Assembly (NCBI GenBank): GCA_045535305.1 | Contig: JAZSLJ010000007.1 | Location: 5,440-69,439, forward strand | Source: Acutalibacteraceae bacterium | GTDB lineage: Bacteria > Bacillota > Clostridia > Oscillospirales > Acutalibacteraceae | Direction of reading: 5' to 3' | Length of the DNA: 64,000 nucleotides | Part shown: piece after piece, positions 1 through 64,000 of the stretch | Position numbering within the stretch: position 1 is the first letter of the stretch | Layout of the letters: each line of letters opens with the position of its first letter | Position numbers and translations under genes: made by a program | The notes under the pieces: model-generated | What the model saw: the letters and a program-made list of their open reading frames with translations, nothing else | Database searches by the model: none | What the model was told of the DNA's origin: nothing

Positions 1-732
1 TGTTAAACACAGGTTGAAATTATCGCAATCAAGGGGTTGCTCAAGAAATCTTTTAACAGTTCCCCATTTTTTTCTGCCCTCAACCTTATAGGAATCCTGC
101 ACAAAGATTTTAGCATAGCTTTCACCTGTTTCAAGTGAACGGATATCACCCGTTTTCCAATCATCAACAAATCTTGAACCTATATACGGTGTACGGAAAT
201 CAATACCGGAATTTGTATCGTTAAAAATTGTATTATTAGTATCTACACTACGCAGAAGAACGATTTTACCTCTTACCTCACCCAACAGGGGAATTCTGTT
301 TTCAAGATACCATAATTGCGGATTGGTTTGTATGTACCGTGAATAAAACTCGCTGAAAAAGTCCTTTGATCCTGTTGTATCGCGAAGCATAAAAAGTACG
401 GTTTCGCTCGGATTGCTTTTTACAAACTCAACACAATCGGCAACAACGTCATCAGCTGTAAGATTTGCGGCAAACAAACATCTGCCTTTTTTACATCTTG
501 CAATTCCGTGCATTGCTTTGAAAACACCGTTCACCAGACTGAATCTGAAATCAAAAAACCTTACACCCGCATTAAGCTGCCCTGCAACTGTCAACGACTG
601 TGTTTTGCTTATAAGGGAAAATGTTGCATAACAGGCGGTGCTGTCATGTGTGCCGGGCATATTGATCTGAGTAAGCTTCAATCCGTCGGACAAAGCTGAC
701 ATCCAGCAATTCAAATTGATTTTACCGTTCAT
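1..732 (-). CDS. phosphatidylinositol-specific phospholipase C X-domain protein (3' end runs off the window)
   Basis: Not in the ORF track because it is open at the window edge. Hand translation from the ATG at 730-732 gives MNGKINLNCWMSALSDGLKLTQINMPGTHDSTACY..FFDFRF.., which contains the PI-PLC X-box PGTHDS signature. No signal peptide and no clear SD are visible. Confidence 0.7.
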   Translation of the reverse strand, partial: MNGKINLNCWMSALSDGLKLTQINMPGTHDSTACYATFSLISKTQSLTVAGQLNAGVRFFDFRFSLVNGVFKAMHGIARCKKGRCLFAANLTADDVVADCVEFVKSNPSETVLFMLRDTTGSKDFFSEFYSRYIQTNPQLWYLENRIPLLGEVRGKIVLLRSVDTNNTIFNDTNSGIDFRTPYIGSRFVDDWKTGDIRSLETGESYAKIFVQDSYKVEGRKKWGTVKRFLEQPLDCDNFNLCLT

Positions 733-756
733 ATTTAATATTTAAAACTTTAAAAA

Positions 757-2226
757 TCAAGCTGTTTCATTTACGTTTTCTTCTGCACCGCTTATAACCT
801 TACGCTTTTCGGTAAGTGCTGCGTGAACTCTGTCTTTTTCCTTACCCCAGAGCTTGTAACGGAAGAAGGGTACGCCAGCAAGGAACATCATTATACCGTG
901 AACAACCGTATAGAAGAACAGAAGAAGGATTTTTGTTTCAAGTGTCTGTGCAGTGCCGTCGCCGAGTCCCTGCTGATACTGGATAATTGAGCTGTTACCG
1001 TAAAGAATGAAAGGTACAACACCGCTTGCGATTGCACCGCTGACCGTTCCGCCAATACCGATAATAAAGTCAAGACCTGCATCAAGTCTTTTGCCTGTTT
1101 CAAGCTCGATATCATCAAGAATATCAGCCTTGAACATATTGGGAAGAAGATTGGATGCACCGAACTGCAAACCTGTAAGGAACAGACAAGCTACAAAAAT
1201 AACATTAAGCCATGAAAGATGTGTATTGTTAAGGTAAATATATCCTACACCGAAGGCAATACAGTTGACTACTACGGAATATGCGCCTGACGCAATATAC
1301 AACACACGGCTGTTGAACTTTTTAAGAAGAGCGTTGATAATAAGCATACCAACCATTGTACCTATACCTACAGGCAGAGCAAAAATAAGTGTTTTACTTG
1401 ATGAGCCTAACATTGCAGCAGCGATGAAGGGCTGCATAAAGGTTGCGATACCTCTGAAGCCTTTAAGAAATTCAGAAAAGAGTACAACTCTTGCGTGCTT
1501 GTTTTTAATAACATCAGCAAAACCTTCAAGAGGATTTTTCTTCTCCTGCTTATAGGGAATACGCTCTTTGATTACGCTCATTGCAAGAAGCATTGTAACC
1601 GTACCTACCACACTGCAAAGCACAGCAGAAAGGAAGTAGTTGAGTGCGTTATCTTCATATCCCTTTACAGCCTTGATAATAAGACCCATAACAAGAACAA
1701 CTACAAGCGGAGCAGAATTACCTACTGCACTGGAAATACTTCTGAAAGAAAGAATTTTTTCTCTTTCTTTACTGTTGGGGGACATAACAACGGCAACCAT
1801 ATTGATTGTATTACCAAAATAGAAGCAAAGACCCTGAATAATTGCAAGAGCACATATGTACACAAGAAGAACTGTGGGATTGTTTGCAATAAAATCGGGA
1901 ATAAAGAAAATCAAAGATGTAACTACGCCGCAGGGAATTGCAAAAATAAGCCCCAAAGGCTTGAATTTACTGCCGTTCTTTACCTTTTTGTTGTCAAGAA
2001 TCATTGCATAAACAAAGCTTAACACAAAGCCCGCTATACTTGTAAATACGTTGAAAAATGACATTGAACCTTCGGGTACCTGAAGAATATCAACAAGATA
2101 TGCTTTTCTGTACTCGTTTATCATACCTGTCATCATGGTATAGAAAAAAACGGCTACAAGATAAAGCACCCATTCTTTCGTTTTAAGATATTTTTTTTCT
2201 TCGGTTGCAGGATTACTCATCTGCAA
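757..2226 (-). CDS. GPH/MFS-family glycoside-cation symporter
   Basis: 489-aa ORF with about 12 hydrophobic segments. The overall look matches melibiose/glucuronide (GPH) symporters. A long antisense ORF on the plus strand was ignored. Confidence 0.8.
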   Translation of the reverse strand: MQMSNPATEEKKYLKTKEWVLYLVAVFFYTMMTGMINEYRKAYLVDILQVPEGSMSFFNVFTSIAGFVLSFVYAMILDNKKVKNGSKFKPLGLIFAIPCGVVTSLIFFIPDFIANNPTVLLVYICALAIIQGLCFYFGNTINMVAVVMSPNSKEREKILSFRSISSAVGNSAPLVVVLVMGLIIKAVKGYEDNALNYFLSAVLCSVVGTVTMLLAMSVIKERIPYKQEKKNPLEGFADVIKNKHARVVLFSEFLKGFRGIATFMQPFIAAAMLGSSSKTLIFALPVGIGTMVGMLIINALLKKFNSRVLYIASGAYSVVVNCIAFGVGYIYLNNTHLSWLNVIFVACLFLTGLQFGASNLLPNMFKADILDDIELETGKRLDAGLDFIIGIGGTVSGAIASGVVPFILYGNSSIIQYQQGLGDGTAQTLETKILLLFFYTVVHGIMMFLAGVPFFRYKLWGKEKDRVHAALTEKRKVISGAEENVNETA

Positions 2227-2420
2227 ACCCCTCCTTTTTGCAGTTTGTACAAAAAAAATACAAGCTTATTTCTATTTATGTATTATAACATCTGTATAAT
2301 AATAAATCAATAAATTTTTCATCATTAATTATTATATTTTTTATTATTGCTTTAATATCCCGAATATGGTATATTTATTATAATATAATTAGTCTGCACA
2401 AATAAAAGGAGTTGAATTTT

Positions 2421-3410
2421 ATGCCAAAATCAATTAACCAGAAACTTAAGCTTTTATACATAGCAGATTATCTTAAACTCAAATCCGATGAAAATCATCC
2501 CATTTCCGCAGATGAGCTTCGCAATATGCTTGCAAATCAGGGAATTGACGCCGAAAGAAAGAGCATATACGCCGATATTGATGCATTACGTCAATTCGGA
2601 ATGGATATAGAAACAACACGCGGCAGAAACGGCGGTATTGTACTTTTATCAAAGGATTTTGAACTTACCGAGCTTAAACTGCTTGTTGATGCTGTGCAGT
2701 CATCAAGATTCATAACCGAGAAAAAGAGTTATGCACTCATAAAAAAAATAAGCTCACTTTCAAGTGAATACGACCGTAAGGAACTGCAGAGATTTGTTTA
2801 CATCTCCAACCGAATCAAAACAGAAAACGAATCGATATATTACAGCACGGATAACATTTACAGGGCAATAAATGACGACAGACAGATTTCTTTTTATTAT
2901 TTTAACTACGGTGCTGACTATAAGAAAAAATATCACAACAACAAAACGCCCATAACCGTCAGTCCCTTTGCATTACAGTTTGACAGCGACAGGTACTATA
3001 TGATTGCATTTGATTCCAATGCAGGCATTATCAAGCATTACCGTGTTGATAAAATGGAAAATGTTAAAATTCTTGAAGAAGCACGCGACGGCAAAGGCAA
3101 TTTCAGAGATTTTGACCTTGCAAAATACGCAAATGCAACCATAACTATGTTCGGCGGCGACATTGAAACCGTTACACTTGAATGTCCCGATGAATTTGCA
3201 GGTGCAATTATTGATAAATTCGGCAAAAAATGCAGATTTATCCCGAAAGAAAACGGAGAATACTCCGTAAGAGTAAATGCCGCACTGTCCCCTACCCTGT
3301 ACTCCTGGGTGTTCACTTTCGGCGGAAAAATAAAAATAACCGCTCCGCCAAGAGCAGTTGATGAATATAAGCAGCAATTAACAGACTCATTGAAAAGCTG
3401 TGAAAATTAA
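2421..3410 (+). CDS. HTH-WYL domain transcriptional regulator
   Basis: N-terminal wHTH (SADELRNMLANQGIDAERKSIYADIDALRQFG) and a central WYL-type block (DRYYMIAFDS..IKHYRVDKMENVKIL). AAAGGAG SD lies 9 nt before the ATG at 2421; the track's TTG at 2412 overlaps the SD. Confidence 0.8.
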   Translation: MPKSINQKLKLLYIADYLKLKSDENHPISADELRNMLANQGIDAERKSIYADIDALRQFGMDIETTRGRNGGIVLLSKDFELTELKLLVDAVQSSRFITEKKSYALIKKISSLSSEYDRKELQRFVYISNRIKTENESIYYSTDNIYRAINDDRQISFYYFNYGADYKKKYHNNKTPITVSPFALQFDSDRYYMIAFDSNAGIIKHYRVDKMENVKILEEARDGKGNFRDFDLAKYANATITMFGGDIETVTLECPDEFAGAIIDKFGKKCRFIPKENGEYSVRVNAALSPTLYSWVFTFGGKIKITAPPRAVDEYKQQLTDSLKSCEN

Positions 3411-3416
3411 AAATTA

Positions 3417-3457
3417 AGGAGATGTAAAAAAACTCGTTTTTTTACATCTCCTTTTTA
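3417..3457 (+). terminator. rho-independent terminator of the WYL regulator gene
   Basis: Perfect 16-bp stem AGGAGATGTAAAAAAA / TTTTTTTACATCTCCT with loop CTCG, followed by TTTTT. Confidence 0.85.
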
Positions 3458-3480
3458 GGGGTTAGGAAAAAATGCGCAGA

Positions 3481-3570
3481 ATGAACAAACCGAGCCAAAA
3501 TAAAGCGAAAAGCTTTATTTTGGGTTACCCGACGGCGTACAAAAGTACTCCGAGGGCGAGGTTTGTTTAT
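3481..3570. other. about 90-nt Y-shaped palindromic intergenic element (unknown; REP-like or sRNA)
   Basis: Outer stem 3481-3491/3560-3570 (ATGAACAAACC / GGTTTGTTTAT). It encloses a 12-bp hairpin CCAAAATAAAGC-GAAAA-GCTTTATTTTGG (3495-3523) and an imperfect hairpin centred on GTAC-AAAA-GTAC (3528-3556). Confidence 0.4.
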
Positions 3571-3628
3571 AGCATAAAACACAAAAACATCATTTTTTTG
3601 TTTATTTTTTAAGATTTTTTTATATTTA

Positions 3629-3667
3629 AAAGGGTTCCTTTGGTCATTTAAAACCGAGGAACCCTTT
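3629..3667. terminator. bidirectional hairpin downstream of the patatin gene
   Basis: AAAGGGTTCC ... GGAACCCTTT stem, with T-runs on both strands. Confidence 0.6.
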
Positions 3668-3712
3668 ATTTTTCTTGTTTTATGCGGTCTGCACTTTTTT
3701 TACAGCCCCTTA

Positions 3713-4570
3713 TTATTTAAGCATTTTGCGTATTGCCGCAAGGTTCTTTTTCGCATCACGCTGACCGTTTTCATAAAGACTGTTTACAACCTCTTCATTT
3801 TTAGCAAGCGTAGCCGCACCCTGAATTTCCTCAGGTGAAAAGATAAGGGCTTTACCTTCTTTTTCATATTCCTTAAGACAGCGCATCTGATAATTGTAAA
3901 TAGCAGGTCTGTCTTCCACAACGTCGGATATTTTAGGATATTCCCTTAAAATAGTGTTACCGAGAATTGCAGTACCGGGGATTTTATCCTTTTTTTGTTC
4001 AACGGGAGCAGAAAGCACTACAACAATTTTATCGCAGCCGTCATCAAATGCCTTTCTGAAAGGTATAGGCTCTGCAAGTCCGCCGTCAAAGTAGAGCTTA
4101 CCCTCTATTTCTATGGGTTTGCTGACTACGGGAATACAACAGGATGCACAGATAATTTTAATAAGCGAAGCTCTGTCCCACATATCTCTGCGTGTAAAAT
4201 AACGGGTTTCACCGCTTTCACCGTCTGTTGCGCTTACTGTAAATGGCTTATCGGATGTATAAAATTTGCCGAAATCGAAAGGATTGCTTCCGTCTGCGCC
4301 GAAATAATCTTCGCCGACCTTTTCGTAATGCATATATGCGCCCTTATGAACAAGGTTTGAAATGCTCAGATATTTATCCCCCGTTGCACTTTCACGGTAC
4401 ATAGAGATATTCCTGCCCTTTTCACCTGCCATATATGACAGCAGATTCATACTGCCTGCAGAAACGCCCAGGTAATAATCAAAATATATTCCGTTATCCA
4501 TAAGATAATCGTACAAACCTGCGGAATATGCACATTTCATACCGCCGCCAACATCAATTATACCTGTCAT
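3713..4570 (-). CDS. patatin-like phospholipase
   Basis: GGGMKCAYSAG oxyanion block, GVSAGS (GxSxG) nucleophile elbow and FDGGL catalytic Asp motif. Confidence 0.85.
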   Translation of the reverse strand: MTGIIDVGGGMKCAYSAGLYDYLMDNGIYFDYYLGVSAGSMNLLSYMAGEKGRNISMYRESATGDKYLSISNLVHKGAYMHYEKVGEDYFGADGSNPFDFGKFYTSDKPFTVSATDGESGETRYFTRRDMWDRASLIKIICASCCIPVVSKPIEIEGKLYFDGGLAEPIPFRKAFDDGCDKIVVVLSAPVEQKKDKIPGTAILGNTILREYPKISDVVEDRPAIYNYQMRCLKEYEKEGKALIFSPEEIQGAATLAKNEEVVNSLYENGQRDAKKNLAAIRKMLK

Positions 4571-4595
4571 AATGCTTCATCCTTTCAAAAAAATA

Positions 4596-5798
4596 TTAAA
4601 GATACTCTTTACCTGTAAGATAACGCCATGCGGCTATATATTTTGTTGCCGAACGGGGAATTGAACTTCTTATATCAAAGTAATTCTTGTCATCAATAAG
4701 AACAAGAGCTGAATTTGAAACTGACTGAACGGTAATCTTGTCAAAAGGCATTACATAATCCTCGCCGTTGATTTTAACTACAAATCTGTCTTTATACAAC
4801 TGAACAACGCCCTCTTCTGTAAGAACCTCCCTGTTTGTTCCGTCAATGGAAAGGATTTTCTGTTTTCCGTCCTCATGAATCAACTCACCGTCTTTGGCAG
4901 CAAAAAGCTTTTCCTTCCAGACCTCACGCTGCCATTTATCCCAATCGCAGGTGTTATCAAATATTACCTCTTTGCCGTCTATACCGTGGAAAAATGCATC
5001 TGTGCCGACTCTTATACCGTAGCCGCAGTTATCACATTTGCAGTAATCCCCTTTACTGTGAAGTGTACCTACCTGCTTACATTCGGGACAAACGTAAATA
5101 ATACATTCAAGATGCTCTGCAAGATTTTTGCCCACATATTCGTAAGGATTCTTTCTCTGCTCGTCATAGCAGTTTACATAAGTATCTCTTTTGATAATTT
5201 CGTAAACCTCGTCAACTGACATAGCCGCAATTTCTTCGGCAGAATACTCTTTTACAACTTTACCGAAAACAGGGCCTTTTCTTACATTCATAGTCCACTT
5301 GGGCCATCTTAAATAACCGCCTATAAACTTGTATGTAATAAGGGCTGTTCCGCAGTCCTTAACCATCTGCGCGGTACGCTTTGAAATAAATCTTGTTTCA
5401 CCGTTAAAGGATGTACCACCCTCAGCAAATATTGCAACAGGCACACCTGCTCTTGCATTGGCAACGATTTCATCAATAAGAAACTGAGAATCCTTTTCAC
5501 GGTGCTTTACGATAACTCCGCCGAGCTTTCTTACAATCCAACCGCCTATGGGTGCTCTTGCAATATGATCGCTTGCAATAAATCTTATATATTTATTAAG
5601 CGACGCCATAATATATCCGGGGTCAAGAGCATCTGCGTGGTTTGAAACAACAATAAATACATCACTCTTGGGGGTATATTTTTCAATCTGTATACCTGTA
5701 AGCTTCATAACAGGTCTTTTGAATATTTTAACAAAAGGTTCTACAATAGCAGCATTAAAGCGACTGCTGCTGTAAAGTTTGTTACTTTTATCACTCAT
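4596..5798 (-). CDS. PlsC-type (lyso)phospholipid acyltransferase with a C-terminal zinc-ribbon domain
   Basis: NHADALDP (Hx4D) and FAEGGTS acyltransferase motifs, then CPECK..CDNCG. The start ATG overlaps the upstream stop (TAATG), indicating translational coupling. Confidence 0.8.
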   Translation of the reverse strand: MSDKSNKLYSSSRFNAAIVEPFVKIFKRPVMKLTGIQIEKYTPKSDVFIVVSNHADALDPGYIMASLNKYIRFIASDHIARAPIGGWIVRKLGGVIVKHREKDSQFLIDEIVANARAGVPVAIFAEGGTSFNGETRFISKRTAQMVKDCGTALITYKFIGGYLRWPKWTMNVRKGPVFGKVVKEYSAEEIAAMSVDEVYEIIKRDTYVNCYDEQRKNPYEYVGKNLAEHLECIIYVCPECKQVGTLHSKGDYCKCDNCGYGIRVGTDAFFHGIDGKEVIFDNTCDWDKWQREVWKEKLFAAKDGELIHEDGKQKILSIDGTNREVLTEEGVVQLYKDRFVVKINGEDYVMPFDKITVQSVSNSALVLIDDKNYFDIRSSIPRSATKYIAAWRYLTGKEYL

Positions 5799-7492
5799 TA
5801 TTTTGCCTCCTCTGATTCTGCTTCGAGTTCAAGTGTGCGGTAAGCTACCTTACCAACAAGTGTTCTGGGCAATTCTTTACGGAATATTATCTGTTTGGGT
5901 CTTTCAAAAACATCAAGATATTCCTTGCAGTATTCAAGAATCTTCTTTTTCTCTTCTTCAGTTTCGGGAACATCGGGATTGAGTACGATATATGCCCTTA
6001 CTTTCTGAATTTTATAAGCGTCCTTAACACCGATAACGCAACAATAGTCAACATCGGGATGACCGTCAATAACCTTTTCAACATGAGAGGGATATACGTT
6101 ATATCCGCTGGAAATAATCATTCTTTTAAGACGCTGTTTATAATAAACATAGCCGTCCTCGTCGATTGAACCCAAATCACCCGTAAAGAGCCATTTTGTG
6201 CCGTTTTCATCGTAACGGAGAGTTTTTTCGTTTTCTTCTTCGTTTTTAAGATAGCCTAACATAAGCGTCGGTCCGCTTATGATAATTTCACCGTCCTTAC
6301 CGCAAGGCACTTCATTGAATGTACCGGGCTCAACTATTTTGTATTTCATATCACGCAGGGGCAGACCGATACTGCCCTTTTTAAACGTATGGGCAGGAGT
6401 AAGACAGCTTGCATTGATACATTCTGTAAGACCGTAGCCTTCACGGATCTGCACCGATGCATTATGCTCCTTGAAAAATTTATTTACTCTTTCACGCAAT
6501 TCCTCACTTACCTTATCGCCGCCGCAGTAAACGCCTACAAGGAAAGACAGATCCTGACCTTTGAAAGCATCAACACCGAGCAAAGCCTCAAAAAGTGTAG
6601 GAACACCGGCTATAAAGTTGGGCTTTTTCTTGATAATAGCCTCTGCGTAGGTATCCTTTGTAAATTGAGGAATCAGAATACATTCCGCACCGTTTTCAAG
6701 AATAGCGTGTATACCGATTGCTATACCGAAGCCGTGAAAAAGGGGCATAACAGAAAGAAATGAGCAGCCGTAAGTAAGATTGCATCCGCAAACATCGGCA
6801 ACCTGCATACCGATAGCGTTAAATCCGTAATCGGAAAGGCAGATGCCCTTTGGAGTGCCGCTTGTACCGCCACTGTAAAGGATGACGGCAGTTTTTTCTT
6901 TTTCGTACTGCATAACGGGAAGCTTTACGCCTATACCCGTACGCACAAAATCACTCCATACAACACCTTTGCCTTTATATGGGTATTTACGGTATTCCTT
7001 ACCCTGGGTAAGAGCGTAGCCTGCCGCAAGAATGGGATTAAGCTCCTCTGAAATACGGGCAACAATGATTCTTACATCTCTTTTTGCTTCCTTGACAGCA
7101 TCCAGCACCTTGTCATAAAACTGGTCAAGACAAAGAATCATCTTGCTGTCTGCATAATCAAGATAAAAAGTTATATTCTTCTTTGATGAAAGAGGATGTA
7201 TAATATTTGCAACAGCTCCTATTCTGTTAAGAGCGTAAAGGCAAATTACAGCCTGCGGAGTGTTGGGCATACTGATTGTAACAACGTCGTTTCTTCTGAT
7301 GCCTGCTTTATAAAATGCTTTTGCCGCAAGCTCAGCTTTTCTTATAAGCTCGGAAAACGTTGTGATACTGCCCATAAACTCAAGTGCGGGAGCTTTGGGG
7401 AAACGGGTTGCCGCATCTGCAACTGCACCGAACATAGTTGTTTCGGGATAGGGATGCACAACCGGTGTCCAATCAATAGGTGGCTTTTTCAT
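5798..7492 (-). CDS. AMP-dependent acyl-CoA/acyl-carrier synthetase (long-chain fatty acid ligase-like)
   Basis: ILYSGGTSGTPKG AMP-binding P-loop, GYGLTE, and GDLG..DEDGY..RLK C-terminal motifs. Confidence 0.85.
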   Translation of the reverse strand: MKKPPIDWTPVVHPYPETTMFGAVADAATRFPKAPALEFMGSITTFSELIRKAELAAKAFYKAGIRRNDVVTISMPNTPQAVICLYALNRIGAVANIIHPLSSKKNITFYLDYADSKMILCLDQFYDKVLDAVKEAKRDVRIIVARISEELNPILAAGYALTQGKEYRKYPYKGKGVVWSDFVRTGIGVKLPVMQYEKEKTAVILYSGGTSGTPKGICLSDYGFNAIGMQVADVCGCNLTYGCSFLSVMPLFHGFGIAIGIHAILENGAECILIPQFTKDTYAEAIIKKKPNFIAGVPTLFEALLGVDAFKGQDLSFLVGVYCGGDKVSEELRERVNKFFKEHNASVQIREGYGLTECINASCLTPAHTFKKGSIGLPLRDMKYKIVEPGTFNEVPCGKDGEIIISGPTLMLGYLKNEEENEKTLRYDENGTKWLFTGDLGSIDEDGYVYYKQRLKRMIISSGYNVYPSHVEKVIDGHPDVDYCCVIGVKDAYKIQKVRAYIVLNPDVPETEEEKKKILEYCKEYLDVFERPKQIIFRKELPRTLVGKVAYRTLELEAESEEAK

Positions 7493-7544
7493 TTTGTTTC
7501 CTCCAAAAAAATAAATACTGCAATAAATGCTTATAGTCTATTCA

Positions 7545-7573
7545 ATTATAAACTAAATTAAAAAATTTTGCAA
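7545..7573 (-). promoter_or_regulatory. sigma-A type promoter of the ligase-acyltransferase-patatin operon
   Basis: TTGCAA-17 nt-TATAAT on the minus strand, about 50 nt upstream of the GGAGG SD. Confidence 0.55.
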
Positions 7574-7654
7574 CATAATTATTATTGCATTTTAATTTAT
7601 TTTAACTATTGATAATTTTTTTACCGGAATATATAATAAAACAGAGGTGAGCTT

Positions 7655-9076
7655 ATGAAAGTCAAAAATGCCTGGTGTATAAAAAACAACGGCAAACCTG
7701 TTATAAATGAAGAAATTAAAAGATATATTTCCGTGCGGCCGTCGGAAAGACAGCTTATGTGGCATTCAATGCAATACTACAACTTTATTCATTTCGGCAT
7801 AAACACATTCACAAACCGCGAATGGGGCGACGGCACGGAAGATGTAAATTTATTCAATCCCACAGAACTAAGTACCGACCAATGGTGCCGAGTTTTAAAG
7901 GACAGCGGTTCAAAAGGAATTATTTTTACAGCAAAGCATCACGACGGCTTCTGTCTTTTTGACACAAAATATACCGACCATTCCGTAATGAAAAGCCCCT
8001 ACGGCAAGGATATTGTAAAGCAGTTAAGCGAAAGCTGTAAAAAATTCGGTCTTAAGCTGGGAATTTATTTATCCCCATGGGACAGGCATGAAAAAACCTA
8101 CGGTACGGAAGAATATAACGACTTTTTTGTAAATCAGCTTACCGAGCTTTGCACAAACTACGGCGAGCTTTTCTGCTTCTGGTTTGACGGTGCTTGCGGT
8201 GAAGGCAAAAACGGCAGAAAGCAGATTTATGATTGGGAAAGATATTATGCTGTTATAAGAAAACATCAGCCTAATGCGGTTATTGCAAACTGCGGCCCTG
8301 ATGTACGCTGGATAGGCAACGAAGGCGGCAGAGTCAGAAAATCCGAATGGAATATTATTCATTGGACTGCTAAAACTAATGAAAAAACTCAGGCAAACTC
8401 ACAGCAATATGAAAATAACAGTTCTGCGATATTTGACCGAACAGAAGAAGATATAGGCAGCAGAAAAGTGCTTAAAAAGGCTACCGAACTGCGTTGGTGC
8501 CCTGCAGAAGCAGATGTTTCCGTTACTCAAGGCTGGTTCTGGCACGATGATGAATATTACAAAGATGCAAAAAACGGCGGTATAAGAACACCTCGGGAGC
8601 TTGCTGATATTTATTACAACACAGTTGGCGGAAATGCGGCTTTACTTTTAAATGTTCCGCCCGACACAAGAGGTATTATCAGCGACAGAGAAATTAATAC
8701 TCTGTATGAATTTTCATCAATTATCAAAAAGACATTCAGCGAAAACATACCCTTTGAAATGTTGATTATTGATAAAAACGGAGAAGAATTTTTAACCGAT
8801 TGGGCAGGATTTATGCTGCAGGAAAACGAGGTTGGTGCAAAGATAACCCCCGTAGACAAATTCCGCACTATGGTTATTGAGGAAGATATAAGATACAGTC
8901 AGCGTGTGGAAGAATTTGAGCTGTTTGCTGACGGCAAAAAAATAAAAACAGGCACAACAATCGGCTCTTGCAAAATTATGCATTTCCCCGACGGAATAGA
9001 TGCAGACGAAATAATCTTTGTTGTAACACAGTCAAGAGGCAACCCGATTATTAAGAGTATAAAATTATATAAATAA
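7655..9076 (+). CDS. alpha-L-fucosidase (GH29)
   Basis: FIHFGINTF..EWG, AKHHDGFCLFDT and FWFDGA blocks typical of GH29, plus a C-terminal beta-sandwich. Confidence 0.85.
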   Translation: MKVKNAWCIKNNGKPVINEEIKRYISVRPSERQLMWHSMQYYNFIHFGINTFTNREWGDGTEDVNLFNPTELSTDQWCRVLKDSGSKGIIFTAKHHDGFCLFDTKYTDHSVMKSPYGKDIVKQLSESCKKFGLKLGIYLSPWDRHEKTYGTEEYNDFFVNQLTELCTNYGELFCFWFDGACGEGKNGRKQIYDWERYYAVIRKHQPNAVIANCGPDVRWIGNEGGRVRKSEWNIIHWTAKTNEKTQANSQQYENNSSAIFDRTEEDIGSRKVLKKATELRWCPAEADVSVTQGWFWHDDEYYKDAKNGGIRTPRELADIYYNTVGGNAALLLNVPPDTRGIISDREINTLYEFSSIIKKTFSENIPFEMLIIDKNGEEFLTDWAGFMLQENEVGAKITPVDKFRTMVIEEDIRYSQRVEEFELFADGKKIKTGTTIGSCKIMHFPDGIDADEIIFVVTQSRGNPIIKSIKLYK

Positions 9077-9195
9077 ACTCAGCAAACGTTTACATTTATT
9101 AACAAATCAATACAAAAAATACACTCTTTTCATTTGACAACATAATAATACTCATGCTATAATTTTTTTAACAAAAAAATAAAGGAGTTTTTTTA

Positions 9196-10629
9196 ATGGC
9201 TAAGAATTCATCATCCGTTAAACCTTTTGGTATTGCTGATAAATTAGGCTATGCTATGGGCGATATGGGCTGTAATTTTTCATTCCAGCTTATCTCCACT
9301 TATATGCAGCTTTTTTACTGTCAGCTCATCGGCATAAAAGTAGAGCATTACGCCGCGATTATTCTTATTTCAAAATTCTGGGATGCGGTAAACGACGTTA
9401 TCATCGGCAATCTTGTTGATACAAAGCGTATCGGCAAAAAGAGTAAGTTCATGCCCTGGATTCTTATCGGTGCGGTAGGTCTTGTAGGTCTTACAATTAT
9501 GATATTTGCCCCCGTAGGCAACTTCTCTTATGCGGGCAAAGTTGCATGGTGTCTTATCGCATACTGTCTGTGGTCCGTTGCATACACAATGGTAAACGTG
9601 CCTTACGGCTCTTTGCTTTCCGTTATAACAGACGACCCTAAACAGAGAACATCACTTTCAACAATGCGTTCAATCGGTGCGGCTCTCCCCGGCGTTATCG
9701 TTATGCTTATTCTTCCCAAAGTTGTATATTCAAAAACAACAACAGCAACAGGCGCAACAGAAGATGTGCTTAACGGCAATTCACTGCTGATTACAGCTAT
9801 TGTGCTTTCAGTTGCGGCTCTTATTACACTCTGGGGTACAACAAAGCTTGTAACAGAGCGTGTTGTACGTAACGAAACAGGTGCATCATCAACCGGTGCA
9901 AAGGCATTTTTCTCTGCATTCAGATCATTCTTCACAAACCGTCCCATGGTTGGTGCTACAATCGCAACCGTTGCATCAGTTGCATTCTTCAACTCCACAA
10001 TGTCCCTTAACAATATGGTATTCCAGTATTTCTTTGAGGACACAAGCAAAATGTCCCTTGCAATGGTTGGCAGCTATGCTCCGATGATTATTGCAATGGC
10101 ACTTATCGGCAAGCTCACAGGTAAATTCGGCAAAAAGAAAGTTGCTTCAATCGGTATGCTTGTAAGTACAATAGCAGGTATTGCATCATTACTCGTTCCT
10201 CTTCAGGCAAACGGCGGCGGTATGATTATTTATATCGTATTGCTTATGTTCCTTAACCTTGGTAACGGTCTTTTCCAGATTTCCGTTTGGGCAATCGTTG
10301 CTGACTGTATTGAAATCAGCTACAGAAAATCAGGCAAAAGCGAGGAAGGCTCTCTTTACGCACTTTATTCATTCTTCCGTAAGCTCTCACAGGGTATCGG
10401 TCAGGCAGTTTCGTCAATGGGTCTTGCCGCAATCGGCTTTGTAGAAGGAACGGGAGCTGTTCAGCCCGCAGGCTTCGGAGAAAGCGTTAAGAACCTGTAC
10501 TTTATTGTACTTTTCGCAGGCTCACTTATCGCATTCCTTTCAATGACATTCATTTACAACATCTCTCACAAGCAGGAGATTGAATTTGCTCAGGCAGGCA
10601 GTAACAGTGCACCTGCACAGGCAGAATAA
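9196..10629 (+). CDS. GPH-family glycoside/pentoside/hexuronide:cation symporter
   Basis: DKLGYAMGDMG..FQL N-terminus and D..IG.LVD..R motif, with about 12 TM segments. It is co-oriented with the fucosidase gene. Confidence 0.85.
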   Translation: MAKNSSSVKPFGIADKLGYAMGDMGCNFSFQLISTYMQLFYCQLIGIKVEHYAAIILISKFWDAVNDVIIGNLVDTKRIGKKSKFMPWILIGAVGLVGLTIMIFAPVGNFSYAGKVAWCLIAYCLWSVAYTMVNVPYGSLLSVITDDPKQRTSLSTMRSIGAALPGVIVMLILPKVVYSKTTTATGATEDVLNGNSLLITAIVLSVAALITLWGTTKLVTERVVRNETGASSTGAKAFFSAFRSFFTNRPMVGATIATVASVAFFNSTMSLNNMVFQYFFEDTSKMSLAMVGSYAPMIIAMALIGKLTGKFGKKKVASIGMLVSTIAGIASLLVPLQANGGGMIIYIVLLMFLNLGNGLFQISVWAIVADCIEISYRKSGKSEEGSLYALYSFFRKLSQGIGQAVSSMGLAAIGFVEGTGAVQPAGFGESVKNLYFIVLFAGSLIAFLSMTFIYNISHKQEIEFAQAGSNSAPAQAE

Positions 10630-10651
10630 CTTACAAACAACAGATTTCATA

Positions 10652-10687
10652 AAGACTGTCCAAGCAGATCGGGCAGTCTTTTTTTTG
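10652..10687 (+). terminator. terminator of the GPH transporter gene
   Basis: AGACTGTCC..GGGCAGTCT stem followed by T8. Confidence 0.75.
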
Positions 10688-10688
10688 C

Positions 10689-10720
10689 AAAAAAAAACTT
10701 GCACAAAAAATCTGTGCAAG
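10689..10720 (-). terminator. terminator of the YebC-family gene
   Basis: CTTGCACA-AAAAATC-TGTGCAAG stem, followed by a T-run on the minus strand. Confidence 0.7.
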
Positions 10721-10738
10721 TAAATTATTAAAGACATA

Positions 10739-11482
10739 TCAACCTTCGTAATCGTCCTCATTTTCCCAGTTGTGCCATACGCTCTGAACGTCGTCATTAT
10801 CCTCAAACATTTCAAGCATTTTGCCCATAGCCTTGATATCGTCGGGATTGTCAAGTCTTGTATATGTTGAGGGGATGTATTCTGCTTCTGCAGAAATTGC
10901 AACGTAGCCTGCAGCTGCAAGAGCATCGTTGACAGCACCTACGTCGTTAGGCTCTGTTCTTACTTGGAAAACCTCTTCTTCATCTGTAATAAGGTCTGTT
11001 GCGCCTGCTTCAAGTGCAGTTTCAAGAAGTGCATCTTCGTCAACGCCGTCTTTTTCGATAACGATATTACCCATACGTTCAAACATGAACATAACAGAGC
11101 CTGCCTGACCCATGTTTCCGCCGTATTTATCAAAATAATGACGCACATCACCTGCTGTTCTGTTTCTGTTATCGGTAAGAGTTTCAACGATAACTGCTAT
11201 ACCGCAAGGACCGTAGCCCTCATATATACATTCTTCGTAGTTTGTTGCATCGCCGTCGCCTGATGCTTTTTTGATAATTCTTTCTATATTATCATTGGGT
11301 ACGTTAGCAGCTTTTGCTTTTGAAATAATATCCTTAAGCTTTGAGTTAGCTGCGGGATCGGGGCCGCCCTCACGTACAGCAACAGCAATCTCCCTGCCTA
11401 TTTTGGTAAAAACCTTAGCTCTTTGATTATCGGTTTTTTCCTTTTTTCTTTTTATTGTGCTCCATTTGGAGTGTCCTGACAT
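10739..11482 (-). CDS. YebC/PmpR-family transcriptional regulator
   Basis: MSGHSKWSTIKRKKEKTDNQRAKVFTKIGREI is the canonical YebC N-terminus. Confidence 0.95.
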   Translation of the reverse strand: MSGHSKWSTIKRKKEKTDNQRAKVFTKIGREIAVAVREGGPDPAANSKLKDIISKAKAANVPNDNIERIIKKASGDGDATNYEECIYEGYGPCGIAVIVETLTDNRNRTAGDVRHYFDKYGGNMGQAGSVMFMFERMGNIVIEKDGVDEDALLETALEAGATDLITDEEEVFQVRTEPNDVGAVNDALAAAGYVAISAEAEYIPSTYTRLDNPDDIKAMGKMLEMFEDNDDVQSVWHNWENEDDYEG

Positions 11483-11626
11483 AAAAAATCACCTTACATA
11501 TAAAAATTCTTATTTATTTTAGCACCAAAACAGCGTTTCGTCAACACCGTTTTAAATATTCATACCTTTTTAGGACAAAATATTTTAAAAAGCGGTTTAT
11601 AGCGCAATTCAACAAGGTGATGTAGC

Positions 11627-14600
11627 TTGAAAAGAATTAAAAAAGAATTAAAATCAAAAATGGCAATACTGTCCGAAGCATACAAGGCAAATTCGGGCGG
11701 TGAATGGCTTGCCGACAATTATTATATAATCGAAAAAAATTACGCATCAACTTTAAAAGACATCAACCGCATAAGCATACAAGAAAACACTGATACAGTA
11801 ACCGCTATTTGCAAAAAAATATGCAAAGACGGTGTGCTCCCCTGCGACAGTGAAATAATAAGCGTTCTGCTTAATGAAAACATATCAACTGCTGCACTCG
11901 AAAACCTTGCAACATTTCTTAAAGCCGAGCTTATAATAAAAGCCGCCGAAACAGTTAACAACGATGAAGAAATATTTTCACAATGCATAAAATCCCTTAT
12001 AAGAATTGAAGAAACGGATTTCGGAAAAATTCTGTTCGAAACAAGCGTAACGGAAAAACTGCTTTGTCAGGACCCTGCGGGAATTTACAGAAATATGAGT
12101 GAGCATACAAAAATGATGTACAGACACGCAATTTACCGCGAAGCTGTAAAACAGGGCAAAAGCGAAAATGAAATTGCCGTAGAAACGCTGGACAAAGCAA
12201 CAAAGGAAAGCAGGCACATCGGATTTTATCTTACATTCAAAGAAAGAAATCACAACACAGGCAAATATTTACTTCTTACAGAAGCGGCACTTCCCTTTGC
12301 GGTACTGCTCATATTGTCCTTTGTGTTAAGAGCATGGTATTTACTGCCCCTGTTATATTTTCCCCTTTGGGAAGCTCTTAAATTCATATCGGATTTTATA
12401 ATTTCAAAAATCAGCAAGCCCTTACTCTTGCCGTCAATGGATTACTCACAACTGATTCCCCAAAGCGAAAAAACCGTTATTGCAATATCGACTCTTTTGC
12501 CCGAAGCATCAAAAGCAAACAATATGACGGAGCATTTACGCAAGCTTTGCCTTTCAAACTGCAAAGAAAACGTGTATATCTGTCTGCTTGCGGATCTGAG
12601 TGAAGCAAAAACGCCCTCAACCTCCGCCGACGATGCAGACATCAATGCGATGAAAAGGGTTATTGATGAGCTTAACAAGAAATACGGAAACAAATTTGTG
12701 CTTGCGCTGAGAAACAGGCGTTTTTCGGTAACGGAAAACAGATATTGCGCCCATGAACGCAAAAGAGGCGCTATAACATCGTTGGCAAAGCTGATAAAAG
12801 GCGACACAAATGAATTTTCTGTTCTACATGGCGATGCGGAAAAATTAAAGAATGCAAAATTTATAATGGCTCTTGATTCCGATACCAATATGCCTGCAAA
12901 AAGCCTTAATGCGCTTGTGGGTATTGCATCACATCCGCTGAACAGACCTGTAATTTCTCCGTCAAAGCAGAGAGTTACACAGGGCTACGGAATCATATCC
13001 CCGAGAATGGAAACAGACGTACAGGCTCACAGCAAAACACATTTTTCGTTTCTGTTTTCAGGCTCAAACGGACTTTCCGCTTATTCCCATACTGTGGGTG
13101 AAAGATATCAGGACTTATTCGGCAAAAGTATTTTTTCGGGCAAAGGGCTTATAGATGTGGATTCATACTACAGGCTCATACCCGACAGATTACCCGAGGA
13201 ACAGATTTTAAGCCACGACATATTAGAGGGTATTGTACTGCGGAACGCTTTTGCAGGCAATATTGCCCTGACCGATTCATTCCCGTCAAACGAAAACTCA
13301 TATTTCAAGCGTCTGCACCGATGGATTAGAGGTGATACGCAAAACATTCAGCTGCTTTTTGATTTGCGTTACAAATCTTTTGCAGACACATTGGGCAAAT
13401 GGTGGCTGATTGACAACATTCGCAGAGCAATAACTCCGTTGATTGCTGTTATCGGAATTATACTGTCCGTTCTTATGCCCGAAAATGTTGCAACAGCATC
13501 AACGCTGATATGCTTACTGTCAGTTTCGGCAACTCATCTTTTCGGTTTTTTGCAGTCCGTTATCCATGGCGGATTTTCCGTTTTATCAAGACTGTATTTT
13601 TCAAACACCGTTCCATACGCAATATCGTGCCTTTCAAAAGCTCTGCTTGAAATAGTTACACTTGTGCGTTATTCTGTCTGCTCGGCAGATGCACTTATAC
13701 GTTCCGCTTACCGTATGCTCATAAGCCGTAAGCATATGCTTGAATGGACAACTGCCGCAGACAGCGAATCGGGGACCGGCTCAAATCAGTTTGTAAAAAA
13801 ATCTCTGCCGTCGGTTATAACGGGTGTTTTCCTGTTATTTTTCGGGACAGGTATAATTAAAATCGCAGGTATTCTTTTTATAAGTGATTTACCCTTTTCA
13901 ATTCTCAGCGCAAAAGAAAAAAAGTCCGAAAAACCAAAACTTAACGAAAACGAAAGAAAAGAGCTTACCGGATATCTTGCGTCAATGTGGCAGTTTTACG
14001 AGGATTTCTGCAACGAAGAACACAATTATCTTATTCCCGACAATGTTCAGTACTCCCCTGTTTATGCAGTTGCAGACAGAACATCTCCCACAAATATAGG
14101 ACTTATGCTGTGTGCGTTTCTCGGTGCAAGGATACTCAATTTTATTGATTCCAAATATCTTTGCAATCTGCTTGACCGTTCATTGGGCACCATTGAAAAA
14201 CTCCCAAAATACAAGGGCAATCTGTACAACTGGTACAACACAAAAACACTTGAAATTCTGCCGCCTCAATTTATTTCAACAGTTGACAGCGGCAACTTCC
14301 TGTGCTGTCTGACTTCCCTTCGCAATGGACTGAAAAATTATACAGACGAATGTTACAGACTTATTTATACAATAAAACGGATTGACTCACTCATAAATTC
14401 CTGCGAGCTTGATTTTCTTTACAACGAAAGGCGGAATCTGTTTCACATCGGCTATGATACACAGGCTCAATCTCTCACTCCGTCATATTATGACCTGCTT
14501 ATGAGTGAAGCGAGAATGACAAGTTATTTTGCCGTGGCATCGGAAAAGGTATCGTTCAGGCATTGGGAATCTCTCGGCAGAACGCTCAAAAAAAGCGGAA

Positions 14601-17600
14601 GATATACGGGACCTGTTTCCTGGTCGGGCACGATGTTTGAATACTTTATGCCTGCAATTTTCCTGCCCGATTACCCTGACACAATAGGCAGTGAAGCGCT
14701 TAAATACTGCATTTACTGCCAAAAAAAGAATGTGCGGGGCAAAAACATTCCTTACGGCATTTCCGAAAGCTGTTATTATGCATTTGACAGCAATCTGAAT
14801 TACAGCTACAAGGCTCACGGCATAAGCACATTAAGTCTGAGAAACGACAGAAGCAGAGAAACGGTAATTTCACCTTATTCAACATTTCTTACGCTCAGTC
14901 AGGACCCCCATTCCGCAATGCGTAACCTTAAAAAAACAGAGAAATTGGGTGCAACAGGCAAATACGGCTTTATTGAAGCAATAGATTTTACCCCGAATCG
15001 ACGGGGCAACAGGGAGTTTCAGCTTGTAAACTGCTTTATGTCGCACCATATCGGTATGAGCTTTCTCTCTGGGGTAAACTGTATGTTCAATGATATTTTT
15101 ACCGAGAATTTTATAACAGACGATATGATGTACGGCAGTATTGACCTGATGTATGAAAAAATCCCTGCGGATGCAAAAATTCATAAAAATATTCAATGGC
15201 AGGACAGGCAATCACGTCCGGAAAGATACAAAAATATGAAAATTACAAGAGAAAATATTTCAGCAACCAATCCCGATTCTACAGTTTTTTCAAACGGCAA
15301 ATGGACACTTTTTGCCTGCGATACGGGATGCAACTTAGCCGCTTACGGAAATGTATCTGTTTTTAAATGCAGAAAAGACCCATTCGGCTACCCCGACGGA
15401 ATTTTTGCCGCAATAAAATATAACGGCGAAAAAGTGATTACTTTTACCGATGCACCGTATTACGAAAGCAATCCGAATTTAAGTGTGCAGAAAACGGAAA
15501 CATCTATATGCTACAAAAATCACGATGATAATTTTGCCTGTACACAGACGGTTTCAGTACATCCCGCAGCCGCCTGTCAGTTGCACACTTTCCGTATTAA
15601 AAACAAAACAAAAACAAAAAAAGAAGCTCAGCTTATGATTTATGCCGAGCCGTCGCTTATAAAGACGAATGAAACAATCGCACATCCCGCTTTTTCAAAT
15701 ATGTTTATTGAGACTGAATACCTAAAAGATGAAAAGGTTTTGATTTTTACACGAAAAACAGAGTGTAAAGATAATCAACTTCACATCGCATTGGGGTTTG
15801 CAAACAAAAGCGATTTTAAATTTTCAACAGACAGAGAAAGCATTTTATCAAGCAATATGGGCATTTTCAGAGTGTTTGACAACAACTTTGACAATGATTC
15901 AACATCTGCCGACAAGTGTATTGCTTTACAGTTAAAGATAAATCTTCAGCCTTTCGGAATATTTTCAGACACGCTGTTAATTGCCGCAGCGTCGAGTAAA
16001 GAAGAAGTAATCGCATCAATTATTACTTTAAGAAACAGCAGACTTCCCTCTGTGAGCAAATGCACGCCCACGTTATTTGCGGACAACTCAATAGAAGGCA
16101 TTTATGCAAAAAAAATATGTGAGCGTTTTCTGTTTGGCAGAACACCGCCTGCCGATGCAATAAAGGCGGCAAAAATAAACAACGGCTCACGCAAGGATTT
16201 ATGGTCAACAGGCATTTCGGGAGATTATCCCATAATAATAGTAAAGTGTGAAAATAACGACACAACGGCTGTTTTACCTTTTGTTACACTTCACACTAAG
16301 CTTATGAGAGCATCAATTCAAACAGAGCTTGTATTTATTACGGATTCATCCGACGGCTATACAAACGCCTTTAAAGAAGCGGTTATTTCCGCATTGACTG
16401 ACAGTTCGGTAATAAACAAACGGGGCGGAATTTTCATTTTAAGCTTAAATTCACTTGAAAGAAAGGCACTCTGCGCACTTACCGCCTCAGCTCTTGCCGT
16501 TTATCCCGAAACGGAAAATGAAACCGATGATAAAAAATTTATTTTATCCCCCATATCTCTCTGTTCCCATCAGACAAGCAAAAATATGTTTGCAAAAAAC
16601 GGCTATATCATCGGTGAACAGACTTACCTGCCCTGGAGTCATATTATAAGCAACAGAAATTTCGGCACGCTGATTTCAAATTACTCTTTGGGTTACACTT
16701 GGGCACTTAATTCAAGAGAAAACAAGCTCACCCCCTGGTATAACGATACACGCAGAGCTTACAACGGCGAAATGCTTTATTTATCAAGCGAAAACGGACG
16801 GTTTGATTTAATAAAAGGCTCCTGTGCATTTTTTATAGATAACAAGGGTGAATATTACGCTTTTGCCGACGGACTTAATTTCAGAACAAGCGTTACGGTA
16901 TGCGGTGAAAACATGTGCAAAATTATTGATATTTGTATTATCAATGATTCGGAATCAAACAAGGAATTTGCCGTAAATTATTACTGTGAGCTTGCGCTGG
17001 GAGATTTCCCGAATAAAAAGCTGTTTATAAAAAAAGAAGTCGGAACGGACAGAATCACAGTCAAAAACCTTTACAACGATGTTTTTGACGGATACGCTGT
17101 TTTATCCTGCGACAGAGAATGTACTTTTCATTTCAGCAAAACCGCATTTTTATGTAACAGCGACAGCGGGAACGACACCTTTGACTGTATGATTGCCGAA
17201 AGAAAGCTCAGCCTTAAAGCAAATTCAAGCGTTAATGTGAGATTCTGTTTATCCTACGGCAACAGCAATTTTTCAGCAATCAAAATGCCCTATGTCCGCG
17301 AAAAACACGTCAATGAAAACAGAATTACCATTGAAACGCCCGACAAAAATCTTGATAATTTTTTCAACGGCTTTTTACTTCATCAGATTGTAAACGGCAG
17401 AATTTTTGCAAGAACGGGATTTTATCAATGCAGCGGTGCATACGGATTCCGCGACCAGCTTCAGGATGCTATGTCAGTTGCGATAACGCATCCCGAAATA
17501 CTAAGAACACAGATTCTTTATTGCTGTGAGGCACAGTTCACACAAGGTGATGTGCTTCATTGGTTTCATCATCTGTACTTTAATGACAGGCGCGTTTTAA

Positions 17601-18688
17601 GAGGTGTAAGAACACTGTATTCCGACGATTTACTCTGGCTGCCGCTTGCGGTTAGTGAATATTGCAGAGTAAGCGGTGATTTGTCAATTCTTGATGTAAA
17701 AGTCCCCTATCTTGATGCGCCTATACTCGAAAAAGGTGAAATCGAGCGTTTCGGAGAATTCACAAAATCAAAAAGCATCGGCACTGTTTACAACCATTGT
17801 ATCAACGCAATAACTCACGCCTGCAAATTCGGCGAACATTCTCTGCCGCTTATCAAAGGCGGTGATTGGAACGATTCTTTTAATTCGGTGGGTATTCTCG
17901 GCAAAGGTGAAAGTGTATGGCTCGGTATGTTTTTATCCTATACTCTTAAAAATTTTGCATCATTATGTGATATTAAAAATGACAAAAAAACAGCCGAAAC
18001 AATGCGAATCCTCTCCAAAAAACTGAATGAAGCAACGGATGCCTGTGCGTGGGACAAAGACAGATACCTCAGATGCTTTTATGATGACGGAACTCCTATG
18101 GGCAAAGAGGGCAACAACGAGTGTGCCATTGACCTGTTACCGCAGGCGTGGAGCGTAATTTCGGGTATGCCCGACAAAAAAAGGTGCCGCATCGCAGTTG
18201 ATACGGCGTACAATCAGCTTGTGGACAAAGAAAACAGAATAATCAAGTTATTTACTCCTCCGTTTAATGAAAAAAGCAAAAAAACGGGCTATGTGAACCG
18301 CTATCCCGAAGGTGTAAGAGAAAACGGTGGCCAGTACACTCACGGTGCAACATGGCTTGCACAGGCATATTTTATGCTTAACGAGCCGTCAACGGGATAT
18401 GAACTGATAAAAATTCTTAATCCTGCAAACAAGCCTTATGATAAATACAAAACAGAGCCTTATTACCTTGCAGGTGATGTTTACTCGGCACAAGGTATGG
18501 AAGGCAGAGGCGGATGGACCATTTATACAGGTTCAGCAGGCTGGTTTTACAGGATTATTGTTGAGAATATGTTTGGAATAATAAAAAGAAAATACGATAT
18601 AAAAACAAATCCCCGCCTCCCCGAAGAACTGCGAGGAAGCAGGGTAAAAATTCAATTAAACGGAAATACAAAGGAGTTTAAGTTTTAG
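11627..18688 (+). CDS. cyclic beta-1,2-glucan synthase-like multidomain protein (GT84-like, central alpha/alpha-barrel region, GH94-like phosphorylase)
   Basis: 2353 aa. DSD (about nt 12875), SHDILEG and RWIRGDTQN (about nt 13319) glycosyltransferase motifs are flanked by TM segments. A TSPTNIG glucoamylase-like block follows. The C-terminus has GFRDQLQD (about nt 17445) and TGSAGW GH94-type motifs. The TTG start has an AAGGTGA SD; an alternative ATG lies at 11660. Confidence 0.75.
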   Translation: MKRIKKELKSKMAILSEAYKANSGGEWLADNYYIIEKNYASTLKDINRISIQENTDTVTAICKKICKDGVLPCDSEIISVLLNENISTAALENLATFLKAELIIKAAETVNNDEEIFSQCIKSLIRIEETDFGKILFETSVTEKLLCQDPAGIYRNMSEHTKMMYRHAIYREAVKQGKSENEIAVETLDKATKESRHIGFYLTFKERNHNTGKYLLLTEAALPFAVLLILSFVLRAWYLLPLLYFPLWEALKFISDFIISKISKPLLLPSMDYSQLIPQSEKTVIAISTLLPEASKANNMTEHLRKLCLSNCKENVYICLLADLSEAKTPSTSADDADINAMKRVIDELNKKYGNKFVLALRNRRFSVTENRYCAHERKRGAITSLAKLIKGDTNEFSVLHGDAEKLKNAKFIMALDSDTNMPAKSLNALVGIASHPLNRPVISPSKQRVTQGYGIISPRMETDVQAHSKTHFSFLFSGSNGLSAYSHTVGERYQDLFGKSIFSGKGLIDVDSYYRLIPDRLPEEQILSHDILEGIVLRNAFAGNIALTDSFPSNENSYFKRLHRWIRGDTQNIQLLFDLRYKSFADTLGKWWLIDNIRRAITPLIAVIGIILSVLMPENVATASTLICLLSVSATHLFGFLQSVIHGGFSVLSRLYFSNTVPYAISCLSKALLEIVTLVRYSVCSADALIRSAYRMLISRKHMLEWTTAADSESGTGSNQFVKKSLPSVITGVFLLFFGTGIIKIAGILFISDLPFSILSAKEKKSEKPKLNENERKELTGYLASMWQFYEDFCNEEHNYLIPDNVQYSPVYAVADRTSPTNIGLMLCAFLGARILNFIDSKYLCNLLDRSLGTIEKLPKYKGNLYNWYNTKTLEILPPQFISTVDSGNFLCCLTSLRNGLKNYTDECYRLIYTIKRIDSLINSCELDFLYNERRNLFHIGYDTQAQSLTPSYYDLLMSEARMTSYFAVASEKVSFRHWESLGRTLKKSGRYTGPVSWSGTMFEYFMPAIFLPDYPDTIGSEALKYCIYCQKKNVRGKNIPYGISESCYYAFDSNLNYSYKAHGISTLSLRNDRSRETVISPYSTFLTLSQDPHSAMRNLKKTEKLGATGKYGFIEAIDFTPNRRGNREFQLVNCFMSHHIGMSFLSGVNCMFNDIFTENFITDDMMYGSIDLMYEKIPADAKIHKNIQWQDRQSRPERYKNMKITRENISATNPDSTVFSNGKWTLFACDTGCNLAAYGNVSVFKCRKDPFGYPDGIFAAIKYNGEKVITFTDAPYYESNPNLSVQKTETSICYKNHDDNFACTQTVSVHPAAACQLHTFRIKNKTKTKKEAQLMIYAEPSLIKTNETIAHPAFSNMFIETEYLKDEKVLIFTRKTECKDNQLHIALGFANKSDFKFSTDRESILSSNMGIFRVFDNNFDNDSTSADKCIALQLKINLQPFGIFSDTLLIAAASSKEEVIASIITLRNSRLPSVSKCTPTLFADNSIEGIYAKKICERFLFGRTPPADAIKAAKINNGSRKDLWSTGISGDYPIIIVKCENNDTTAVLPFVTLHTKLMRASIQTELVFITDSSDGYTNAFKEAVISALTDSSVINKRGGIFILSLNSLERKALCALTASALAVYPETENETDDKKFILSPISLCSHQTSKNMFAKNGYIIGEQTYLPWSHIISNRNFGTLISNYSLGYTWALNSRENKLTPWYNDTRRAYNGEMLYLSSENGRFDLIKGSCAFFIDNKGEYYAFADGLNFRTSVTVCGENMCKIIDICIINDSESNKEFAVNYYCELALGDFPNKKLFIKKEVGTDRITVKNLYNDVFDGYAVLSCDRECTFHFSKTAFLCNSDSGNDTFDCMIAERKLSLKANSSVNVRFCLSYGNSNFSAIKMPYVREKHVNENRITIETPDKNLDNFFNGFLLHQIVNGRIFARTGFYQCSGAYGFRDQLQDAMSVAITHPEILRTQILYCCEAQFTQGDVLHWFHHLYFNDRRVLRGVRTLYSDDLLWLPLAVSEYCRVSGDLSILDVKVPYLDAPILEKGEIERFGEFTKSKSIGTVYNHCINAITHACKFGEHSLPLIKGGDWNDSFNSVGILGKGESVWLGMFLSYTLKNFASLCDIKNDKKTAETMRILSKKLNEATDACAWDKDRYLRCFYDDGTPMGKEGNNECAIDLLPQAWSVISGMPDKKRCRIAVDTAYNQLVDKENRIIKLFTPPFNEKSKKTGYVNRYPEGVRENGGQYTHGATWLAQAYFMLNEPSTGYELIKILNPANKPYDKYKTEPYYLAGDVYSAQGMEGRGGWTIYTGSAGWFYRIIVENMFGIIKRKYDIKTNPRLPEELRGSRVKIQLNGNTKEFKF

Positions 18689-19100
18689 CGTTTTTTCTGT
18701 ATGACATGAAATCTTCAAGTATCATTACCGCAGAAACCGCATCAACTACCGCCTTGCGCTTTTTTCCTCTTGTATCTGTCATATTAAGGGCAAGGTGGGC
18801 TGAAACCGTTGTAAGCCTTTCATCGTACAATTCAACCGACATTCCGGACTTATTTTGCAATTCCTGTGAAAATTCCTTACAGGCTTCTGCTCTGAAACCC
18901 TGTGAGCCGTCCATATTTTTCGGCAGACCTACAACAAATGCTTCGGCTTTTTTATCCTTTGCGGCAGAGATTATCTTTTTGATAAGCACATCTCTGTCGC
19001 TTTCTTTTATAACATCTACGGGAGAAGCGAGTATCTCATTTTTATCGCATACCGCAAGACCTGTTCGCACATCGCCGTAATCAACAGCCATTATAACCAT
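18678..19100 (-). CDS. ruvX: Holliday-junction resolvase-like RuvX (YqgF)
   Basis: MVIMAVDYGDVRTGLAV..GLPKNMDGS..DERLTT. The track's 44-codon N-terminal extension overlaps the PBP gene and was trimmed. The 3' end overlaps the convergent glucan-synthase gene by 11 nt. Confidence 0.9.
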   Translation of the reverse strand: MVIMAVDYGDVRTGLAVCDKNEILASPVDVIKESDRDVLIKKIISAAKDKKAEAFVVGLPKNMDGSQGFRAEACKEFSQELQNKSGMSVELYDERLTTVSAHLALNMTDTRGKKRKAVVDAVSAVMILEDFMSYRKNAKT

Positions 19101-19102
19101 AA

Positions 19103-21451
19103 TCAGCCTCCGGCAACGGGTGCAGCCGTTGTTGGTGTTGTTGTCTGAACAGGTGCTGCGGGAGTTGTTGTGCCGTTTACAGGCACTCCGTTTTCGGGAG
19201 TTGCAGGTGTTTCGGGAACTGCTGTTGCACATTCGGTGCAGGTTGAGGGAACAGATGATCTCTTATACCAGCCTGTTGCAGTTTTTTCACATTTTGCACC
19301 TGAGATAAGACCTGTCTGCAAACAGTAAGTTCTTTTTACAATTTCATTACTGTATTCAAAAGATTTTGTGGGAAGGTCTGCGTGAATCTTATTCATTACT
19401 GTCTGATAAAGCTTACCGCAATAGTTTGTTGAGAAATCAAGCTCTTCCGCATATTCGGAATAGCCCATCCATACAGAGCAGACGTAATAAGGAGTACCGC
19501 CGATAAACCAACGGTCTTTTTCATCTGATGTTGTACCTGTTTTTGCAAACATATCAAAGCCTGACACTCTGAACGCTCTGCCCGTACCGTTTGATGCTGT
19601 TGCAACAGTCTGCAAAAGCTTATTCATAACATCTGCCGTACCGGGTTCCATAACCTGTTCTCCCGAATCGTTGTGAGTAAGGTATACAGTTGAACCTGAG
19701 CTGTTTGTAACTGTGTAATAGCAGTAAGGCTCGTGATAAACACCGCTGTTGCCGAATGTTACGTAAGCCGCACACATCTCTATTGCATACACACCGTGAG
19801 ACATAGCGCCTACTGCAAGAGGAGCATAGTCGCTGTCCGACTCCTCAAGTGATGTAATTTTAAATGTATCCTTAAGCCAGTTATAGCTCTTTGCAACGCC
19901 GACACTTTTAAGAATCTGTGCAGGAACCGTATTGTGAGAGGGAGCAAGTGCCTGCTGAATAGTCTCAAAGCTATCGGGTGCTCCCGGATCACCGCCGTAG
20001 TTTGTGGGCCATCTTGCACCGTTTACGGTGATACCGTAATTAAGAACAAGCGGATAAGACCATGTGTAACGATTACTGTCAATCGCATAAGAATATACAC
20101 TAAGCGGTTTTATTGAAGAACCGGGCTGACGCTTTGAATCAGTTGCAATATTAAGGCATCTTGCACCTTCTTTTTCGCCTGCCTGACCTATAATACCGAG
20201 GACTCTGCCCTCATAGTCCATAATAACCATACAAGACTGAACCTGTTCACCGTGAGAGTTTGTTGATGTGGGGAAGCCTTTACGGTTATAGTAAATATCT
20301 TCAAGAGTTTTCTGTATTTCGGTATCAACGGCAACGTGAATTTTAAGTCCGCCGTAATATACCATTTTCCATGCTTCGTTATAACTGTAATTGTAAGCCT
20401 CCATAAGGTCTTCGATAACGGATTCAACAACATAGTCTACATAATAACTCTGCACTTCATCATCGTCATTTTTATTTTCTTCAACCTTTATCATTTCATC
20501 GGTTTTATCGTTTTTGTTGGATGCTACATAATCGTCATCAGATGTAAATACAAGGTCGTACTCAACAGCTTCATCATATTCTTCCTGACTAATATAACCG
20601 TCGCGAAGCATACAGTCAAGAGCGTATACCATTCTGTCCCTGTTCTTTTCGTAGTTAAGAATGGGGTTGTTTGCTCTGGGCTCTTGTGTTATAGCCGCAA
20701 TACAGGCACTTTCTGCAAGATTAAGCTCATTTACGTCTTTACCGAAATAGTATTCGGCTGCGGTCTGTACACCGTAACAGCCTGCGTCAAGATAAAGAGT
20801 ATTAAGATATGCTTCAAGGATAGTTTCCTTTGAATAATGCTTTTCAAGGTTGAGTGCGTTAAGAATTTCTCTGTACTTTCTTACATAAGTAACGTCTCTT
20901 TCACCTGTTAAGTTCTTGATAAGCTGCTGTGTGATTGTTGAACCGCCCTGTCCGTCGTACTTGGGAACGATAAGAACAGCAATAGTTCTTCTCCAGTCAA
21001 CACCCTGATGAACGTAAAATCGAGTATCTTCAAGAGCAACAAAAGCTTTTTGCAGTTTATCCGGGATTTCATCAAGATCTACCCAGATACGGTTTTCCTC
21101 GCCGTGAAGTCTTGCAATTTCAATTTCGTTACCTGCATTGTCAAGAGTGTAAAGAATTGTTGTCTGGCTCTGGTTTGCCTTGTATTCATCCAGGTCAATG
21201 GAAACATCGCCGCCGATGAATGCTGACATATAGTTAACAACATAAAGACCCACCGTTGACACGATGATCATACCCGCAAGAAAGATTGAACAGAAAACTA
21301 TTCCTGCTTTTCTTAAACGGGGATGCTCTTTTTTTACGCGCTTTTTTCTTTTTTCCTTTTTGGACTCTTCACCGTTTTCGCCTTCCGCAGAGGAAACGAT
21401 ATTCTCTTCTTCGTTCTGATTTCCGTAACCGGAATCTCTCATTTTATCCAT
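19103..21451 (-). CDS. class A penicillin-binding protein (glycosyltransferase GT51 plus transpeptidase)
   Basis: EDTRFYVHQGVD, GGSTITQQL, SSIKP (SxxK) and KTGT motifs, with an N-terminal TM anchor and a Pro/Thr-rich C-terminal tail. Confidence 0.9.
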   Translation of the reverse strand: MDKMRDSGYGNQNEEENIVSSAEGENGEESKKEKRKKRVKKEHPRLRKAGIVFCSIFLAGMIIVSTVGLYVVNYMSAFIGGDVSIDLDEYKANQSQTTILYTLDNAGNEIEIARLHGEENRIWVDLDEIPDKLQKAFVALEDTRFYVHQGVDWRRTIAVLIVPKYDGQGGSTITQQLIKNLTGERDVTYVRKYREILNALNLEKHYSKETILEAYLNTLYLDAGCYGVQTAAEYYFGKDVNELNLAESACIAAITQEPRANNPILNYEKNRDRMVYALDCMLRDGYISQEEYDEAVEYDLVFTSDDDYVASNKNDKTDEMIKVEENKNDDDEVQSYYVDYVVESVIEDLMEAYNYSYNEAWKMVYYGGLKIHVAVDTEIQKTLEDIYYNRKGFPTSTNSHGEQVQSCMVIMDYEGRVLGIIGQAGEKEGARCLNIATDSKRQPGSSIKPLSVYSYAIDSNRYTWSYPLVLNYGITVNGARWPTNYGGDPGAPDSFETIQQALAPSHNTVPAQILKSVGVAKSYNWLKDTFKITSLEESDSDYAPLAVGAMSHGVYAIEMCAAYVTFGNSGVYHEPYCYYTVTNSSGSTVYLTHNDSGEQVMEPGTADVMNKLLQTVATASNGTGRAFRVSGFDMFAKTGTTSDEKDRWFIGGTPYYVCSVWMGYSEYAEELDFSTNYCGKLYQTVMNKIHADLPTKSFEYSNEIVKRTYCLQTGLISGAKCEKTATGWYKRSSVPSTCTECATAVPETPATPENGVPVNGTTTPAAPVQTTTPTTAAPVAGG

Positions 21452-21474
21452 TTACAAATAATTCTCCCCTGTAA

Positions 21475-21978
21475 TTACTCTGCAGCTTTAAGGTAGTCCA
21501 TTGATACCCAGCCGCGTTTGCCGTTATACTCTATATAGCCCCAGCCTTTTGTTGAGCTTGATGATGAAGCATCGTCAACAAAAAGCACATTCACTGTTGT
21601 ACCGTTGGGAATTGTGGCCATTACACTGTACTGTGTGCCTGCCGTGGGACGCATATTCACCGATGAATTACTGCTTGTTGAAACAACGTAATATCCTGCG
21701 CCGTTAAGCTGAAGATTGCCGTTTGAAGCATCATCATCGGTTGTATCCTCTTCTTTAATATACGAATCGGAAGATACGGCATTATCCTTTTCGGTTTCAT
21801 CCTCTTTACCGCCTGCGACACTTGCAATAATAACAATAACAAAAATCAATGCAATTACAACACCCGTTACACCGATAATAAGAGTACGTTTGTCGGCTTT
21901 GCGGATAAGTTTGATTAAATTTTTAATAAAGTTAGAGAGTTTTTTCTTAAATAAATTCAGATTAAACTTTTTATCCAT
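21475..21978 (-). CDS. membrane-anchored SH3b-domain protein
   Basis: Single TM segment (IIGVTGVVIALIFVIVIIASVAGG) and a C-terminal SH3-like block (VNMRPTAGT..GWGYIEYNGKRGWVSMDYL). Confidence 0.6.
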   Translation of the reverse strand: MDKKFNLNLFKKKLSNFIKNLIKLIRKADKRTLIIGVTGVVIALIFVIVIIASVAGGKEDETEKDNAVSSDSYIKEEDTTDDDASNGNLQLNGAGYYVVSTSSNSSVNMRPTAGTQYSVMATIPNGTTVNVLFVDDASSSSSTKGWGYIEYNGKRGWVSMDYLKAAE

Positions 21979-22097
21979 AAGAATATACCTCCTTAATCAT
22001 TGTAATTATAACAGAGGCGGTTATAAATTTCAACACTTATAACAACTTTGTAATACTATTTTTATATACATAAAATAACACAAATCTTCAAAATTTA

Positions 22098-22133
22098 CAC
22101 ATAAAATAAAGCTACCCTTAAAATAGGCAGCTT
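22098..22133 (-). terminator. terminator downstream of the pseudouridine synthase gene
   Basis: On the minus strand, AAGCTGCC-loop-GGGTAGCTT (8 bp including one G-U) followed by a T-rich run. Confidence 0.5.
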
Positions 22134-22147
22134 ATCAAACATTAAAA

Positions 22148-23113
22148 TTATATTGTGTTGCCGTAAAAGGCATCTCTGAACCATACCTCATCGGCTTCAA
22201 ATTCTTTGCCTGTAAGATAGGATAAAATCCCTGCATCCGAAGTAAAAGCAAAACCTACTCTGTATGAATAAAGGCATTGTTTTTTGTAACCGCCGAATTT
22301 TTTATTAAGTTCATTGGTGCCGTACTTTCCGTCGCCGAGAAGCGGACATCCTATTGAAGCAAAATGCGCCCTTATCTGATGTGTTCTGCCTGTATGAAGC
22401 CTTACATCAACAAGGCTCAGGCCGTTTCGTGTTTCAAGCACGTTATACTCCGTTATCATTGTTTTTCCGCCTTCAACAGGGTGAGAATAAACTCTGACTT
22501 TATTCTTGTTTTCATCCTTTATCATATAAGATGTAAGAGTTGTACTTTTCTGTTTCGGGCAACCGATAACAATGCACAGATAACGCTTATCAATCTCGCG
22601 ATTTTTGATTTTTTCATTAAGAATACGCAAAGCTTCGGCATTTTTTGCGGCGATTACTATTCCGCCCGTATTTCTGTCGATTCTGTTGGCAAGAGCAGGC
22701 GTAAAGGAGTTTTCCGTTTTAGGGTCATACTCCCCTTTTTCATAAAGATAACGCATAACTCTTGTTATAAGCGTATCAACATATTCTCCCTCATCGGGAT
22801 GCGACAAAACACCCGCTTTTTTATTAAGCAGAATTATATTTTCATCCTCGTAAACAATATCAAGGCTTGCGGGAGCTTTCAAAAAATCATAATTATCCTG
22901 CGTTGCTTCAAAAAATTCATCGTTTATATACATATCCACAACATCGCCTACGCAAAGTCTTGCTGCGATATCGCTTTTTTTACCGTTGACCTTAATTCGC
23001 TTCAATCTTATATACTTATACATCAGATTTTTGGGAAGCATCGGAGCAACCTTAACTATAAATTTGTCAAGACGCTTATCAGCATCGTTTTTTGCTATAA
23101 CAAAAGATTTCAT
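22148..23113 (-). CDS. RluA-family 23S rRNA pseudouridine synthase with N-terminal S4 domain
   Basis: RLDKF S4-like N-terminus, NRIDRNTGGIV catalytic-Asp motif and GRTHQIRAH motif. Confidence 0.9.
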   Translation of the reverse strand: MKSFVIAKNDADKRLDKFIVKVAPMLPKNLMYKYIRLKRIKVNGKKSDIAARLCVGDVVDMYINDEFFEATQDNYDFLKAPASLDIVYEDENIILLNKKAGVLSHPDEGEYVDTLITRVMRYLYEKGEYDPKTENSFTPALANRIDRNTGGIVIAAKNAEALRILNEKIKNREIDKRYLCIVIGCPKQKSTTLTSYMIKDENKNKVRVYSHPVEGGKTMITEYNVLETRNGLSLVDVRLHTGRTHQIRAHFASIGCPLLGDGKYGTNELNKKFGGYKKQCLYSYRVGFAFTSDAGILSYLTGKEFEADEVWFRDAFYGNTI

Positions 23114-23889
23114 TAAACAATAACTCCGCTTTCCTCAAGCTCCGCACGAATAAGCTCGCCCACAGCCCTCTTTTCTGCTTTGAGCTGTTTTCTTGCAATA
23201 CTGTTCATTACAATATTAACAATAAACAAAGCCATACCTACAAACAGACCTGATGAGAGCTTTATACTCATAATTTCGGGGATTGCAGAAGCAAGCATTG
23301 AAGACGAAACAACTACGCATACCGCCGCAGCAATAAAAAACACAAGACTCATTACACAACAGACGATATTGCCCTTTGCATGATAACCAAAACCGGAAAT
23401 GAGTATAACAACAAAATTAAGTACACCCGCTACGACTCCGAGAAGCACAAGTGCAAGTGCAACATAAAGCAGAATAAATGCGGGACCGGACCTTTCAAGG
23501 AACATAAAATTAAACATGGAGCCAATATCGCTAATATCAATATTACCGTTGACAAATGCAAGCACGATGCTCAGAACTGACACACCCTCGCTTCCTGAGG
23601 AAAAGGGCAACGCAGTTGTAACCGTTACCATAGGAAAAAGGAAAAATACAAGAGGTGCAAAAGTCAGAGCAAACCTTGCAATTCTGAATTTATTGCCGAA
23701 AAGAGATGATTTAAATGCGCCGACTGTTCTTCTGAATGATTTAAAAGATGCTTCTGCATTCTCCGCATCCTTATCAAGCCTTTCCTCCCAATTATAGTTG
23801 GGAATATTCACTTTACATACAGGACATTCCGCTTTAATATCTATCAAACGCAGTCTGTAACCGCAATGAGGACATCTTGCCATTTTCAT
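23113..23889 (-). CDS. zinc-ribbon polytopic membrane protein of unknown function
   Basis: MKMARCPHCGY..CPVCKV followed by about 6 TM segments. The start was trimmed to the ATG at 23887-23889 just below the upstream gene's stop. The stop overlaps the rluA-family start. Confidence 0.55.
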   Translation of the reverse strand: MKMARCPHCGYRLRLIDIKAECPVCKVNIPNYNWEERLDKDAENAEASFKSFRRTVGAFKSSLFGNKFRIARFALTFAPLVFFLFPMVTVTTALPFSSGSEGVSVLSIVLAFVNGNIDISDIGSMFNFMFLERSGPAFILLYVALALVLLGVVAGVLNFVVILISGFGYHAKGNIVCCVMSLVFFIAAAVCVVVSSSMLASAIPEIMSIKLSSGLFVGMALFIVNIVMNSIARKQLKAEKRAVGELIRAELEESGVIV

Positions 23890-23909
23890 AACCCTTTCTT
23901 TATGTAATC

Positions 23910-25412
23910 TTATGTATAATTTATTGCCACTGCAAGAAGCATAAACACAACAGACAGTACACCTTCCACCGCAAAAAGTTTCCATGACCATTTAAGCCAT
24001 TTTTTATAAGAAACACCAATCATACCTATGGCGATTATCATTATTCCGCTTGTGGGGAACAGCAAATTAGTAAAACCGTCTGCCATACAGAATACCATTA
24101 CCATTGACTGCCTTGTAACGCCGAGGAGGTCGCACAGCATACTCATAAGAGGAACTATAAGAAACGCCTTTGCGGTACTGCTGCCTATAAAGAATTCAAG
24201 CACCACAATAAACACAAACATAAGCAGAATTGCCGTATAGGGCGACACTCCGCTCATTACGGTATCTATTGCATAAAGCAAAGTATGCATAATTCTGCCT
24301 TCGTCAAGAATGTATGTTATTGCAAGAATACAAATTACAAGCGGCACAATCGGTAATGCGGTTTTTACACCTTTGCCGAATGCCTTAAAAAGATTTTTAC
24401 CTTTAAGACCTGCAAGTCTGCCTGCTATCAGTCCGCCTACGGGGAAGAAAACCGCCATACAGCCCAGTGATGCAACACTGCCTATATCGCTGAGTATATC
24501 GTTATCTGTATACGCACCCGCATAGCTCATAACAAAGGATGTTACTATACCTGCAAGCACGGCAAAAAGACAGCACACAAAAGCTTTTGTTGCACGTCTT
24601 ATATTATCGTCTTCAAGCACGCTCATTGATTCTGACATTGAATACTTTTCTCTGTTGGCATTATCACTTTCATAAGCAATAGAGAGTCGGGGATTTTTTT
24701 CAATTTTTTTTGCATAGCGTATGAGAAATACAGTAAGAGTTATATATACAGCAACAAAAAATATAACTCTTAATCCCAGACCTGAAAAAACCTCAAGACC
24801 TGCAAGCTTCTGTACGGTAGCAACGTTAAAGGGGTTAAATGTTGCGGCAGTAAAGCCGAATGCTATTGCTACAAGGCTCATACCGAGTCCCAGCAGAGAA
24901 TCCCATCCCATAGCAAGCGAAACTGCAACGGCAATAGGTACAAGAGTAAGACTTTCTTCAAGAATACCTGCACTGGAGCTTAAAATCATACAGGCAAGCA
25001 CCATAACGGCAATAAGCAGATAAGGACGGTTGCGGAATTTATTTACAATAACAACCATTATGTATTTCAGCACGCCGATTCTGTCAAGAATCAGGAATGT
25101 GCCGCCGATAAGAATGATTATAGCCATAATCATAATGCCCGTAGATGCATTATCGCCTAAAAATGCAAGCACGGGTGATGCAACGATTTTCCACAGCGGT
25201 AATGTATAATCTTCAAGCTGGGCATAAGTGCCGTCAACTATAGAGCCGTTGGCATCCACCATATATTCACCTGCAGGCACAACCTGAGTAAGTATACCTA
25301 CAAACACAAGCACACCAAGCAATACGGCAACTATACTGAATACCGTCTTTTTGTCTATACTCAGACCTTCCGACGGGGCAGTCTGTTTTATTTCTGAAGA
25401 ATTTTTATTCAT
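23910..25412 (-). CDS. YfcC/DcuC-superfamily anion transporter
   Basis: 500 aa and highly hydrophobic, with overall resemblance to YfcC-type (C4-dicarboxylate anaerobic carrier-like) permeases. Confidence 0.7.
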   Translation of the reverse strand: MNKNSSEIKQTAPSEGLSIDKKTVFSIVAVLLGVLVFVGILTQVVPAGEYMVDANGSIVDGTYAQLEDYTLPLWKIVASPVLAFLGDNASTGIMIMAIIILIGGTFLILDRIGVLKYIMVVIVNKFRNRPYLLIAVMVLACMILSSSAGILEESLTLVPIAVAVSLAMGWDSLLGLGMSLVAIAFGFTAATFNPFNVATVQKLAGLEVFSGLGLRVIFFVAVYITLTVFLIRYAKKIEKNPRLSIAYESDNANREKYSMSESMSVLEDDNIRRATKAFVCCLFAVLAGIVTSFVMSYAGAYTDNDILSDIGSVASLGCMAVFFPVGGLIAGRLAGLKGKNLFKAFGKGVKTALPIVPLVICILAITYILDEGRIMHTLLYAIDTVMSGVSPYTAILLMFVFIVVLEFFIGSSTAKAFLIVPLMSMLCDLLGVTRQSMVMVFCMADGFTNLLFPTSGIMIIAIGMIGVSYKKWLKWSWKLFAVEGVLSVVFMLLAVAINYT

Positions 25413-25532
25413 AATTATTCACCGGATTTGAATATTGATTAAATTTATACTCATTAATTATATACAAAATAAACATCAATTACAAGATTATTCAAAAATT
25501 TTTTATTTTTTTCAACTTTTTTAATTTAATGG

Positions 25533-25561
25533 TTGTAATTTCCGTTTTACGGTGCTATAAT
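25533..25561 (+). promoter_or_regulatory. extended -10 promoter of the GH35 gene
   Basis: TTGTAA-17 nt-TGcTATAAT. Confidence 0.55.
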
Positions 25562-25629
25562 GGTATAAATTATTATGTGTTATTATGCAAATAAACTTTT
25601 ATGAAAGCACGGACAGGAGCGATTAGTAA

Positions 25630-27411
25630 ATGGAAACAACTAAAACTTTTGCCATCGGCAAAGACGGCTTTACTCTCAACGGTGAACCCTTTACCGTTGT
25701 TTCGGGAGCTATACATTATTTCAGAATTCCTAAGGAATACTGGCGCGACAGAATGCTCAAGCTCAAAGCTTGCGGTTTCAACACGGTAGAAACTTACGTT
25801 GCATGGAACTGTCATCAGAAGAATGAAGATACTTTTGATTTCAGCGACAACAACAATATCGAGGAGTTTCTTGACATCGCCGCAGACCTCGGTCTTTATG
25901 CTATCGTAAGACCCGGTCCGTACATCGGCGGTGAATGGGAATTCGGCGGCTTCCCCTGGTGGTTGCTTAAATATGACGATATTGAGCTTCGTTGCATGAA
26001 TGAAAGATACATAGGGTTTGTAGACAAATACTTTGACGAGCTTATTCCCAGACTTGCAACTCACCAGATCACAAAGGGCGGCAACGTCATTATGGTTCAG
26101 GTTGAAAACGAGTACGGAAGCTACGGCAACGATGCTAAATATATGCAGTATGTTGCGGCAGGTCTTATCAACAGAGGTATTGACGTACCTCTTTACACCG
26201 CTGACGGTATTGAAGACCATATGATTGCAAACGGCTCTATTGACGGCATTCTCAAAACCGTTAAATTCGGTGCTAACCCCTCTGTTAACTTCCCCTATCT
26301 TCGTGAGTTCCAGCCCGAAGGCCCTCTTATGTGTTCCGAATTCTGGAACGGTTGGTTTGACCAGTGGGGTTACAGACATTACGAAAGAAGACCTCAGGAC
26401 GCGGCACGAAGCCTTCAGCGTATTATGGCTGACGATGCATCTGTTTCTGCTTATATGTTCTGCGGCGGTACAAACTTCGGCTGGATGAACGGCGCAAACT
26501 TTGACACAGAGTACAAGCCCATCGTAAACAGCTACGATTCCGACGGTGTTCTTACCGAAAGCGGAGATATTACAAAGAAATACGAGCTTTTCAAAAAGAC
26601 TATTGCAAACCACGTAAAGCAGGAAGAAGAAACTACTCTTGATCCTCAGGTTCCCAAGGCAAAGTACGGTGCTATCCCCTTTACACATTGTGCAGGACTT
26701 TTTGAAAATATAGATAAGCTTTCCAGCGCGTTTGAATTGCTCAAACCCGTTCCCATGGAAAAACTCGGTCAGGGTTACGGTTACATTCTTTACAAAACTC
26801 ACATCAAAGGTCCAAGCGATTATCAGCCTCTCGTTATTAAAGAAGTACACGACAGAGCTTACATTTTCGTAAACGACGACCTTTATGCTGTACAGTCAAG
26901 AAATGACGAAGAATCAATCGTATCACTCAGAGTTCCCGCAGAAGGCATTGAGCTTTCAATTCTTGTTGAAAATATGGGCCGTGTAAGCTTCGGTCATGAG
27001 CTTAAAGATCATAAGGGTATCACCGAATATGTAAGACTCGGACAGAACTATCTTTACAACTGGACTGCATATCCTCTTGAGCTCAACGACCTTTCAGTTA
27101 TTGATTTCAAGGCTGAACCTGATATGGTATTTTTTGACCATCCCACATTCTACAAAGCTCAGTTTATCATTGAGGAAACACCTGCCGATACATTCGTAAA
27201 ACTCCCCGATTTCACAAAGGGTATGATTTTTGTAAACGGCAAACCTCTTTCAAGATATTGGAGCAAAGGCCCTCAGCTTTCTGCATATCTTCCCGCACCG
27301 TTCCTTAATAACGGAGTTAACGAGATTGTCATTCTCGAACTTGAAGGATTCAAAAAAGGCAGAAAGAATCCCGTTGTAGTTCTTGACAATCATCCCGAAC
27401 TTGACGGTTAA
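25630..27411 (+). CDS. beta-galactosidase (GH35)
   Basis: GAIHYFR.P.EYW.DRL.K.KA.G.NTVETYV.WN.H and VENEYGSYG catalytic blocks. Confidence 0.9.
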   Translation: METTKTFAIGKDGFTLNGEPFTVVSGAIHYFRIPKEYWRDRMLKLKACGFNTVETYVAWNCHQKNEDTFDFSDNNNIEEFLDIAADLGLYAIVRPGPYIGGEWEFGGFPWWLLKYDDIELRCMNERYIGFVDKYFDELIPRLATHQITKGGNVIMVQVENEYGSYGNDAKYMQYVAAGLINRGIDVPLYTADGIEDHMIANGSIDGILKTVKFGANPSVNFPYLREFQPEGPLMCSEFWNGWFDQWGYRHYERRPQDAARSLQRIMADDASVSAYMFCGGTNFGWMNGANFDTEYKPIVNSYDSDGVLTESGDITKKYELFKKTIANHVKQEEETTLDPQVPKAKYGAIPFTHCAGLFENIDKLSSAFELLKPVPMEKLGQGYGYILYKTHIKGPSDYQPLVIKEVHDRAYIFVNDDLYAVQSRNDEESIVSLRVPAEGIELSILVENMGRVSFGHELKDHKGITEYVRLGQNYLYNWTAYPLELNDLSVIDFKAEPDMVFFDHPTFYKAQFIIEETPADTFVKLPDFTKGMIFVNGKPLSRYWSKGPQLSAYLPAPFLNNGVNEIVILELEGFKKGRKNPVVVLDNHPELDG

Positions 27412-27412
27412 T

Positions 27413-28063
27413 ATGTCCTTTTCACAAATAATATTTTTTGCAGCAGAGCTTATAGGCACTGCTGCATTTTCCATAGCGGGCACATTGGTTGCCATTCGCC
27501 GTGAGCTTGATATTTTCGGCGCAGTCGTAGTTGGAACGGTAACGGCTGTAGGCGGCGGATGTTTAAGGGATATTCTGCTTGGTCAGTTTCCGCCAATGAT
27601 GTTCAAAACACCTGTATACGCCACATTGGCGGCAGTATTGGCAATAGTTGTATTTATACTTGAATACATAATCGCCGCAAGAAGAATCCTTGAATCAAAA
27701 ACTTATGAAACGGTAGTAAACGTTTTTGACGCGCTGGGGCTTGCGATATTCGTTGTTGTAGGTATAAACACCGCATCCAAAAGCGGATACGGCGACAACG
27801 CATTCTTATCGATATGCGTTGGTGTACTGACGGGTATAGGCGGCGGCGTTATAAGAGATTTGTTTGTCGGCACAGTTCCTATGGTGCTTAAAAAACACAT
27901 TTACGCTCTGCCTGCCATAATAGGCGGAATTATATATTATTATATTATTCTTTTCAGCGCAAATGAATTTGCTGCCGTTATCGTAACCATTGTTTTTATT
28001 ATGGTTATAAGGATTCTTGCGGCGCATTTCAAATGGGATCTGCCAAAAATCAAGCAAAAATAA
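27413..28063 (+). CDS. trimeric intracellular cation channel (TRIC/UPF0126, YadS-like) family protein
   Basis: Duplicated GT..AVGGG..RD(I/L) motif (TAVGGGCLRDIL and GIGGGVIRDLF). The ATG lies 1 nt after the GH35 stop. Confidence 0.85.
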   Translation: MSFSQIIFFAAELIGTAAFSIAGTLVAIRRELDIFGAVVVGTVTAVGGGCLRDILLGQFPPMMFKTPVYATLAAVLAIVVFILEYIIAARRILESKTYETVVNVFDALGLAIFVVVGINTASKSGYGDNAFLSICVGVLTGIGGGVIRDLFVGTVPMVLKKHIYALPAIIGGIIYYYIILFSANEFAAVIVTIVFIMVIRILAAHFKWDLPKIKQK

Positions 28064-28071
28064 AACCACAC

Positions 28072-28100
28072 TTGACAAAGTGCGGATAATACCATATAAT
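28072..28100 (+). promoter_or_regulatory. promoter of putative antitoxin sRNA 1
   Basis: Consensus TTGACA-17 nt-TATAAT. Confidence 0.65.
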
Positions 28101-28106
28101 ATAAAT

Positions 28107-28203
28107 GCAAGGTGTTACCGATAGACGGTTGCACCCTCTAAAGAAATTGAGTTAAAAGTTATAACCGCTTATCTTTGCAGGGATTGGGCGGTTATTTCTT
28201 TTT
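28107..28203 (+). ncRNA. putative type I antitoxin sRNA 1 (convergent, 3'-overlapping)
   Basis: No ORF. The 5' hairpin is GGTGTTACCG-ATAGA-CGGTTGCACC followed by CCCTC. The terminator ATAACCGC..GCGGTTAT (28161-28195) plus TTCTTTTT overlaps the toxin stop codon. The ends are estimates. Confidence 0.5.
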
Positions 28204-28290
28204 ATGCTGATAAATCGAAACAAGTAATCCGATAATGCTTATAATTATCATAGTAAACGCAAAAAGCGATTCATATGTAACGAACTGCAT
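28192..28290 (-). CDS. type I toxin, Hol_Tox-like small hydrophobic peptide (32 aa)
   Basis: Hand translation gives MQFVTYESLFAFTMIIISIIGLLVSIYQHKKK. AAGGGGGTGG SD lies 4 nt upstream and is buried in a CACCCTC-GTAA-GGGGGTG hairpin. The ORF is below the track's length cutoff. Confidence 0.7.
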   Translation of the reverse strand: MQFVTYESLFAFTMIIISIIGLLVSIYQHKKK

Positions 28291-28356
28291 CTGACCACCC
28301 CCTTACGAGGGTGTGGATTCAACCGCCTACCGTTTAAGGTAGCACCTTACAACAGG

Positions 28357-28385
28357 AGTATACATATTTTTACTGTTATTGTCAA
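28357..28385 (-). promoter_or_regulatory. promoter of toxin 1 mRNA
   Basis: TTGACA-17 nt-TATACT on the minus strand, giving a leader of about 60 nt. Confidence 0.65.
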
Positions 28386-28502
28386 CATTTTAAATAAACA
28401 CTTAATTTTCACATATCTATGTTTTGGCGGTTTTTACTATTGCGAAAAAGGTCGTATAAGAGTAATATATATTAGTATAAATATTAATTAGAAGGTGCTA
28501 TT

Positions 28503-30326
28503 TTGAATACTGCGCAGAATGTCAGAAATATTGCAATTATCGCTCACGTTGACCACGGTAAAACAACTCTTGTTGACCAGATGCTTCATCAGAGCGGCAC
28601 ATTCAGAGCAAACGAACAGGTTGCTGAAAGAGTTATGGACTCCAACGACCTTGAAAAAGAAAGAGGAATCACAATCCTTTCAAAGAACACATCAGTTCAC
28701 TACAACGGTGTTAAAATAAACATTATAGACACTCCCGGCCACGCTGATTTCGGCGGCGAGGTTGAGCGTATTATGACAATGGTTGACGGCGTTCTTCTGC
28801 TTGTTGACGCTTTTGAGGGCTGTATGCCCCAGACACGCTTCGTGCTTTCAAAGGCTCTTGCACTCAAGAAAAAGCCTCTTGTTGTTATCAATAAGATTGA
28901 CCGTCCCGGTGCAAGACCTGCCGAGGTTGTTGACGAAGTGCTTGACCTCTTTATTGAGCTTGGCGCAGACGAGGACCAGATTGAATTTCCCGTAGTTTAC
29001 GCATCTGCAAGAGAGGGCTATTCTTCACTCAACGCTGATGACAGACAGGGTGATATGCAGCCGCTTCTTCAGGCTATTATTGACAATATCGACTCCCCCG
29101 AGGGCGACGAAGAACAACCTTTACAGCTTCTTTTCTCCAGCCTTGATTACGACGACTATGTAGGCAGAATCGGTGTGGGCAAAGTTGAACGCGGCAGAGT
29201 CAAAATGGGTCAGAACGTTGTTATCTGCAAGCAGGACGGCACTACACAGAATGTTAAGGTTTCAAGACTTTATCAGTTTGAAGGCTTAAGACGTGTTGAG
29301 GTTGCCGACGCAAAAGCAGGCGATATCGTTGCTGTTTCGGGCATTGAAGGTCTTAACATCGGTGAAACAATCTGCGATATAAACTGTGTTGAGCCTCTCC
29401 CCTTCGTTAAAATTGATGAACCCACCATCTCCATGAACTTTATGGTTAACGACAGTCCCTTTGCAGGTCAGGAAGGTAAATTTGTTACATCAAGAAACAT
29501 CCGTGCAAGACTTTTTAAAGAGGTTGAAACAAACGTAAGTATGAGAGTTGAAGAAACCGAAAATACCGACACGTTCAAGGTTTCGGGCAGAGGCGAGCTT
29601 CATCTTTCAATCCTTATTGAAACAATGAGAAGACAGGGCTATGAATTTGCAGTTTCAAGACCCAAGGTTATTCTCAAAAAAGGCGAAAACGGCGAAACTC
29701 TTGAGCCTATGGAACTGCTTATTGTTGAAGTTCCCGAAGCTTACGTGGGCGCTGTTATGGAAAAAATCGGTTCACGTAAAGGCGAGCTTGAAGATATGAG
29801 CATCCGCGACGGCGGCACAACACATCTTGAATTCAAAATCCCCGCAAGAGGACTTATCGGCTACAGAAGCGAATTCCTTACAGACACAAACGGCTACGGC
29901 GTTATGAACAACCTGTTTGCAGGCTATGAGCCTTTCAAGGGCGACATTCAGACCCGCGACAGAGGTTCAATCGTTGTTCACGAAACAGGTGAAAGCACCG
30001 CATACGGTCTTTTCAATACTCAGGACAGAGGCAGACTTTTCATCGGCCCCGGTGTACCTGTTTACGAGGGTATGATCTGCGGCGAATGTGCAAAAAATGA
30101 GGATATCGTATGCAACGTCTGCAAGAAAAAGCAGATGACAAACACACGTGCTGCAGGCTCGGACGATGCACTCCGTCTTGTTCCCCATTCCACATTAAGC
30201 CTTGAACAGAGTATGGAATTTTTGAGTGAAGACGAGCTTCTTGAAGTAACTCCCAAGAGTCTTAGACTTCGCAAAATGATTCTTTCCAAGGAATTAAGAC
30301 TTAAACAGCAGTACAGAAGAAAGTAA
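28503..30326 (+). CDS. typA: translational GTPase TypA/BipA
   Basis: [30 protein letters not shown] and NKID motifs; 607 aa. The TTG start has a GAAGGTG SD. Confidence 0.95.
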
Positions 30327-30460
30327 ACAATAATTTAATGTACAATGTACAATTTACAATGTACATTATTAATAATATATAAATCGGGTTAAAGGGCGAA
30401 GCCCTTTCCTCAATTGTACATTATACATTGTACATTGTTAATTAGCTAAATTATTGTTTA
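30324..30460 (+). mobile_element. heptamer-arm TIR element, copy A (MITE/REP-like)
   Basis: 13-bp TIRs TAAACAATAATTT/AAATTATTGTTTA. AATGTAC x4 (30337-30364) faces ATTGTAC x4 (30413-30440). The core hairpin is AAAGGGC-GAA-GCCCTTT (30391-30407). Confidence 0.7.
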
Positions 30461-30486
30461 TCATAAAAATTTCAAAAATTTCATTT

Positions 30487-30518
30487 GAGCATCACAGAAA
30501 AAGTGATGCTCTTTTTTT
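30487..30518 (+). terminator. typA rho-independent terminator (downstream of element A)
   Basis: GAGCATCAC-AGAAAAA-GTGATGCTC followed by T7. Confidence 0.85.
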
Positions 30519-30600
30519 CAAAAAATACAACAAAAACTATTGCATTTTTATTACAAAAAGTGGTATGATTATATAAATAAATAAATAAGGAGGAAAACTT

Positions 30601-31932
30601 ATGAAATCCTTTTTCAAAAAAGCTCTGGCAGGCGCATTATCTGCATTAATGCTTGCATCTTGTGCCGCACCTGCTATGGCAGCAAACACAGAAGATGTTG
30701 ATTACATCATCACAAACCCCTATGAAACAGTTGATTGGGACAGCTGGAATCACTACAAAGCAATGCTTCACGCTCACACTCTTTACAGCGACGGCGAAAT
30801 GGCAATTACAGATGTTGTTGAAGAATATTACGCACAGGATTACGATATTCTTGCAATCACAGACCACGGCGTTGTTAATCAGGGCTGGGATAAAATTCCC
30901 GAAATGCTCCCTCTTATCGGTTACAACAAGTACATCAAAAGACTTGAACCTTTAAGTGCTAAAAGATATCAGGAAATCACAAACGGTACAGACCGCGACG
31001 GCAGAGGTATGCTTGACGTTGAAAAGGGCATAGAAATGAACGGCGTTGTTATGAGAAAGAACCATATCAACGGTTTCTTCTGCGGCTACGGTCAGGGCCT
31101 TTGGGGTATTGAAGAAGATTATGAAACTCCCGTTGCAGAAACAGAAAAAGCAGGCGGTATTTCATTCATCGACCATCCCGGCGATTTCTATAACGCAAGC
31201 GGCGACATAAACAGAGCTTACGATTACGCAAACCTTAAAGTATGGTGCGAAATCTTTATGAAATATAAGAGCTGCGTTGGTATTGAGGTTTACAACGAAG
31301 GCGACGGCGTTGCAAGACATGACCGTATTATCTGGGATAACATTCTTAAGTATACAGTACCCAGAGGCAGAGTTGTATGGGGATTCTCAAACGACGATTC
31401 ACATTGGCTTTCAACAATCGGACTTACAGCAGAAATGTTCCTTATGCCTGAAAACACAAACGAGGCTCTCCGCACAGCTATGGAAAACGGCACATTCTTT
31501 GCTTGCTCAACTATTTCAAAGGTTGAAATGGGTGAGGAATTCGAAGGCAACGGCGACTATGCAAAGGTTACAAACATTGTTGTTGACGAAGCTGAAGACA
31601 CAATCACAGCTACAATCGAATCCAATTCCGACTACACAGTAGAATGGATTGCAGACGGTGAGATTATTGCATACGGCGATTCAATCGACCTTGATATGTA
31701 CAGCGATTCAATCAAATCATACGTTCGTTTCCAGATAAAGAACGAAGGCGGTATTGTACTTTCACAGCCCTTCGTTACTGATGACGGCAACTTTGAAGAA
31801 TATCAGTTCGACCTTCCCGCAGACCCCGATTACGGTACCATCGGCAATATATTCTACAATATCTATCTCAAGCTCAGAAGAACTCTTATCGGCGAGCTTA
31901 TTTACAGAGCTGCGGTATTGGATAATATGTAA
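30601..31932 (+). CDS. secreted PHP-domain metal-dependent phosphoesterase
   Basis: Signal peptide (ALSALMLASCAAPAMA), then HAHTLYSDGE..ILAITDHG PHP motifs. Confidence 0.7.
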   Translation: MKSFFKKALAGALSALMLASCAAPAMAANTEDVDYIITNPYETVDWDSWNHYKAMLHAHTLYSDGEMAITDVVEEYYAQDYDILAITDHGVVNQGWDKIPEMLPLIGYNKYIKRLEPLSAKRYQEITNGTDRDGRGMLDVEKGIEMNGVVMRKNHINGFFCGYGQGLWGIEEDYETPVAETEKAGGISFIDHPGDFYNASGDINRAYDYANLKVWCEIFMKYKSCVGIEVYNEGDGVARHDRIIWDNILKYTVPRGRVVWGFSNDDSHWLSTIGLTAEMFLMPENTNEALRTAMENGTFFACSTISKVEMGEEFEGNGDYAKVTNIVVDEAEDTITATIESNSDYTVEWIADGEIIAYGDSIDLDMYSDSIKSYVRFQIKNEGGIVLSQPFVTDDGNFEEYQFDLPADPDYGTIGNIFYNIYLKLRRTLIGELIYRAAVLDNM

Positions 31933-32042
31933 TAAACAAAAAATTTCTGCTCCGGATTCGGAGCAGTTTTTTTATATATAAATTGCATTTTTATAACTCG
32001 TATGCTACAATTATATTACTTTATAAAAAGGAGCGCAGAATA

Positions 32043-34220
32043 ATGAAAAATATACTTAATGCTCAATGGATAAAAAGTGCAAAAATCGTGGAAAGCGGTT
32101 CTGTTGAATTCATAAAAGAATTATGTATTTCAAAGCAAGTTAAATCCGCAACAATTGAAGCTACTGCTTACGGCGTTTACGAAATTGAAATCAACGGCAA
32201 AAAGGTGGGCGATTATATCTTTGCCCCCGGTTGGACATCATACAGACACCGTTTACAGGTGGAAACTTATGACGTTACATCAATGCTTGCAGAGAATAAC
32301 ACCATCGTTATAGGTGTTGCAGGCGGATGGAAAACTCCTAACTTTTTCAACAGCGAAAAAGGTGAAATGTATTTAGGTGTGGGCGAAACCGCTGTTATTG
32401 CCGCTATTGAAATTGAATACACAGACGGCACAAACGAAATTATCTATACCGATGAAAATTGGCTCTGCCGCAAAGGCAAAACTCTTTATTCCCACATCTA
32501 TAACGGCTACACATACGACCCCTCATTCACAGACGACAAGACTGTGTACGCGCTCCCCTTCCCCTGCAAAAAAGATAATCTTATGGACCGTGTGGGCGAA
32601 AAAGTTACCGAGCACGAATACATCACCGCAAAGGAAATTATTATCACTCCCAAGGGTGAAACAGTGCTTGATTTCGGTCAGAATGTTACAGGCTATGTTC
32701 AGTTTAAAATCAAAGGCAACAAAGGCGAAAAAGCCGTTATTCACCACGCGGAAGTGCTTGATGCCGAGGGCAATTTCTACACCGACAACTACCGTAGTGC
32801 AAAGGCAGAAGCCGCATTTATCTGCGACGGCGAGGAGCATATTTACAAGCCCCGTTACAATTTCTTCGGTTTCCGTTACATCAGACTCGAAAATTGGAGC
32901 GACGAGGTAAAAACAGAGAACTTTACCGCTATCGTTGTTCATTCAGATATGAAGCGAACAGGTTATTTTGAATGTTCCGATGCTCGTATCAACAAGCTTT
33001 TCAGTAACGTCATATGGGGTCAGAAAGGCAATTTCCTTGATGTTCCCACAGACTGCCCGCAGCGTGATGAAAGACTCGGCTGGACAGGTGATGCTCAGGT
33101 ATTCGTTAAAACAGCATCATACAACTATGACGTTGAAAAATTCTTTATAAAGTGGCTCGGCGACCTCAGAGCTGACCAGACAAACTGGGGTGCGGTGCCT
33201 CATGTTATTCCCAACACATTCCAGCCCGACGATGAATGCTCCGCCGCCTGGGCAGATGCGGCAACAATATGCCCCTGGCAGATTTATCAGACCTATGGCA
33301 ACAAGCAGATTCTCGAAGATTCTCTCAAATCAATGCGTGATTATCTTGAATATATTGAATATCACACCTGGGACGGTATCTGGGCAAAGGGACACCATTT
33401 CGGCGACTGGCTCAATCTTGACGGCAGTTCACCTGAAGATTGCAGTCATGGTACAGATAAAGACCTTATTGCGGCAGCATTTTTCATCTATTCAAGTGAG
33501 CTTTACATAAAATCCTGTGCCGTTTGCGGCAAGGATGCGGACACAATTCCCGAACTGCGTGAAAAATCAATAATCGCATTCAGAAACAAGTATATGAAAG
33601 ACGGCAAAATCCTGCCCGAATATGCAACTCAGACTGCTTGTGTACTTGCCTGTCATTTCGGCATCAGCGATAACATCCCCGAAACTGCAAAACAGCTCAA
33701 CGAGCTTGTAACAGAGTGCGGACACCTTAAAACAGGCTTTGTAGGCACACCATATCTGCTTCACGCTTTAAGCGACAACGGCTACACAAAAACTGCATAC
33801 GATCTGCTTCTTCGTGAAGAATATCCCTCATGGCTGTTCTCTGTTAAAATGGGTGCAACCACAATCTGGGAGCATTGGGACGGTATGCGTGAGGACGGCA
33901 CAATGTGGAGTGATTCAATGAACTCCTTTAACCACTATGCTTATGGCTCTGTTGCCGACTGGCTTTACGGTGATGCGGCGGGTATAAAGATTGACGAAAG
34001 CAAGCCTGCATTTGAGCATATCATTTTTGCACCCGTTACTGATGAAAGACTCGACTATGTTAAGGCTTCAATCGAATCAAGACACGGCACTGTAAAATCC
34101 GAATGGAAAAGAGAAAACGGCGTTGTTACATATTCCTTCACAGTCCCCGAAGGATGTACGGCAACTGTTATTCTTGACGGAAAAGAAACGGAAATTACAG
34201 AGGGTGAATATACATTTTAA
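32043..34220 (+). CDS. alpha-L-rhamnosidase (GH78)
   Basis: FICDGEEHIYKPR..FGFRY, DCPQRDERLGWTGD and WEHWDG blocks. The start was moved to the ATG at 32043 behind a GGAG SD. Confidence 0.85.
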   Translation: MKNILNAQWIKSAKIVESGSVEFIKELCISKQVKSATIEATAYGVYEIEINGKKVGDYIFAPGWTSYRHRLQVETYDVTSMLAENNTIVIGVAGGWKTPNFFNSEKGEMYLGVGETAVIAAIEIEYTDGTNEIIYTDENWLCRKGKTLYSHIYNGYTYDPSFTDDKTVYALPFPCKKDNLMDRVGEKVTEHEYITAKEIIITPKGETVLDFGQNVTGYVQFKIKGNKGEKAVIHHAEVLDAEGNFYTDNYRSAKAEAAFICDGEEHIYKPRYNFFGFRYIRLENWSDEVKTENFTAIVVHSDMKRTGYFECSDARINKLFSNVIWGQKGNFLDVPTDCPQRDERLGWTGDAQVFVKTASYNYDVEKFFIKWLGDLRADQTNWGAVPHVIPNTFQPDDECSAAWADAATICPWQIYQTYGNKQILEDSLKSMRDYLEYIEYHTWDGIWAKGHHFGDWLNLDGSSPEDCSHGTDKDLIAAAFFIYSSELYIKSCAVCGKDADTIPELREKSIIAFRNKYMKDGKILPEYATQTACVLACHFGISDNIPETAKQLNELVTECGHLKTGFVGTPYLLHALSDNGYTKTAYDLLLREEYPSWLFSVKMGATTIWEHWDGMREDGTMWSDSMNSFNHYAYGSVADWLYGDAAGIKIDESKPAFEHIIFAPVTDERLDYVKASIESRHGTVKSEWKRENGVVTYSFTVPEGCTATVILDGKETEITEGEYTF

Positions 34221-34251
34221 ATACTTTATATAAATAAAAAAACTCCGAAGT

Positions 34252-34283
34252 TTCAATGCTTCGGAGCTTTTTTTGGTCAATTC
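34252..34283. terminator. bidirectional terminator between GH78 and the metallophosphoesterase gene
   Basis: CTCCGAAG-TTTCAATG-CTTCGGAG, flanked by an A-run and a T-run. Confidence 0.8.
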
Positions 34284-35293
34284 ACTTGTTCAAAATCATA
34301 CATATCTCTTATATTTTCTGCATTGGTATGAATTGTGATTAAGGTACTTGATACTTTTGTCTGCGGTGTAATGTGATAATATGTACCGTTATAAAAACTG
34401 CATTTACCCTCTTTCGGGTGAACGTGTCCCATCGAAACAAGTCCCACACATCCCGACTTTTCAAAAACCTCGTCAAGCGGTGCATTTTTTGGAATATTGT
34501 ACTCTTCCTTTACCTCATCAAGCGTTGAGTAATTATCTGCATATGCTTCTCCGTTAATTGCGGCTTTTGCAAAGTTGGGAGTGTTTTCGTGTAAAAACAC
34601 GCTTATCATAATATCAGGATTTGTTTTGAGCTTTTCATCAATTGCGTTTTTACACCACTGAACCTGATCTTCGTGTACATATCCGTAAATATGCTCTTCA
34701 TCCTCATTATCATAATCCATTGTATCAAGAAATACAAAAGAATGAACTGTTTTTTCACCGTCTGAAATGTCAATCGTATACTGTGCACCACCGGAAATAT
34801 CCTTTTCATCTGCACAAAGACAATATTCTGACTGTGAAAGATATGCAACCACATCTGCACTTGTTCCGTATTTTATACCGTCATTATTGCCGGGGATATA
34901 TGCCCAATACTGCTCAAGTGAATCAAAAAGTCCACCTATTTTATCAAGAACATACTGTTTATTAAAAGCTCCCGATTCACCGTCATCTATCATATCACCC
35001 GAAACAACAACAAGGTCAGGATTATATTTTACCGTCAACTCCTCCATCTTTTTTAACAATTTTACATCATTCCATGAAAGTCCTGTAGTGAAATGCGTAT
35101 CTGAAAATTGCAAAACTGTGAAATCTCCGTTTTTATCCGCATACAGTATTGGAAATTCCTTGTTTACCGTTATCGTTTCGGCATAACCGGTTATATCACC
35201 TTTTGATGTAAGCTGTGTAAATGAGCCGTCCGTTGTGAAAAAATTAAATATTCCGCTGAGAACTGCCAACAAAATTGCAAAAAATGCTTTCAT
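34277..35293 (-). CDS. secreted calcineurin-like metallophosphoesterase
   Basis: Signal/TM N-terminus, then SDTH, GDMIDDG, GNND, HEN and GHVH motifs. Confidence 0.8.
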   Translation of the reverse strand: MKAFFAILLAVLSGIFNFFTTDGSFTQLTSKGDITGYAETITVNKEFPILYADKNGDFTVLQFSDTHFTTGLSWNDVKLLKKMEELTVKYNPDLVVVSGDMIDDGESGAFNKQYVLDKIGGLFDSLEQYWAYIPGNNDGIKYGTSADVVAYLSQSEYCLCADEKDISGGAQYTIDISDGEKTVHSFVFLDTMDYDNEDEEHIYGYVHEDQVQWCKNAIDEKLKTNPDIMISVFLHENTPNFAKAAINGEAYADNYSTLDEVKEEYNIPKNAPLDEVFEKSGCVGLVSMGHVHPKEGKCSFYNGTYYHITPQTKVSSTLITIHTNAENIRDMYDFEQVN

Positions 35294-35396
35294 TATAGTT
35301 CCTCCTTATTTTTTTCTTTATATTATCACAAAATGAGATATATGTCAATACTTAATACTTTTTTAGTATAAAATATATTTGATTGGAGTGGACTAT

Positions 35397-35609
35397 GTGC
35401 GACTTAAAGATTTGCGTGAAGATAATGATTATTCACAAACTTTTATTGCTGAATATTTAGGAGTAAAACAAAATACTTACTCTCAATATGAATGTGAAAA
35501 AAGAGAAATACCTATTTCAATGCTTGTAAAACTTGCAAAACTTTATAACACATCCGTTGACTATATACTTTGCATTACAAATAACCCTGACAGATACGAA
35601 GATGTGTAA
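35397..35609 (+). CDS. XRE-family HTH regulator (small)
   Basis: LKDLREDNDYSQ..IAEYLGVKQNTYSQYE.. is a Cro/C1-type HTH. The GTG start is 5 nt after a GGAGTGG SD. It is a paralog of 50793..50999. Confidence 0.75.
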   Translation: MRLKDLREDNDYSQTFIAEYLGVKQNTYSQYECEKREIPISMLVKLAKLYNTSVDYILCITNNPDRYEDV

Positions 35610-35645
35610 ATCTCCGAAGATTATACATTAGAGATTAAGTTTCAC

Positions 35646-35674
35646 TTGACAAAAACTGATATATTGAGTATAAT
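35646..35674 (+). promoter_or_regulatory. promoter of putative antitoxin sRNA 2
   Basis: Consensus TTGACA-17 nt-TATAAT. Confidence 0.65.
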
Positions 35675-35680
35675 AAAAAT

Positions 35681-35775
35681 GCAAGGTGTTACCGACAGAC
35701 GGATGCACCCTCGCAAGATACTGTTTATGAAATAAACCGTCCTACGATTCGAAGCAAAGGGCGGTTATTTCTTTT
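35681..35775 (+). ncRNA. putative type I antitoxin sRNA 2
   Basis: Its 5' 32 nt match sRNA 1 at 30 positions (GCAAGGTGTTACCGACAGACGGATGCACCCTC). The terminator AACCGTCC..GGGCGGTT (35735-35766) plus a T-run overlaps the toxin 2 stop. The ends are estimates. Confidence 0.5.
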
Positions 35776-35845
35776 TGCTGTTTATAGCAAGTATGTAGCC
35801 TGTTGCAAAGACAAATACAAGAATAATTGCCGCAAAATACTCCAT
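35765..35845 (-). CDS. type I toxin, small hydrophobic KKK-tailed peptide (26 aa)
   Basis: MEYFAAIILVFVFATGYILAINSKKK. The AAGGGGGTG SD is buried in a CACCCTC-AAAA-GGGGGTG hairpin. The track's 63-aa version starts upstream of the mapped promoter. Confidence 0.6.
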   Translation of the reverse strand: MEYFAAIILVFVFATGYILAINSKKK

Positions 35846-35911
35846 AGCATACACCCCCTTTTGAGGGTGTGGATTCAACCGCCTACCGTAAAGATAACAC
35901 CTTACGCTGAC

Positions 35912-35940
35912 ATTATAAGCCGTATTTTGACATTTGTCAA
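35912..35940 (-). promoter_or_regulatory. promoter of toxin 2 mRNA
   Basis: TTGACA-17 nt-TATAAT on the minus strand. Confidence 0.65.
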
Positions 35941-35961
35941 TTGCAATAATATACAAAGACT

Positions 35962-36001
35962 CAAAAATAACGCAGTTACCGCTGAAAGGCAGTAACTGCG
36001 T
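35962..36001 (-). terminator. pur operon terminator
   Basis: ACGCAGTTAC..GTAACTGCGT 10-bp stem, followed by a T-run on the minus strand. Confidence 0.8.
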
Positions 36002-36016
36002 TTTGCTGTATTTTAC

Positions 36017-39000
36017 TTACTTAAAGTATTTAACTGCTGATGTGAACATACCGATATTGAAATCGCCGTCAACGTTCTTATAAAGTCCGTTGCCGATACG
36101 CTCGGAGTGTCCCATTTTACCGAGAACTCTGCCGTCGGGTGAAGTGATACCTTCAATAGCACATACAGAGTTGTTGGGATTGAAATGAATATCCGTTGTG
36201 GGGTTGCCGTTAAGGTCAACATACTGTGTAGCAATCTGACCGTTAGCCGCAAGCTCCTTAACAAGATCGTCGGAGCAGAGGAATCTGCCTTCGCCGTGAG
36301 AAATAGGCACTGTGTAAACATCACCCACATTTGTTTCCATAAGCCAGGGGGACTTATTGGATGCAATTCTTGTGCGTACAAGTCTGGACTGATGTCTGCC
36401 GATTGTGTTGTAAGTAAGAGTGGGACAGGATGCATCAGTATCAATTATCTCACCGTAAGGAACAAGACCTAACTTGATAAGAGCCTGGAAGCCGTTACAG
36501 ATACCTGCCATAAGGCCGTCGCGGTTTTTAAGAAGCTCATGTACCTGCTCTTTGATTGCCGCATTACGGAAGAATGCTGTAATGAATTTACCTGCACCGT
36601 CGGGCTCATCCCCGCCGGAGAAACCGCCGGGGATAAAGATAATCTGAGAATCCTTAACCTTGCTTGCAAACGCATCAACAGATTCTGCAATAGCCTGTGC
36701 TGAAAGGTTCTTTATAACAAAGATTTCGGGGTCTGCACCTGCTGTCATAAGTGCCTTTGCTGTGTCAAACTCACAGTTTGTGCCGGGGAATACGGGAATA
36801 AGCACCTTGGGCTTTGCTGTTTTGATAGCGGGAGCAACTCTTGTTTCTGCATTATATGAAAATGCGGGAATTTCCTTGTTATCCTGTTTGATATTGCAGG
36901 AATAGATAGGTTCAAGCTTGTTTTCGTAAATTTCAAGGAGAGAAGCAAGCTCAATTTCGGTATTTGCATACTTGATTGTCTCTTCAAGAGTTGTGTAACC
37001 GAGAAGAGTGCCGATTTCATCCTCTGTATTGAGTTCAAGAATGAATGCACCGTAGTTATATCCGAAAATATCATCAAGTTCAACAGCATCGTTATACTCA
37101 AAGCCGATACCGTTACCGAAGCACATCTTCATAACAGCTTCTGCAACACCGCCGTAAGTGGGAGTGTAACAAGCTTCAACAATACCCTTGCTCATATAGC
37201 CGTAAACTTCGTCAAAGAGTGCTTTTTCGGATGCTGCAACGGGAAGACCGTTTTCATCACATTCGGGTTTAAGGATAACAACCTTATGACCCGCACCCTT
37301 GAATTCGGGAGAAACAACCTCATTTACATTACCTGTTGTAACAGCAAATGAAACGAGTGTGGGAGGTACGTCGATATCCTCAAAAGTACCGCTCATTGAG
37401 TCTTTACCGCCGATAGATGCGATTTCGTAATCCATCTGAGCCTTGAATGCACCGAGAAGTGCTGAAAGAGGCTGTCCCCAACGAGCAGGGCTCTTTTCGG
37501 GTTTTTCAAAATATTCCTGGAATGTAAGGTACACGTCCTCAAACTTTGCGCCTGTTGCAACAAGCTTTGCAACAGACTCAACAACAGCAAGATATGCGCC
37601 GTGATAAGGACTCTTTTCCATAATAAAGGGATTGTAACCCCATGACATATATGAACAGGTGTCTGTGTGCTGTTTTTCAACGGAAACCTTATTTACCATA
37701 GCCTGAATGGGAGTAAGCTGATTCTTACCGCCGAAAGGCATAAGAACTGTGCCTGCACCGATTGTGGAGTCAAAACGCTCGGAAAGTCCTCTCTTTGAGC
37801 AGACGTTAAGGTCGCCTGCGAGAGCTTTGTATGCACTGTCAAAATCGGTAACTGCACCTTTATCATATGACTTGAACTTTTCAGGTCTAATGTCGATATG
37901 CTTCTGTGCGCCGTTTGAGTTAAGGAACTCTCTTGAAAGGTCAACAATAACCTTTCCGTTCCATGTCATTGTAAGTCTGGGCTCTGCTTTTACCTTTGCA
38001 ACAACTGTTGCTTCAAGGTTTTCACTGTTTGCAAGCTCTACGAATCTTGCAACATCCTTTGCTTCAACAACAACAGCCATTCTTTCCTGTGATTCGCTGA
38101 TAGCAAGCTCTGTGCCGTCAAGACCTTCGTACTTTTTGGGTACTGCATTAAGGTCGATTTCAAGACCGTCTGCAAGCTCACCGATGGCAACGGATACACC
38201 GCCTGCACCGAAGTCGTTACAACGCTTGATAAGTCTTGAAGCCTCTGCATTTCTGAAAAGACGCTGAAGCTTTCTTTCCTCGGGAGCATTACCCTTCTGA
38301 ACCTCTGCACCGCAGCTTTCAAGTGATTCAAGAGTGTGTGATTTTGATGAACCTGTTGCACCGCCGCAACCGTCGCGGCCTGTTCTGCCGCCTAAAAGGA
38401 TAACGATATCACCGGGATCGGGACATTCTCTTCTTACGTTTTCAGCGGGAGCAGCAGCAATAACTGCGCCGATTTCCATACGCTTTGCAACATAACCGCT
38501 GTGGTAGATTTCGTCTACCTGACCTGTTGCAAGACCGATCTGGTTGCCGTAGGATGAATAACCTGCAGCAGCAGTAGTAACAATCTTTCTCTGGGGAAGC
38601 TTACCCTTGATTGTATCTTTAACGGGAACAAGAGGATCGCCTGCGCCTGTAACACGCATAGCTGCATATACATAAGAACGGCCTGAAAGGGGGTCGCGGA
38701 TTGCGCCGCCGATACAGGTTGCCGCACCGCCGAAGGGCTCAATTTCTGTGGGGTGGTTGTGAGTTTCGTTTTTGAAAAGAAGAAGCCAATCCTGTTCTTC
38801 ACCCTCAACGTTAACCTTAATTTTAACGGTACAAGCGTTGATTTCTTCTGATTCGTCAATTCTCGGAAGCTTGCCCTTTGCCTTTAAATATCTTGTGCCT
38901 ACTGTGGCAATATCCATAAGGTTGATGGGCTTTGTTCTGCCGATTTCGTGTCTTGCGGCAATGTATTCGTCATAAGCCTTCTGCAAAAGAGGCTCTTCAA

Positions 39001-39709
39001 ACTTAACGCTGTCGATTGTGGTTAAGAATGTTGTATGACGGCAATGATCTGACCAGTATGTATCAATCATTCTGATTTCCGTAATAGTGGGTGTCTTGTT
39101 TTCGGACTTGAAATAATCCTGACAGAATTTAATATCGTCAGCATCCATAGCAAGAGCGTAATTCTTAACAAACTGTGCAAGACCGTTTTCATCAAGGTCA
39201 TTAAAGCCTTCAAGCACAGCTACGCTGTCGGGTACTGTGTACTCTGCCTTGAGAGTATCGAAAGTATCCATTGTTGCTTCACGGCTCTCAACAGGGTTGA
39301 TAACATACTTTTTAACAGCTTCAATTTCTGATGCGGACATATCGCCCTTCATAACATAAACTCTCGCAGTTCTTACAAGAGGTCTTTCGCCCTGTGAAAT
39401 AATCTGTATACACTGAGCGGCGGAGTCTGCACGCTGGTCAAACTGACCGGGAAGATACTCAACTGCAAATACAATATCACCCTCATCAGCTTTAAGCTCG
39501 TCTGTTACGATGTCAAGCTGAGGCTCGGAGAAAACCGTTTTAACGGAGTAATCAAACAAATCCTTGTCGATATTTTCAACATCATAACGGTTAAGAAGTC
39601 TTAATTCTTTAAGAGAAGAAATACCGAGAAGTGTAATCAAATCGTTTTTAAGAGAATGAGCCTCGTGGGCAAGTTCTTCTTTTTTTTCTACAAATATTCT
39701 GTATACCAT
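36017..39709 (-). CDS. purL: phosphoribosylformylglycinamidine synthase, single-chain form
   Basis: 1230 aa with PurS-like N-terminus, FGAM synthase core (ETHNHPT..) and C-terminal glutaminase (GICNGFQ). Confidence 0.95.
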   Translation of the reverse strand: MVYRIFVEKKEELAHEAHSLKNDLITLLGISSLKELRLLNRYDVENIDKDLFDYSVKTVFSEPQLDIVTDELKADEGDIVFAVEYLPGQFDQRADSAAQCIQIISQGERPLVRTARVYVMKGDMSASEIEAVKKYVINPVESREATMDTFDTLKAEYTVPDSVAVLEGFNDLDENGLAQFVKNYALAMDADDIKFCQDYFKSENKTPTITEIRMIDTYWSDHCRHTTFLTTIDSVKFEEPLLQKAYDEYIAARHEIGRTKPINLMDIATVGTRYLKAKGKLPRIDESEEINACTVKIKVNVEGEEQDWLLLFKNETHNHPTEIEPFGGAATCIGGAIRDPLSGRSYVYAAMRVTGAGDPLVPVKDTIKGKLPQRKIVTTAAAGYSSYGNQIGLATGQVDEIYHSGYVAKRMEIGAVIAAAPAENVRRECPDPGDIVILLGGRTGRDGCGGATGSSKSHTLESLESCGAEVQKGNAPEERKLQRLFRNAEASRLIKRCNDFGAGGVSVAIGELADGLEIDLNAVPKKYEGLDGTELAISESQERMAVVVEAKDVARFVELANSENLEATVVAKVKAEPRLTMTWNGKVIVDLSREFLNSNGAQKHIDIRPEKFKSYDKGAVTDFDSAYKALAGDLNVCSKRGLSERFDSTIGAGTVLMPFGGKNQLTPIQAMVNKVSVEKQHTDTCSYMSWGYNPFIMEKSPYHGAYLAVVESVAKLVATGAKFEDVYLTFQEYFEKPEKSPARWGQPLSALLGAFKAQMDYEIASIGGKDSMSGTFEDIDVPPTLVSFAVTTGNVNEVVSPEFKGAGHKVVILKPECDENGLPVAASEKALFDEVYGYMSKGIVEACYTPTYGGVAEAVMKMCFGNGIGFEYNDAVELDDIFGYNYGAFILELNTEDEIGTLLGYTTLEETIKYANTEIELASLLEIYENKLEPIYSCNIKQDNKEIPAFSYNAETRVAPAIKTAKPKVLIPVFPGTNCEFDTAKALMTAGADPEIFVIKNLSAQAIAESVDAFASKVKDSQIIFIPGGFSGGDEPDGAGKFITAFFRNAAIKEQVHELLKNRDGLMAGICNGFQALIKLGLVPYGEIIDTDASCPTLTYNTIGRHQSRLVRTRIASNKSPWLMETNVGDVYTVPISHGEGRFLCSDDLVKELAANGQIATQYVDLNGNPTTDIHFNPNNSVCAIEGITSPDGRVLGKMGHSERIGNGLYKNVDGDFNIGMFTSAVKYFK

Positions 39710-40977
39710 TAATTTTCACCTGCTTTTAATGCTTTTGCGCCGATATCGTGGCGGTAAAATGCGTTGCCGAAATGCACCTTTTCTACTGCCTTGTATGATT
39801 TATCAATAGCTTCTTTAAGTGTTGCAGCTGTGGCTGTTACGCCCAATACTCTGCCGCCGTTTGTAAGAAGTTTGCCGTTTTCTGCCTTTGCACCTGCTAC
39901 AAAAACCTCACCGTCAATATCTGCATCAACTGTGATTTCATAGCCTTTTTCGTATTTAACGGGATAACCCTCAGATGCCATAATTACACAGCAGGCATTT
40001 TCTGACTTGAATTTAACATCAATTTCAGAAAGCTTTTCATCTGCAACAGCTTCCATAATTGTGTAAAGGTCAGTATCAAGCAAAGGAAGAACAACCTGTG
40101 TTTCGGGGTCGCCGAAACGGCAGTTATACTCAATAACCTTTGTGCCGTTGGGAGTTATCATAAGACCGAAGTAAAGACAGCCCTTGAAGGTTCTGCCTTC
40201 GGCATTCATAGCGTTCATTGTGGGAATGAAGATTTTTTCCATACATTCTGCAGCAACAGCATTTGTATAGTAGGGGTTGGGAGCAACTGTACCCATACCG
40301 CCTGTATTAAGACCTTCGTCATTATCCTTTGCGCGCTTGTGGTCCATTGATGAAACCATGGGAACAACTGTTTTTCCGTCTGTGAATGAAAGCACGGAAA
40401 CCTCAGGGCCTGTAAGGAATTCTTCAATAACGATATTGCTTCCGCTTTCACCAAAAACCTTATCTTCCATCATTTCCTTAACTGCTTTTTTAGCGTCTTC
40501 CCTTGTCTGTGCGATAATTACGCCTTTACCCAGTGCAAGACCGTCAGCCTTAATAACCGTGGGAACGGGAGCTGTATCAAGGTATTCGAGAGCCTTGTCA
40601 ATATCGGAAAATACCTCATATTCCGCTGTGGGAATACCGTATTTCTTCATAAGGTTCTTTGAAAATACCTTACTGCCCTCGATTATAGCCGCATTTTTAC
40701 TCGGACCGAAGCATTTGATGCCGATTTCGTTAAGAGCATCAACACAACCGAGTACAAGAGGGTCGTCGGGAGCAACAACAGCAAAATCAATGCTGTTATT
40801 CTTTGCAAAATCGACGATTCCCGCAATATCCGTTGCACCGATATTAACACACTGAGCATCTGCGGCAATTCCGCCGTTACCGGGGAGTGCATAAATCTTT
40901 TCGATAGATTTGTTTTCTTTTAACTTTTTTATAATGGCGTGTTCTCTGCCGCCGCCACCTACAACTAAAATCGTCAT
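39709..40977 (-). CDS. purD: phosphoribosylamine-glycine ligase
   Basis: MTILVVGGGGREHA.. with an ATP-grasp domain. Its stop overlaps the purL start (TAATG). Confidence 0.95.
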   Translation of the reverse strand: MTILVVGGGGREHAIIKKLKENKSIEKIYALPGNGGIAADAQCVNIGATDIAGIVDFAKNNSIDFAVVAPDDPLVLGCVDALNEIGIKCFGPSKNAAIIEGSKVFSKNLMKKYGIPTAEYEVFSDIDKALEYLDTAPVPTVIKADGLALGKGVIIAQTREDAKKAVKEMMEDKVFGESGSNIVIEEFLTGPEVSVLSFTDGKTVVPMVSSMDHKRAKDNDEGLNTGGMGTVAPNPYYTNAVAAECMEKIFIPTMNAMNAEGRTFKGCLYFGLMITPNGTKVIEYNCRFGDPETQVVLPLLDTDLYTIMEAVADEKLSEIDVKFKSENACCVIMASEGYPVKYEKGYEITVDADIDGEVFVAGAKAENGKLLTNGGRVLGVTATAATLKEAIDKSYKAVEKVHFGNAFYRHDIGAKALKAGEN

Positions 40978-41001
40978 ATATTTGTACCTTTCAATAACAA
41001 A

Positions 41002-42186
41002 TTAATGGTGGAAAAGTCTCATACCTGTAAAGCACATAGCGATGCCGTACTTGTTACAGGTTTCGATAACCTGATCATCTCTGATTGAACCGCCGGGCTC
41101 TGCGATATAAGAAACGCCGCTTCTTCTTGCTCTCTCGATGTTATCGCCGAAGGGGAAGAATGCATCTGAACCCAGTGCAACACCTGTGATAGAATCAAGA
41201 TAAGCTCTCTTTTCAGCCTTTGTGAACTCTGCGGGCTGCTCAGTAAAGTAAAGCTGCCAGTTACCGTCTGCAAGTACGTCCTCGCTGTCATCAGAAATGT
41301 AAACATCAATGCAGTTATCTCTGTCGGGTCTGCCGAGTTCGGGTTTAAAGGGAAGATTAAGCACCTTTTCGTGCTGACGGAGATGCCAGTTATCTGCCTT
41401 CTGACCTGCAAGTCTTGTACAATGGATTCTTGACTGCTGACCTGCACCTACGCCGATAGCCTGTCCCTGATATGCGTAGCAAACAGAGTTTGACTGTGTA
41501 TATTTAAGAGTGATAAGAGAAATAATAAGGTCTCTCTTAGCTTCTTCGGGAATTTCTGTGTTCTCTGTAACAACCTTTGTAAGAAGCTCGCTGTCGATTT
41601 TAAAATTATTTCTGCCCTGTTCAAAGGTAATGCCGTAAACCTGCTTTACCTCCTGCTCCATAGGAACATAATCAGCATCAATTTTAACTATATTGTAGTT
41701 GCCCTTTCTCTTCTGTTTAAGAATTTCAAGTGCTTCAGGCTCATAACCGGGAGCGATAACACCGTCGGAAACCTCTCTCTTTATAAGAAGAGCTGTTGTA
41801 ACATCACATACGTCTGAAAGCGCAATCCAGTCGCCGAATGATGACATTCTGTCTGTTCCTCTTGCTCTTGCGTAAGCACATGCAAGGGGTGATTCGTCAA
41901 GACCTTCAATATCATCAACAAAGCAAGCCTTTTTGAGTGCATCGGAAAGAGGTGTGCCGACAGCAGCGGATGTGGGGCTTACGTGCTTGAAGGATGTTGC
42001 ACAAGGCATACCTGTTGCAGCCATAAGCTCCTTTACAAGCTGCCATGAGTTGAATGCATCAAGGAAATTGATATAACCGGGACGTCCGCAGAGAATTTCT
42101 ATGGGAAGCTCGCTGCCGTCGCTCATATATATTTTTGCAGGCTTCTGGTTGGGGTTACAGCCATATTTAAGTTCAAATTCTTTCAC
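41002..42186 (-). CDS. purH: AICAR formyltransferase (PurH transformylase domain only)
   Basis: 394 aa matching the AICARFT half of PurH (LKYGCNPNQ..; ..FTGMRLFHH C-terminus). It lacks the MGS-like cyclohydrolase domain. Confidence 0.85.
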   Translation of the reverse strand: MKEFELKYGCNPNQKPAKIYMSDGSELPIEILCGRPGYINFLDAFNSWQLVKELMAATGMPCATSFKHVSPTSAAVGTPLSDALKKACFVDDIEGLDESPLACAYARARGTDRMSSFGDWIALSDVCDVTTALLIKREVSDGVIAPGYEPEALEILKQKRKGNYNIVKIDADYVPMEQEVKQVYGITFEQGRNNFKIDSELLTKVVTENTEIPEEAKRDLIISLITLKYTQSNSVCYAYQGQAIGVGAGQQSRIHCTRLAGQKADNWHLRQHEKVLNLPFKPELGRPDRDNCIDVYISDDSEDVLADGNWQLYFTEQPAEFTKAEKRAYLDSITGVALGSDAFFPFGDNIERARRSGVSYIAEPGGSIRDDQVIETCNKYGIAMCFTGMRLFHH

Positions 42187-42201
42187 AATAATACCCTCCG
42201 A

Positions 42202-42918
42202 TTATTTGTTTTTATTAACGATTCTTGTTTCTGTTTCGCCGGAATCAATATCAATATATCTTACGAAAAGTGAAACCTTGTTATCTTCATTGAGATTTGT
42301 CCAGATAAGGTCTGTAAGCTCATCAATGCTTACGTCGGGCAATTCAAGAGTTTTGGGTTCACCCTCAAATGAAGGAAGAGGATTGCCGTCGCAGTTGTAA
42401 GTGTGAATAAACTTAGCTCTGCCGCAGATAGGATTGGAATATGCATATGTAAATCTCTCGCAGGATGAATCATCACCCTCTGCGCTCTTGAGAATTGACA
42501 TCGCAAAGTTCATACCGTCATTTTCGCGGCGGATAATACCGGAAATTCGGGGAGTGAAATTGGGCTTGTCGTCCTCAAACTCTCTTGTGCGAAGAGCCTG
42601 TTCAAATGTCATCTGCTTATCCATAAGCTCGTAGATTGTGTCTGTCTGGTCGCCGTTTGTAACGATTGTTTTATTGCCCAATACTCTGACGGGATAATAG
42701 ATGATAAGATGAGGATCGGTCATTTTTGACTCGTCAAATGCCTTTGTACGCATAGCCTCACCCTCAGCTACAAATACGCGGTTACGGCTGTTTTCGCTTC
42801 TGCCCATAATGAAATATGCGGTTACAGCCTTTTTGCCGTCTGCGCTTTTGCCTATAATAATACCTCTGCCGTGATAAGCAAGAGAATTAAGTTCATTAGC
42901 AATAGTAGAAACTTTCAT
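42202..42918 (-). CDS. purO: IMP cyclohydrolase, PurO (archaeal) type
   Basis: YHGRGIIIGKS..AYFIMGRSENSRNRVF signature of the PurO family. Confidence 0.8.
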   Translation of the reverse strand: MKVSTIANELNSLAYHGRGIIIGKSADGKKAVTAYFIMGRSENSRNRVFVAEGEAMRTKAFDESKMTDPHLIIYYPVRVLGNKTIVTNGDQTDTIYELMDKQMTFEQALRTREFEDDKPNFTPRISGIIRRENDGMNFAMSILKSAEGDDSSCERFTYAYSNPICGRAKFIHTYNCDGNPLPSFEGEPKTLELPDVSIDELTDLIWTNLNEDNKVSLFVRYIDIDSGETETRIVNKNK

Positions 42919-42919
42919 A

Positions 42920-43555
42920 TCAGTTCTCCTTAATATATACTTTGTTATCTTTAACTTCTAATTTGTCCTCGCAGAAAAGCTTTACAGCTTCGGGAAGAAT
43001 CTTCCACTCAACCTGCTCCATAATTCTTTTCTGGAGTGTTTCGGGGGTATCGTCCTGCATAACCTCAACTGCTTTTTGCAGAATAATGGGGCCTGCATCG
43101 CATTCGGGAGTTACGAAATGAACCGTTGCACCCGAAATCTTAACGCCTTTTTCAAGTGCGGCTTCGTGAACGTGGAGTCCGTAATAGCCTTTGCCGCAGA
43201 ATGAGGGAATCAATGCGGGATGAATATTGATAATCGCATTGGGATAAGCCTCATAAACCTGCTCGTCAATAATGGTAAGAAAGCCTGCAAGCACCACAAG
43301 GTCAATATCTGCATTTTTAAGCGTATCAACAAGTGCTTTTGAGTATGAAGCTATATCGGCATAGTCTTTTCTGCAAAGAACAACGGATTCAATACCGTTG
43401 TTTGCGGCTCTTTCAAGAGCATAAACACCGGGTTTTGACGCAACAACAAGAGTTATCTTACTGCCGCCGAACATACCGCTTTTCTGTGAATCAATAAGGC
43501 TTTGCAGATTTGTGCCGCCACCTGAAACAAGGACTGCAATTTTCTTATCAGACAA
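42920..43555 (-). CDS. purN: phosphoribosylglycinamide formyltransferase
   Basis: [29 protein letters not shown]....D.GPI. Confidence 0.9.
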
Positions 43556-44585
43556 TTACAACACCCTCTTCGGACTTGATAACCTCACCGATAACGTATG
43601 CATCCTCGCCGTTTGCCTTAAGCACTTCAATAGCCTTGTCAGCATCCTCTTTAGCAACGATAACGCTCATACCTACGCCCATATTATATGTGTTGAACAT
43701 ATCTCTTTCGGGAATGTTGCCTGTTTTTGCAATAAGGTCGAAAATGGGAAGAATTCTGATAGAAGACTTATCAATCTTTGCGCCGTAGCCTTCGGGAATT
43801 GTTCTGGGAATATTCTCATAGAAGCCGCCGCCTGTGATGTGTGATACACCCTTTACTTTAACTTCTTCAAAGAGTGCGAGCATAGGCTTAACATAAATCT
43901 TTGTGGGAGTGAGGAGTGTTTCACCTACTGACTTACCGCCAAGCTCCTCACGGGGAGTTTTTATGTCTGCATTTTCAACATCAAAAACCTTTCTTACAAG
44001 TGAAAAACCGTTTGAATGAACACCGCTTGAGGGAAGGGCAATAATAACGTCGCCCTCTGTGATTGATGATGTATCAACAATCTTGTCTTTATCAACAACA
44101 CCTACGGAGAAGCCTGCAAGGTCGTATTCGTCAACAGGATAGAAACCGGGCATTTCTGCTGTTTCACCGCCGATAAGAGATGCACCTGCCTGAACACAGC
44201 CCTCTGCAACACCTGCAACGATGTCTGCAATTCTTTCGGGAACGTTTTTGCCGCAAGCGATGTAATCAAGGAAAAGAAGGGGTTTTGCACCGCAGCAGAT
44301 AATATCGTTAACACACATTGCAACACAGTCAATACCTACTGTATCGTGCTTGTCCATAATAAATGCAAGTTTGAGCTTTGTGCCTACACCGTCTGTACCG
44401 CCAACGAGAACAGGCTTTGTTATACCTGTAAGATCAAGGCTGAACAGACCGCCGAAGCCGCCGATATCGGAAACCTCATTACCTGTCATTGTTCTTGCAA
44501 TGTGCTGTTTCATAAGCTCAACAGCTTTGTAGCCGGCAGTAATATCTACGCCTGCTTCTTTGTAACTTTCACTAAAACTTTTCAT
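43548..44585 (-). CDS. purM: phosphoribosylformylglycinamidine cyclo-ligase (AIR synthetase)
   Basis: [26 protein letters not shown].. Confidence 0.95.
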
Positions 44586-44668
44586 TATGTTTATCCTCCT
44601 GTAAGGAATTTTTTATTATTTAAAAATACGAAATGGGGCAAAGCGTACCTTGTCCCTGTTTCCGTAAA

Positions 44669-45163
44669 TTATGCATTATATTTTTCTTCGATTGCTTTAT
44701 TTTTAGCAAGCACTTTTTCACTGCCTGCTTTTCTTGCATCATTGAGCTTGTCTGCAAGCTCTTTATCCTCAATAGCGAGCATCTGAATTGCAAGCAGAGC
44801 AGCATTAGCCGCACCGTTTACTGCAACGGTTGCAACGGGAATACCTGTAGGCATCATAACGGTTGAAAGAAGTGCATCCATACCGTCAAGATATTTAGCC
44901 GCAACGGGAATACCGATAACGGGCAGAGTTGTGTTTGCCGCAATCGCACCTGCAAGATGAGCAGCCATACCTGCGGCTGCAATTATTGCGCCGAAGCCGT
45001 TTGTTCTTGCGTTTTCGGAAAATTCCTTAGCTTCAACAGGTGTTCTGTGGGCTGAGTAAACATGAACCTCAAAGGGAACGCCGTACTCCTTAAGAGTGTC
45101 AATAGCTTTTTCAACAACGGGCAAATCGCTGTCGCTGCCCATAATAATTGCAACTTTTTTCAT
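44669..45163 (-). CDS. purE: 5-(carboxyamino)imidazole ribonucleotide mutase
   Basis: [13 protein letters not shown]...SAHRTP...[12 protein letters not shown]. Confidence 0.95.
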
Positions 45164-45193
45164 AAAAAAACCTCTTTCCGTAATGACTTATAT

Positions 45194-45300
45194 TAAAAAA
45201 AGGCAGTCCTGTACTGTAAGGACTGCCCAGACGGTCGGCTTAAAATATTTCTGCTCCCTGCGGTCAATTCCGCTTATCCGTCAGTAACAGAAATCCACAG
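45194..45300 (-). promoter_or_regulatory. ZTP (pfl-motif) riboswitch with expression-platform terminator
   Basis: Minus-strand RNA reads ..ACUGACGG-AUAA-GCGG-AAUUGA-CCGC-AGGGAGC..(linker)..CCGACCGUCUGGGCA. CCGUC is complementary to GACGG (pseudoknot helix). CUGGGCAGUCC is shared with the terminator GGCAGUCC-UUACAGUACA-GGACUGCC plus U7 (45194-45227). Confidence 0.75.
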
Positions 45301-45304
45301 AAAG

Positions 45305-45333
45305 ATTATAACATCTGACAAAAATAAAGTCAA
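45305..45333 (-). promoter_or_regulatory. pur operon promoter
   Basis: TTGACT-17 nt-TATAAT on the minus strand, directly upstream of the riboswitch. Confidence 0.6.
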
Positions 45334-45385
45334 TATTTTATAAAATAAAATATATATATAAATAAAGAGCAATTTGGTTAGAATG

Positions 45386-46591
45386 TTACAAAAAATCCTT
45401 GCCGTTAAGATAACGCCATGCGGCTATATATTTTACTGCAGAAGAATGTGCCGGACTTTCAATATCAAAATAATGTTCATCGTCAATTATAACAACCGCA
45501 TCGGGTGATGATGTCCATACTCTTTTGACTTTGTGTATGGGCATTTCAACACTTTCAGTTTCATTGAGAACAACAACAAATTTATCATTAAAAAGCTTTA
45601 ATGCGGCATTTTCGGAAAGGAGTGTTTTACTGTCTTTCTGAACGGACAGAACTTTCATACCCGATTCTTCAAAGATAACTTCTCCGTTTTCGGCAGAAAG
45701 CACCTTTTCTTTCCATACATTCTTTTGCCATTTATCCCATGAGAGAACATTATCAAAAACAACGTTTTTCTCATTATGGAAGAATGCATCTTTTCCGTAT
45801 TCAACCGAATAACCGCATTGTGCACATTCAAACATATCGCCCTTGCTGTGAAGATGACCTACGGTTTTACATTCGGGACAGACGTAAAGTATACGCTCCA
45901 GATATTCAGCCATATTTTCACCCGTATAAATTGCGGGATTATGACGCTGATATTCAAAAGCATTAACATAAGTGTCTCTGCGGATGATTTCATTCACCTC
46001 ATCAACAGTCATTTTTGCAATTTCTTCAGGCGGATATTCGTGCACCACCCCGCATCTGAGAGTGCCTTTTTTCTTTTTTTCAGACCACCTTGCAGTAAGA
46101 AGATAGCCGTTATCAAAACGGAATGTAATAAGTGCAACACCCGAATCCTTAACCATTTTACCTGTATTTTCGGAAATAAAGCCCGTTTCTCCGTTGAAGC
46201 TTGTGTTGCCCTCTGCAAATATTGCAACGGGCACACCTGACCTTAATGAGCCGAGAATATCATTTACAAGCACTTCGGGGGCTTTATCCCTGCGTTTTAC
46301 GATTATTCCGCACAAAGCTTTTAAAACAAATCCAAGAAAGCCCATTCTTGCAACGTGATCACTTGCAACAAAGCGTACATATCTGTTTTTTAAAGCAAAT
46401 ACTATGTATGCAGGGTCAATAGAGCTTGTGTGATTGGCTATAAGTATAAAATTCTTATGCTTGGGAGTGTAGTAATTTGGCTTAAAATCAAGGATTTTGC
46501 GTGCGGGAAGATGCAAAATCAATGCAAGTGTTTCAATAAGTATTTTATTAAAAATATAACCTTTTCGCATATTTTTACCGTTCCGCTTCAT
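45386..46591 (-). CDS. PlsC-type acyltransferase with C-terminal zinc-ribbon domain (paralog of 4596..5798)
   Basis: NHTSSIDP, FAEGNTS and CPECK..CAQCG motifs. It is collinear with the other copy over the full length. The ATG at 46591 is 7 nt after an AGGAGA SD. Confidence 0.8.
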   Translation of the reverse strand: MKRNGKNMRKGYIFNKILIETLALILHLPARKILDFKPNYYTPKHKNFILIANHTSSIDPAYIVFALKNRYVRFVASDHVARMGFLGFVLKALCGIIVKRRDKAPEVLVNDILGSLRSGVPVAIFAEGNTSFNGETGFISENTGKMVKDSGVALITFRFDNGYLLTARWSEKKKKGTLRCGVVHEYPPEEIAKMTVDEVNEIIRRDTYVNAFEYQRHNPAIYTGENMAEYLERILYVCPECKTVGHLHSKGDMFECAQCGYSVEYGKDAFFHNEKNVVFDNVLSWDKWQKNVWKEKVLSAENGEVIFEESGMKVLSVQKDSKTLLSENAALKLFNDKFVVVLNETESVEMPIHKVKRVWTSSPDAVVIIDDEHYFDIESPAHSSAVKYIAAWRYLNGKDFL

Positions 46592-46736
46592 ATACACTCT
46601 CCTTTCGTAACAAGCATATCGTTTAAATTATACAATAGAATTAAGCATTTATCAACAGAAAAATCCGGACATTTTACAATAATTTGCCCGGATTTTATAA
46701 TTTATAATTTTAATGAATCACAAAAGTTTTATTTAA

Positions 46737-47819
46737 TTATTTTTTATTTGTATCAAGAAAACCGTTCTGCTGCATAAATGTCATCATACCCACCATTGTA
46801 ATATCGTTCGTACGACCCTTAACGGTACACATACCTGCAGGAATATCATAAGAAAGCACTTTGATATATGCAATATCGTTATTCATATTACCTTCTGCAT
46901 CCTTTGTGCAAAGAGCTTTGATGTTATCGTTTTTATCTGCAAAGAAGCAAAGTGCTGTTCCATTCTCGGAAATAAAGCTGTATACTGTATATTCAACGCC
47001 GCCGAGAGTTTCTTTACCTGAAGTTATTTCTTTATAATCTTCTTTTTTGCCGAAATTATAGTTTGCAAGCATATTTGATGTATCAAAGCCGTCGGCAATT
47101 TCGGAATCAGCATCAAACTTGTAATAATATTTTGTTGTGCCGAAAAGTCCTTTTACATCGTATTTAAGGTAAATATCACCCTTGTTTATATAAACAGCCA
47201 TTTCCATACCGTCAATAGAAGCTACAAACTCAACGTCTTCACCGTTTGCAGCAATTCCGCCTGTTGCACCGTCGCCCTCAAGCTCCATATAGTAATGATT
47301 CTCAAACAAGCCGTCGATTGCCTTGGGATAAGAAACTTTATTGCCCTGAGTTGTAGTTTCGGGTGCCTGAGTTGTAGTCTCAGGAGCTTCTGTTGTAGTC
47401 TCGGGAGCTTCTGTTGTAGTCTCGGGAGCTTCTGTTGTAGTCTCAGGAGCTTCTGTTGTAGTCTCGGGTGCTTCTGTTGTGGTCTCGGGAGCTTCTGTTG
47501 TAGTTTCTTCCTCAATCACGATATTGGGGTCGTCAAACTGTTCAAGAGCCGCAGAAACTCTCAATATAGTACGTGCATCACCTGCAAGAATATCTCCGCT
47601 TTCGTCAACGTCAGCGGCAATAAGTGCATCACCCTCAAGCACTTCCAATGTTGCGGCAGCTCTTAATGCAAGACGGGCATCATCTGCCGTAATCTTACCG
47701 TCCCCGTTTACGTCGCCGCGCATTATTGTTTTTGCGCTTACATTAACCAATGTACAGCATACAAGCATTACTGCTGAAATGATTAAACATAACGCTCTTT
47801 TAGAATTCAAATGTTTCAT
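46737..47819 (-). CDS. secreted dockerin-containing protein with TTEAPET linker repeats and an unknown C-terminal domain
   Basis: Signal peptide, then duplicated dockerin Ca-loops (GDVNGDGKITADDARLALR and DVDESGDILAGDARTILR), then 8 x ETTT(E/Q)AP. Confidence 0.75.
   Translation of the reverse strand: MKHLNSKRALCLIISAVMLVCCTLVNVSAKTIMRGDVNGDGKITADDARLALRAAATLEVLEGDALIAADVDESGDILAGDARTILRVSAALEQFDDPNIVIEEETTTEAPETTTEAPETTTEAPETTTEAPETTTEAPETTTEAPETTTQAPETTTQGNKVSYPKAIDGLFENHYYMELEGDGATGGIAANGEDVEFVASIDGMEMAVYINKGDIYLKYDVKGLFGTTKYYYKFDADSEIADGFDTSNMLANYNFGKKEDYKEITSGKETLGGVEYTVYSFISENGTALCFFADKNDNIKALCTKDAEGNMNNDIAYIKVLSYDIPAGMCTVKGRTNDITMVGMMTFMQQNGFLDTNKK
47345..47512. repeat. 8 tandem 21-bp repeats (coding, ETTTEAP linker)
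   Basis: CTTCTGTTGTAGTCTCGGGAG-like unit repeated head to tail with few substitutions. It also generates spurious ORFs in other frames. Confidence 0.9.
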
Positions 47820-47922
47820 AAAAAAATACCTCACTTTTAATATGTATATCAATAATTATACATAAATCCAACCGATATTGCAACATATATTAACATTTTA
47901 TTTCAGGAATATTAAGGATTTT

Positions 47923-47951
47923 ATTGAAAATTCTGCAATTTGATAATATAA
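47923..47951 (+). promoter_or_regulatory. promoter of the sugar-phosphate isomerase gene
   Basis: TTGAAA-17 nt-TATAAT. Confidence 0.55.
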
Positions 47952-47971
47952 TAATTCCGGAGGTGAAAATT

Positions 47972-48805
47972 ATGGACAAAAGAATGTGCATAAATCTGAT
48001 TGAATCAACAATTCCGTTTATTGAACAGCTCCCTATTATAAAAAATGCAGGATTTGACGGCATTTTTTTGGATTGGGAAAGAAATATTGACTTACAGCCG
48101 ATTATAAACAAAGCAAGAGAGCTTGGGCTGTATGTGCAGTCGCTCCACGCACCTTTTTACGGAATGGACGATATATTTCACGATGATAAGGGCAGTCTTG
48201 CAGACAAAATGATAAACGACCTTATGGGGTCAATAGATTCCTGTGCCGAATTCGGTATCGAGCTGGTTATTTTTCATGCTGTTATCGGCATGGACAATCA
48301 CTCCCCCAACGAAAAAGGACTTGAAAGAATTAAAAAAGTTATTGAACACGCCGCTGAAAAGAATGTTCGTATTGCATTTGAAAACACAGAGGGTGAAGAA
48401 TATCTCAAAGCAATTCTTGACCGCTACGGCGACAGAGAACATATAGGTTTTTGCTATGATTCGGGACACGCAATGTGTTACAACTCCGGAAGTGATATAT
48501 TAGGCAAATTCGGCAAGTATCTTTTTTCAACGCATCTCAACGACAATATGGGACAGACCGAAGACGAAATAACATTCCACGATGATAACCATATGCTCCC
48601 CTTTGACGGAATTGGAGATTGGGAGAAAATTGCAAAACAGCTTAAAGAAAATAATTTCCAAGGTCCGTTTACATTTGAGCTTGTCAAAGGCAACCGCCCC
48701 AACAGAAACACAAACGACAGATATGTTGAAATGACCTTTGAAGAATATATCAAAGAGGCATACGAGAGAGCCGATAAGTTCAGGGAGATTTATGATAAAC
48801 AATAA
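47972..48805 (+). CDS. sugar phosphate isomerase/epimerase (xylose-isomerase-like TIM barrel)
   Basis: The general pattern (..FHA...AFEN.EGE...D.GH..) is typical of the AP-endonuclease-2/xylose-isomerase-like fold. The ATG at 47972 follows a GGAGGTG SD. Confidence 0.7.
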   Translation: MDKRMCINLIESTIPFIEQLPIIKNAGFDGIFLDWERNIDLQPIINKARELGLYVQSLHAPFYGMDDIFHDDKGSLADKMINDLMGSIDSCAEFGIELVIFHAVIGMDNHSPNEKGLERIKKVIEHAAEKNVRIAFENTEGEEYLKAILDRYGDREHIGFCYDSGHAMCYNSGSDILGKFGKYLFSTHLNDNMGQTEDEITFHDDNHMLPFDGIGDWEKIAKQLKENNFQGPFTFELVKGNRPNRNTNDRYVEMTFEEYIKEAYERADKFREIYDKQ

Positions 48806-48950
48806 TTCATCGGCTGATGCCGATAAAAATTAGTAATTAGTAATTAGCAATGAGTAATGGTGGAAAGGGCGTTGCCCTTTAACCCAATTTATATAATTTA
48901 AGCCCGTAGTGCTTCCTTAATTGCTCATTGCTCCCTGCTCATTGCTCATT
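48796..48950 (-). mobile_element. heptamer-arm TIR element, copy B (variant arms)
   Basis: TIR TAAACAATAATT (48796-48807). (T/G)AG(T/C)AAT x4 (48831-48858) faces ATTGCTC x4 (48920-48947). Core GGAAAGGGCGTTGCCCTTTAACCCAATTT (48862-48890) matches copies A and C. Confidence 0.6.
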
Positions 48951-48951
48951 A

Positions 48952-48991
48952 AACAATAACCGCACCGAGTAAATCGGTGCGGATTATTGTT
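48952..48991. terminator. long palindromic bidirectional terminator (CCGCACCGA hairpin, variant copy)
   Basis: AACAATAA-CCGCACCGA-GTAAA-TCGGTGCGG-ATTATTGT. It lies between the convergent isomerase and eutH genes. Confidence 0.7.
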
Positions 48992-50066
48992 ATTTTACTG
49001 ATTTTTCTGCTCTCTTATACATAAAATTCGCAGCCACAAGAGCGGCAATTCCGCCAACGAGCTTTCCTGCTATCATTGCGGGCAGATATTCCTTATCAAA
49101 TGCCATTGTAAAAGCAAGGTGATCCCCGAAAACAAAAGATGCTGATACCGTGAATGCCATATTCATCATTCTGCCTTTTTCGTTCATTTTGGCTGCAAGG
49201 TCGAAGGTGGGGATGCTGTTTGCAAGTGATGAAACAAGTCCGAGCACGCTGTTTTCATCAATATTGATTTTGTTGCCGATTACCGTAAAGGGCTTTCTGC
49301 AGATCTTTGAGATAAACGCTATAAAGGGAAAAACGCCCGCAAGAATAACGGCAATACCTGCAACTGTTGCGAATCCGTCCTCAACAGGTGTCATACCGGG
49401 TATAAGAGTTATGTCTGTTATATACTCAAATATACCTGCTGCAAGACCGACTGTGATTATTATTATAACAATTTTGCCGATAATACCGAATATTTTGCGG
49501 CACAGATCAGGCTTGACGGCAAGACCGATACAGGTAATCAATGCTACAAACAGAACGGGTATAAGATTAAGCATAAGCGTGCCGAAGGATATGCCAAGCA
49601 TAAGACCTGACACAATACAGCCCACGGGCATTGTAGCTATACCGCAAAGAATACCGTTAAGCACCTCTCTGTGATATTTTTCGTCAATAGTTTTGAGTGC
49701 AACGGGCACTGTAAAGCATATTGTACAGCCCATCATAGATGCCACAACAAGTCCGTTGAAGCTGCCTATTACATCGTCGGATGCCAGCACCTGCGAAATT
49801 GCAGCACCGCCCATATCGTTTGCTATAAAGCTGCCGATAAAGGACATATCTATATGCGTAAGGCTGCACATCGGCTCCAATACGGGAGTAAGCACCTGTG
49901 CAAGTGTGGGTGCAATACATATCATACCGACCATAGCAAGGGACAATGAGCCGCACGCCAGAATACCCTTTTCGAACTCCTCACCCAATTTAAGGTGATT
50001 GCCCGTTATGCGGTCAACGGCACCGATAACAGCAAAAACTGCAAATATCATTTCAAGAACTGCCAT
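48990..50066 (-). CDS. eutH: EutH-family ethanolamine permease-like membrane protein
   Basis: MAVLEMIFAVFAVIGAVDRITGN..GEEFEKG.. is an EutH-like N-terminus. The start was trimmed by 82 codons to the ATG at 50064-50066 behind a GGAG SD. Confidence 0.75.
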   Translation of the reverse strand: MAVLEMIFAVFAVIGAVDRITGNHLKLGEEFEKGILACGSLSLAMVGMICIAPTLAQVLTPVLEPMCSLTHIDMSFIGSFIANDMGGAAISQVLASDDVIGSFNGLVVASMMGCTICFTVPVALKTIDEKYHREVLNGILCGIATMPVGCIVSGLMLGISFGTLMLNLIPVLFVALITCIGLAVKPDLCRKIFGIIGKIVIIIITVGLAAGIFEYITDITLIPGMTPVEDGFATVAGIAVILAGVFPFIAFISKICRKPFTVIGNKINIDENSVLGLVSSLANSIPTFDLAAKMNEKGRMMNMAFTVSASFVFGDHLAFTMAFDKEYLPAMIAGKLVGGIAALVAANFMYKRAEKSVK

Positions 50067-50096
50067 AAAATTTCTCCGAATAATTTTTTCCGATGT

Positions 50097-50125
50097 AGTA
50101 TAACATAAAAAATAAATTAAATCAA
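50097..50125 (-). promoter_or_regulatory. eutH promoter
   Basis: TTGATT-17 nt-TATACT on the minus strand. Confidence 0.5.
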
Positions 50126-50247
50126 TAAATAAGTAGTTTATACAAAAAATAAACCGTACAAATTTATATGATTTCGCAAAAAGGTTATTGCAATTCCGTA
50201 GGGAATGCCCATTGGGCATTCCGTGCCGATTTTGAAATATAGCCACA

Positions 50248-50274
50248 TAAAAAACGGACCGCCAATGGCGGTCC
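50248..50274 (-). terminator. rho-independent terminator
   Basis: GGACCGCC-ATT-GGCGGTCC followed by GTTTTTT on the minus strand. Confidence 0.7.
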
Positions 50275-50320
50275 CTACTATATAAATTCAATTTTCTGCA
50301 AAGATAAAACAAACCGCACC

Positions 50321-50351
50321 GATTACTCGGTGCGGGATTTTGAGCGCACTC
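50321..50351 (+). repeat. 31-bp direct repeat, left copy (CCGCACCGA-TTAC-TCGGTGCGG hairpin)
   Basis: AAACCGCACCGATTACTCGGTGCGGGATTTT is identical to 50998-51028. Confidence 0.9.
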
Positions 50352-50407
50352 TGAATTTTCATAATCAAGATTACATAAACTACAATAAAGATTATCCGTA
50401 TTTTTAA

Positions 50408-50605
50408 TTAATCAAGATAATTCCAATATTTCCCGTTTCCGTAAAGATCATCTTCATCATAATGACCATTGCCATTATCATCATAGTACCCATCCTGATT
50501 ATAACTGTTTCCATTACTGTCTGTATACCATGTTGATTCACTTCCACAACTTCCTAAAATCGAAAAAAACACAACTAATGCAATAAATATAATTATACCT
50601 TTCAT
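50408..50605 (-). CDS. 65-aa putative lipoprotein with a D/N/G/Y-rich mature peptide
   Basis: GGAGGTG SD. MKGIIIFIALVVFFSILGSC has a lipobox-like LGSC, followed by GSESTWYTDSNGNSYNQDGYYDDNGNGHYDEDDLYGNGKYWNYLD. Confidence 0.5.
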   Translation of the reverse strand: MKGIIIFIALVVFFSILGSCGSESTWYTDSNGNSYNQDGYYDDNGNGHYDEDDLYGNGKYWNYLD

Positions 50606-50792
50606 AAACTTCACCTCCTTATTTCCTGAATGTTTTTTCAACAAACGGATAATAATTAAAAACAACAGTCAACTCAGCTCAAGCTTGACAGTTACACAAA
50701 AACCAAGTACTTTTGAATAATATTATACACCACTTTTGGTGTAAATGTCAATACACTAAATGTGGTGTATTATAATTTTATTGGTGATAATT

Positions 50793-50999
50793 ATGAAAGA
50801 ATATCCTGAAATAATACGGGAGCTTCGTGAAGATAATGATTTGAATCAAAGTGATGTTGCCGAAATTCTCGGTACTACTCAACAAGTATATTCACGCTAT
50901 GAAAAAGGAATAAATGAAATACCCGTAAGGCACATCATCACTCTTTGCAAATTTTACAAAGTAAGTGCCGATTATATCTTAGGACTTAAACAACAATAA
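50793..50999 (+). CDS. XRE-family HTH regulator (small)
   Basis: IIRELREDNDLNQSDVAEILGTTQQVYSRYEKG. It is divergent from the lipoprotein gene. TACACC..GGTGTA palindromes lie in the shared 5' region. Confidence 0.8.
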   Translation: MKEYPEIIRELREDNDLNQSDVAEILGTTQQVYSRYEKGINEIPVRHIITLCKFYKVSADYILGLKQQ

Positions 51000-51028
51000 A
51001 CCGCACCGATTACTCGGTGCGGGATTTT
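50998..51028 (+). repeat. 31-bp direct repeat, right copy (also the XRE terminator)
   Basis: Identical to 50321-50351 and followed by a T-run. Confidence 0.9.
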
Positions 51029-51382
51029 TTATTTATTGTTTTTTGCTGTTTTACAGGAAGCGACAAGTGCGGCTTTTATTCTTGAACATAAATTCTCTAA
51101 TTGTTTATATTGTTGTTCATCAATATATTTTGTTCTGTATAATATCAGCAACCAATACGATGTTTCGTTTGCCTCTTTAAGTGCAATTTCAAATTTTGCA
51201 ATAAAATCAGCCTTACTGTGAGCATATTGTGCCTCGTGAATATTTGCACCGATGCTTGTTCCGCTGCGACAAATCTGATTTGCAATTACAGATTACTGTT
51301 TCGATTTCAATATTTTTACCAATTCAACAATTTTCACTGAAAAATCTATTGATAAATCTACAAGCAAATTGCTTTCTTTTAT
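51029..51382 (-). pseudogene. four-helix-bundle protein (23S rRNA intervening-sequence protein / Avd-like family), disrupted
   Basis: Hand translation gives (ATA)KESNLLVDLSIDFSVKIVELVKILKSKQ-TAA-SVIANQICRSGTSIGANIHEAQYAHSKADFIAKFEIALKEANETSYWLLILYRTKYIDEQQY.. ATA sits where ATG is expected behind a GGAG SD, and there is an in-frame TAA at 51293-51295. Confidence 0.6.
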
Positions 51383-51400
51383 ACCGCTAACTCCTATAAA

Positions 51401-51590
51401 GATGATAGTTTAATCTTTGATTAAAATGATAGTGCAACAAGTTGCAATGATGGATTGAATGTAAACATTCAAAATGATGGGATGGTTGCAATCATTTGTC
51501 GAAGACAACCATCATTTGCGTAAGCAACTATCATAAACAAAGTGTCATCATTTGCCGAAGGCAACCATCATTTTGATTAAAAAATAATGA
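51401..51590. repeat. array of eight ATGAT(G/A)G boxes (4 forward, 4 reverse) alternating with small palindromes
   Basis: Forward boxes lie near 51401, 51425, 51447 and 51473. Reverse C(C/T)ATCAT boxes lie near 51510, 51528, 51546 and 51566. The interleaved hairpins are TGCAAC-AA-GTTGCA, TTGAATGT-AAA-CATTCAA, TTGTC-GAA-GACAA, TTGC-GTAA-GCAA and TTGCC-GAA-GGCAA. Confidence 0.7.
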
Positions 51591-51591
51591 A

Positions 51592-53109
51592 TTATTTTTT
51601 AATCAAAGACTCGCCTGTCATTTCTTTGGGCTGTGCAAGTCCCATCATATCAAGGAGTGTGGGGCAAAGGTCGCAGAGTCTGCCGCCGTCCTTAAGAGGA
51701 GCTGTCTGTCCGATTGTAACAACGGGTACGGGATTTGTTGAGTGAGGTGTAAATGCCTCGCCGTTTTCATCAATCATCTTATCAGCGTTACCGTGGTCAG
51801 CTGTGATAATCATTTTACCGTCCATTTTTGCAACTGCATCTGCGAGTCTGCCAACGCACTCGTCAACAGCTTCTACTGCTGCAACAGCTGCATCAAAAAT
51901 ACCTGTATGGCCAACCATATCGCAGTTTGCGTAGTTGATGATGATAACATCATACTTGCCGCTGAGAACCTGCTCAACAACTGCATCTGTTACCTCATAT
52001 GCACTCATTTCGGGCTTCAAATCAAATGTTGCAACGTCGGGAGAATTAATAAGAATTCTGTCCTCACCGGGGAACTGAGCTTCAACACCGCCGTTAAAGA
52101 AGAATGTTACGTGAGCATACTTCTGTGTTTCTGCAATACGGAGCTGTGTAAGACCGAGTGATGAAACGTATTCACCCATTGTCATAGTAAGGTCTTCGTT
52201 AGCAAATGCAACTGTTACATTAGGCATTGTTGCATCGTACTGTGTCATACAAACATAGTTAAGGGGGAAGAAGCCATTTCTTCTCTCAAAACCGTTGAAA
52301 TCGGGGTCAACGAACATTCTTGTAAGCTGTCTTGCTCTGTCGGGACGGAAATTGAAGCAGATAACGGAGTCATTCTCCTTAATCATACCCTCTTTATCAA
52401 TAACAACGGGAACAACAAACTCGTCTGTTACGCCGTTTGCGTAGGATTCTGCCATAGCCTTTACAGGGCAGTCGCACTGATTGCCTTCGCCGTAAACCAT
52501 AGCTGCATAAGCCTTTTCTTCTCTGTCCCATGCAAAATCTCTGTCCATAGCGTAGTATCTGCCGGAGATTGTTGCAATTTTACCGAGACCTGTTGCACTG
52601 AATTTATCAAGGCAATCCTGCATAAAGCCTTTACCTGATTCAACGGAAACATCACGGCCGTCTGTGATAGCGTGAACATAAACCTTGTCAAGACCCTTTG
52701 CCTTAGCCATATCAATAAGACCGAAAAGGTGCTCAATGTGGCTGTGAACACCGCCGTCGGAAAGAAGACCAACAAGGTGAAGTGCTGTTCCCTTTGCTTT
52801 ACAAGCATCCATAGCATCGGAAAGAGCTTTTACGTTTGCAAGCTCGCCGTCCTTGATTGTTTTTGAAATTTTAACGAGCATCTGGTAAACAACACGACCT
52901 GCGCCGATGTTTGTATGACCAACCTCAGAGTTACCCATCTGACCGTCGGGAAGACCTACGTCAAGACCTGATGCACCGATGAGTGTGTGAGGATTTTCTG
53001 CAAAAATTTTATCAAGGCAGGGAGTTTTTGCAAATTCAATTGCATTTCCCTTTGCTCCGGGATTTGAGCCGAAGCCGTCCATTATACAAAGAACATATGG
53101 TTTTTTCAT
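51592..53109 (-). CDS. gpmI: 2,3-bisphosphoglycerate-independent phosphoglycerate mutase
   Basis: ILDGFG-like MDGFG.., SEVGHTNIGAGR and ADHGNAD motifs. Confidence 0.95.
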   Translation of the reverse strand: MKKPYVLCIMDGFGSNPGAKGNAIEFAKTPCLDKIFAENPHTLIGASGLDVGLPDGQMGNSEVGHTNIGAGRVVYQMLVKISKTIKDGELANVKALSDAMDACKAKGTALHLVGLLSDGGVHSHIEHLFGLIDMAKAKGLDKVYVHAITDGRDVSVESGKGFMQDCLDKFSATGLGKIATISGRYYAMDRDFAWDREEKAYAAMVYGEGNQCDCPVKAMAESYANGVTDEFVVPVVIDKEGMIKENDSVICFNFRPDRARQLTRMFVDPDFNGFERRNGFFPLNYVCMTQYDATMPNVTVAFANEDLTMTMGEYVSSLGLTQLRIAETQKYAHVTFFFNGGVEAQFPGEDRILINSPDVATFDLKPEMSAYEVTDAVVEQVLSGKYDVIIINYANCDMVGHTGIFDAAVAAVEAVDECVGRLADAVAKMDGKMIITADHGNADKMIDENGEAFTPHSTNPVPVVTIGQTAPLKDGGRLCDLCPTLLDMMGLAQPKEMTGESLIKK

Positions 53110-53163
53110 AATTATATCATTCCTTTAAAAATCGGGCAGGTATTTCTCCTGCCCTAAATATTA

Positions 53164-53931
53164 TTATTTTGAAGCAGCTTTTACGATAATTGAGAAATCT
53201 GCAGCTTTAAGAGATGCGCCGCCGATAAGACCGCCGTCAACATCCTCCTGTGCAAGAAGCTCATCAGCATTAGCAGCGTTCATTGAACCGCCGTACTGAA
53301 CAACCATTTTATCAGCAGCAGCCTTGCCGTAAAGCTCTGCTACACACTCTCTGATAGCGTGGTTAACTTCGTTTGCCTGTTCAGCAGTAGCTGTTACACC
53401 TGTGCCGATTGCCCATACAGGCTCGTATGCGATGATGATGTTTGCAAGCTCTGCTTCGGAAACACCGCCAAGAGCAATCTTTGTCTGCATACGTACGATT
53501 TCTTCTGTAATGCCCTGATTTCTCTGTTCAAGGTATTCACCAACACAAAGAATTACGGTAAGACCTGCATCAAGAGCAGCTCTTGTTCTCTTCTGAACTG
53601 TTACGTCTGTTTCACCGAAATACTGTCTTCTCTCTGAATGACCGATGATAACGTAAGGAACGCCGATTTCTTTGAGCATTTTTGCAGAAACTTCACCTGT
53701 GAAAGCACCGCTTTCTGCCCAATGGCAGTTTTCAACACCGATTTTGATGTTTGAGCCCTCTGCTGCTTCCATAGCTGCAAATACGTCAATATAAGGAACG
53801 CAAAGAACAACATCACAATCTGCACCTGCTACGAGAGGCTTCATTTCTTCAATAATAGCCTTTGTTTCAGCAGGAGTTTTATTCATTTTCCAGTTACCTG
53901 CGATAACTGCTTTACGAAGAGCTTTATTCAT
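53164..53931 (-). CDS. tpiA: triose-phosphate isomerase
   Basis: AGNWKMN.., IGHSERR and AYEPVWAIGTG motifs. The start was set at MNKALRK. Confidence 0.95.
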   Translation of the reverse strand: MNKALRKAVIAGNWKMNKTPAETKAIIEEMKPLVAGADCDVVLCVPYIDVFAAMEAAEGSNIKIGVENCHWAESGAFTGEVSAKMLKEIGVPYVIIGHSERRQYFGETDVTVQKRTRAALDAGLTVILCVGEYLEQRNQGITEEIVRMQTKIALGGVSEAELANIIIAYEPVWAIGTGVTATAEQANEVNHAIRECVAELYGKAAADKMVVQYGGSMNAANADELLAQEDVDGGLIGGASLKAADFSIIVKAASK

Positions 53932-54002
53932 TTGAATATATCCTTTCAATATGTAGTGAAGAACGATTGCTCATTCTTCACCTACTTTAGTTTTATTTAA
54001 AA

Positions 54003-55205
54003 TTACTTGTTGTCGATGCAAGCGATACCGGGAAGATCTTTACCCTCAAGGAATTCGAGAGAGGCGCCGCCGCCTGTTGAAACGTGAGTCATCTTGTCGT
54101 TGAAGCCGAGCTTCTTAACAGCTGCTGCTGAGTCGCCGCCGCCGATGATTGAAACTGCGCCTGCATCTGTTGCAGCTGCAACAGCGTTAGCAACTGAAAT
54201 TGTACCTGATGCAAACTTTTCCCACTCAGAAACACCCATAGGTCCGTTCCAGATAACTGTGCCAGCACCCTGGAGTGCTTCAGCAAAGAGTTCTTCTGAC
54301 TTAGGACCGATGTCAAGACCCATCCAACCGTCGGGAATCTTGTCGCTGTCTACGATTTCACATTCTGTATCGGGCTTGTATTCTGTACCAATTCTGTTAT
54401 CAATGGGAATAAGGAACTTAACGCCCTTTTCTTCAGCAAGCTTCATCATGCTCTTGGCAAGCTCAATCTTATCTTCTTCACAGATTGATGTACCAACTGA
54501 ATGGCCCTGTGCTGCGAAGAATGTGTAAGCCATACCGCCGCCTACGATAAGAGTATCAACCTTTTCCATAAGGTTTTCGATAACGCCGATTTTGTCAGAA
54601 ACCTTTGCACCGCCGAGGATAGCAACGAAGGGTCTTGCAGGATCTTCAAGAGCCTTACCCATAACGTCAACTTCCTTCTGCATAAGGTAGCCGATAGCTG
54701 ACTCCTCAACAAAAGCTGCTACACCTGCTGTTGAAGAATGTGCTCTGTGAGCTGAACCGAAAGCATCGTTTACAAAAATATCTGCAAGAGCAGCAAACTT
54801 TTTGCTGAGCTCTTCATCGTTCTTTGTTTCGCCCTTTTCAAAACGTACGTTTTCAAGGAGCATAGCTTCGCCGTCTTTGAGTTCTGCAGCGAGAGCCTGT
54901 GCAGACTCGCCTACTACGTCCTTTGCAAGCTTAACCTCGATACCGAGATACTTTGAAAGACATTCTGCAACGGGTGCCATTGAGAATTCGGGGTTGAATT
55001 CACCCTTAGGTCTGCCAAGGTGAGAGCAAAGGATAACTTTTGCATTGTTATCAAGCAAATACTTGATTGTGGGAAGAGAAGCAACTACTCTCTTATCGCT
55101 TGTGATAACGCCGTTTTCCATTTTAACGTTGAAATCACAACGTACAAGCACTTTCTTGCCTGCAACATTTAAATTTTCAATAGTTTTCTTGTTTAAAACG
55201 CTCAT
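54003..55205 (-). CDS. pgk: phosphoglycerate kinase
   Basis: VRCDFNV.., SHLGRPKG and GGGDS..A motifs. Confidence 0.95.
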
Positions 55206-55402
55206 TGTAAAATCTCCTTATATAAAGAATTTTTATAACTAAACTGACACAATATATTTTATTATATTGTGAAAAATTTATCAAGTGGCAATTCCGCCAA
55301 ATCATTAAATGCGGTAAGCACAATTATTTGTATATATAATATACCCAAATTAATGCATTATAGGCACAGTATAACAATTTTTATAGCAAAATGCAATATT
55401 AA

Positions 55403-55539
55403 TAAACAAGAATTTATCTAATTAACAATGTACAATGTATAATGTACAATGAAGGAAAGGGCTTCGCCCTTTAACCCGATTTTTATAATTCAATAATTGT
55501 ACATTGTAAATTGTACATTGTACATTAAATTATTGTTTA
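55403..55539 (-). mobile_element. heptamer-arm TIR element, copy C (inverted, near-identical to copy A)
   Basis: The reverse complement aligns with 30324-30460 over all 137 nt with about 10-12 differences by hand alignment. One TIR is intact and the other has one substitution (TAAACAAGAATTT). Confidence 0.7.
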
Positions 55540-57713
55540 CCAAGCTGTTCAATAATATAATCCCCTACTCTTTGTGCCGATGAGCCGTCGGTGATTGTAT
55601 GAATCATATTTTTAACGGCTGTACGTGCTGTTTTTGCCGAATCTGCGCCGTTACTGATTTCACCGATAAAGGATATAAGGTCATCGGTGGATTCAATATA
55701 AAAGCCTTTGAGAATATCAAGAGGATTCTTGTATACAAAGCCGCGCTTTGCTATATATTCGTCAATATCTCCGATCGTAAGACCTATGGGCTTGTCCGTC
55801 AGCAGATAATCATAATAAACGGAAGAATAGTCCGTAATCATAGCATCGCATCTGCCAAGAAGCTCATACAACTGAACACCTTTTTCCTTGAGTGTATCGT
55901 CGTTTATAATAAAGAAATTAGAAAGTCCGTTTTCTTTAATAGCTGACAAATCCTGTGCCGGATGAGGCTTTAACACAACAAGACAATTCAAGGCTCTGAG
56001 ATAAGTATTGATTTTTTGCATATCTTCGGCGGTTTCAATAGCCGGAATACCCGTACCGTGGATTTTCATCTCATAACCTGCAAGTTTTTTGTTTTTTGCA
56101 CCGTCTTTTCTCTGACGGAATGTGGGCAGCCAGAAAATCACCTTGTCAAACTTATCGAATCCGAATTTTTCAAGAGCATCGTTAGGTTTATTAAGATAAT
56201 CATTTCGCGGAAAACCGCAGAAAATCATTTTATCCTTATCCACTCTTGCATCTGAGCTGAAATTATCAGCAAAAAATTCCGACACGCACAATGCGGCTGT
56301 ACAGCGGTTTTTTATGCAATATGTACCGTTTGACGCTTTAAGGGGCATACCGTGCTGAAGCCAGAGAGAGATTTTGTTTTTACCGTGAACACCCAAAAGC
56401 TGATTGCTGTAAACAAGTGCTTTTGCAGTTGCAATACTGTACATATACTTAAATTTACCGCCTATTGATTTTGCGTGTTTAATGTTAGTTAAAAACGATA
56501 CATTATTTTCTTTTGAATCTGCATATTTTGAGGCGTCATCACACAGCCATACAAATTCATACTTTTCGTTCAGACCCTTTTCAAGCAGATATTGGTAAAC
56601 GGGATATGTGTTGCAGGTAAGTGCGGGATTGCTTTCAAAAATAATCCTGTTTCTTGTTGGAAGCAGAGAAAACAAATAAAAAACAAGTTCAAAAAGTTCT
56701 TCTTTAATAACTTCACCGGAGCTAATAGAATTCTTTTTTAATTTAATATTAGTGTATTTTGCATAAACTTCGGGCTTAAAACAAATTGCATACCCAATAA
56801 TTGCAACTTTTTTATAAAATGAAGAAAGCTCTTTGAATGGTGCAATATATTTTATAAAAAAAGAAATATAATCGTTAATTAGTTTTTTTGTTTTGCCGTA
56901 ATAGAAATTTTCTGTTACACAATTTGAAAAATTAACAATGGCGATATCTAATGCATAAATTGCAGTTTCAGGAATCAGAGAGTTGAGTTTTTTATCAATA
57001 TAAAAATTTATTCTGTCCTTGAGAGCTTCTTCTCTTGCAAGATTTTTAGGTGAAAACTTTGTTCCTGTAATTCCTTCAGAATGTCTTACATAAAGATAAT
57101 AACGCTTGCTTGAGGTTACGATTCTGTTACAATTGTACACAATTTCATGAATTCTGGCATGGTCTTCATGGATTCGGCCTTCAGGAAAATACACACCATC
57201 AAAAACCTTTTTCTTATACACATTGTGAGTTGTATGACAGTAATAACCTGCATTGATTTCACAGAGCTTATGCAGATATTCATCTCTTGTCAATACTTCA
57301 TCGTTAACAATAGTCAGTCGTTCATTGTACTCGTCAATGGGATTGCCATCCGGATCAACATGCATGATGTTTCCGCAAGACATATCCGCATTGTTTTCAA
57401 TAAGCTTGTTGAGAAGTTCCTCTAAAGTTTCGGGAAGAATAAGGTCATCACTGTCAAGGCAAAAAATATACTCACCGCTGACAAGTGAAAGTGCAGTATT
57501 TCTTGCGGCGGAAACGCCCTTATTCTCGGTATGAACAACCTTGAATCTTGAATCATTTTCAGCCCATTTGTCGCATATTGCGCCGCTTGAATCGGTTGAA
57601 CCGTCATCAACCATAATTACCTCAAAATCCGTATAAGTCTGAGCCTTTACACTTTCAAGAGTCTTTTCAAGATATTTTTCTACATTGTAAACCGGCATAA
57701 GTACACTTATCAT
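55530..57713 (-). CDS. bifunctional GT2 glycosyltransferase / CDP-glycerol glycerophosphotransferase (TagF-like)
   Basis: N-terminus VLMPVYN..DDGSTD..LDSDD (GT2). The C-terminal half has TagF-like blocks (WLQHG.., FWLPTFR.., ITDYSSV.YDYLL.DKPI). Confidence 0.85.
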   Translation of the reverse strand: MISVLMPVYNVEKYLEKTLESVKAQTYTDFEVIMVDDGSTDSSGAICDKWAENDSRFKVVHTENKGVSAARNTALSLVSGEYIFCLDSDDLILPETLEELLNKLIENNADMSCGNIMHVDPDGNPIDEYNERLTIVNDEVLTRDEYLHKLCEINAGYYCHTTHNVYKKKVFDGVYFPEGRIHEDHARIHEIVYNCNRIVTSSKRYYLYVRHSEGITGTKFSPKNLAREEALKDRINFYIDKKLNSLIPETAIYALDIAIVNFSNCVTENFYYGKTKKLINDYISFFIKYIAPFKELSSFYKKVAIIGYAICFKPEVYAKYTNIKLKKNSISSGEVIKEELFELVFYLFSLLPTRNRIIFESNPALTCNTYPVYQYLLEKGLNEKYEFVWLCDDASKYADSKENNVSFLTNIKHAKSIGGKFKYMYSIATAKALVYSNQLLGVHGKNKISLWLQHGMPLKASNGTYCIKNRCTAALCVSEFFADNFSSDARVDKDKMIFCGFPRNDYLNKPNDALEKFGFDKFDKVIFWLPTFRQRKDGAKNKKLAGYEMKIHGTGIPAIETAEDMQKINTYLRALNCLVVLKPHPAQDLSAIKENGLSNFFIINDDTLKEKGVQLYELLGRCDAMITDYSSVYYDYLLTDKPIGLTIGDIDEYIAKRGFVYKNPLDILKGFYIESTDDLISFIGEISNGADSAKTARTAVKNMIHTITDGSSAQRVGDYIIEQLGKQ

Positions 57714-57794
57714 AAAATAACCTCACAAATACAATATAAAAATATTATACATTAAAATGCAGCAAAAGTCCATAGCTAAAAATCAATTAACATT

Positions 57795-57823
57795 ATAAAA
57801 GCACTCCCTTTTTGAGAGTGCTT
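57795..57823 (-). terminator. glyQS terminator
   Basis: AAGCACTC-loop-GAGTGCTT, followed by TTTT on the minus strand. Confidence 0.7.
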
Positions 57824-57829
57824 CTAATC

Positions 57830-59209
57830 TTAAAATTCAATTTTAGATGCAATATATGCCTCAAGCTCGTCGATGGGAAGTCTAACCTGCTCCATAGTAT
57901 CTCTGTCGCGGACTGTTACACAGCCGTCTGTTTCACTTTCAAAGTCGTATGTGATACAGAAAGGTGTACCGATTTCGTCCTCACGGCGGTATCTCTTACC
58001 GATTGAGCCTGTTTCATCAAAGTCAACCATGAACTTTTTGCTCAGCTTTTCATAAACCTCCATAGCCTTGTCGGAAAGCTTCTTTGAAAGGGGAAGAACT
58101 GCTGCCTTATAGGGAGCTACAACAGGGCTAAGGTGAAGAACAACTCTTACATCGTTCTTTTCTGCATCAATAACCTCTTCGTCATAAGCTTCGCAAAGAA
58201 GAGCGAGAACGGTTCTGTCAAGACCGTAAGTTGATTCAATGATGAAAGGAATAAATTTCTCGTTTGTTTCGGGATCAAGATAATCCATCTTCTGACCGCT
58301 GTATTCCTGTTGTCTTGTAAGGTCGAAGTTTGTTCTGTTGTGAGTGCCGTTAATTTCACCCCAGCCGAAGGGGAAAAGGAACTCAATATCACAAGCCGCT
58401 TTTGCATAGTGAGCAAGCTTTTCGTGGTCGTGGAAACGGAGATGCTCTGCGGGAATACCGAGGTCTTTGTAATACTCCATACCGTAGTTTTTGAAATAAT
58501 CGTAAAGCTCGGTATCTGTGCCTTCTTTACAGAAAGTCTGGAACTCCATCTGCTCGAATTCGATAGTTCTGAACGTAAAGTTACCGGGTGTGATTTCGTT
58601 TCTGAAAGCCTTACCGATCTGACCGATGCTGAAAGGAAGCTTTGCTCTCATTGAACGCTGAACATTAAGATAGTTTACATACTCACCCTGTGCATTTTCG
58701 GGACGAAGATATATAACGCTCTTACTGTTGTTTGTAACGCCTCTGAAGGTCTGGAACATAAGATTAAATTCTCTTATGTCTGTAAAGTTATGCTTGCCGC
58801 AGTTGGGACAGGGAATTGAATGAGCCTTGATGTACTCAAACATTTCTTCCTTTGTCATACCGTCTGCATGGGCATTCTCATCAAAATCGTCGATAAGATT
58901 GTCTGCTCTGTGTCGCATTTTGCACTCTTTGCAGTCAAGAAGCGGGTCGGAGAATGATGCAACGTGGCCGCTTGCTTCCCATACTCTGGGATGCATAAGG
59001 ATATCGGCATCAACCTCATAGCTGTTCTTTCTTTCCTGAATAAATCTCTTTCTCCAGGTATCTTTAACATTATTTTTAAGTCTTGCACCTAAGGGGCCGT
59101 AGTCCCAAGTGTTTGCAAGGCCGCCGTAGATATCGCTGCCTGCGAATATGAATCCTCTGCTCTTGCAAAGGGCAACAATTTTTTCCATTGTTTTTTCGGT
59201 ATTATTCAT
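57830..59209 (-). CDS. glyQS: glycine-tRNA ligase (homodimeric GlyQS type)
   Basis: RGFIF.GS.IYGGLAN.WDYGP.G...K.N. N-terminus; 459 aa, class II aaRS. Confidence 0.95.
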   Translation of the reverse strand: MNNTEKTMEKIVALCKSRGFIFAGSDIYGGLANTWDYGPLGARLKNNVKDTWRKRFIQERKNSYEVDADILMHPRVWEASGHVASFSDPLLDCKECKMRHRADNLIDDFDENAHADGMTKEEMFEYIKAHSIPCPNCGKHNFTDIREFNLMFQTFRGVTNNSKSVIYLRPENAQGEYVNYLNVQRSMRAKLPFSIGQIGKAFRNEITPGNFTFRTIEFEQMEFQTFCKEGTDTELYDYFKNYGMEYYKDLGIPAEHLRFHDHEKLAHYAKAACDIEFLFPFGWGEINGTHNRTNFDLTRQQEYSGQKMDYLDPETNEKFIPFIIESTYGLDRTVLALLCEAYDEEVIDAEKNDVRVVLHLSPVVAPYKAAVLPLSKKLSDKAMEVYEKLSKKFMVDFDETGSIGKRYRREDEIGTPFCITYDFESETDGCVTVRDRDTMEQVRLPIDELEAYIASKIEF

Positions 59210-59251
59210 CTGTTTAACCTCCGATTTAACATTTCACAAATTCAGCATATA

Positions 59252-59280
59252 ATTTTAAAGCAAAATAAACAAAATGTCAA
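59252..59280 (-). promoter_or_regulatory. glyQS promoter (no T-box leader)
   Basis: TTGACA-17 nt-TAAAAT, with only about 35 nt to the GGAGG SD. Confidence 0.6.
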
Positions 59281-59353
59281 GATGATTATACAATAATATA
59301 CAATATTACAAAAAATCCTTATTAAAAAAGGGATATATATGTAATTTTTTGCA

Positions 59354-59382
59354 TTGACAGTAATAATTATCTGTGATAAAAT
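59354..59382 (+). promoter_or_regulatory. promoter of the leader ORF and ABC exporter operon
   Basis: TTGACA-17 nt-TAAAAT. Confidence 0.6.
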
Positions 59383-59429
59383 TCCATTTGCTGTATAAAA
59401 AATTTAAAATTTGAAAGGAGGCGGACATA

Positions 59430-59492
59430 ATGATGAACAATATGAACAATACAGTTAAACAAGCCGAATGCATTTTGTCCGTTTCAAAGTAA
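59430..59492 (+). CDS. 20-codon leader peptide ORF (MMNNMNNTVKQAECILSVSK)
   Basis: Strong GAAAGGAGG SD 8 nt upstream. The ORF lies between the promoter and a terminator-like hairpin, upstream of the ABC genes. Confidence 0.4.
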   Translation: MMNNMNNTVKQAECILSVSK

Positions 59493-59511
59493 CAGTTACG
59501 GATAATATTGC

Positions 59512-59545
59512 GGTCTCGGCGTTATGTCGGGATTTTTTATTTTTT
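59512..59545 (+). terminator. putative attenuator hairpin plus T-run
   Basis: GGTCTCGGC-GTTAT-GTCGGGATT (9 bp, 4 of them G-U) followed by TTTTTTATTTTTT. The ABC gene's SD begins about 10 nt later. Confidence 0.4.
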
Positions 59546-59566
59546 AGAATGTGAAAGGAGAAAATT

Positions 59567-61381
59567 ATGAAAAAGCAAAAAGAAAAAGCACACGTATTAA
59601 AAAATACGCTGTTTATTCTCGGTTGCGGAATGAAAAGCGCACCGTTTCATATGTTAAGCCTGTACATTTCCAACATCGCGGAAAACGTATACTACTCGTT
59701 GGTTTTCAGTGTATTTTTCCTGAAAACGGCGCTGTCCGTTATTGAGGGAAACGGCACATTCAAAGAACTTGCAATTAAAATTGTGCTTATGGTTGCGGGT
59801 AAAATAGTTATAGATATGCTCGGCTATTTTACAAACTTTTACTCACGCATACGTTTTGAAATAAAGTGCGAAAGCTACATAAACGAATTGATTTTTAAAA
59901 AAGCACAACAGGTGGAGTTGGGCTGCTATGAAAACCCCGAATTTTTTGATAAATATAATCGCGCAACCTGGGTTGTTGAAAAGCACGGCTTCAAGCGTAT
60001 CGTAAACGGTACGTCATGGGTTATCGGCTCACTTATCAGCCTTATTGTAATGGTTACATATCTTGTATCCATTGACCCTGTGATGATAATTTTTATTATC
60101 TGCCCTGTTTTTGTAATGTTTTTCCGCGCGCTTAAAAACAAGGAAGAATTTAAAAAAGAAAAAGAAACAACACCTTACGAAAGACAGAAAGAATATGTGA
60201 GGAGAACTGTTCTTTTAAAAGATTTTGCAAAAGAAATAAAAACAACGGATATTTTTACCGTACTAAAACGCAGATTCAAAACAGCGGTTGAAAAAAATAT
60301 ATCTCTTATTAAGAAATATGGTATACGTGTTGCCGTACTTGAAATATTAAGCGATTTCTTCGGCGATGTTATACCTGTTGCAGGCGGCTTCGGCTACGGC
60401 TGTTACCGTCTTGTTGCTTTGGAGAATCTTGCAATATCGGATTTTTCCGTGCTTGTTTCCGCAATTCTTCAATGCAGATACAAAATCAACAACTTTTCCC
60501 GTTATTTCACAATGCAGCAAAAGCATTGTCTGTGGGTGCAGAGCTTACGGGAATTTCTTGCCTACGAGCCGCAGATTGTTGACGGCGGTATTGAAACAGA
60601 GGAATTCGAAAGCCTTGAATTCAGAAACGTAACCTTTGCATATCCGGGCAAAGAGGAAAAAACGCTCAAAAACATATCGTTCAAAATCAACAAGGGTGAA
60701 ACCGTTGCCGTTGTAGGCCATAACGGAGCAGGTAAAACCACTCTTTCCAAGCTGATTATGCGTCTTTACGACGTAACCGAGGGTGAAATTCTTTATAACG
60801 GCAGAAACATAAAAGAATACAATATTGCAAGCTACAGAAACCGCTTTGCAAGCGTTTTTCAGGATTACCGCGTCTTTGCAATGACAGTTGCCGAAAACGT
60901 GCTTATGCAGGAGGTTGATGAAAACAACATTTCACTTGCCGAAAAAGCACTTACACAAAGTGGCATAAAAAGCAGAATAGACAAGCTCCCCGAGGGTATG
61001 GATACACTCCTTACAAAAGAGTTTGACGACAGCGGTGCATCCCTTTCGGGCGGTGAAACTCAAAAACTCACTATTGCAAGAATGTTTGCAAAAAATTTTG
61101 ATGTGGCTGTGCTTGACGAGCCTTCATCGGCGCTTGACCCTGTTGCGGAGTCAAAAATGTACGAAGCACTTGCCGAGGGTACAAAGGGTAAAACCGTTAT
61201 TTATATTTCTCACCGACTTTCCAGCGCGGCAAATGCGGATAAAATCATTGTTTTCCGCGAAGGTATGCTCATTGAACAGGGCAACCATTCCGAATTGATG
61301 GAAAAGGGCGGCGAATACTGCGAGATGTTCACTCTTCAGGCTTCGGGATACAGAGAGGAGGGGCATAACGATGAAGATTAA
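59567..61381 (+). CDS. ABC exporter, fused permease/ATPase (type I, half-transporter)
   Basis: 6-TM N-terminal half, then GHNGAGKTT Walker A, LSGGETQK signature, LDEPSSALD Walker B and SHRL H-loop. Confidence 0.9.
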   Translation: MKKQKEKAHVLKNTLFILGCGMKSAPFHMLSLYISNIAENVYYSLVFSVFFLKTALSVIEGNGTFKELAIKIVLMVAGKIVIDMLGYFTNFYSRIRFEIKCESYINELIFKKAQQVELGCYENPEFFDKYNRATWVVEKHGFKRIVNGTSWVIGSLISLIVMVTYLVSIDPVMIIFIICPVFVMFFRALKNKEEFKKEKETTPYERQKEYVRRTVLLKDFAKEIKTTDIFTVLKRRFKTAVEKNISLIKKYGIRVAVLEILSDFFGDVIPVAGGFGYGCYRLVALENLAISDFSVLVSAILQCRYKINNFSRYFTMQQKHCLWVQSLREFLAYEPQIVDGGIETEEFESLEFRNVTFAYPGKEEKTLKNISFKINKGETVAVVGHNGAGKTTLSKLIMRLYDVTEGEILYNGRNIKEYNIASYRNRFASVFQDYRVFAMTVAENVLMQEVDENNISLAEKALTQSGIKSRIDKLPEGMDTLLTKEFDDSGASLSGGETQKLTIARMFAKNFDVAVLDEPSSALDPVAESKMYEALAEGTKGKTVIYISHRLSSAANADKIIVFREGMLIEQGNHSELMEKGGEYCEMFTLQASGYREEGHNDED

Positions 61382-63173
61382 CAAAACCAAAATAAAAGAA
61401 AGCTTTGTGAATTTACGTAACTATCTTTTTATGCTTAAGTTTGTTATGAAAAGCGCACCGATGCTTATGATATGCACCGTATTTTTTGATGCTATGACGG
61501 AGCTTCCCTGGGTGCTGTCAAACGTTGTGCTTCTGAAATACATTATTGATGTTGTTTCATCGGGAACTGAATTACACAGAGTTTTTATTTCCTGCGGTGC
61601 TTTTGCGGCATTGGTAATCGTAGGTAATTTTATGAACACCGTTTTTTATGAGATTCTTCTGCCCGTACAGAAAGAAAAGCTTAATAAAAAACTGTATGAG
61701 CAGATATACGAAAAAGCGGCAAGAATGGATTTATCATCCTATGACGACCCCAAATTCTACAACGATTTTGTTCTTGCCATGAACACGATGGGTGAAAGAA
61801 TTGACGCAATAATCCACGATTCAACAACTCTTTTTACAAACGTTATAGCCATCGGTACAATAACGGGTATCGTTGCATCAATAGACCCGATGTGCCTTGT
61901 GTTTGTAACGGTATGTATTCTTATGATGCTCCCCGTAGGCAGAATCATAGCAAAAGTAAATGTTCAGCGAACGGAAGCGATGACTCCCCTTGACAGAAAA
62001 AATCTTTATTTCCAGCGTGTTTTCTATCTGCAGGATTACGCAAAGGAAATAAGGCTCAACCCTGCAGGTGAAATGACCGAACGAAGATATCAGAAGAATA
62101 TTATTGACCGTCTGTTTACAATAACTCCGTTTCTTAAAAAACAGTGGAAGCTGTATTTCTGTCAGGAAAGTGCACCTTTCACACTGTTGATTTACCTCGG
62201 CATAACGCTTTATCTCGGCTACAAAGCAATAGTTCTTCGTGAGCTTGATATGGGTGATTTTGCCGCATCCTTCAACGGAGCTATCAACATAGGCGACAGA
62301 ATGTTCTTCCTTACATCCTGGTTTGCAATCAATTTCAGAGAAAACGGACTTTACGTTGAAAAATTTAAAAAGTTTATGAATGCGGACGAAAAAATCAAAG
62401 GCGGTACTCACACCGAAATCCTTGAAAAACCGCAGACGATAAAGCTTGAAAACGTATCATTCACCTACCCCGGCAACGAACAGCCGACACTTAAAAACAT
62501 CAATCTTGAAATAAAGCCTTACCAGAAAATAGCTTTGGTCGGTTATAACGGTGCGGGTAAAACCACACTGACAAATCTTTTGCTCAGGCTCTACGACGTA
62601 ACAGAAGGCAGTATCACCGTAGGCGGAAAAAACATAAAAGATTGGGATACCAAAGCCTATCACGATAATTTTGCGGCAGTTTTTCAGGATTTTTCACTGT
62701 TCGGCGCAACTGTCGGTGAAAATGTGGCTATGGCTGACACCCACGACAACGATAAGGTTATTGCCGCCCTTAAAGAAAGCGGATTTGACAAAAATCTTGC
62801 AAATGGAACAGACACCGTACTTCTGCGTGAATTTGACGACGACGGATTGTCCCTTTCGGGCGGTGAATCGCAGAAAGTCGCAATAGCAAGAACATTCTAT
62901 AAAGACTGTCCCTTTGCAATTCTTGACGAGCCCTCAGCAAATCTTGACCCCATGAGCGAATACGCTCTTAACGAAGCTATGTCAAGAGCCGCAGACAACA
63001 AAACCGTTATATTTATTTCTCACAGACTTTCAACAACCGTTATGGCTGATGTTATATATATGCTTGAAAACGGAGAAATAATAGAAAGCGGCAGCCACGA
63101 AGAGCTTATGGCTAAAAACGGCAAGTATGCATATATGTTCAATCTTCAGGCTGAGAAGTATAAAAATAATTAA
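61371..63173 (+). CDS. ABC exporter, fused permease/ATPase (probable heterodimer partner)
   Basis: GYNGAGKTT, LSGGESQK, LDEPSANLD and SHRL motifs. It overlaps the upstream gene by 11 nt. Confidence 0.9.
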   Translation: MKINKTKIKESFVNLRNYLFMLKFVMKSAPMLMICTVFFDAMTELPWVLSNVVLLKYIIDVVSSGTELHRVFISCGAFAALVIVGNFMNTVFYEILLPVQKEKLNKKLYEQIYEKAARMDLSSYDDPKFYNDFVLAMNTMGERIDAIIHDSTTLFTNVIAIGTITGIVASIDPMCLVFVTVCILMMLPVGRIIAKVNVQRTEAMTPLDRKNLYFQRVFYLQDYAKEIRLNPAGEMTERRYQKNIIDRLFTITPFLKKQWKLYFCQESAPFTLLIYLGITLYLGYKAIVLRELDMGDFAASFNGAINIGDRMFFLTSWFAINFRENGLYVEKFKKFMNADEKIKGGTHTEILEKPQTIKLENVSFTYPGNEQPTLKNINLEIKPYQKIALVGYNGAGKTTLTNLLLRLYDVTEGSITVGGKNIKDWDTKAYHDNFAAVFQDFSLFGATVGENVAMADTHDNDKVIAALKESGFDKNLANGTDTVLLREFDDDGLSLSGGESQKVAIARTFYKDCPFAILDEPSANLDPMSEYALNEAMSRAADNKTVIFISHRLSTTVMADVIYMLENGEIIESGSHEELMAKNGKYAYMFNLQAEKYKNN

Positions 63174-63184
63174 AAGGAAAAATT

Positions 63185-64000
63185 ATGAAAAATAAAGAAA
63201 AAAAAGACCGTTTCGGCGTATTGAAAAACTCATTATACGCCGCTAAAATCATAGCCAAGGCATCACCTGTAATGCTGCCGGGATACACTCTTTCCATTTT
63301 CGGATATTTTTTCTTTGACAGATATCTGAAAAATGTTATATTCCTTGACAAAATGCTTGGTGTTGTTACCGACGGCGGCACATTTGAAACATTTATGAAA
63401 ACGCTTATAGTTTTCTGCATCGTAGGTATCGGAGCGCAGTTTCTTGACTGCTTCGGCGACTATCTCTCCTCATCTGAGAACAAAAAGGTTTATAAGCTTC
63501 TGAATGAACAGATTTTCAGAAAAGCCTGTTCCGTTGATGTTGAATGTTATGAAAATCCGAAATTTTATGATAATTACAAACGTGCAACGGATGTTATAAA
63601 CAACGATATGACACTCGGTTTTTCCTGGTGTCTCAGCAATATGGTCGCATTTATCGTGGTCGGAGGCAGTCTTGCCTCTTATATCTGCTCGGTTGACCCG
63701 AAGATACTTTTCTTTCTTCTGGGTATGATTCCTTATGTTTTGCTGGAATCTTTCAGAAATAAGCTTGAATACAAAAAAGACAAGGAAATGACCTCCAACA
63801 ACCGTAAAAAGGACTATGTTCAGCGCGTTGTATTCCTGAAGGATTTTTCAAAGGATATGCGAACATCGGGCATATATGACGTTATGAAGACACGCTTTGT
63901 AAGAGCCGTTGAAAGGAACCGTGAAATCATACGTAAATACGGCTGGAAAACAGGTATTATTGATGTTTTCGGCGGATTTTTCAGCGAAATTTTACCTATT
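63185..64000 (+). CDS. third ABC exporter paralog (5' part; runs off the window)
   Basis: Not in the track because no stop lies in the window. Hand translation gives MKNKEKKDRFGVLKNSLYAAKIIAKASPVML.., with CYENPKFYDNYKRAT matching CYENPEFFDKYNRAT in the first ABC gene. Confidence 0.8.
   Translation, partial: MKNKEKKDRFGVLKNSLYAAKIIAKASPVMLPGYTLSIFGYFFFDRYLKNVIFLDKMLGVVTDGGTFETFMKTLIVFCIVGIGAQFLDCFGDYLSSSENKKVYKLLNEQIFRKACSVDVECYENPKFYDNYKRATDVINNDMTLGFSWCLSNMVAFIVVGGSLASYICSVDPKILFFLLGMIPYVLLESFRNKLEYKKDKEMTSNNRKKDYVQRVVFLKDFSKDMRTSGIYDVMKTRFVRAVERNREIIRKYGWKTGIIDVFGGFFSEILPI

Follow-up and report, generated by a model that had tools for sequence, protein, structure and literature searches.

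The palindromic element behind typA belongs to an abundant, apparently undescribed repeat family of uncultured gut Clostridia

Introduction

In the window (the whole 64-kb stretch of DNA analysed here), the stop codon of typA is followed by a palindromic element bounded by terminal inverted repeats, and the question raised by this locus is what kind of sequence occupies the end of a housekeeping gene in this way. A sequence-only reading had taken the element, here called copy A, for one of three copies of an abundant non-autonomous repeat of the MITE/REP kind or, alternatively, of a modular structured 3'-UTR RNA. We asked how far this holds within the window and in related genomes, how the elements are built and folded, how they relate to genes, and which explanation accounts best for them.

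Results

Copy A retains the end of typA

The first three nucleotides of the terminal repeat are the TAA of the 607-aa typA ORF, as had been noticed from the sequence, and the native TypA C-terminus and stop position are retained in spite of the element (Table 1). The terminal inverted repeats, previously given as 13 bp, extend over 14 nt at 100% complementarity. Inside them, the arms of four tandem heptamers lie where they had been placed, but the units are imperfect: left unit 3 is AATTTAC, right unit 2 is ATTATAC and the last right unit is ATTGTTA. The centre, ATCGGGTT followed by the hairpin AAAGGGC-GAA-GCCCTTT, is also present as described. Copy A folds at -43.9 and -47.4 kcal/mol on its two strands (z = -7.7 and -8.6), and none of 200 shuffles folded as well as the native sequence. 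A canonical terminator hairpin with its T run is found beyond the element, in agreement with the sequence-only reading, and from this position upstream of the terminator copy A would be co-transcribed with typA. An exact protein look-up of the window TypA returned no record.

Two further copies and two empty sites in the window

A covariance-model search of the window returned exactly three copies, the number proposed from the sequence: copy B (48854-48924, 84.3 bits, E = 1e-20), copy C (55446-55514, 54.9 bits, E = 2e-12) and copy A (30349-30417 on the minus strand, 51.1 bits, E = 2e-11). The next match at a new site had E > 1. With 0.02 occurrences expected in the window, the core pattern was found three times, and the end motif is confined to the three elements; a TIR-like match at 25575 was dismissed, being located behind a spurious ORF.

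Copy C proved to be what it had been called, an inverted copy of the same length, and is ~90% identical to copy A. Its neighbours are, on one side, the stop codon of a gene for a CDP-glycerol glycerophosphotransferase-family protein (gene X) and, on the other, the pgk promoter region, and it marks a synteny breakpoint, where a 9-kb block (46598-55402) ends. The element alters the C-terminus of gene X from ..NK* to ..NKQ*. Copy B had been described as a variant ending at 48950; it is present but extends to about 48993 with a GC-clamped hairpin. In the type-1 copies A and C, which are without a GC clamp and U run, the only terminator-like signal is a weak match at the core of C. Housekeeping genes (typA, pgk, an eutH-like gene and a purine operon) neighbour the window elements.

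At two places the window is empty where a related locus (L034, from the MAG RGIG4183) carries an element. Behind the YebC-family gene, the L034 orthologue ends in TAAACAATAATTC followed by an element, and the window retains only AATAATTTAC.

Table 1. Elements, their parts and the adjoining features in the window
Feature	Position	Strand	Description
typA	28503-30326	+	translational GTPase, 607 aa; TAA stop at 30324-30326
Copy A	30324-30460	- (strand of the conserved core GGAAAGGGCTTCGCCCTTTAACCC)	type 1, 137 bp
Copy A outer terminal repeat	30324-30337		TAAACAATAATTTA; first TAA is the typA stop codon
Copy A heptamer arm	30337-30365		AATGTAC AATGTAC AATTTAC AATGTAC; TRF period 7, 4.1 copies
Copy A core hairpin	30386-30409	-	GG-AAAGGGC-TTC-GCCCTTT-AA-CC-C
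Copy A facing heptamer arm	30413-30440		ATTGTAC ATTATAC ATTGTAC ATTGTTA; TRF period 7, 3.7 copies (30413-30438)
Copy A second terminal repeat	30447-30460		TAAATTATTGTTTA
typA intrinsic terminator	30487-30518	+	canonical, outside the element; hairpin 30487-30511 and T run
AP_endonuc_2-family gene	47924-48805	+	last codons and stop AAA CAA TAA from the copy B left end
Copy B	48796-48993	+	type 2, ~198 bp; occupies the entire gap between two convergent genes
Copy B end hairpin	48796-48827		
Copy B arm	48828-48858		AATTAGT, 4.4 units
Copy B core	48862-48885		
Copy B second small hairpin	48900-48914		AAGCCCGTAGTGCTT
Copy B arm	48920-48950		ATTGCTC, 4.4 units
Copy B GC-clamped end hairpin	48950-48993		terminator score on both strands
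EutH-family gene	48990-50312	-	convergent; stop codon within the degenerate right end of copy B
Copy C	55403-55539	+	type 1, 137 bp; core 55454-55477
Gene X	55530-57713	-	CDP-glycerol glycerophosphotransferase family; last two codons and stop AAA CAA TAA are the copy C end
Empty site	7575-7627		orthologous intergenic region of L034 (about 5250-5460) carries a type-2 element
Empty site	10700-10741	-	behind the YebC-family gene 10739-11482

The family is large and its members are modular

Outside the window, the covariance model gave 93 matches across 579 kb of related loci taken from MAGs of Acutalibacteraceae and of related Clostridia. Thus, the count of three stands for the window but not for the family, which has at least 93 copies in related loci. 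A scan of genome collections returned at least 69 loci, with at least 30 copies in the MAG RGIG4183 alone, and extrapolation from 3 copies in 64 kb suggests that a genome probably holds a hundred or more. The related sequences are all MAG or metagenome contigs, which several laboratories assembled independently from different types of sample. Several contigs terminate within an element, and some of the chimeric copies L040, L024 and L067 may be assembly artefacts.

The ends define the family: AAACAATAATTT, preceded by an outer T and followed by A, and AAATTATTGTTT, preceded by T and followed by an outer A. These AT-rich terminal inverted repeats of 13-18 bp are conserved at both ends of the 33 full copies. 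Immediately outside the left end, 28 of these 33 have T, and 29 have A immediately outside the right end; no full copy has a direct repeat longer than this flanking T/A. Between the ends, heptamer arms, core hairpin and optional extra hairpins are exchangeable modules, so the modularity claimed for copy A is real and more extreme than described. The arms are tandem heptamers of the form NNNAATK, in at least six sequence types, each with a complementary facing arm. The core hairpin of the family is GG-AAAGGGC-N3-GCCCTTT-AA-CC, to which many copies add GC-clamped hairpins at the ends or a further small hairpin (AAG..CTT-CC). Elements measure 113-275 bp, within the limit of about 500 bp usual for MITEs, and contain no ORF. 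The same ends also bound variant cores, other interiors and minimal end-to-end hairpins of 33-38 bp. GTAG-plus-hairpin (REP-like) modules were seen only in elements of other, related genomes; the window copies are without GTAG.

Compensatory changes preserve the fold

In alignment A1, 89.7% of the cells are paired, against 31-58% when the partners are slid, and its covariation score of 0.203, compared with 0.107 in shuffles, was reached by none of 500 shuffles. In alignment A2, both partners have changed in 17 of the 22 pairs. The core stem is conserved in sequence and its loop is free, and the variants of the stem are themselves compensatory (AAAGGGC/GCCCTTT to AAAAGGC/GCCTTTT or AAAGGGT/ACCCTTT). 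Arm type covaries with the facing arm in the table of units; an ungapped arm-complementarity score (0.68 for the own arm, 0.60 for a foreign type) was too blunt a measure of this. These data support the fold by covariation, with compensatory changes that preserve helix pairing. In 29 of the 33 full copies, the strand of the core has the slightly more stable fold. The number of heptamers differs among copies, which is consistent with replication slippage.

Ends coincide with stop codons

Among 122 distinct ends, 49 fall exactly on the stop codon of an ORF that is 100 codons or longer, in frames 32:17:0. The background of such coincidence is 2.9% for all TAAA tetranucleotides and 0.2% for random positions; the anchoring on stops is thus beyond simple chance or a target preference for TAAA. 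The end motif is not a general signal of gene ends, since match scores at 381 gene ends are bimodal, with a background of 8-9/14 and a separate group at 13-14. The copies lie between convergent (14), tandem (34) and divergent (6) gene pairs, and relative to neighbouring genes 14 are in sense and 20 in antisense orientation. The presence of both orientations and of copies in divergent promoter regions argues against a strand-specific 3'-UTR RNA.

Several specific origins were considered and rejected. When one end is on a stop codon, the base after the TA of the far end is T or C; duplication of the stop codon's own TA, as a general rule, predicts A or G there. IS200/IS605-type ends were discarded, as the left flank has no conserved tetra- or pentanucleotide. 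A small RNA with its own promoter was likewise dropped: the candidate site (TTAACA-17-TACAAT, in the type-1 left arm and directed toward the core) is at chance level in AT-rich DNA, and no comparable site was seen by eye in other arm types.

The sequence-only reading had remarked on the lack of a transposase nearby, and we found no transposase or recombinase among 30 window ORFs or among 10 element-adjacent ORFs in related loci. The window also has no RAYT (Y1 transposase) and no integrase, no invertase was seen, and no autonomous IS with the same ends was found in the window or in 580 kb of loci. Among related loci, no sequence of at least 400 bp is repeated within one genome.

Elements turn over while their ends persist

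The typA site is filled in the window and empty in six related loci (L072-L076 and L079); in four others (L070, L071, L077 and L078) it holds a lone array of AATGCAT heptamers with a variable number of units. Scans of JGI metagenomes for same-species empty typA sites, with the downstream flank or a degenerate typA 3' end, found nothing. At the gene X site, a type-1 element is present in the window and in L037, in opposite orientations. The other orthologues there have a bare end hairpin (L083), other arms and centre (L084), remnants (L080, L082) or nothing (L081). Different interiors at one site were also found for L025/L060 (twice), L003/L063 and L008/L047. Two orthologous same-type pairs are in opposite orientation; the pair L041/L064, which is inverted, is 0.854 identical. 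Subfamilies are genome-specific, and type-1 identity is 0.893 within a genome and 0.836 between genomes.

The ends stay at the same gene end across orthologues of 65% protein identity, and several apparently empty sites retain end-like pieces such as TGATAATTTA or the piece noted above behind the YebC-family gene. Such persistent ends and end-like remnants agree better with retention of a site that is perhaps useful than with selfish insertion at random. In the filled/empty pairs the flanks are 70-93% identical, too distant for an exact junction, and a target-site duplication was not demonstrated. The sequence-only reading would have been abandoned for lack of further copies and of empty-site polymorphism; many copies and both filled and empty orthologous sites were found instead.

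Searches of databases and literature

Rfam 15 at gathering thresholds gave no match on elements in the window or in 12 loci, in line with the earlier view that the element lies outside known Rfam motifs. In E-value mode, the best sub-threshold hits of copies A and B (0.08-0.7) were to unrelated miRNA/sRNA models, which is chance level. There was no match in a BLAST of copy A against plasmids and phages, nor for the core pattern in IMG/VR viral contigs. A full-text literature search with element sequence strings and for the topic of MITEs, Clostridia and stop codons returned nothing relevant, and a 2024 review of prokaryotic MITEs mentions neither Clostridia nor stop codons. Copy A is thus a member of an abundant and apparently undescribed family, whose small palindromic repeats are found in uncultured gut Clostridia.

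Discussion

We consider it probable that these elements form a non-autonomous, mosaic family of palindromic intergenic repeats, similar to MITEs, BIMEs or SPRITEs, in a clade of uncultured gut Clostridia; the suggestion of an abundant non-autonomous element is supported by the loci, the model matches and the filled and empty sites. An enzyme encoded elsewhere would recognise the conserved ends and spread or replace elements at the DNA level, and the near-invariant outer T and A would fit a TA target or a longer repeat. Each end would provide TAA in two frames, such that a gene with an element inserted at its very 3' end still encodes its full protein, and insertions at 3' ends would survive for this reason. 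The arms would evolve through slippage and hairpin-templated correction. Read-through from the upstream gene, as in the case of typA, would produce a hairpin of -44 to -47 kcal/mol, and the versions with a GC clamp beside the U-rich end (copy B) resemble intrinsic terminators that act in both directions. The elements may benefit the host, but the data can be explained without this.

There is virtually no chance that the elements are accidental palindromes or assembly artefacts. An AT-rich region does yield many small inverted repeats and the relatives come from MAGs, but the z scores of the fold, the excess of the core pattern, the scan of genome collections, the model matches in the window and in independently assembled loci, and the conservation of copies at orthologous sites refute this reading. 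A selected cis-acting RNA or terminator module, in which a post-stop hairpin stabilises the mRNA 3' end, terminates bidirectionally or insulates cistrons and is kept as useful, strikes us as rather improbable. In its favour, the elements lie precisely between a stop codon and whatever signal comes next, be it an RBS (L037), a promoter (L010) or a convergent stop (copy B, L044, L060, L032); the copy B end hairpins score as intrinsic terminators on both strands; and the bias of placement toward 3' ends seen in the excess of convergent over divergent locations, the long occupation of the gene X end and the very stable, covarying folds point the same way. Against this, typA already has a fully adequate terminator after copy A and, in close relatives, manages without the element; the type-1 elements are not built as a GC clamp leading into a U run; divergent promoter regions contain six of the copies, and both orientations are represented; and genome-specific subfamilies and chimeras resemble the dynamics of parasitic repeats.

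A further possibility, one we rate as unlikely, is that the elements are not cut-and-paste MITEs but substrates of a single-strand-specific or site-specific recombinase (a REP/RAYT-type HUH enzyme, an attC-type system or an invertase), with interiors exchanged or flipped at fixed sites. The recognition sites would then be the folded end hairpins together with the core hairpin, with its bulged AA and 3' AACCC. Pairing of the Watson-Crick type kept by compensatory changes is unexpected for a plain DDE-type MITE and hints at a single-stranded intermediate or a structural function. The conserved core stem with its free loop and compensatory variants, interiors that differ or are inverted between fixed ends in related genomes, minimal end-to-end hairpins that occur alone, REP-like GTAG hairpins as modules in related genomes, and the slightly better folding of the core strand in most full copies all favour such an enzyme. 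However, neither the window nor the genes next to elements yielded a recombinase, integrase or Y1 transposase, the window copies are without GTAG, and the 14:20 ratio shows no orientation bias with respect to gene direction, a proxy for the direction of replication. Moreover, the inversions rest on two same-type orthologous pairs only, and two independent insertions give the same picture with a probability of 0.25. In a speculative extension to which we assign a low likelihood, the end pair TAAACAATAATTT / AAATTATTGTTTA would be a stop-anchored recombination or homing site instead of a transposase footprint, at which an enzyme that acts on the folded single strand inserts, flips and exchanges hairpin cassettes where genes end. 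If true, such elements would constitute a new class of mobile element in bacteria, equipped with a two-frame stop codon and, in certain versions, with a terminator active in both directions.

The mosaic repeat family that we favour shares features with several known systems. REPs and REPINs are recognised by an imperfect, GC-rich palindrome, 20-40 nt long and headed by a conserved 5' GTAG, and by a single-copy RAYT flanked by repeats. Like BIME/REP and REPIN sequences (Bertels & Rainey 2011, PMC3116915), the elements are extragenic, high-copy, palindromic, non-coding mosaics of recurring hairpin modules, with predicted folding as ssDNA or mRNA and a concentration at gene 3' ends. They differ in that the window copies have neither GTAG nor a GC-rich REP, GG and AACCC border the core hairpin, AT-rich TIRs of 13-18 bp are what defines the family, the arms are tandem heptamers, and there is no RAYT in the window. 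The pneumococcal BOX, RUP and SPRITE repeats (Croucher et al. 2011, PMC3049150) are likewise small interspersed repeats of a Gram-positive organism, restricted to one clade, with extensive secondary structure when co-transcribed and judged parasitic from their distribution. BOX is modular, with an A-B(n)-C layout and a variable number of internal units, and SPRITE resembles a terminator, a trait shared by the GC-clamped end hairpins of our family. The internal unit in our family is 7 nt in two facing arrays instead of the 45-nt boxB, and its ends carry stop codons and fall on gene stops in 40%. Foldback (FB) transposons also have long inverted arms of short tandem repeats whose number varies between copies, but they are eukaryotic and kilobase-scale with units of 10-31 bp, and the analogy is one of architecture only. 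We know of no report of stop-codon-coincident ends for BOX, RUP or SPRITE.

Correia elements and other IS630-type MITEs that duplicate TA (PMC3184786, PMC10969869) are of comparable size (100-160 bp), have TIRs and no transposase of their own, and are intergenic and co-transcribed into long RNA hairpins; the outer T...A found here may be compatible with a TA duplication such as theirs. In contrast to them, the interior of our elements is mosaic and covarying, unrelated interiors share the same ends, and we identified no parent of the IS630 kind. Small repeats at or overlapping ORF ends and in 3' UTRs, some able to change C-termini, are also known as MIRUs in mycobacteria and QMITEs in Coxiella (PMC5896051); QMITE2 includes a REP module and is shared by different strains in conserved form. 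They differ in sequence, size and host, QMITE direct repeats are 2-11 nt, and neither heptamer arms nor a two-frame end stop codon is described for them (PMC5896051). Integron attC sites resemble the elements as imperfect palindromes of 60-140 bp right after a stop codon, with variable sequence, conserved fold and outer triplets AAC...GTT. They are single-stranded recombination sites. Whereas attC sites line up in a one-way cassette array, our elements are dispersed between housekeeping genes and occur in either orientation, with no RYYYAAC/GTTRRRY consensus and no integrase in the window.

The family has practical and biological consequences. It breaks MAG assemblies, whose contigs end inside elements, and a covariance model of the core lets annotators mask the repeats and avoid spurious sRNAs, terminators and frameshifted gene ends. 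The elements are present in widespread, uncultured animal-gut Clostridia, where they also mark synteny breakpoints and rewrite the last codons of proteins. Their covarying heptamer arms are a natural system for the concerted evolution of hairpins, and the stop-anchoring rule, if resolved, would reveal either a new targeting mechanism or a clean case of selection filtering insertions.

The repeats of the window

The layout proposed for copy A, the repeat directly behind typA, is present in full. Its ends, TAAACAATAATTTA and TAAATTATTGTTTA, are perfectly complementary across 14 nt, its arms are period-7 arrays (AATGTAC x4.1 and ATTGTAC x3.7) that face each other at 87-92% complementarity, and its centre consists of ATCGGGTT and the hairpin AAAGGGC-GAA-GCCCTTT. 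The element forms one long hairpin on either strand (-43.9 and -47.4 kcal/mol; z = -7.7 and -8.6). As the sequence-only reading had it, the element's first TAA ends the reading frame of the 607-aa TypA protein, and a canonical terminator was found 3' of the element, where that reading had placed one. Because copy A lies between the typA stop and this terminator, it is predicted to be co-transcribed with typA and to fold into the long hairpin. Copy C is inverted relative to copy A and ~90% identical to it, as described; we refer to these two as type 1. Copy B (type 2) begins where it was said to, but it is longer, its end lying near 48993 and not at 48950, and its heptamers differ (AATTAGT-type facing ATTGCTC).

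The core pattern AAAGGGC-N3-GCCCTTTAACCC occurs at 3 places in the window versus 0.02 expected. A covariance model matched the three copies at E = 1e-20 to 2e-11 and found no further site in the window, the next new-site match having E > 1. The left arm of type-1 copies contains a promoter-like TTAACA-17-TACAAT (10/12) that would begin transcription at the conserved core; matches of this kind are at chance level for such AT-rich DNA.

Positions of the repeats and of other features in the window and in related loci (L0xx)
Feature	Sequence	Position	Strand	Remark
Copy A	window	30324-30460		type 1, behind typA
Core covariance-model match, copy A	window	30349-30417	-
Canonical terminator	window	30487-30511		3' of copy A
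Copy B	window	48796 to ~48993		type 2
Core covariance-model match, copy B	window	48854-48924	+
Copy C	window	55403-55539		type 1
Core covariance-model match, copy C	window	55446-55514	+
Promoter-like match	window	30413-30441	-	copy A
Promoter-like match	window	55422-55450	+	copy C
Hypervariable tetranucleotide	window	30443-30446, 55417-55420		asymmetric bulge between left end and AATTAAC
Empty site	window	7575-7627		filled in RGIG4183
Gene X	window	55530-57713	-	CDP-glycerol glycerophosphotransferase family
Block of ~9 kb	window	46598-55402
WYL/WCX-domain protein gene	window	2412-3410	+
Patatin-like phospholipase gene	window	3713-4570
ORF run	window	~36017-45163	-
ZMP/ZTP riboswitch RF01750	window	45218-45298	-	59.1 bits, E = 5e-7
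ORF with 21-bp repeat	window	46737-47852	-
21-bp tandem repeat	window	47350-47504		GTTGTAGTCTCGGGAGCTTCT x7.4, 90% matches
23-bp repeat	window	47876-47926		TATTGCAACAATATTAAGCATTT x2.2
ORF downstream of 23-bp repeat	window	47924-48805
Core match in coding region	L012	4893-4916		chance match
T-box leader	L019	3451-3647	-	98.2 bits
Core of element copy	L019	3368-3391
One-armed array	L070, L071, L077, L078	~3324-3370		AATGCAT/AATTCAC
GCAT-type element	L060	3966-4133
REP-like module	L008	~6320-6400
REP-like module	L014	~5480
REP-like module	L010	~70
Core-less hairpin	L015	552-640		AATGTAC/ATTGTAC arms
Core-bearing element, same site	L004	6029-6187		other arms

An abundant family in gut Clostridia

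The suggestion that the element is abundant beyond its three copies was borne out. When species-representative genomes were scanned for the core's 21 specified bases, at least 69 loci matched, and the covariance model gave 93 matches in 579 kb of related loci. Among the matches listed, nearly all come from metagenome-assembled genomes (MAGs) labelled Clostridia bacterium, Acutalibacteraceae bacterium or uncultured Eubacteriales, with contig names that point to the gut of roe deer, sheep and water buffalo; one MAG, RGIG4183, carries at least about 30 copies by the core scan. Several contigs terminate within the element, as expected of a high-copy repeat. The only core match outside Clostridia among those listed lies in a GC-rich coding region of a Nitrospirota MAG, has neither arms nor ends and was discarded as a chance match. 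The TypA protein of the window shares 99% identity with its counterparts in RGIG4183 and SRP315200_co2_625, with flanking DNA only 82-93% identical, and therefore the window represents a related but different species.

No Rfam 15 family reached threshold on any variant, sub-threshold matches being noise, in agreement with the view that the element belongs to no named Rfam family. Plasmids, phages and viral contigs gave no match. The literature searched contained no paper with these sequences, and a recent review of prokaryotic MITEs names nothing from Clostridia.

Anatomy and pairing

Among copies whose core matches exactly, 33 possess both ends, AAACAATAATTT and AAATTATTGTTT. Immediately beyond the left end 28 of the 33 have T, and beyond the right end 29 have A; no longer direct repeat extends beyond T/A in the 33, and farther flanks are unrelated. 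Elements with variant cores or unrelated interiors have these ends too, and in minimal hairpins of 33-38 bp the ends are separated only by a short loop or a GC clamp. The core consensus is GG-AAAGGGC-N3-GCCCTTT-AA-CC(C) with an unconstrained loop, and core variants recovered through the ends alone are compensatory (AAAAGGC/GCCTTTT, AAAGGGT/ACCCTTT). Arms are tandem heptamers of the form NNNAATK, their unit number differing from copy to copy. By the variable bases there are at least six arm types (GTAC, GAGT/TAGC, TCGT/GCGT, TCGC, TAGG/GAGG and GCAT/GCAC), GGAG-type arms are also present, and in every type the facing arm is complementary (TAGGAAT faces ATTCCTA; TCGCAAT faces ATTGCGA). Many copies, including B and excluding A and C, carry a second hairpin beyond an AU-rich linker (AAG-stem-loop-stem-CTT-CC), whose stems vary freely: GCCC/GGGC, GCCGC/GCGGC, GTCG/CGAC, TGCC/GGCA, CACC/GGTG. 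A few chimeric copies with mismatched arms (L040, L024, L067) are either recombinants or assembly joins.

Four nucleotides after the left end, type-1 copies bear a hypervariable tetranucleotide (TCGA, CCTA, GCGA, TTGA, TCTA, GCTA) with no counterpart at the right end, perhaps the leftover loop of a bare end hairpin that received the heptamer module. Heptamer hairpins occur also without the conserved core, as in L015, where the same intergenic site in L004 holds a core-bearing element. Extra modules in some related genomes include GTAG-plus-hairpin units resembling classical REPs. These REP-like modules (GTAG and a GC-rich hairpin, e.g. GTAGGGAACGATGCCCACATCGTTCC) were seen in L008, L009, L020, L030, L032, L051, L014 and L010, paired inside elements carrying the same ends, and their occurrence suggests that a RAYT-type system is possibly present in these Acutalibacteraceae genomes. 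In L019, a T-box leader lies ~60 nt from an element copy; PMC3049150 reports pneumococcal BOX elements in composite structures with T boxes.

The structure that we tested comprises three helices: arms, core and second hairpin. In a MAFFT alignment of 27 copies, 89.7% of cells were paired versus 31-58% with the partners slid, 9 pairs changed on both sides, and the covariation score was 0.203 versus 0.107 in shuffles, a value that 0 of 500 shuffles reached. An alignment of 80 distinct copies, which was fitted to the structure and, like the smaller one, contains copies related by descent, showed compensatory changes in 17 of 22 pairs and 90.1% of cells paired. The core strand folds better by only ~4 kcal/mol, in 29 of 33 copies, and G-U pairs are few; thus, pairing is essentially Watson-Crick on both strands.

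Anchoring on stop codons

The 54 copies with both neighbours called lie between convergent (14), tandem (34) or divergent (6) genes and no credible gene contains one. Where the neighbours are in tandem, the core has the sense orientation in 14 copies and the antisense orientation in 20, indicating no strand preference. Open frames of 100 codons or more run into 52 of 122 distinct ends, and in 49 of these 52 the stop codon is one of the end's two TAAs: 32 at T-AA-ACAATAA, 17 at AAA-CAA-TAA and 0 in the third frame. Such frames end at 2.9% of all TAAA tetranucleotides and at 0.2% of random positions (binomial P = 4e-42 for the coincidence; P = 2e-9 for no third frame if frames are equal). In copy B, L044, L060 and L032 both ends contain a gene stop, and the element is the entire convergent intergenic region. 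Proteins at element sites are not truncated. The C-terminus of TypA is like that of all 120 close homologues, and the gene X product ends in ..GKQ* or ..NKQ* versus ..NK* or ..G* in element-free orthologues. The end motif as a general gene-end signal was rejected: its match scores at 381 gene ends fall into two modes, and the motif occurs in the window only in the three elements.

Turnover between related genomes

Filled and empty orthologous sites, which a mobile repeat had been proposed to leave, were found at typA, at a second intergenic site and at gene X. Behind typA, the window carries type 1 in full. In five relatives whose TypA is 95-99% identical, nothing separates the stop from the terminator or next gene, and four have a lone AATGCAT heptamer array with differing unit numbers; two loci with identical TypA protein differ in what follows the stop. 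This one-armed array follows the typA stop immediately, is similar to the left arm of the L060 element (GCAT type) and, judged by sequence, looks like a decayed half-element with slippage. The second site is empty in the window and holds a type-2 element in RGIG4183. At the gene X stop, the window and RGIG4183 both carry type 1, but relative to the gene the two copies point in opposite directions. Of the other orthologues, one (66% protein identity) carries a bare end hairpin and another (65%) a full element that differs in arms and centre; end-like remnants occur in two, and the site is empty in one.

Elsewhere, L041 and L064 carry the same type inverted, and the ends are in the same place with different interiors in L025/L060 (two sites), L003/L063 and L008/L047. 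Type-1 subfamilies are genome-specific (identity 0.893 within genomes, 0.836 between), and orthologous type-1 copies bear their own genome's variant, so that either the same sites receive insertions more than once or paralogues replace the copies already there. Several apparently empty sites retain end pieces (e.g. TGATAATTTA, AATAATTTAC), pointing to former copies that decayed or to preferred insertion into end-like sequence. Turnover occurs at the DNA level.

Copy C also marks a synteny breakpoint, since it lies at one boundary of a ~9-kb block between two genes that are adjacent in RGIG4183 (L037). The block holds an unknown 371-aa ORF, an AP_endonuc_2 gene, a eutH-like gene and gpmI-tpi-pgk genes. 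Also in the window, a 21-bp tandem repeat lies inside an ORF with no Pfam match and would be an in-frame 7-residue protein repeat; a 23-bp repeat directly upstream of another ORF could be an operator or promoter repeat. The only Rfam match in the window, a ZMP/ZTP riboswitch, precedes a minus-strand ORF run taken to be a purine-synthesis operon. A WYL/WCX-domain protein, likely a transcriptional regulator, is encoded beside a patatin-like phospholipase gene; such regulators are often tied to defence or DNA-damage loci.

Origin of the family

Chance or artefact is excluded as the source of the family, which is probably a non-autonomous, mosaic, palindromic repeat of the MITE/BIME/SPRITE kind. 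The many copies and the filled and empty sites support the MITE/REP-like reading, as does the lack of a transposase nearby that had been pointed out: no transposase, integrase or recombinase domain was found in 30 window ORFs or in 10 element-adjacent ORFs elsewhere, all ordinary metabolic or housekeeping genes, and the related loci contain no repeat of at least 400 bp within one genome. The conserved ends would be recognised by an enzyme encoded elsewhere. The T...A flanks would be compatible with a TA target of the kind used by IS630-type MITEs; the far-end flanks are at odds with a simple duplication of the stop codon's TA. A TAA in two frames of each end would explain why insertion at the extreme end of a gene is tolerated; by itself it explains neither the absence of the third frame nor why half of the elements are exactly on a stop. 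The economical account would combine a target preference (TAA-A or end-like sequence) with selection in very short 3' UTRs. The microsatellite-like arms may be held complementary by slippage and hairpin-templated correction, or by selection on pairing. In copy B, the GC-clamped end hairpins, with A-rich and U-rich ends beside them, look like a bidirectional terminator for the two convergent genes.

If the repeats were substrates of single-strand or site-specific recombination, several features would be easier to explain: the compensatory changes, the core hairpin conserved together with its bulge, the interiors that are swapped or flipped between fixed ends, and the end hairpins that stand alone. 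With no such enzyme among the ORFs scanned and no orientation bias, we consider this reading unlikely. Slightly more doubtful is a selected RNA or terminator module. Precise placement and long retention at gene X speak for it, yet orientation neutrality, copies in promoter regions, dispensability at typA and parasitic-looking subfamily dynamics argue against it.

It is unlikely that the family is a new recombination-based mobile system; small palindromic interspersed repeats are a kind already known. Compared by description with the other families considered, the mosaic repeat described here differs in that its ends bear stop codons anchored on gene stops, its foldback arms are made of covarying heptamers, and a conserved three-helix centre is set in a highly exchangeable mosaic.

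Follow-up and report, generated by a model that had tools for sequence, protein, structure and literature searches.

A variant copy of a non-coding, hairpin-forming repeat family whose heptad arms change together in Acutalibacteraceae-like Clostridia, mostly of the ruminant gut

To our knowledge, work on REP, BOX, Correia, ERIC and other small palindromic repeats has almost exclusively concerned cultured Proteobacteria and a few pathogens. Contiguous 7-bp heptads, AT-rich with a short specific part and placed in direct and inverted orientation, form the omega (inc18 plasmid) and ParG-type ribbon-helix-helix arrays, each of which is a single locus on a plasmid, built of one heptad type and bound by a known protein; the ribbon-helix-helix omega repressor polymerises on (A/T)ATCAC(A/T) heptads. 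Compensatory changes are frequent on the two sides of REPIN hairpins (PMC3116915), and MITEs with internal tandem repeats exist (PMC4596501).

In a window of 64,000 nucleotides (the whole stretch of DNA analysed here), an initial annotation had described copy B as a variant repeat with the same core and terminal inverted repeat (TIR) as two other copies, A and C, and with compensatory changes in its two arms of tandem heptads. Copy B is composed as follows:

48796-48991: copy B as a whole, with heptad types TAGT/TAGC/GAGT on the left and GCTC on the right
48796..48808, + strand: left terminal inverted repeat, T+AAACAATAATTC
48809..48824, + strand: small GC hairpin, ATCGGC-TGAT-GCCGAT
48828..48861, + strand: left arm, AATTAGT AATTAGT AATTAGC AATGAGT and a partial AATGGT (TRF 48828-48858, period 7, 4.4 copies)
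48862..48885, + strand: core, GGAAAGGGC-GTT-GCCCTTTAACCC, with a 7-bp stem at 48864-48880
48886..48899, + strand: AT-rich spacer, AATTTATATAATTT
48900..48919, + strand: second hairpin, AAGCCC-GTA-GTGCTT, then CCTTA
48920..48950, + strand: right arm, ATTGCTC ATTGCTC CCTGCTC ATTGCTC ATT (TRF, period 7, 4.4 copies)
48951..48991, both strands: terminal TIR-loop-TIR hairpin, AAACAATAA-(CCGCACCGA GTAAA TCGGTGCGG)-ATTATTGTT

The 24-nt core said to be common to A, B and C was found in place (GGAAAGGGCGTTGCCCTTTAACCC, 48862-48885), the common TIR is present on the left with one mismatch against AAACAATAATTT (AAACAATAATTC, 48797-48808), and both the left-arm variants (T/G)AG(T/C)AAT, as a period-7 array, and the small hairpin were recovered. 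The right arm is a period-7 array as well, but instead of the four ATTGCTC units reported it holds three exact ones and one variant (CCTGCTC). The proposed compensation holds for the dinucleotide that changed from TA to AG on the left and from TA to CT on the right in all four units of each arm, while the rest of the heptad is compensated in part; the 28 positions of the arm pairing comprise 20 Watson-Crick pairs, 3 G.T, 1 A.C and 4 other mismatches. At the far end, the hairpin was confirmed, but the "fused second palindrome" turned out to be a regular subfamily module whose loop varies between copies. In copy B this loop is a terminator-like hairpin that recurs locally, as had been noticed (CCGCACCGA again at 50314-50335 and 51001-51022; 3 matches vs 0 expected). 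The second hairpin has one mismatch against the subfamily consensus AAGCCCGTAGGGCTT and, together with CCTTA, mirrors GGAA plus the core across the centre. Folding, which had been suggested as a check, gave far better energies than shuffles on both strands, with -71.7 kcal/mol (z -8.2) for the + strand RNA, -66.9 (z -7.1) for the - strand RNA and -43.9 (z -8.7) for the DNA.

The other copies in the window are:

30325..30459, - strand: copy A, GTAC-heptad subfamily
55404..55538, + strand: copy C, GTAC-heptad subfamily; it adjoins a 9-kb indel, which is a synteny breakpoint
50314..50335: second CCGCACCGA hairpin copy, terminator-like on the - strand
50988..51043: third CCGCACCGA hairpin copy, a mini TIR-hairpin-TIR unit flanked by the TIR-like AAACAACAATAA and TTTATTGTTT

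Copies A and C are mutual inverted copies (139 nt, 91% complementary). It was considered whether copy B could be an unrelated low-complexity region with a GC hairpin common to A and C by chance, a reading that draws on its AT-rich, repetitive composition only and to which we assign practically no probability. It is refuted by the core pattern, which, with the loop left free (21 specified bases), matched 3 times in the window against 0.00 expected (besides copy B, only at 30386-30409 on the - strand and 55454-55477 on the + strand), by the alignments of copy B with C (74 nt, 73% identity) and A (68 nt, 74%), and by at least 13 further copies in other genomes, whose architecture is exactly that of copy B (mean column identity 81%). 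Copy B is a true variant within a non-coding, hairpin-forming repeat family.

The core search, which used one genome per species, recovered at least 69 loci, almost all of them in ruminant-gut Acutalibacteraceae-like MAGs; among the matches listed, all except one chance match came from about 10 Clostridia/Acutalibacteraceae MAGs, and many were located at contig ends. All members listed are assembled from one module kit, i.e., a TIR with the family consensus (R)TAAACAATAATTT (13-14 nt), optional GC hairpins, two inverted heptad arrays and a GC hairpin core. The optional modules near a terminus are small GC hairpins or a complete TIR-loop-TIR hairpin, and owing to the latter some copies have three TIRs. 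Each arm contains 3-5 heptads, for which the logo A-A-T-K-N-N-Y reads towards the centre in both arms. The complete elements among the matches listed (n = 42; 113-273 nt) are short, non-coding and bounded by TIRs (AAACAATAATTT/AAATTATTGTTT, ≤ 1 mismatch), as is usual for MITEs, and no credible ORF was found inside them. Subfamilies are distinguished by the variable 3-4 nt of the heptad, with at least nine heptad types, several of which coexist within one genome. The core stem was invariant in 14/14 B-subfamily copies listed, and the small-hairpin module was present with other loops (GAAA, GGAT, TTT, GGAA) in 11 of these 14. In the GTAC subfamily the left arm is nearly invariant in both sequence and length, and the right arm has 1 to 5 heptads. 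Further TIR-bounded elements differ in their cores and arms, and in these, too, the arms are complementary (GGAGTGA/TCACTCC, AATTGAA/TTCAATT, AATGCAT/ATGCATT, AAAGAAT/ATTCTTT, AATTAGG/CCTAATT), and strong foldback was obtained on both strands among the listed copies. Apparently, these elements constitute a large superfamily of modular foldback repeats of about 110-270 nt that is undescribed to date.

The co-variation of the arms was analysed in 46 distinct core-containing copies (among the matches listed), which were aligned by pairing-independent landmarks. Changes occurred on both sides in 18 of the 25 arm pairs, double-change cells amounted to 171 (90.7 ± 11.4 when shuffled; 0/500), and the covariation score was 0.273 vs 0.155, with slid controls at 0.04-0.13. 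For the period-7 arrays of the listed loci, 20 of 42 distinct left/right consensus pairs were reverse-complementary within 1 nt, while 10,000 permutations of the pairs averaged 6.2 and never exceeded 15. As both measures exceed their randomised controls, the arms co-vary in this larger copy set and do not change independently, in agreement with what the initial annotation had suspected. The two arms of one element almost always carry the same heptad type, and chimeras with mismatched arms (L024b, L040, L067a) have their breakpoints at the core. This co-variation fits selection on pairing and arm-to-arm copying alike. Pairing is not the sole constraint, since at heptad position 4, where G/T is kept on both arms with the same polarity and without co-variation, the arms matched at chance level (80/156, among the matches listed); together with the fixed GTAC left arm, this position suggests a sequence-level constraint in addition to pairing.

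Such a constraint could be imposed if the heptad arrays served, as duplex DNA, to bind small proteins that polymerise along 7-bp repeats, in which case one protein would have to bind both arms in convergent orientation and thereby keep them matched. The strict 7-bp period, the invariant AAT, the G/T fourth position, the type-specific triplet and the same polarity to the core agree with this reading, as do position 4 (kept per arm without co-variation, which points to a constraint by sequence rather than by pairing) and the near-invariant GTAC-subfamily left arm. Nevertheless, we regard protein arrays as very unlikely: at least nine heptad types, several per genome, would each need a matching protein set, flanking and window ORFs offered no candidate protein in the neighbourhood of the elements, the right arm tolerates 1-5 heptads, and compensatory variation is also seen in small hairpins, core and TIR stems, which duplex binding leaves unexplained.

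Arm mismatches showed a modest excess of G.T over A.C (109 vs 63, among the matches listed), and the RNA folding energy of the core strand was lower than that of its reverse complement in 29/33 complete copies listed (by 4.0 kcal/mol on average), a comparison of non-independent samples because the copies are related by descent. Both observations hint at a strand-specific RNA, and the elements might thus be a family of structured RNAs made from the core-sense strand, either sRNAs or cis-acting elements of 3'/5' UTRs, in which the arms would form a long stem selected as RNA, and the core hairpin and second hairpin a functional apex. The G.U-compatible excess reaches 41 vs 8 at heptad position 7, in the L008 group it takes G.U on the core strand for the arms to pair at all (6 vs 1), U.G pairs are conserved in the B subfamily, some core-strand small hairpins have GNRA-type loops (GAAA, GGAA), and the left arm of the GTAC subfamily holds a promoter-like TTAACA-17-TACAAT. 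We still consider an RNA family unlikely, as the asymmetry is reversed at position 2 (17 A.C vs 7 G.T), position 4 is mismatched in half of the heptads, the promoter-like site is restricted to one heptad type, orientation relative to the flanking genes shows no preference (20 vs 14), the element is inverted between species at one orthologous site, and no Rfam family matched even at E ≤ 10.

The listed elements are strictly intergenic, multicopy and found in either orientation; the flanking genes were arranged as (-,-) in 20 cases, (+,+) in 14, convergently in 15 and divergently in 6, without orientation bias. Gene 3' ends made up 77 of 127 flanking gene ends among the matches listed. The TIR has TAA in two frames on either strand, and for 150 ends (again among the matches listed) it supplied the stop codon 31 times as T+AA and 20 times via its internal TAA, the stop-codon frames being unequal at 31:20:3, a bias that random insertion does not explain. 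Within the window, the final two codons and the stop of the ORF upstream of copy B (47972-48805; AAA CAA TAA, stop 48803-48805) come from the left TIR of copy B, the right TIR of copy C provides the "KQ*" of ORF 55530-57713(-), and the mini unit at 50988..51043 terminates the HTH_3 ORF 50793-50999 with "KQQ*". The stop TAA of typA/bipA (28503-30326) consists of the flanking T and the first AA of the TIR of copy A, which sits between this stop codon and the canonical terminator of the gene (30487-30511), a position that makes its transcription probable. In copy B, a consensus scan pointed to terminator-like ends: the small hairpin with the left TIR forms such a site for - strand transcripts (48827-48806 on the - strand), and the terminal hairpin, which adjoins the stop codon (48990-48992) of the convergent eutH-like ORF 48990-50312(-), matches the intrinsic-terminator consensus (9-bp stem, 7 GC pairs) and is terminator-like both ways, with one U-rich tail per strand (ATTATTGTTA and TTATTGTTTA). 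The heptad arms did not match this consensus in the same scan.

Comparisons of orthologous sites between species (70-90% identity) revealed elements that were present, absent, inverted or swapped for another subfamily. For instance, L034 is filled where the corresponding window site (7576-7626) is empty, copy C and the L037 element are mutually inverted at an orthologous site, L060 and L025 have an identical TIR/stop junction with different cargo, and L066 and L068 represent different subtypes in opposite orientation. In L018 and L048, from species only 62% identical in protein, the same gene end retains a TIR at its stop codon. With at least 69 loci, copies are dispersed and polymorphic in their insertion between related genomes, as expected of MITEs. 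These data also bear on the possibility of host-evolved, non-mobile terminators or insulators that diversified in place and were homogenised by gene conversion without any transposition. Terminator-like terminal hairpins, the preference for gene 3' ends (77/127), stop-codon TIRs kept at the same gene end (L018 vs L048 and L060 vs L025) and the lack of a transposase in the window ORFs and about 560 kb of listed loci are all compatible with it. Its probability is low, however, given that presence and absence differ between related species, that some copies lie upstream of genes and directly abut ribosome-binding sites (L037, L024a, L004/L015), that the AT-rich arms are not terminator-like, that copy A is upstream of a separate canonical terminator, and that identical 24-nt cores and TIRs occur across species with coding DNA only 70-75% identical.

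Among the matches listed, T preceded the left TIR in 36/42 and A followed the right TIR in 35/42 complete elements, with R at -2 and Y at +2, a pattern that fits TA duplication at an RTAY target or a 14-nt TIR equally; the orthologous sites compared yielded no empty site exact to the nucleotide. TA duplication at stop codons was unsupported: the base after the right-hand TA was mostly T or C (among the matches listed), and A or G would be expected there if TAA/TAG stops were the target.

At gathering level, Rfam 15 identified only a ZTP riboswitch elsewhere in the window; at E ≤ 10, the best match on copy B reached 25.9 bits vs a gathering threshold of 60 (ncr1575, E = 0.096), and the L008 variant had no match. 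The core pattern had 0 matches in viral contigs, and blastn of copy C against plasmids and of copy B against phages returned only a 28-nt chance match, or none. No identical proteins were on record for three flanking genes (exact look-up), and the metagenome scan with the protein upstream of copy B found only a 29%-identical relative and therefore no orthologous site for this copy. Literature searches on the TIR and core sequences and on heptamer MITEs in Clostridia retrieved nothing relevant. No transposase or recombinase with the element TIRs was found in about 40 window ORFs screened against Pfam, and no ORF flanked by a TIR pair and no multicopy ORF in about 560 kb of listed loci, negatives that are limited with respect to a cognate IS by the usual loss of multicopy IS from MAG assemblies. 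The window ORFs had no Y1_Tnp match (RAYT), and the consensus of either subfamily had no GTAG-type REP motif beside the hairpins, the arms being AT-rich heptads. An integron attC identity was rejected, as the termini TAAACAATAATTT/AAATTATTGTTTA differ from the R''/R' core sites (RYYYAAC...GTTRRRY), copies lie amid housekeeping genes at distances of about 20 kb, and the window contains no integrase. CRISPR, inverton (invertible promoter), dif/Xer site and coding micro-ORF were rejected by anatomy and context, and a promoter was rejected as general function because TTAACA-17-TACAAT is found only in the GTAC subfamily.

With moderate confidence, we interpret copy B as a member of a MITE/REPIN-like superfamily of selfish foldback repeats that in practice acts as a portable gene-end module. 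Propagation or retention of such a repeat would need a single strand that folds back on itself, either ssDNA in mobilisation or replication, or RNA if transcribed as 3' UTR. The arms would be kept alike by this foldback need together with array slippage and arm-to-arm or copy-to-copy gene conversion, and a change of heptad type would for this reason look "compensated" in the other arm, while recombination between copies at the common core and TIR could generate mosaics and rare chimeras. Co-changing arms are as expected of a selfish palindromic element and do not call for a new kind of gene. On the host side, the element could serve as a portable gene-end module because its TIR has TAA in two frames per strand and its terminator-like ends face outward; terminal hairpins followed by the U-rich TIR would resemble outward-facing intrinsic terminators, and copy B may act as a bidirectional terminator between two convergent genes.

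A bolder and quite unlikely possibility is a mobile, programmable "gene-end cassette", in which the conserved 12-14-bp terminal stem would be the recognition or recombination site of some enzyme, the cargo (heptad arms and core) would be inserted, inverted and exchanged at fixed junctions coinciding with stop codons, and the variable triplet, with ~8 repeats per element, would be the address for a matching protein or RNA partner. Four observations prompt it: cargo is exchanged behind identical TIR/stop junctions, an entire element is inverted at an orthologous site, the stop-codon frames are biased (31:20:3), and heptad position 4 keeps G/T without co-variation.

The repeat family is a rich and internally diverse addition from an uncultured, ecologically important gut lineage, and its conserved scaffold with a swappable heptad "type" provides unusually clean natural evidence that foldback structure, beyond sequence alone, is maintained. 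The fusion of TIR and stop codon and the terminator-like ends suggest that these repeats shape gene 3' ends and operon boundaries. In addition, the repeats interrupt the assembly of MAGs, with many copies located at contig ends, mark synteny breakpoints such as the one beside copy C, and could help in typing strains. Should they have an enzyme or binding partner of their own, they would offer a tractable model for structure-dependent mobilisation in Firmicutes.

Among known systems, the omega/ParG-type arrays appear similar in their contiguous 7-bp repeats (logo AATKNNY here), but the present family is spread over dozens of chromosomal sites and comprises at least nine heptad types, and a partner protein was not found among the flanking and window ORFs. 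Like the REPIN/REP-BIME elements (RAYT-associated, Proteobacteria), the repeats are short, non-coding, high-copy and strictly extragenic, consist of two inverted conserved modules and a spacer that form a long hairpin in ssDNA or mRNA, with compensatory changes on both of its sides, and occur in mosaic higher-order arrangements, a role at mRNA 3' ends having long been noted for REPINs. Unlike REPINs, they lack a GTAG-type REP motif and a GC-rich REP stem, have tandem heptads rich in AT as arms and share a 13-14-nt TIR across many subfamilies; the 64-kb window revealed no RAYT (Y1 HUH) gene, and the host belongs to a Firmicute lineage. With the TA-flanked-TIR MITEs (Neisseria Correia, pneumococcal RUP; IS630/Tc1-like mobilisation) they have in common a length of 100-270 bp and perfect TIRs whose T...A flanks would fit a TA duplication; both are intergenic, occur in either orientation, differ between genomes in presence or absence, and may act as promoters or terminators. 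In contrast to those MITEs, a cognate IS was not found here (64-kb window, about 560 kb of listed loci), some copies have three TIRs via terminal TIR-loop-TIR hairpins, and the architecture of heptad arrays and core is conserved while the sequence changes, which is unexpected if only TIRs matter. Finally, pneumococcal BOX (boxA-boxB(n)-boxC) and the BrickBuilt MITE of P. gingivalis (PMC4596501) are likewise modular and intergenic, with a variable number of tandem units and ends able to pair, and effects on transcription have been reported for both; the tandem units of the present family are, however, 7 nt long rather than 23 or 45, and they form two inverted arrays around a hairpin, with many sequence types that co-vary between the arrays.

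Copy B (48796-48991), copy A (30325-30459, - strand) and copy C (55404-55538, + strand) consist of a core between two arms of period-7 units (heptads), enclosed by a terminal inverted repeat (TIR). The parts of B were obtained by direct reading, and the arrays of A and C with Tandem Repeats Finder, which also detected both arms of B as period-7 arrays.

Parts of copy B, and period-7 arrays of copies A and C
48796-48808: left terminal repeat of B, T-AAACAATAATTC
48809-48824: small hairpin of B, ATCGGC-TGAT-GCCGAT, separated by AAAA from the left heptads
48828-48861: left arm of B, AATTAGT AATTAGT AATTAGC AATGAGT plus AATGGT (four full heptads, one partial)
48862-48885: core of B, GGAAAGGGC-GTT-GCCCTTTAACCC, separated by an AT-rich spacer from the second hairpin
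48900-48914: second hairpin of B, AAGCCC-GTA-GTGCTT, separated by CCTTA from the right arm
48920-48950: right arm of B, ATTGCTC ATTGCTC CCTGCTC ATTGCTC ATT
48951-48991: right end of B, AAACAATAA-CCGCACCGA-GTAAA-TCGGTGCGG-ATTATTGTT
30337-30365 and 30413-30438: arrays of copy A
55425-55451 and 55496-55526: arrays of copy C

The initial annotation described B as a variant of A and C with compensatory arm changes, and this description was accurate apart from two refinements to the arms. The right arm, given as four ATTGCTC units, has three of them and one CCTGCTC, and the compensation holds for the central dinucleotide, with only partial complementarity elsewhere (20 Watson-Crick pairs, three G.T, one A.C and four other mismatches in 28 positions). 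The core pattern has three matches in the window vs. none expected, A is an inverted copy of C (91% over 139 nt), and the predicted folding of B, on both strands and as RNA and as DNA, is far more stable than that of shuffled sequence (z -7.1 to -8.7).

A core-pattern scan of a collection with one genome per species gave at least 69 loci (numbered L004, L037, etc., with a/b for copies within a locus). The listed loci come from about 10 Clostridia, Eubacteriales or Acutalibacteraceae MAGs, mostly from ruminant gut, and about 30 of them from a single MAG, RGIG4183, which is 82-90% identical to the window across syntenic stretches; many of the core matches listed are located at contig ends. The one exception in origin is L012, a GC-rich chance match. 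The core was absent from viral contigs, the elements had no match in plasmid and phage collections, and no Rfam family matched them.

Across 74 aligned core copies the module order is fixed: the terminal repeat (R)TAAACAATAATTT; optionally a small GC hairpin (ATCGGC/GCCGAT, GTCGAGG/CCTCGAC, ATAGGC/GCCTAT and others) or a complete TIR-loop-TIR hairpin; the heptads of the left arm; the core; an AT-rich spacer; optionally a second hairpin with TTCC behind it, the two together mirroring GGAA plus the core; the heptads of the right arm; and the closing terminal repeat. Thirteen other copies have a layout identical to that of B (mean column identity 81%), and the right end of this subfamily is regularly a TIR-loop-TIR hairpin with a loop that varies by copy (AGCAGAACACT, TGCTCCGCT, ATAGGCTCNCGCCTAT); B has the CCGCACCGA hairpin in this position. 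The 'fused second palindrome' reported for B is thus present, as a standard module that B fills with a local sequence. Three copies of the CCGCACCGA hairpin lie within 2.1 kb of the window, all terminator-like, and none in the 70 loci examined; the copy at 50988-51043 has TIR-like sequence on both sides, and an HTH gene ends there with 'KQQ*'. The TAAACAATAATTT-type repeat also encloses many elements with different cores and arms, elements that lack arms and contain other structured inserts, and bare minis of TIR-loop-TIR form. Another TIR-bounded module comprises two similar hairpins with loops CCCA and AGGG, enclosed by GTAGGG/CCCTAC (GGAACGATG-CCCA-CATCGTTCC ... GGACCGATC-AGGG-GATCGGTCC); it stands alone between TIRs or nested within heptad-arm elements (L008:6310-6400, L008:5376-5574, L009:4567, L014:5481, L010:~1-80) and had no match in Rfam.

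The two arms co-vary, with exceptions. Among 185 period-7 arrays in the loci and the window, 53 of 75 neighbouring pairs have reverse-complementary consensus units (≤ 1 nt off); with distinct left/right combinations counted once, 20 of 42 are reverse-complementary vs. a mean of 6.2 and a maximum of 15 in 10,000 permutations. The arms match in at least nine heptad types (GTAC, as in A and C; GAGC/TAGC, as in B; TCGC; TAGG; GGAGTGA; AATTGAA; AATTCAT/AATGCAT; AAAGAAT; AAATAAT). When 46 distinct copies were aligned on pairing-independent landmarks (left arms on the core, right arms on the first ATT-phased heptad), 77.9% of arm cells paired in the correct register, 18 of 25 arm pairs had changes on both sides, and 171 double-change cells were counted vs. 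90.7 ± 11.4 in shuffles (0/500); the covariation score was 0.273 vs. 0.155, with 0.04-0.13 in slid controls. Three chimeras (L024b, left GAGT and right GTAC; L040, left GAGAAGT type and right GTAC; L067a, left GTAC and right GCTC) are recombinants, their breakpoints lying around the core. Within the B subfamily only 4 of 43 pairs are double changes, because there is little variation there.

Read towards the core, the heptad logo of both arms is A(99%) A(90%) T(97%) K N N Y. Positions 5 and 6 define the subfamily type and co-vary, and position 7 is C or T, with T richer in the left arm, which results in 41 G.U-type vs. 8 A.C-type mismatches. At position 4 either arm has G or T, and the left/right agreement there (80/156) is exactly at chance level, so that every second heptad has a T.C or G.A mismatch. 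The left half of the GTAC subfamily is near-invariant in sequence and length, and its right arm has one to five heptads. Arm complementarity is clearly maintained and is not the sole constraint on the heptads; perfect arm pairing may even be avoided. The interpretation first proposed for B, co-varying arms included, is supported and generalised in the larger set of copies, with the chimeras, the little co-variation in the B subfamily, position 4 and the constraints beyond pairing as caveats.

Strand-specific RNA genes would account for the finding that core-strand RNA folds better than its complement in all but four of the 33 complete copies (29 of 33; mean difference 4 kcal/mol) and for the excess of G.T over A.C mismatches (109 vs. 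63), which is strongest in the L008 group, the arms of which pair via G.U only. However, the copies are non-independent samples, the bias at heptad position 2 is opposite to the G.T excess, both orientations relative to co-directional neighbours occur (20 vs. 14), and a whole element is inverted at one orthologous site (C vs. L037 of RGIG4183); for these reasons strand-specific RNA genes are not the best reading. The elements are likely transcribed within neighbouring mRNAs: several copies adjoin ribosome-binding sites, and A lies upstream of the terminator of typA. Two species have, at an orthologous position, heptad arm pairs without GC core or TIR directly upstream of a ribosome-binding site (L015:553-616 and L004:6187-6212), which shows that heptad arrays can persist independently of the core.

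The window has the gene content of ordinary chromosome (pgk-tpi-pgm, typA, a class II aminoacyl-tRNA synthetase, glycoside hydrolases, ABC and MFS transporters), and its ~40 ORFs yielded neither a transposase nor a recombinase. Its purine biosynthesis operon (purE...purL, 36017-45163) follows a ZMP/ZTP riboswitch (45218-45298, - strand; 59.1 bits vs. a gathering score of 39). A dockerin-containing ORF (46737-47852, - strand) includes a 21-nt unit repeated 7.4 times with 90% matches (47350-47504), i.e., a seven-residue linker repeat. Two paralogous acyltransferase ORFs (4596-5798 and 45386-46597, both PF01553) have DNA stretches 70-81% identical (4592-4943 vs. 45382-45739). A probable type I toxin-antitoxin-like module occurs twice (28095-28345 and 35669-35905, with 55 nt in common at 87% identity), each copy with a predicted + strand promoter and a ~100-nt RNA ending in a terminator, and opposite these a convergent small hydrophobic ORF on the - strand, preceded by GGGGGTG (products MQFVTYESLFAFTMIIISIIGLLVSIYQHKKK and MEYFAAIILVFVFATGYILAINSKKK); its sole Rfam match, BsrG, is weak (20.5 bits vs. 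a gathering score of 55, E = 0.006).

B lies between convergent genes, an AP_endonuc_2/xylose-isomerase-like TIM-barrel gene (47972-48805), whose last two codons and stop (AAA CAA TAA) come from the left repeat of B, and a EutH-like gene (48990-50312, - strand), whose stop adjoins the right end of B. A is located between the stop codon of typA, formed by a flanking T and the first AA of its repeat, and the canonical terminator of that gene, and C supplies the 'KQ*' of a glycosyltransferase gene. In all loci, 99 of the 150 terminal-repeat ends surveyed are met by an open reading stretch that runs towards them over at least 100 codons, and in 51 the TAAACAATAATTT repeat provides the stop of the adjacent ORF, either as flanking T plus its first AA (31 ends) or as an internal TAA, 'KQ*' (20 ends); the third frame is used in three ends. 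The flanking gene points its 3' end at the element in 77 of 127 cases, with convergent gene pairs exceeding divergent ones (15 vs. 6). The same TIR/stop junction is kept in L018 and L048, although the proteins are only 62% identical. Random insertion does not explain the supply of stop codons, the 31:20:3 frames and the kept junctions, and insertion into TAA/TAG stop codons does not fit the bases flanking the repeats. The base before the left repeat is T in 36 of 42 cases and the base after the right repeat is A in 35 of 42; position -2 has R and position +2 has Y. This pattern is compatible with a TA duplication at an RTAY target and equally with a repeat of 14 nt. Where small terminal hairpins are followed by AAATTATTGTTTA, they score as terminator-like sites that face outwards.

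Orthologous sites differ between genomes. L034 has a B-type element, with none at the corresponding window site (7576-7626); L004 has a full element, and L015 has in its place a pair of GTAC arms without a core. L060 and L025 share an identical gene-end/TIR junction (…AGAGAGGR|TAAACAATAATTT, with the stop from the TIR) and carry wholly different cargo (AATTCAT/AATGCAT arms with another core vs. an inverted B-type element), and in L066 and L068 the same gene is followed by different subtypes, which are oppositely oriented. L037 lacks a 9-kb window segment (46577-55495; genes for the dockerin protein, TIM-barrel protein, EutH, HTH_3 protein, iPGM, TIM and PGK), the gap lying exactly beside the element; the flanks are adjacent in RGIG4183, and the junction coincides with element C, inverted between the genomes. 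Together with copy likeness that is slightly higher within a genome (~0.90) than between genomes (0.85-0.89), these differences point to turnover, inversion and module exchange, as is typical of mobile or recombining repeats.

The elements, for which we document modular anatomy, copy number, taxonomic range, arm co-variation with its exceptions, orthologous-site turnover and stop-codon association, are most economically accounted for as a new superfamily of MITE/REPIN-like foldback repeats. Foldback would be needed in a single-stranded intermediate or transcript, the heptad arrays would be homogenised by slippage and gene conversion, mosaics would arise by recombination at shared modules, and the element ends could serve as portable stop-plus-terminator modules. 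A dedicated enzyme or heptad-reading partner, if found, would raise their significance. The closest precedents are REPINs, in which compensatory changes across the hairpin are likewise documented (PMC3116915), TA-flanked MITEs, and the BOX and BrickBuilt elements, which also have internal tandem units (PMC4596501); unlike all of these, the present elements have paired inverted heptad arrays with interchangeable types.
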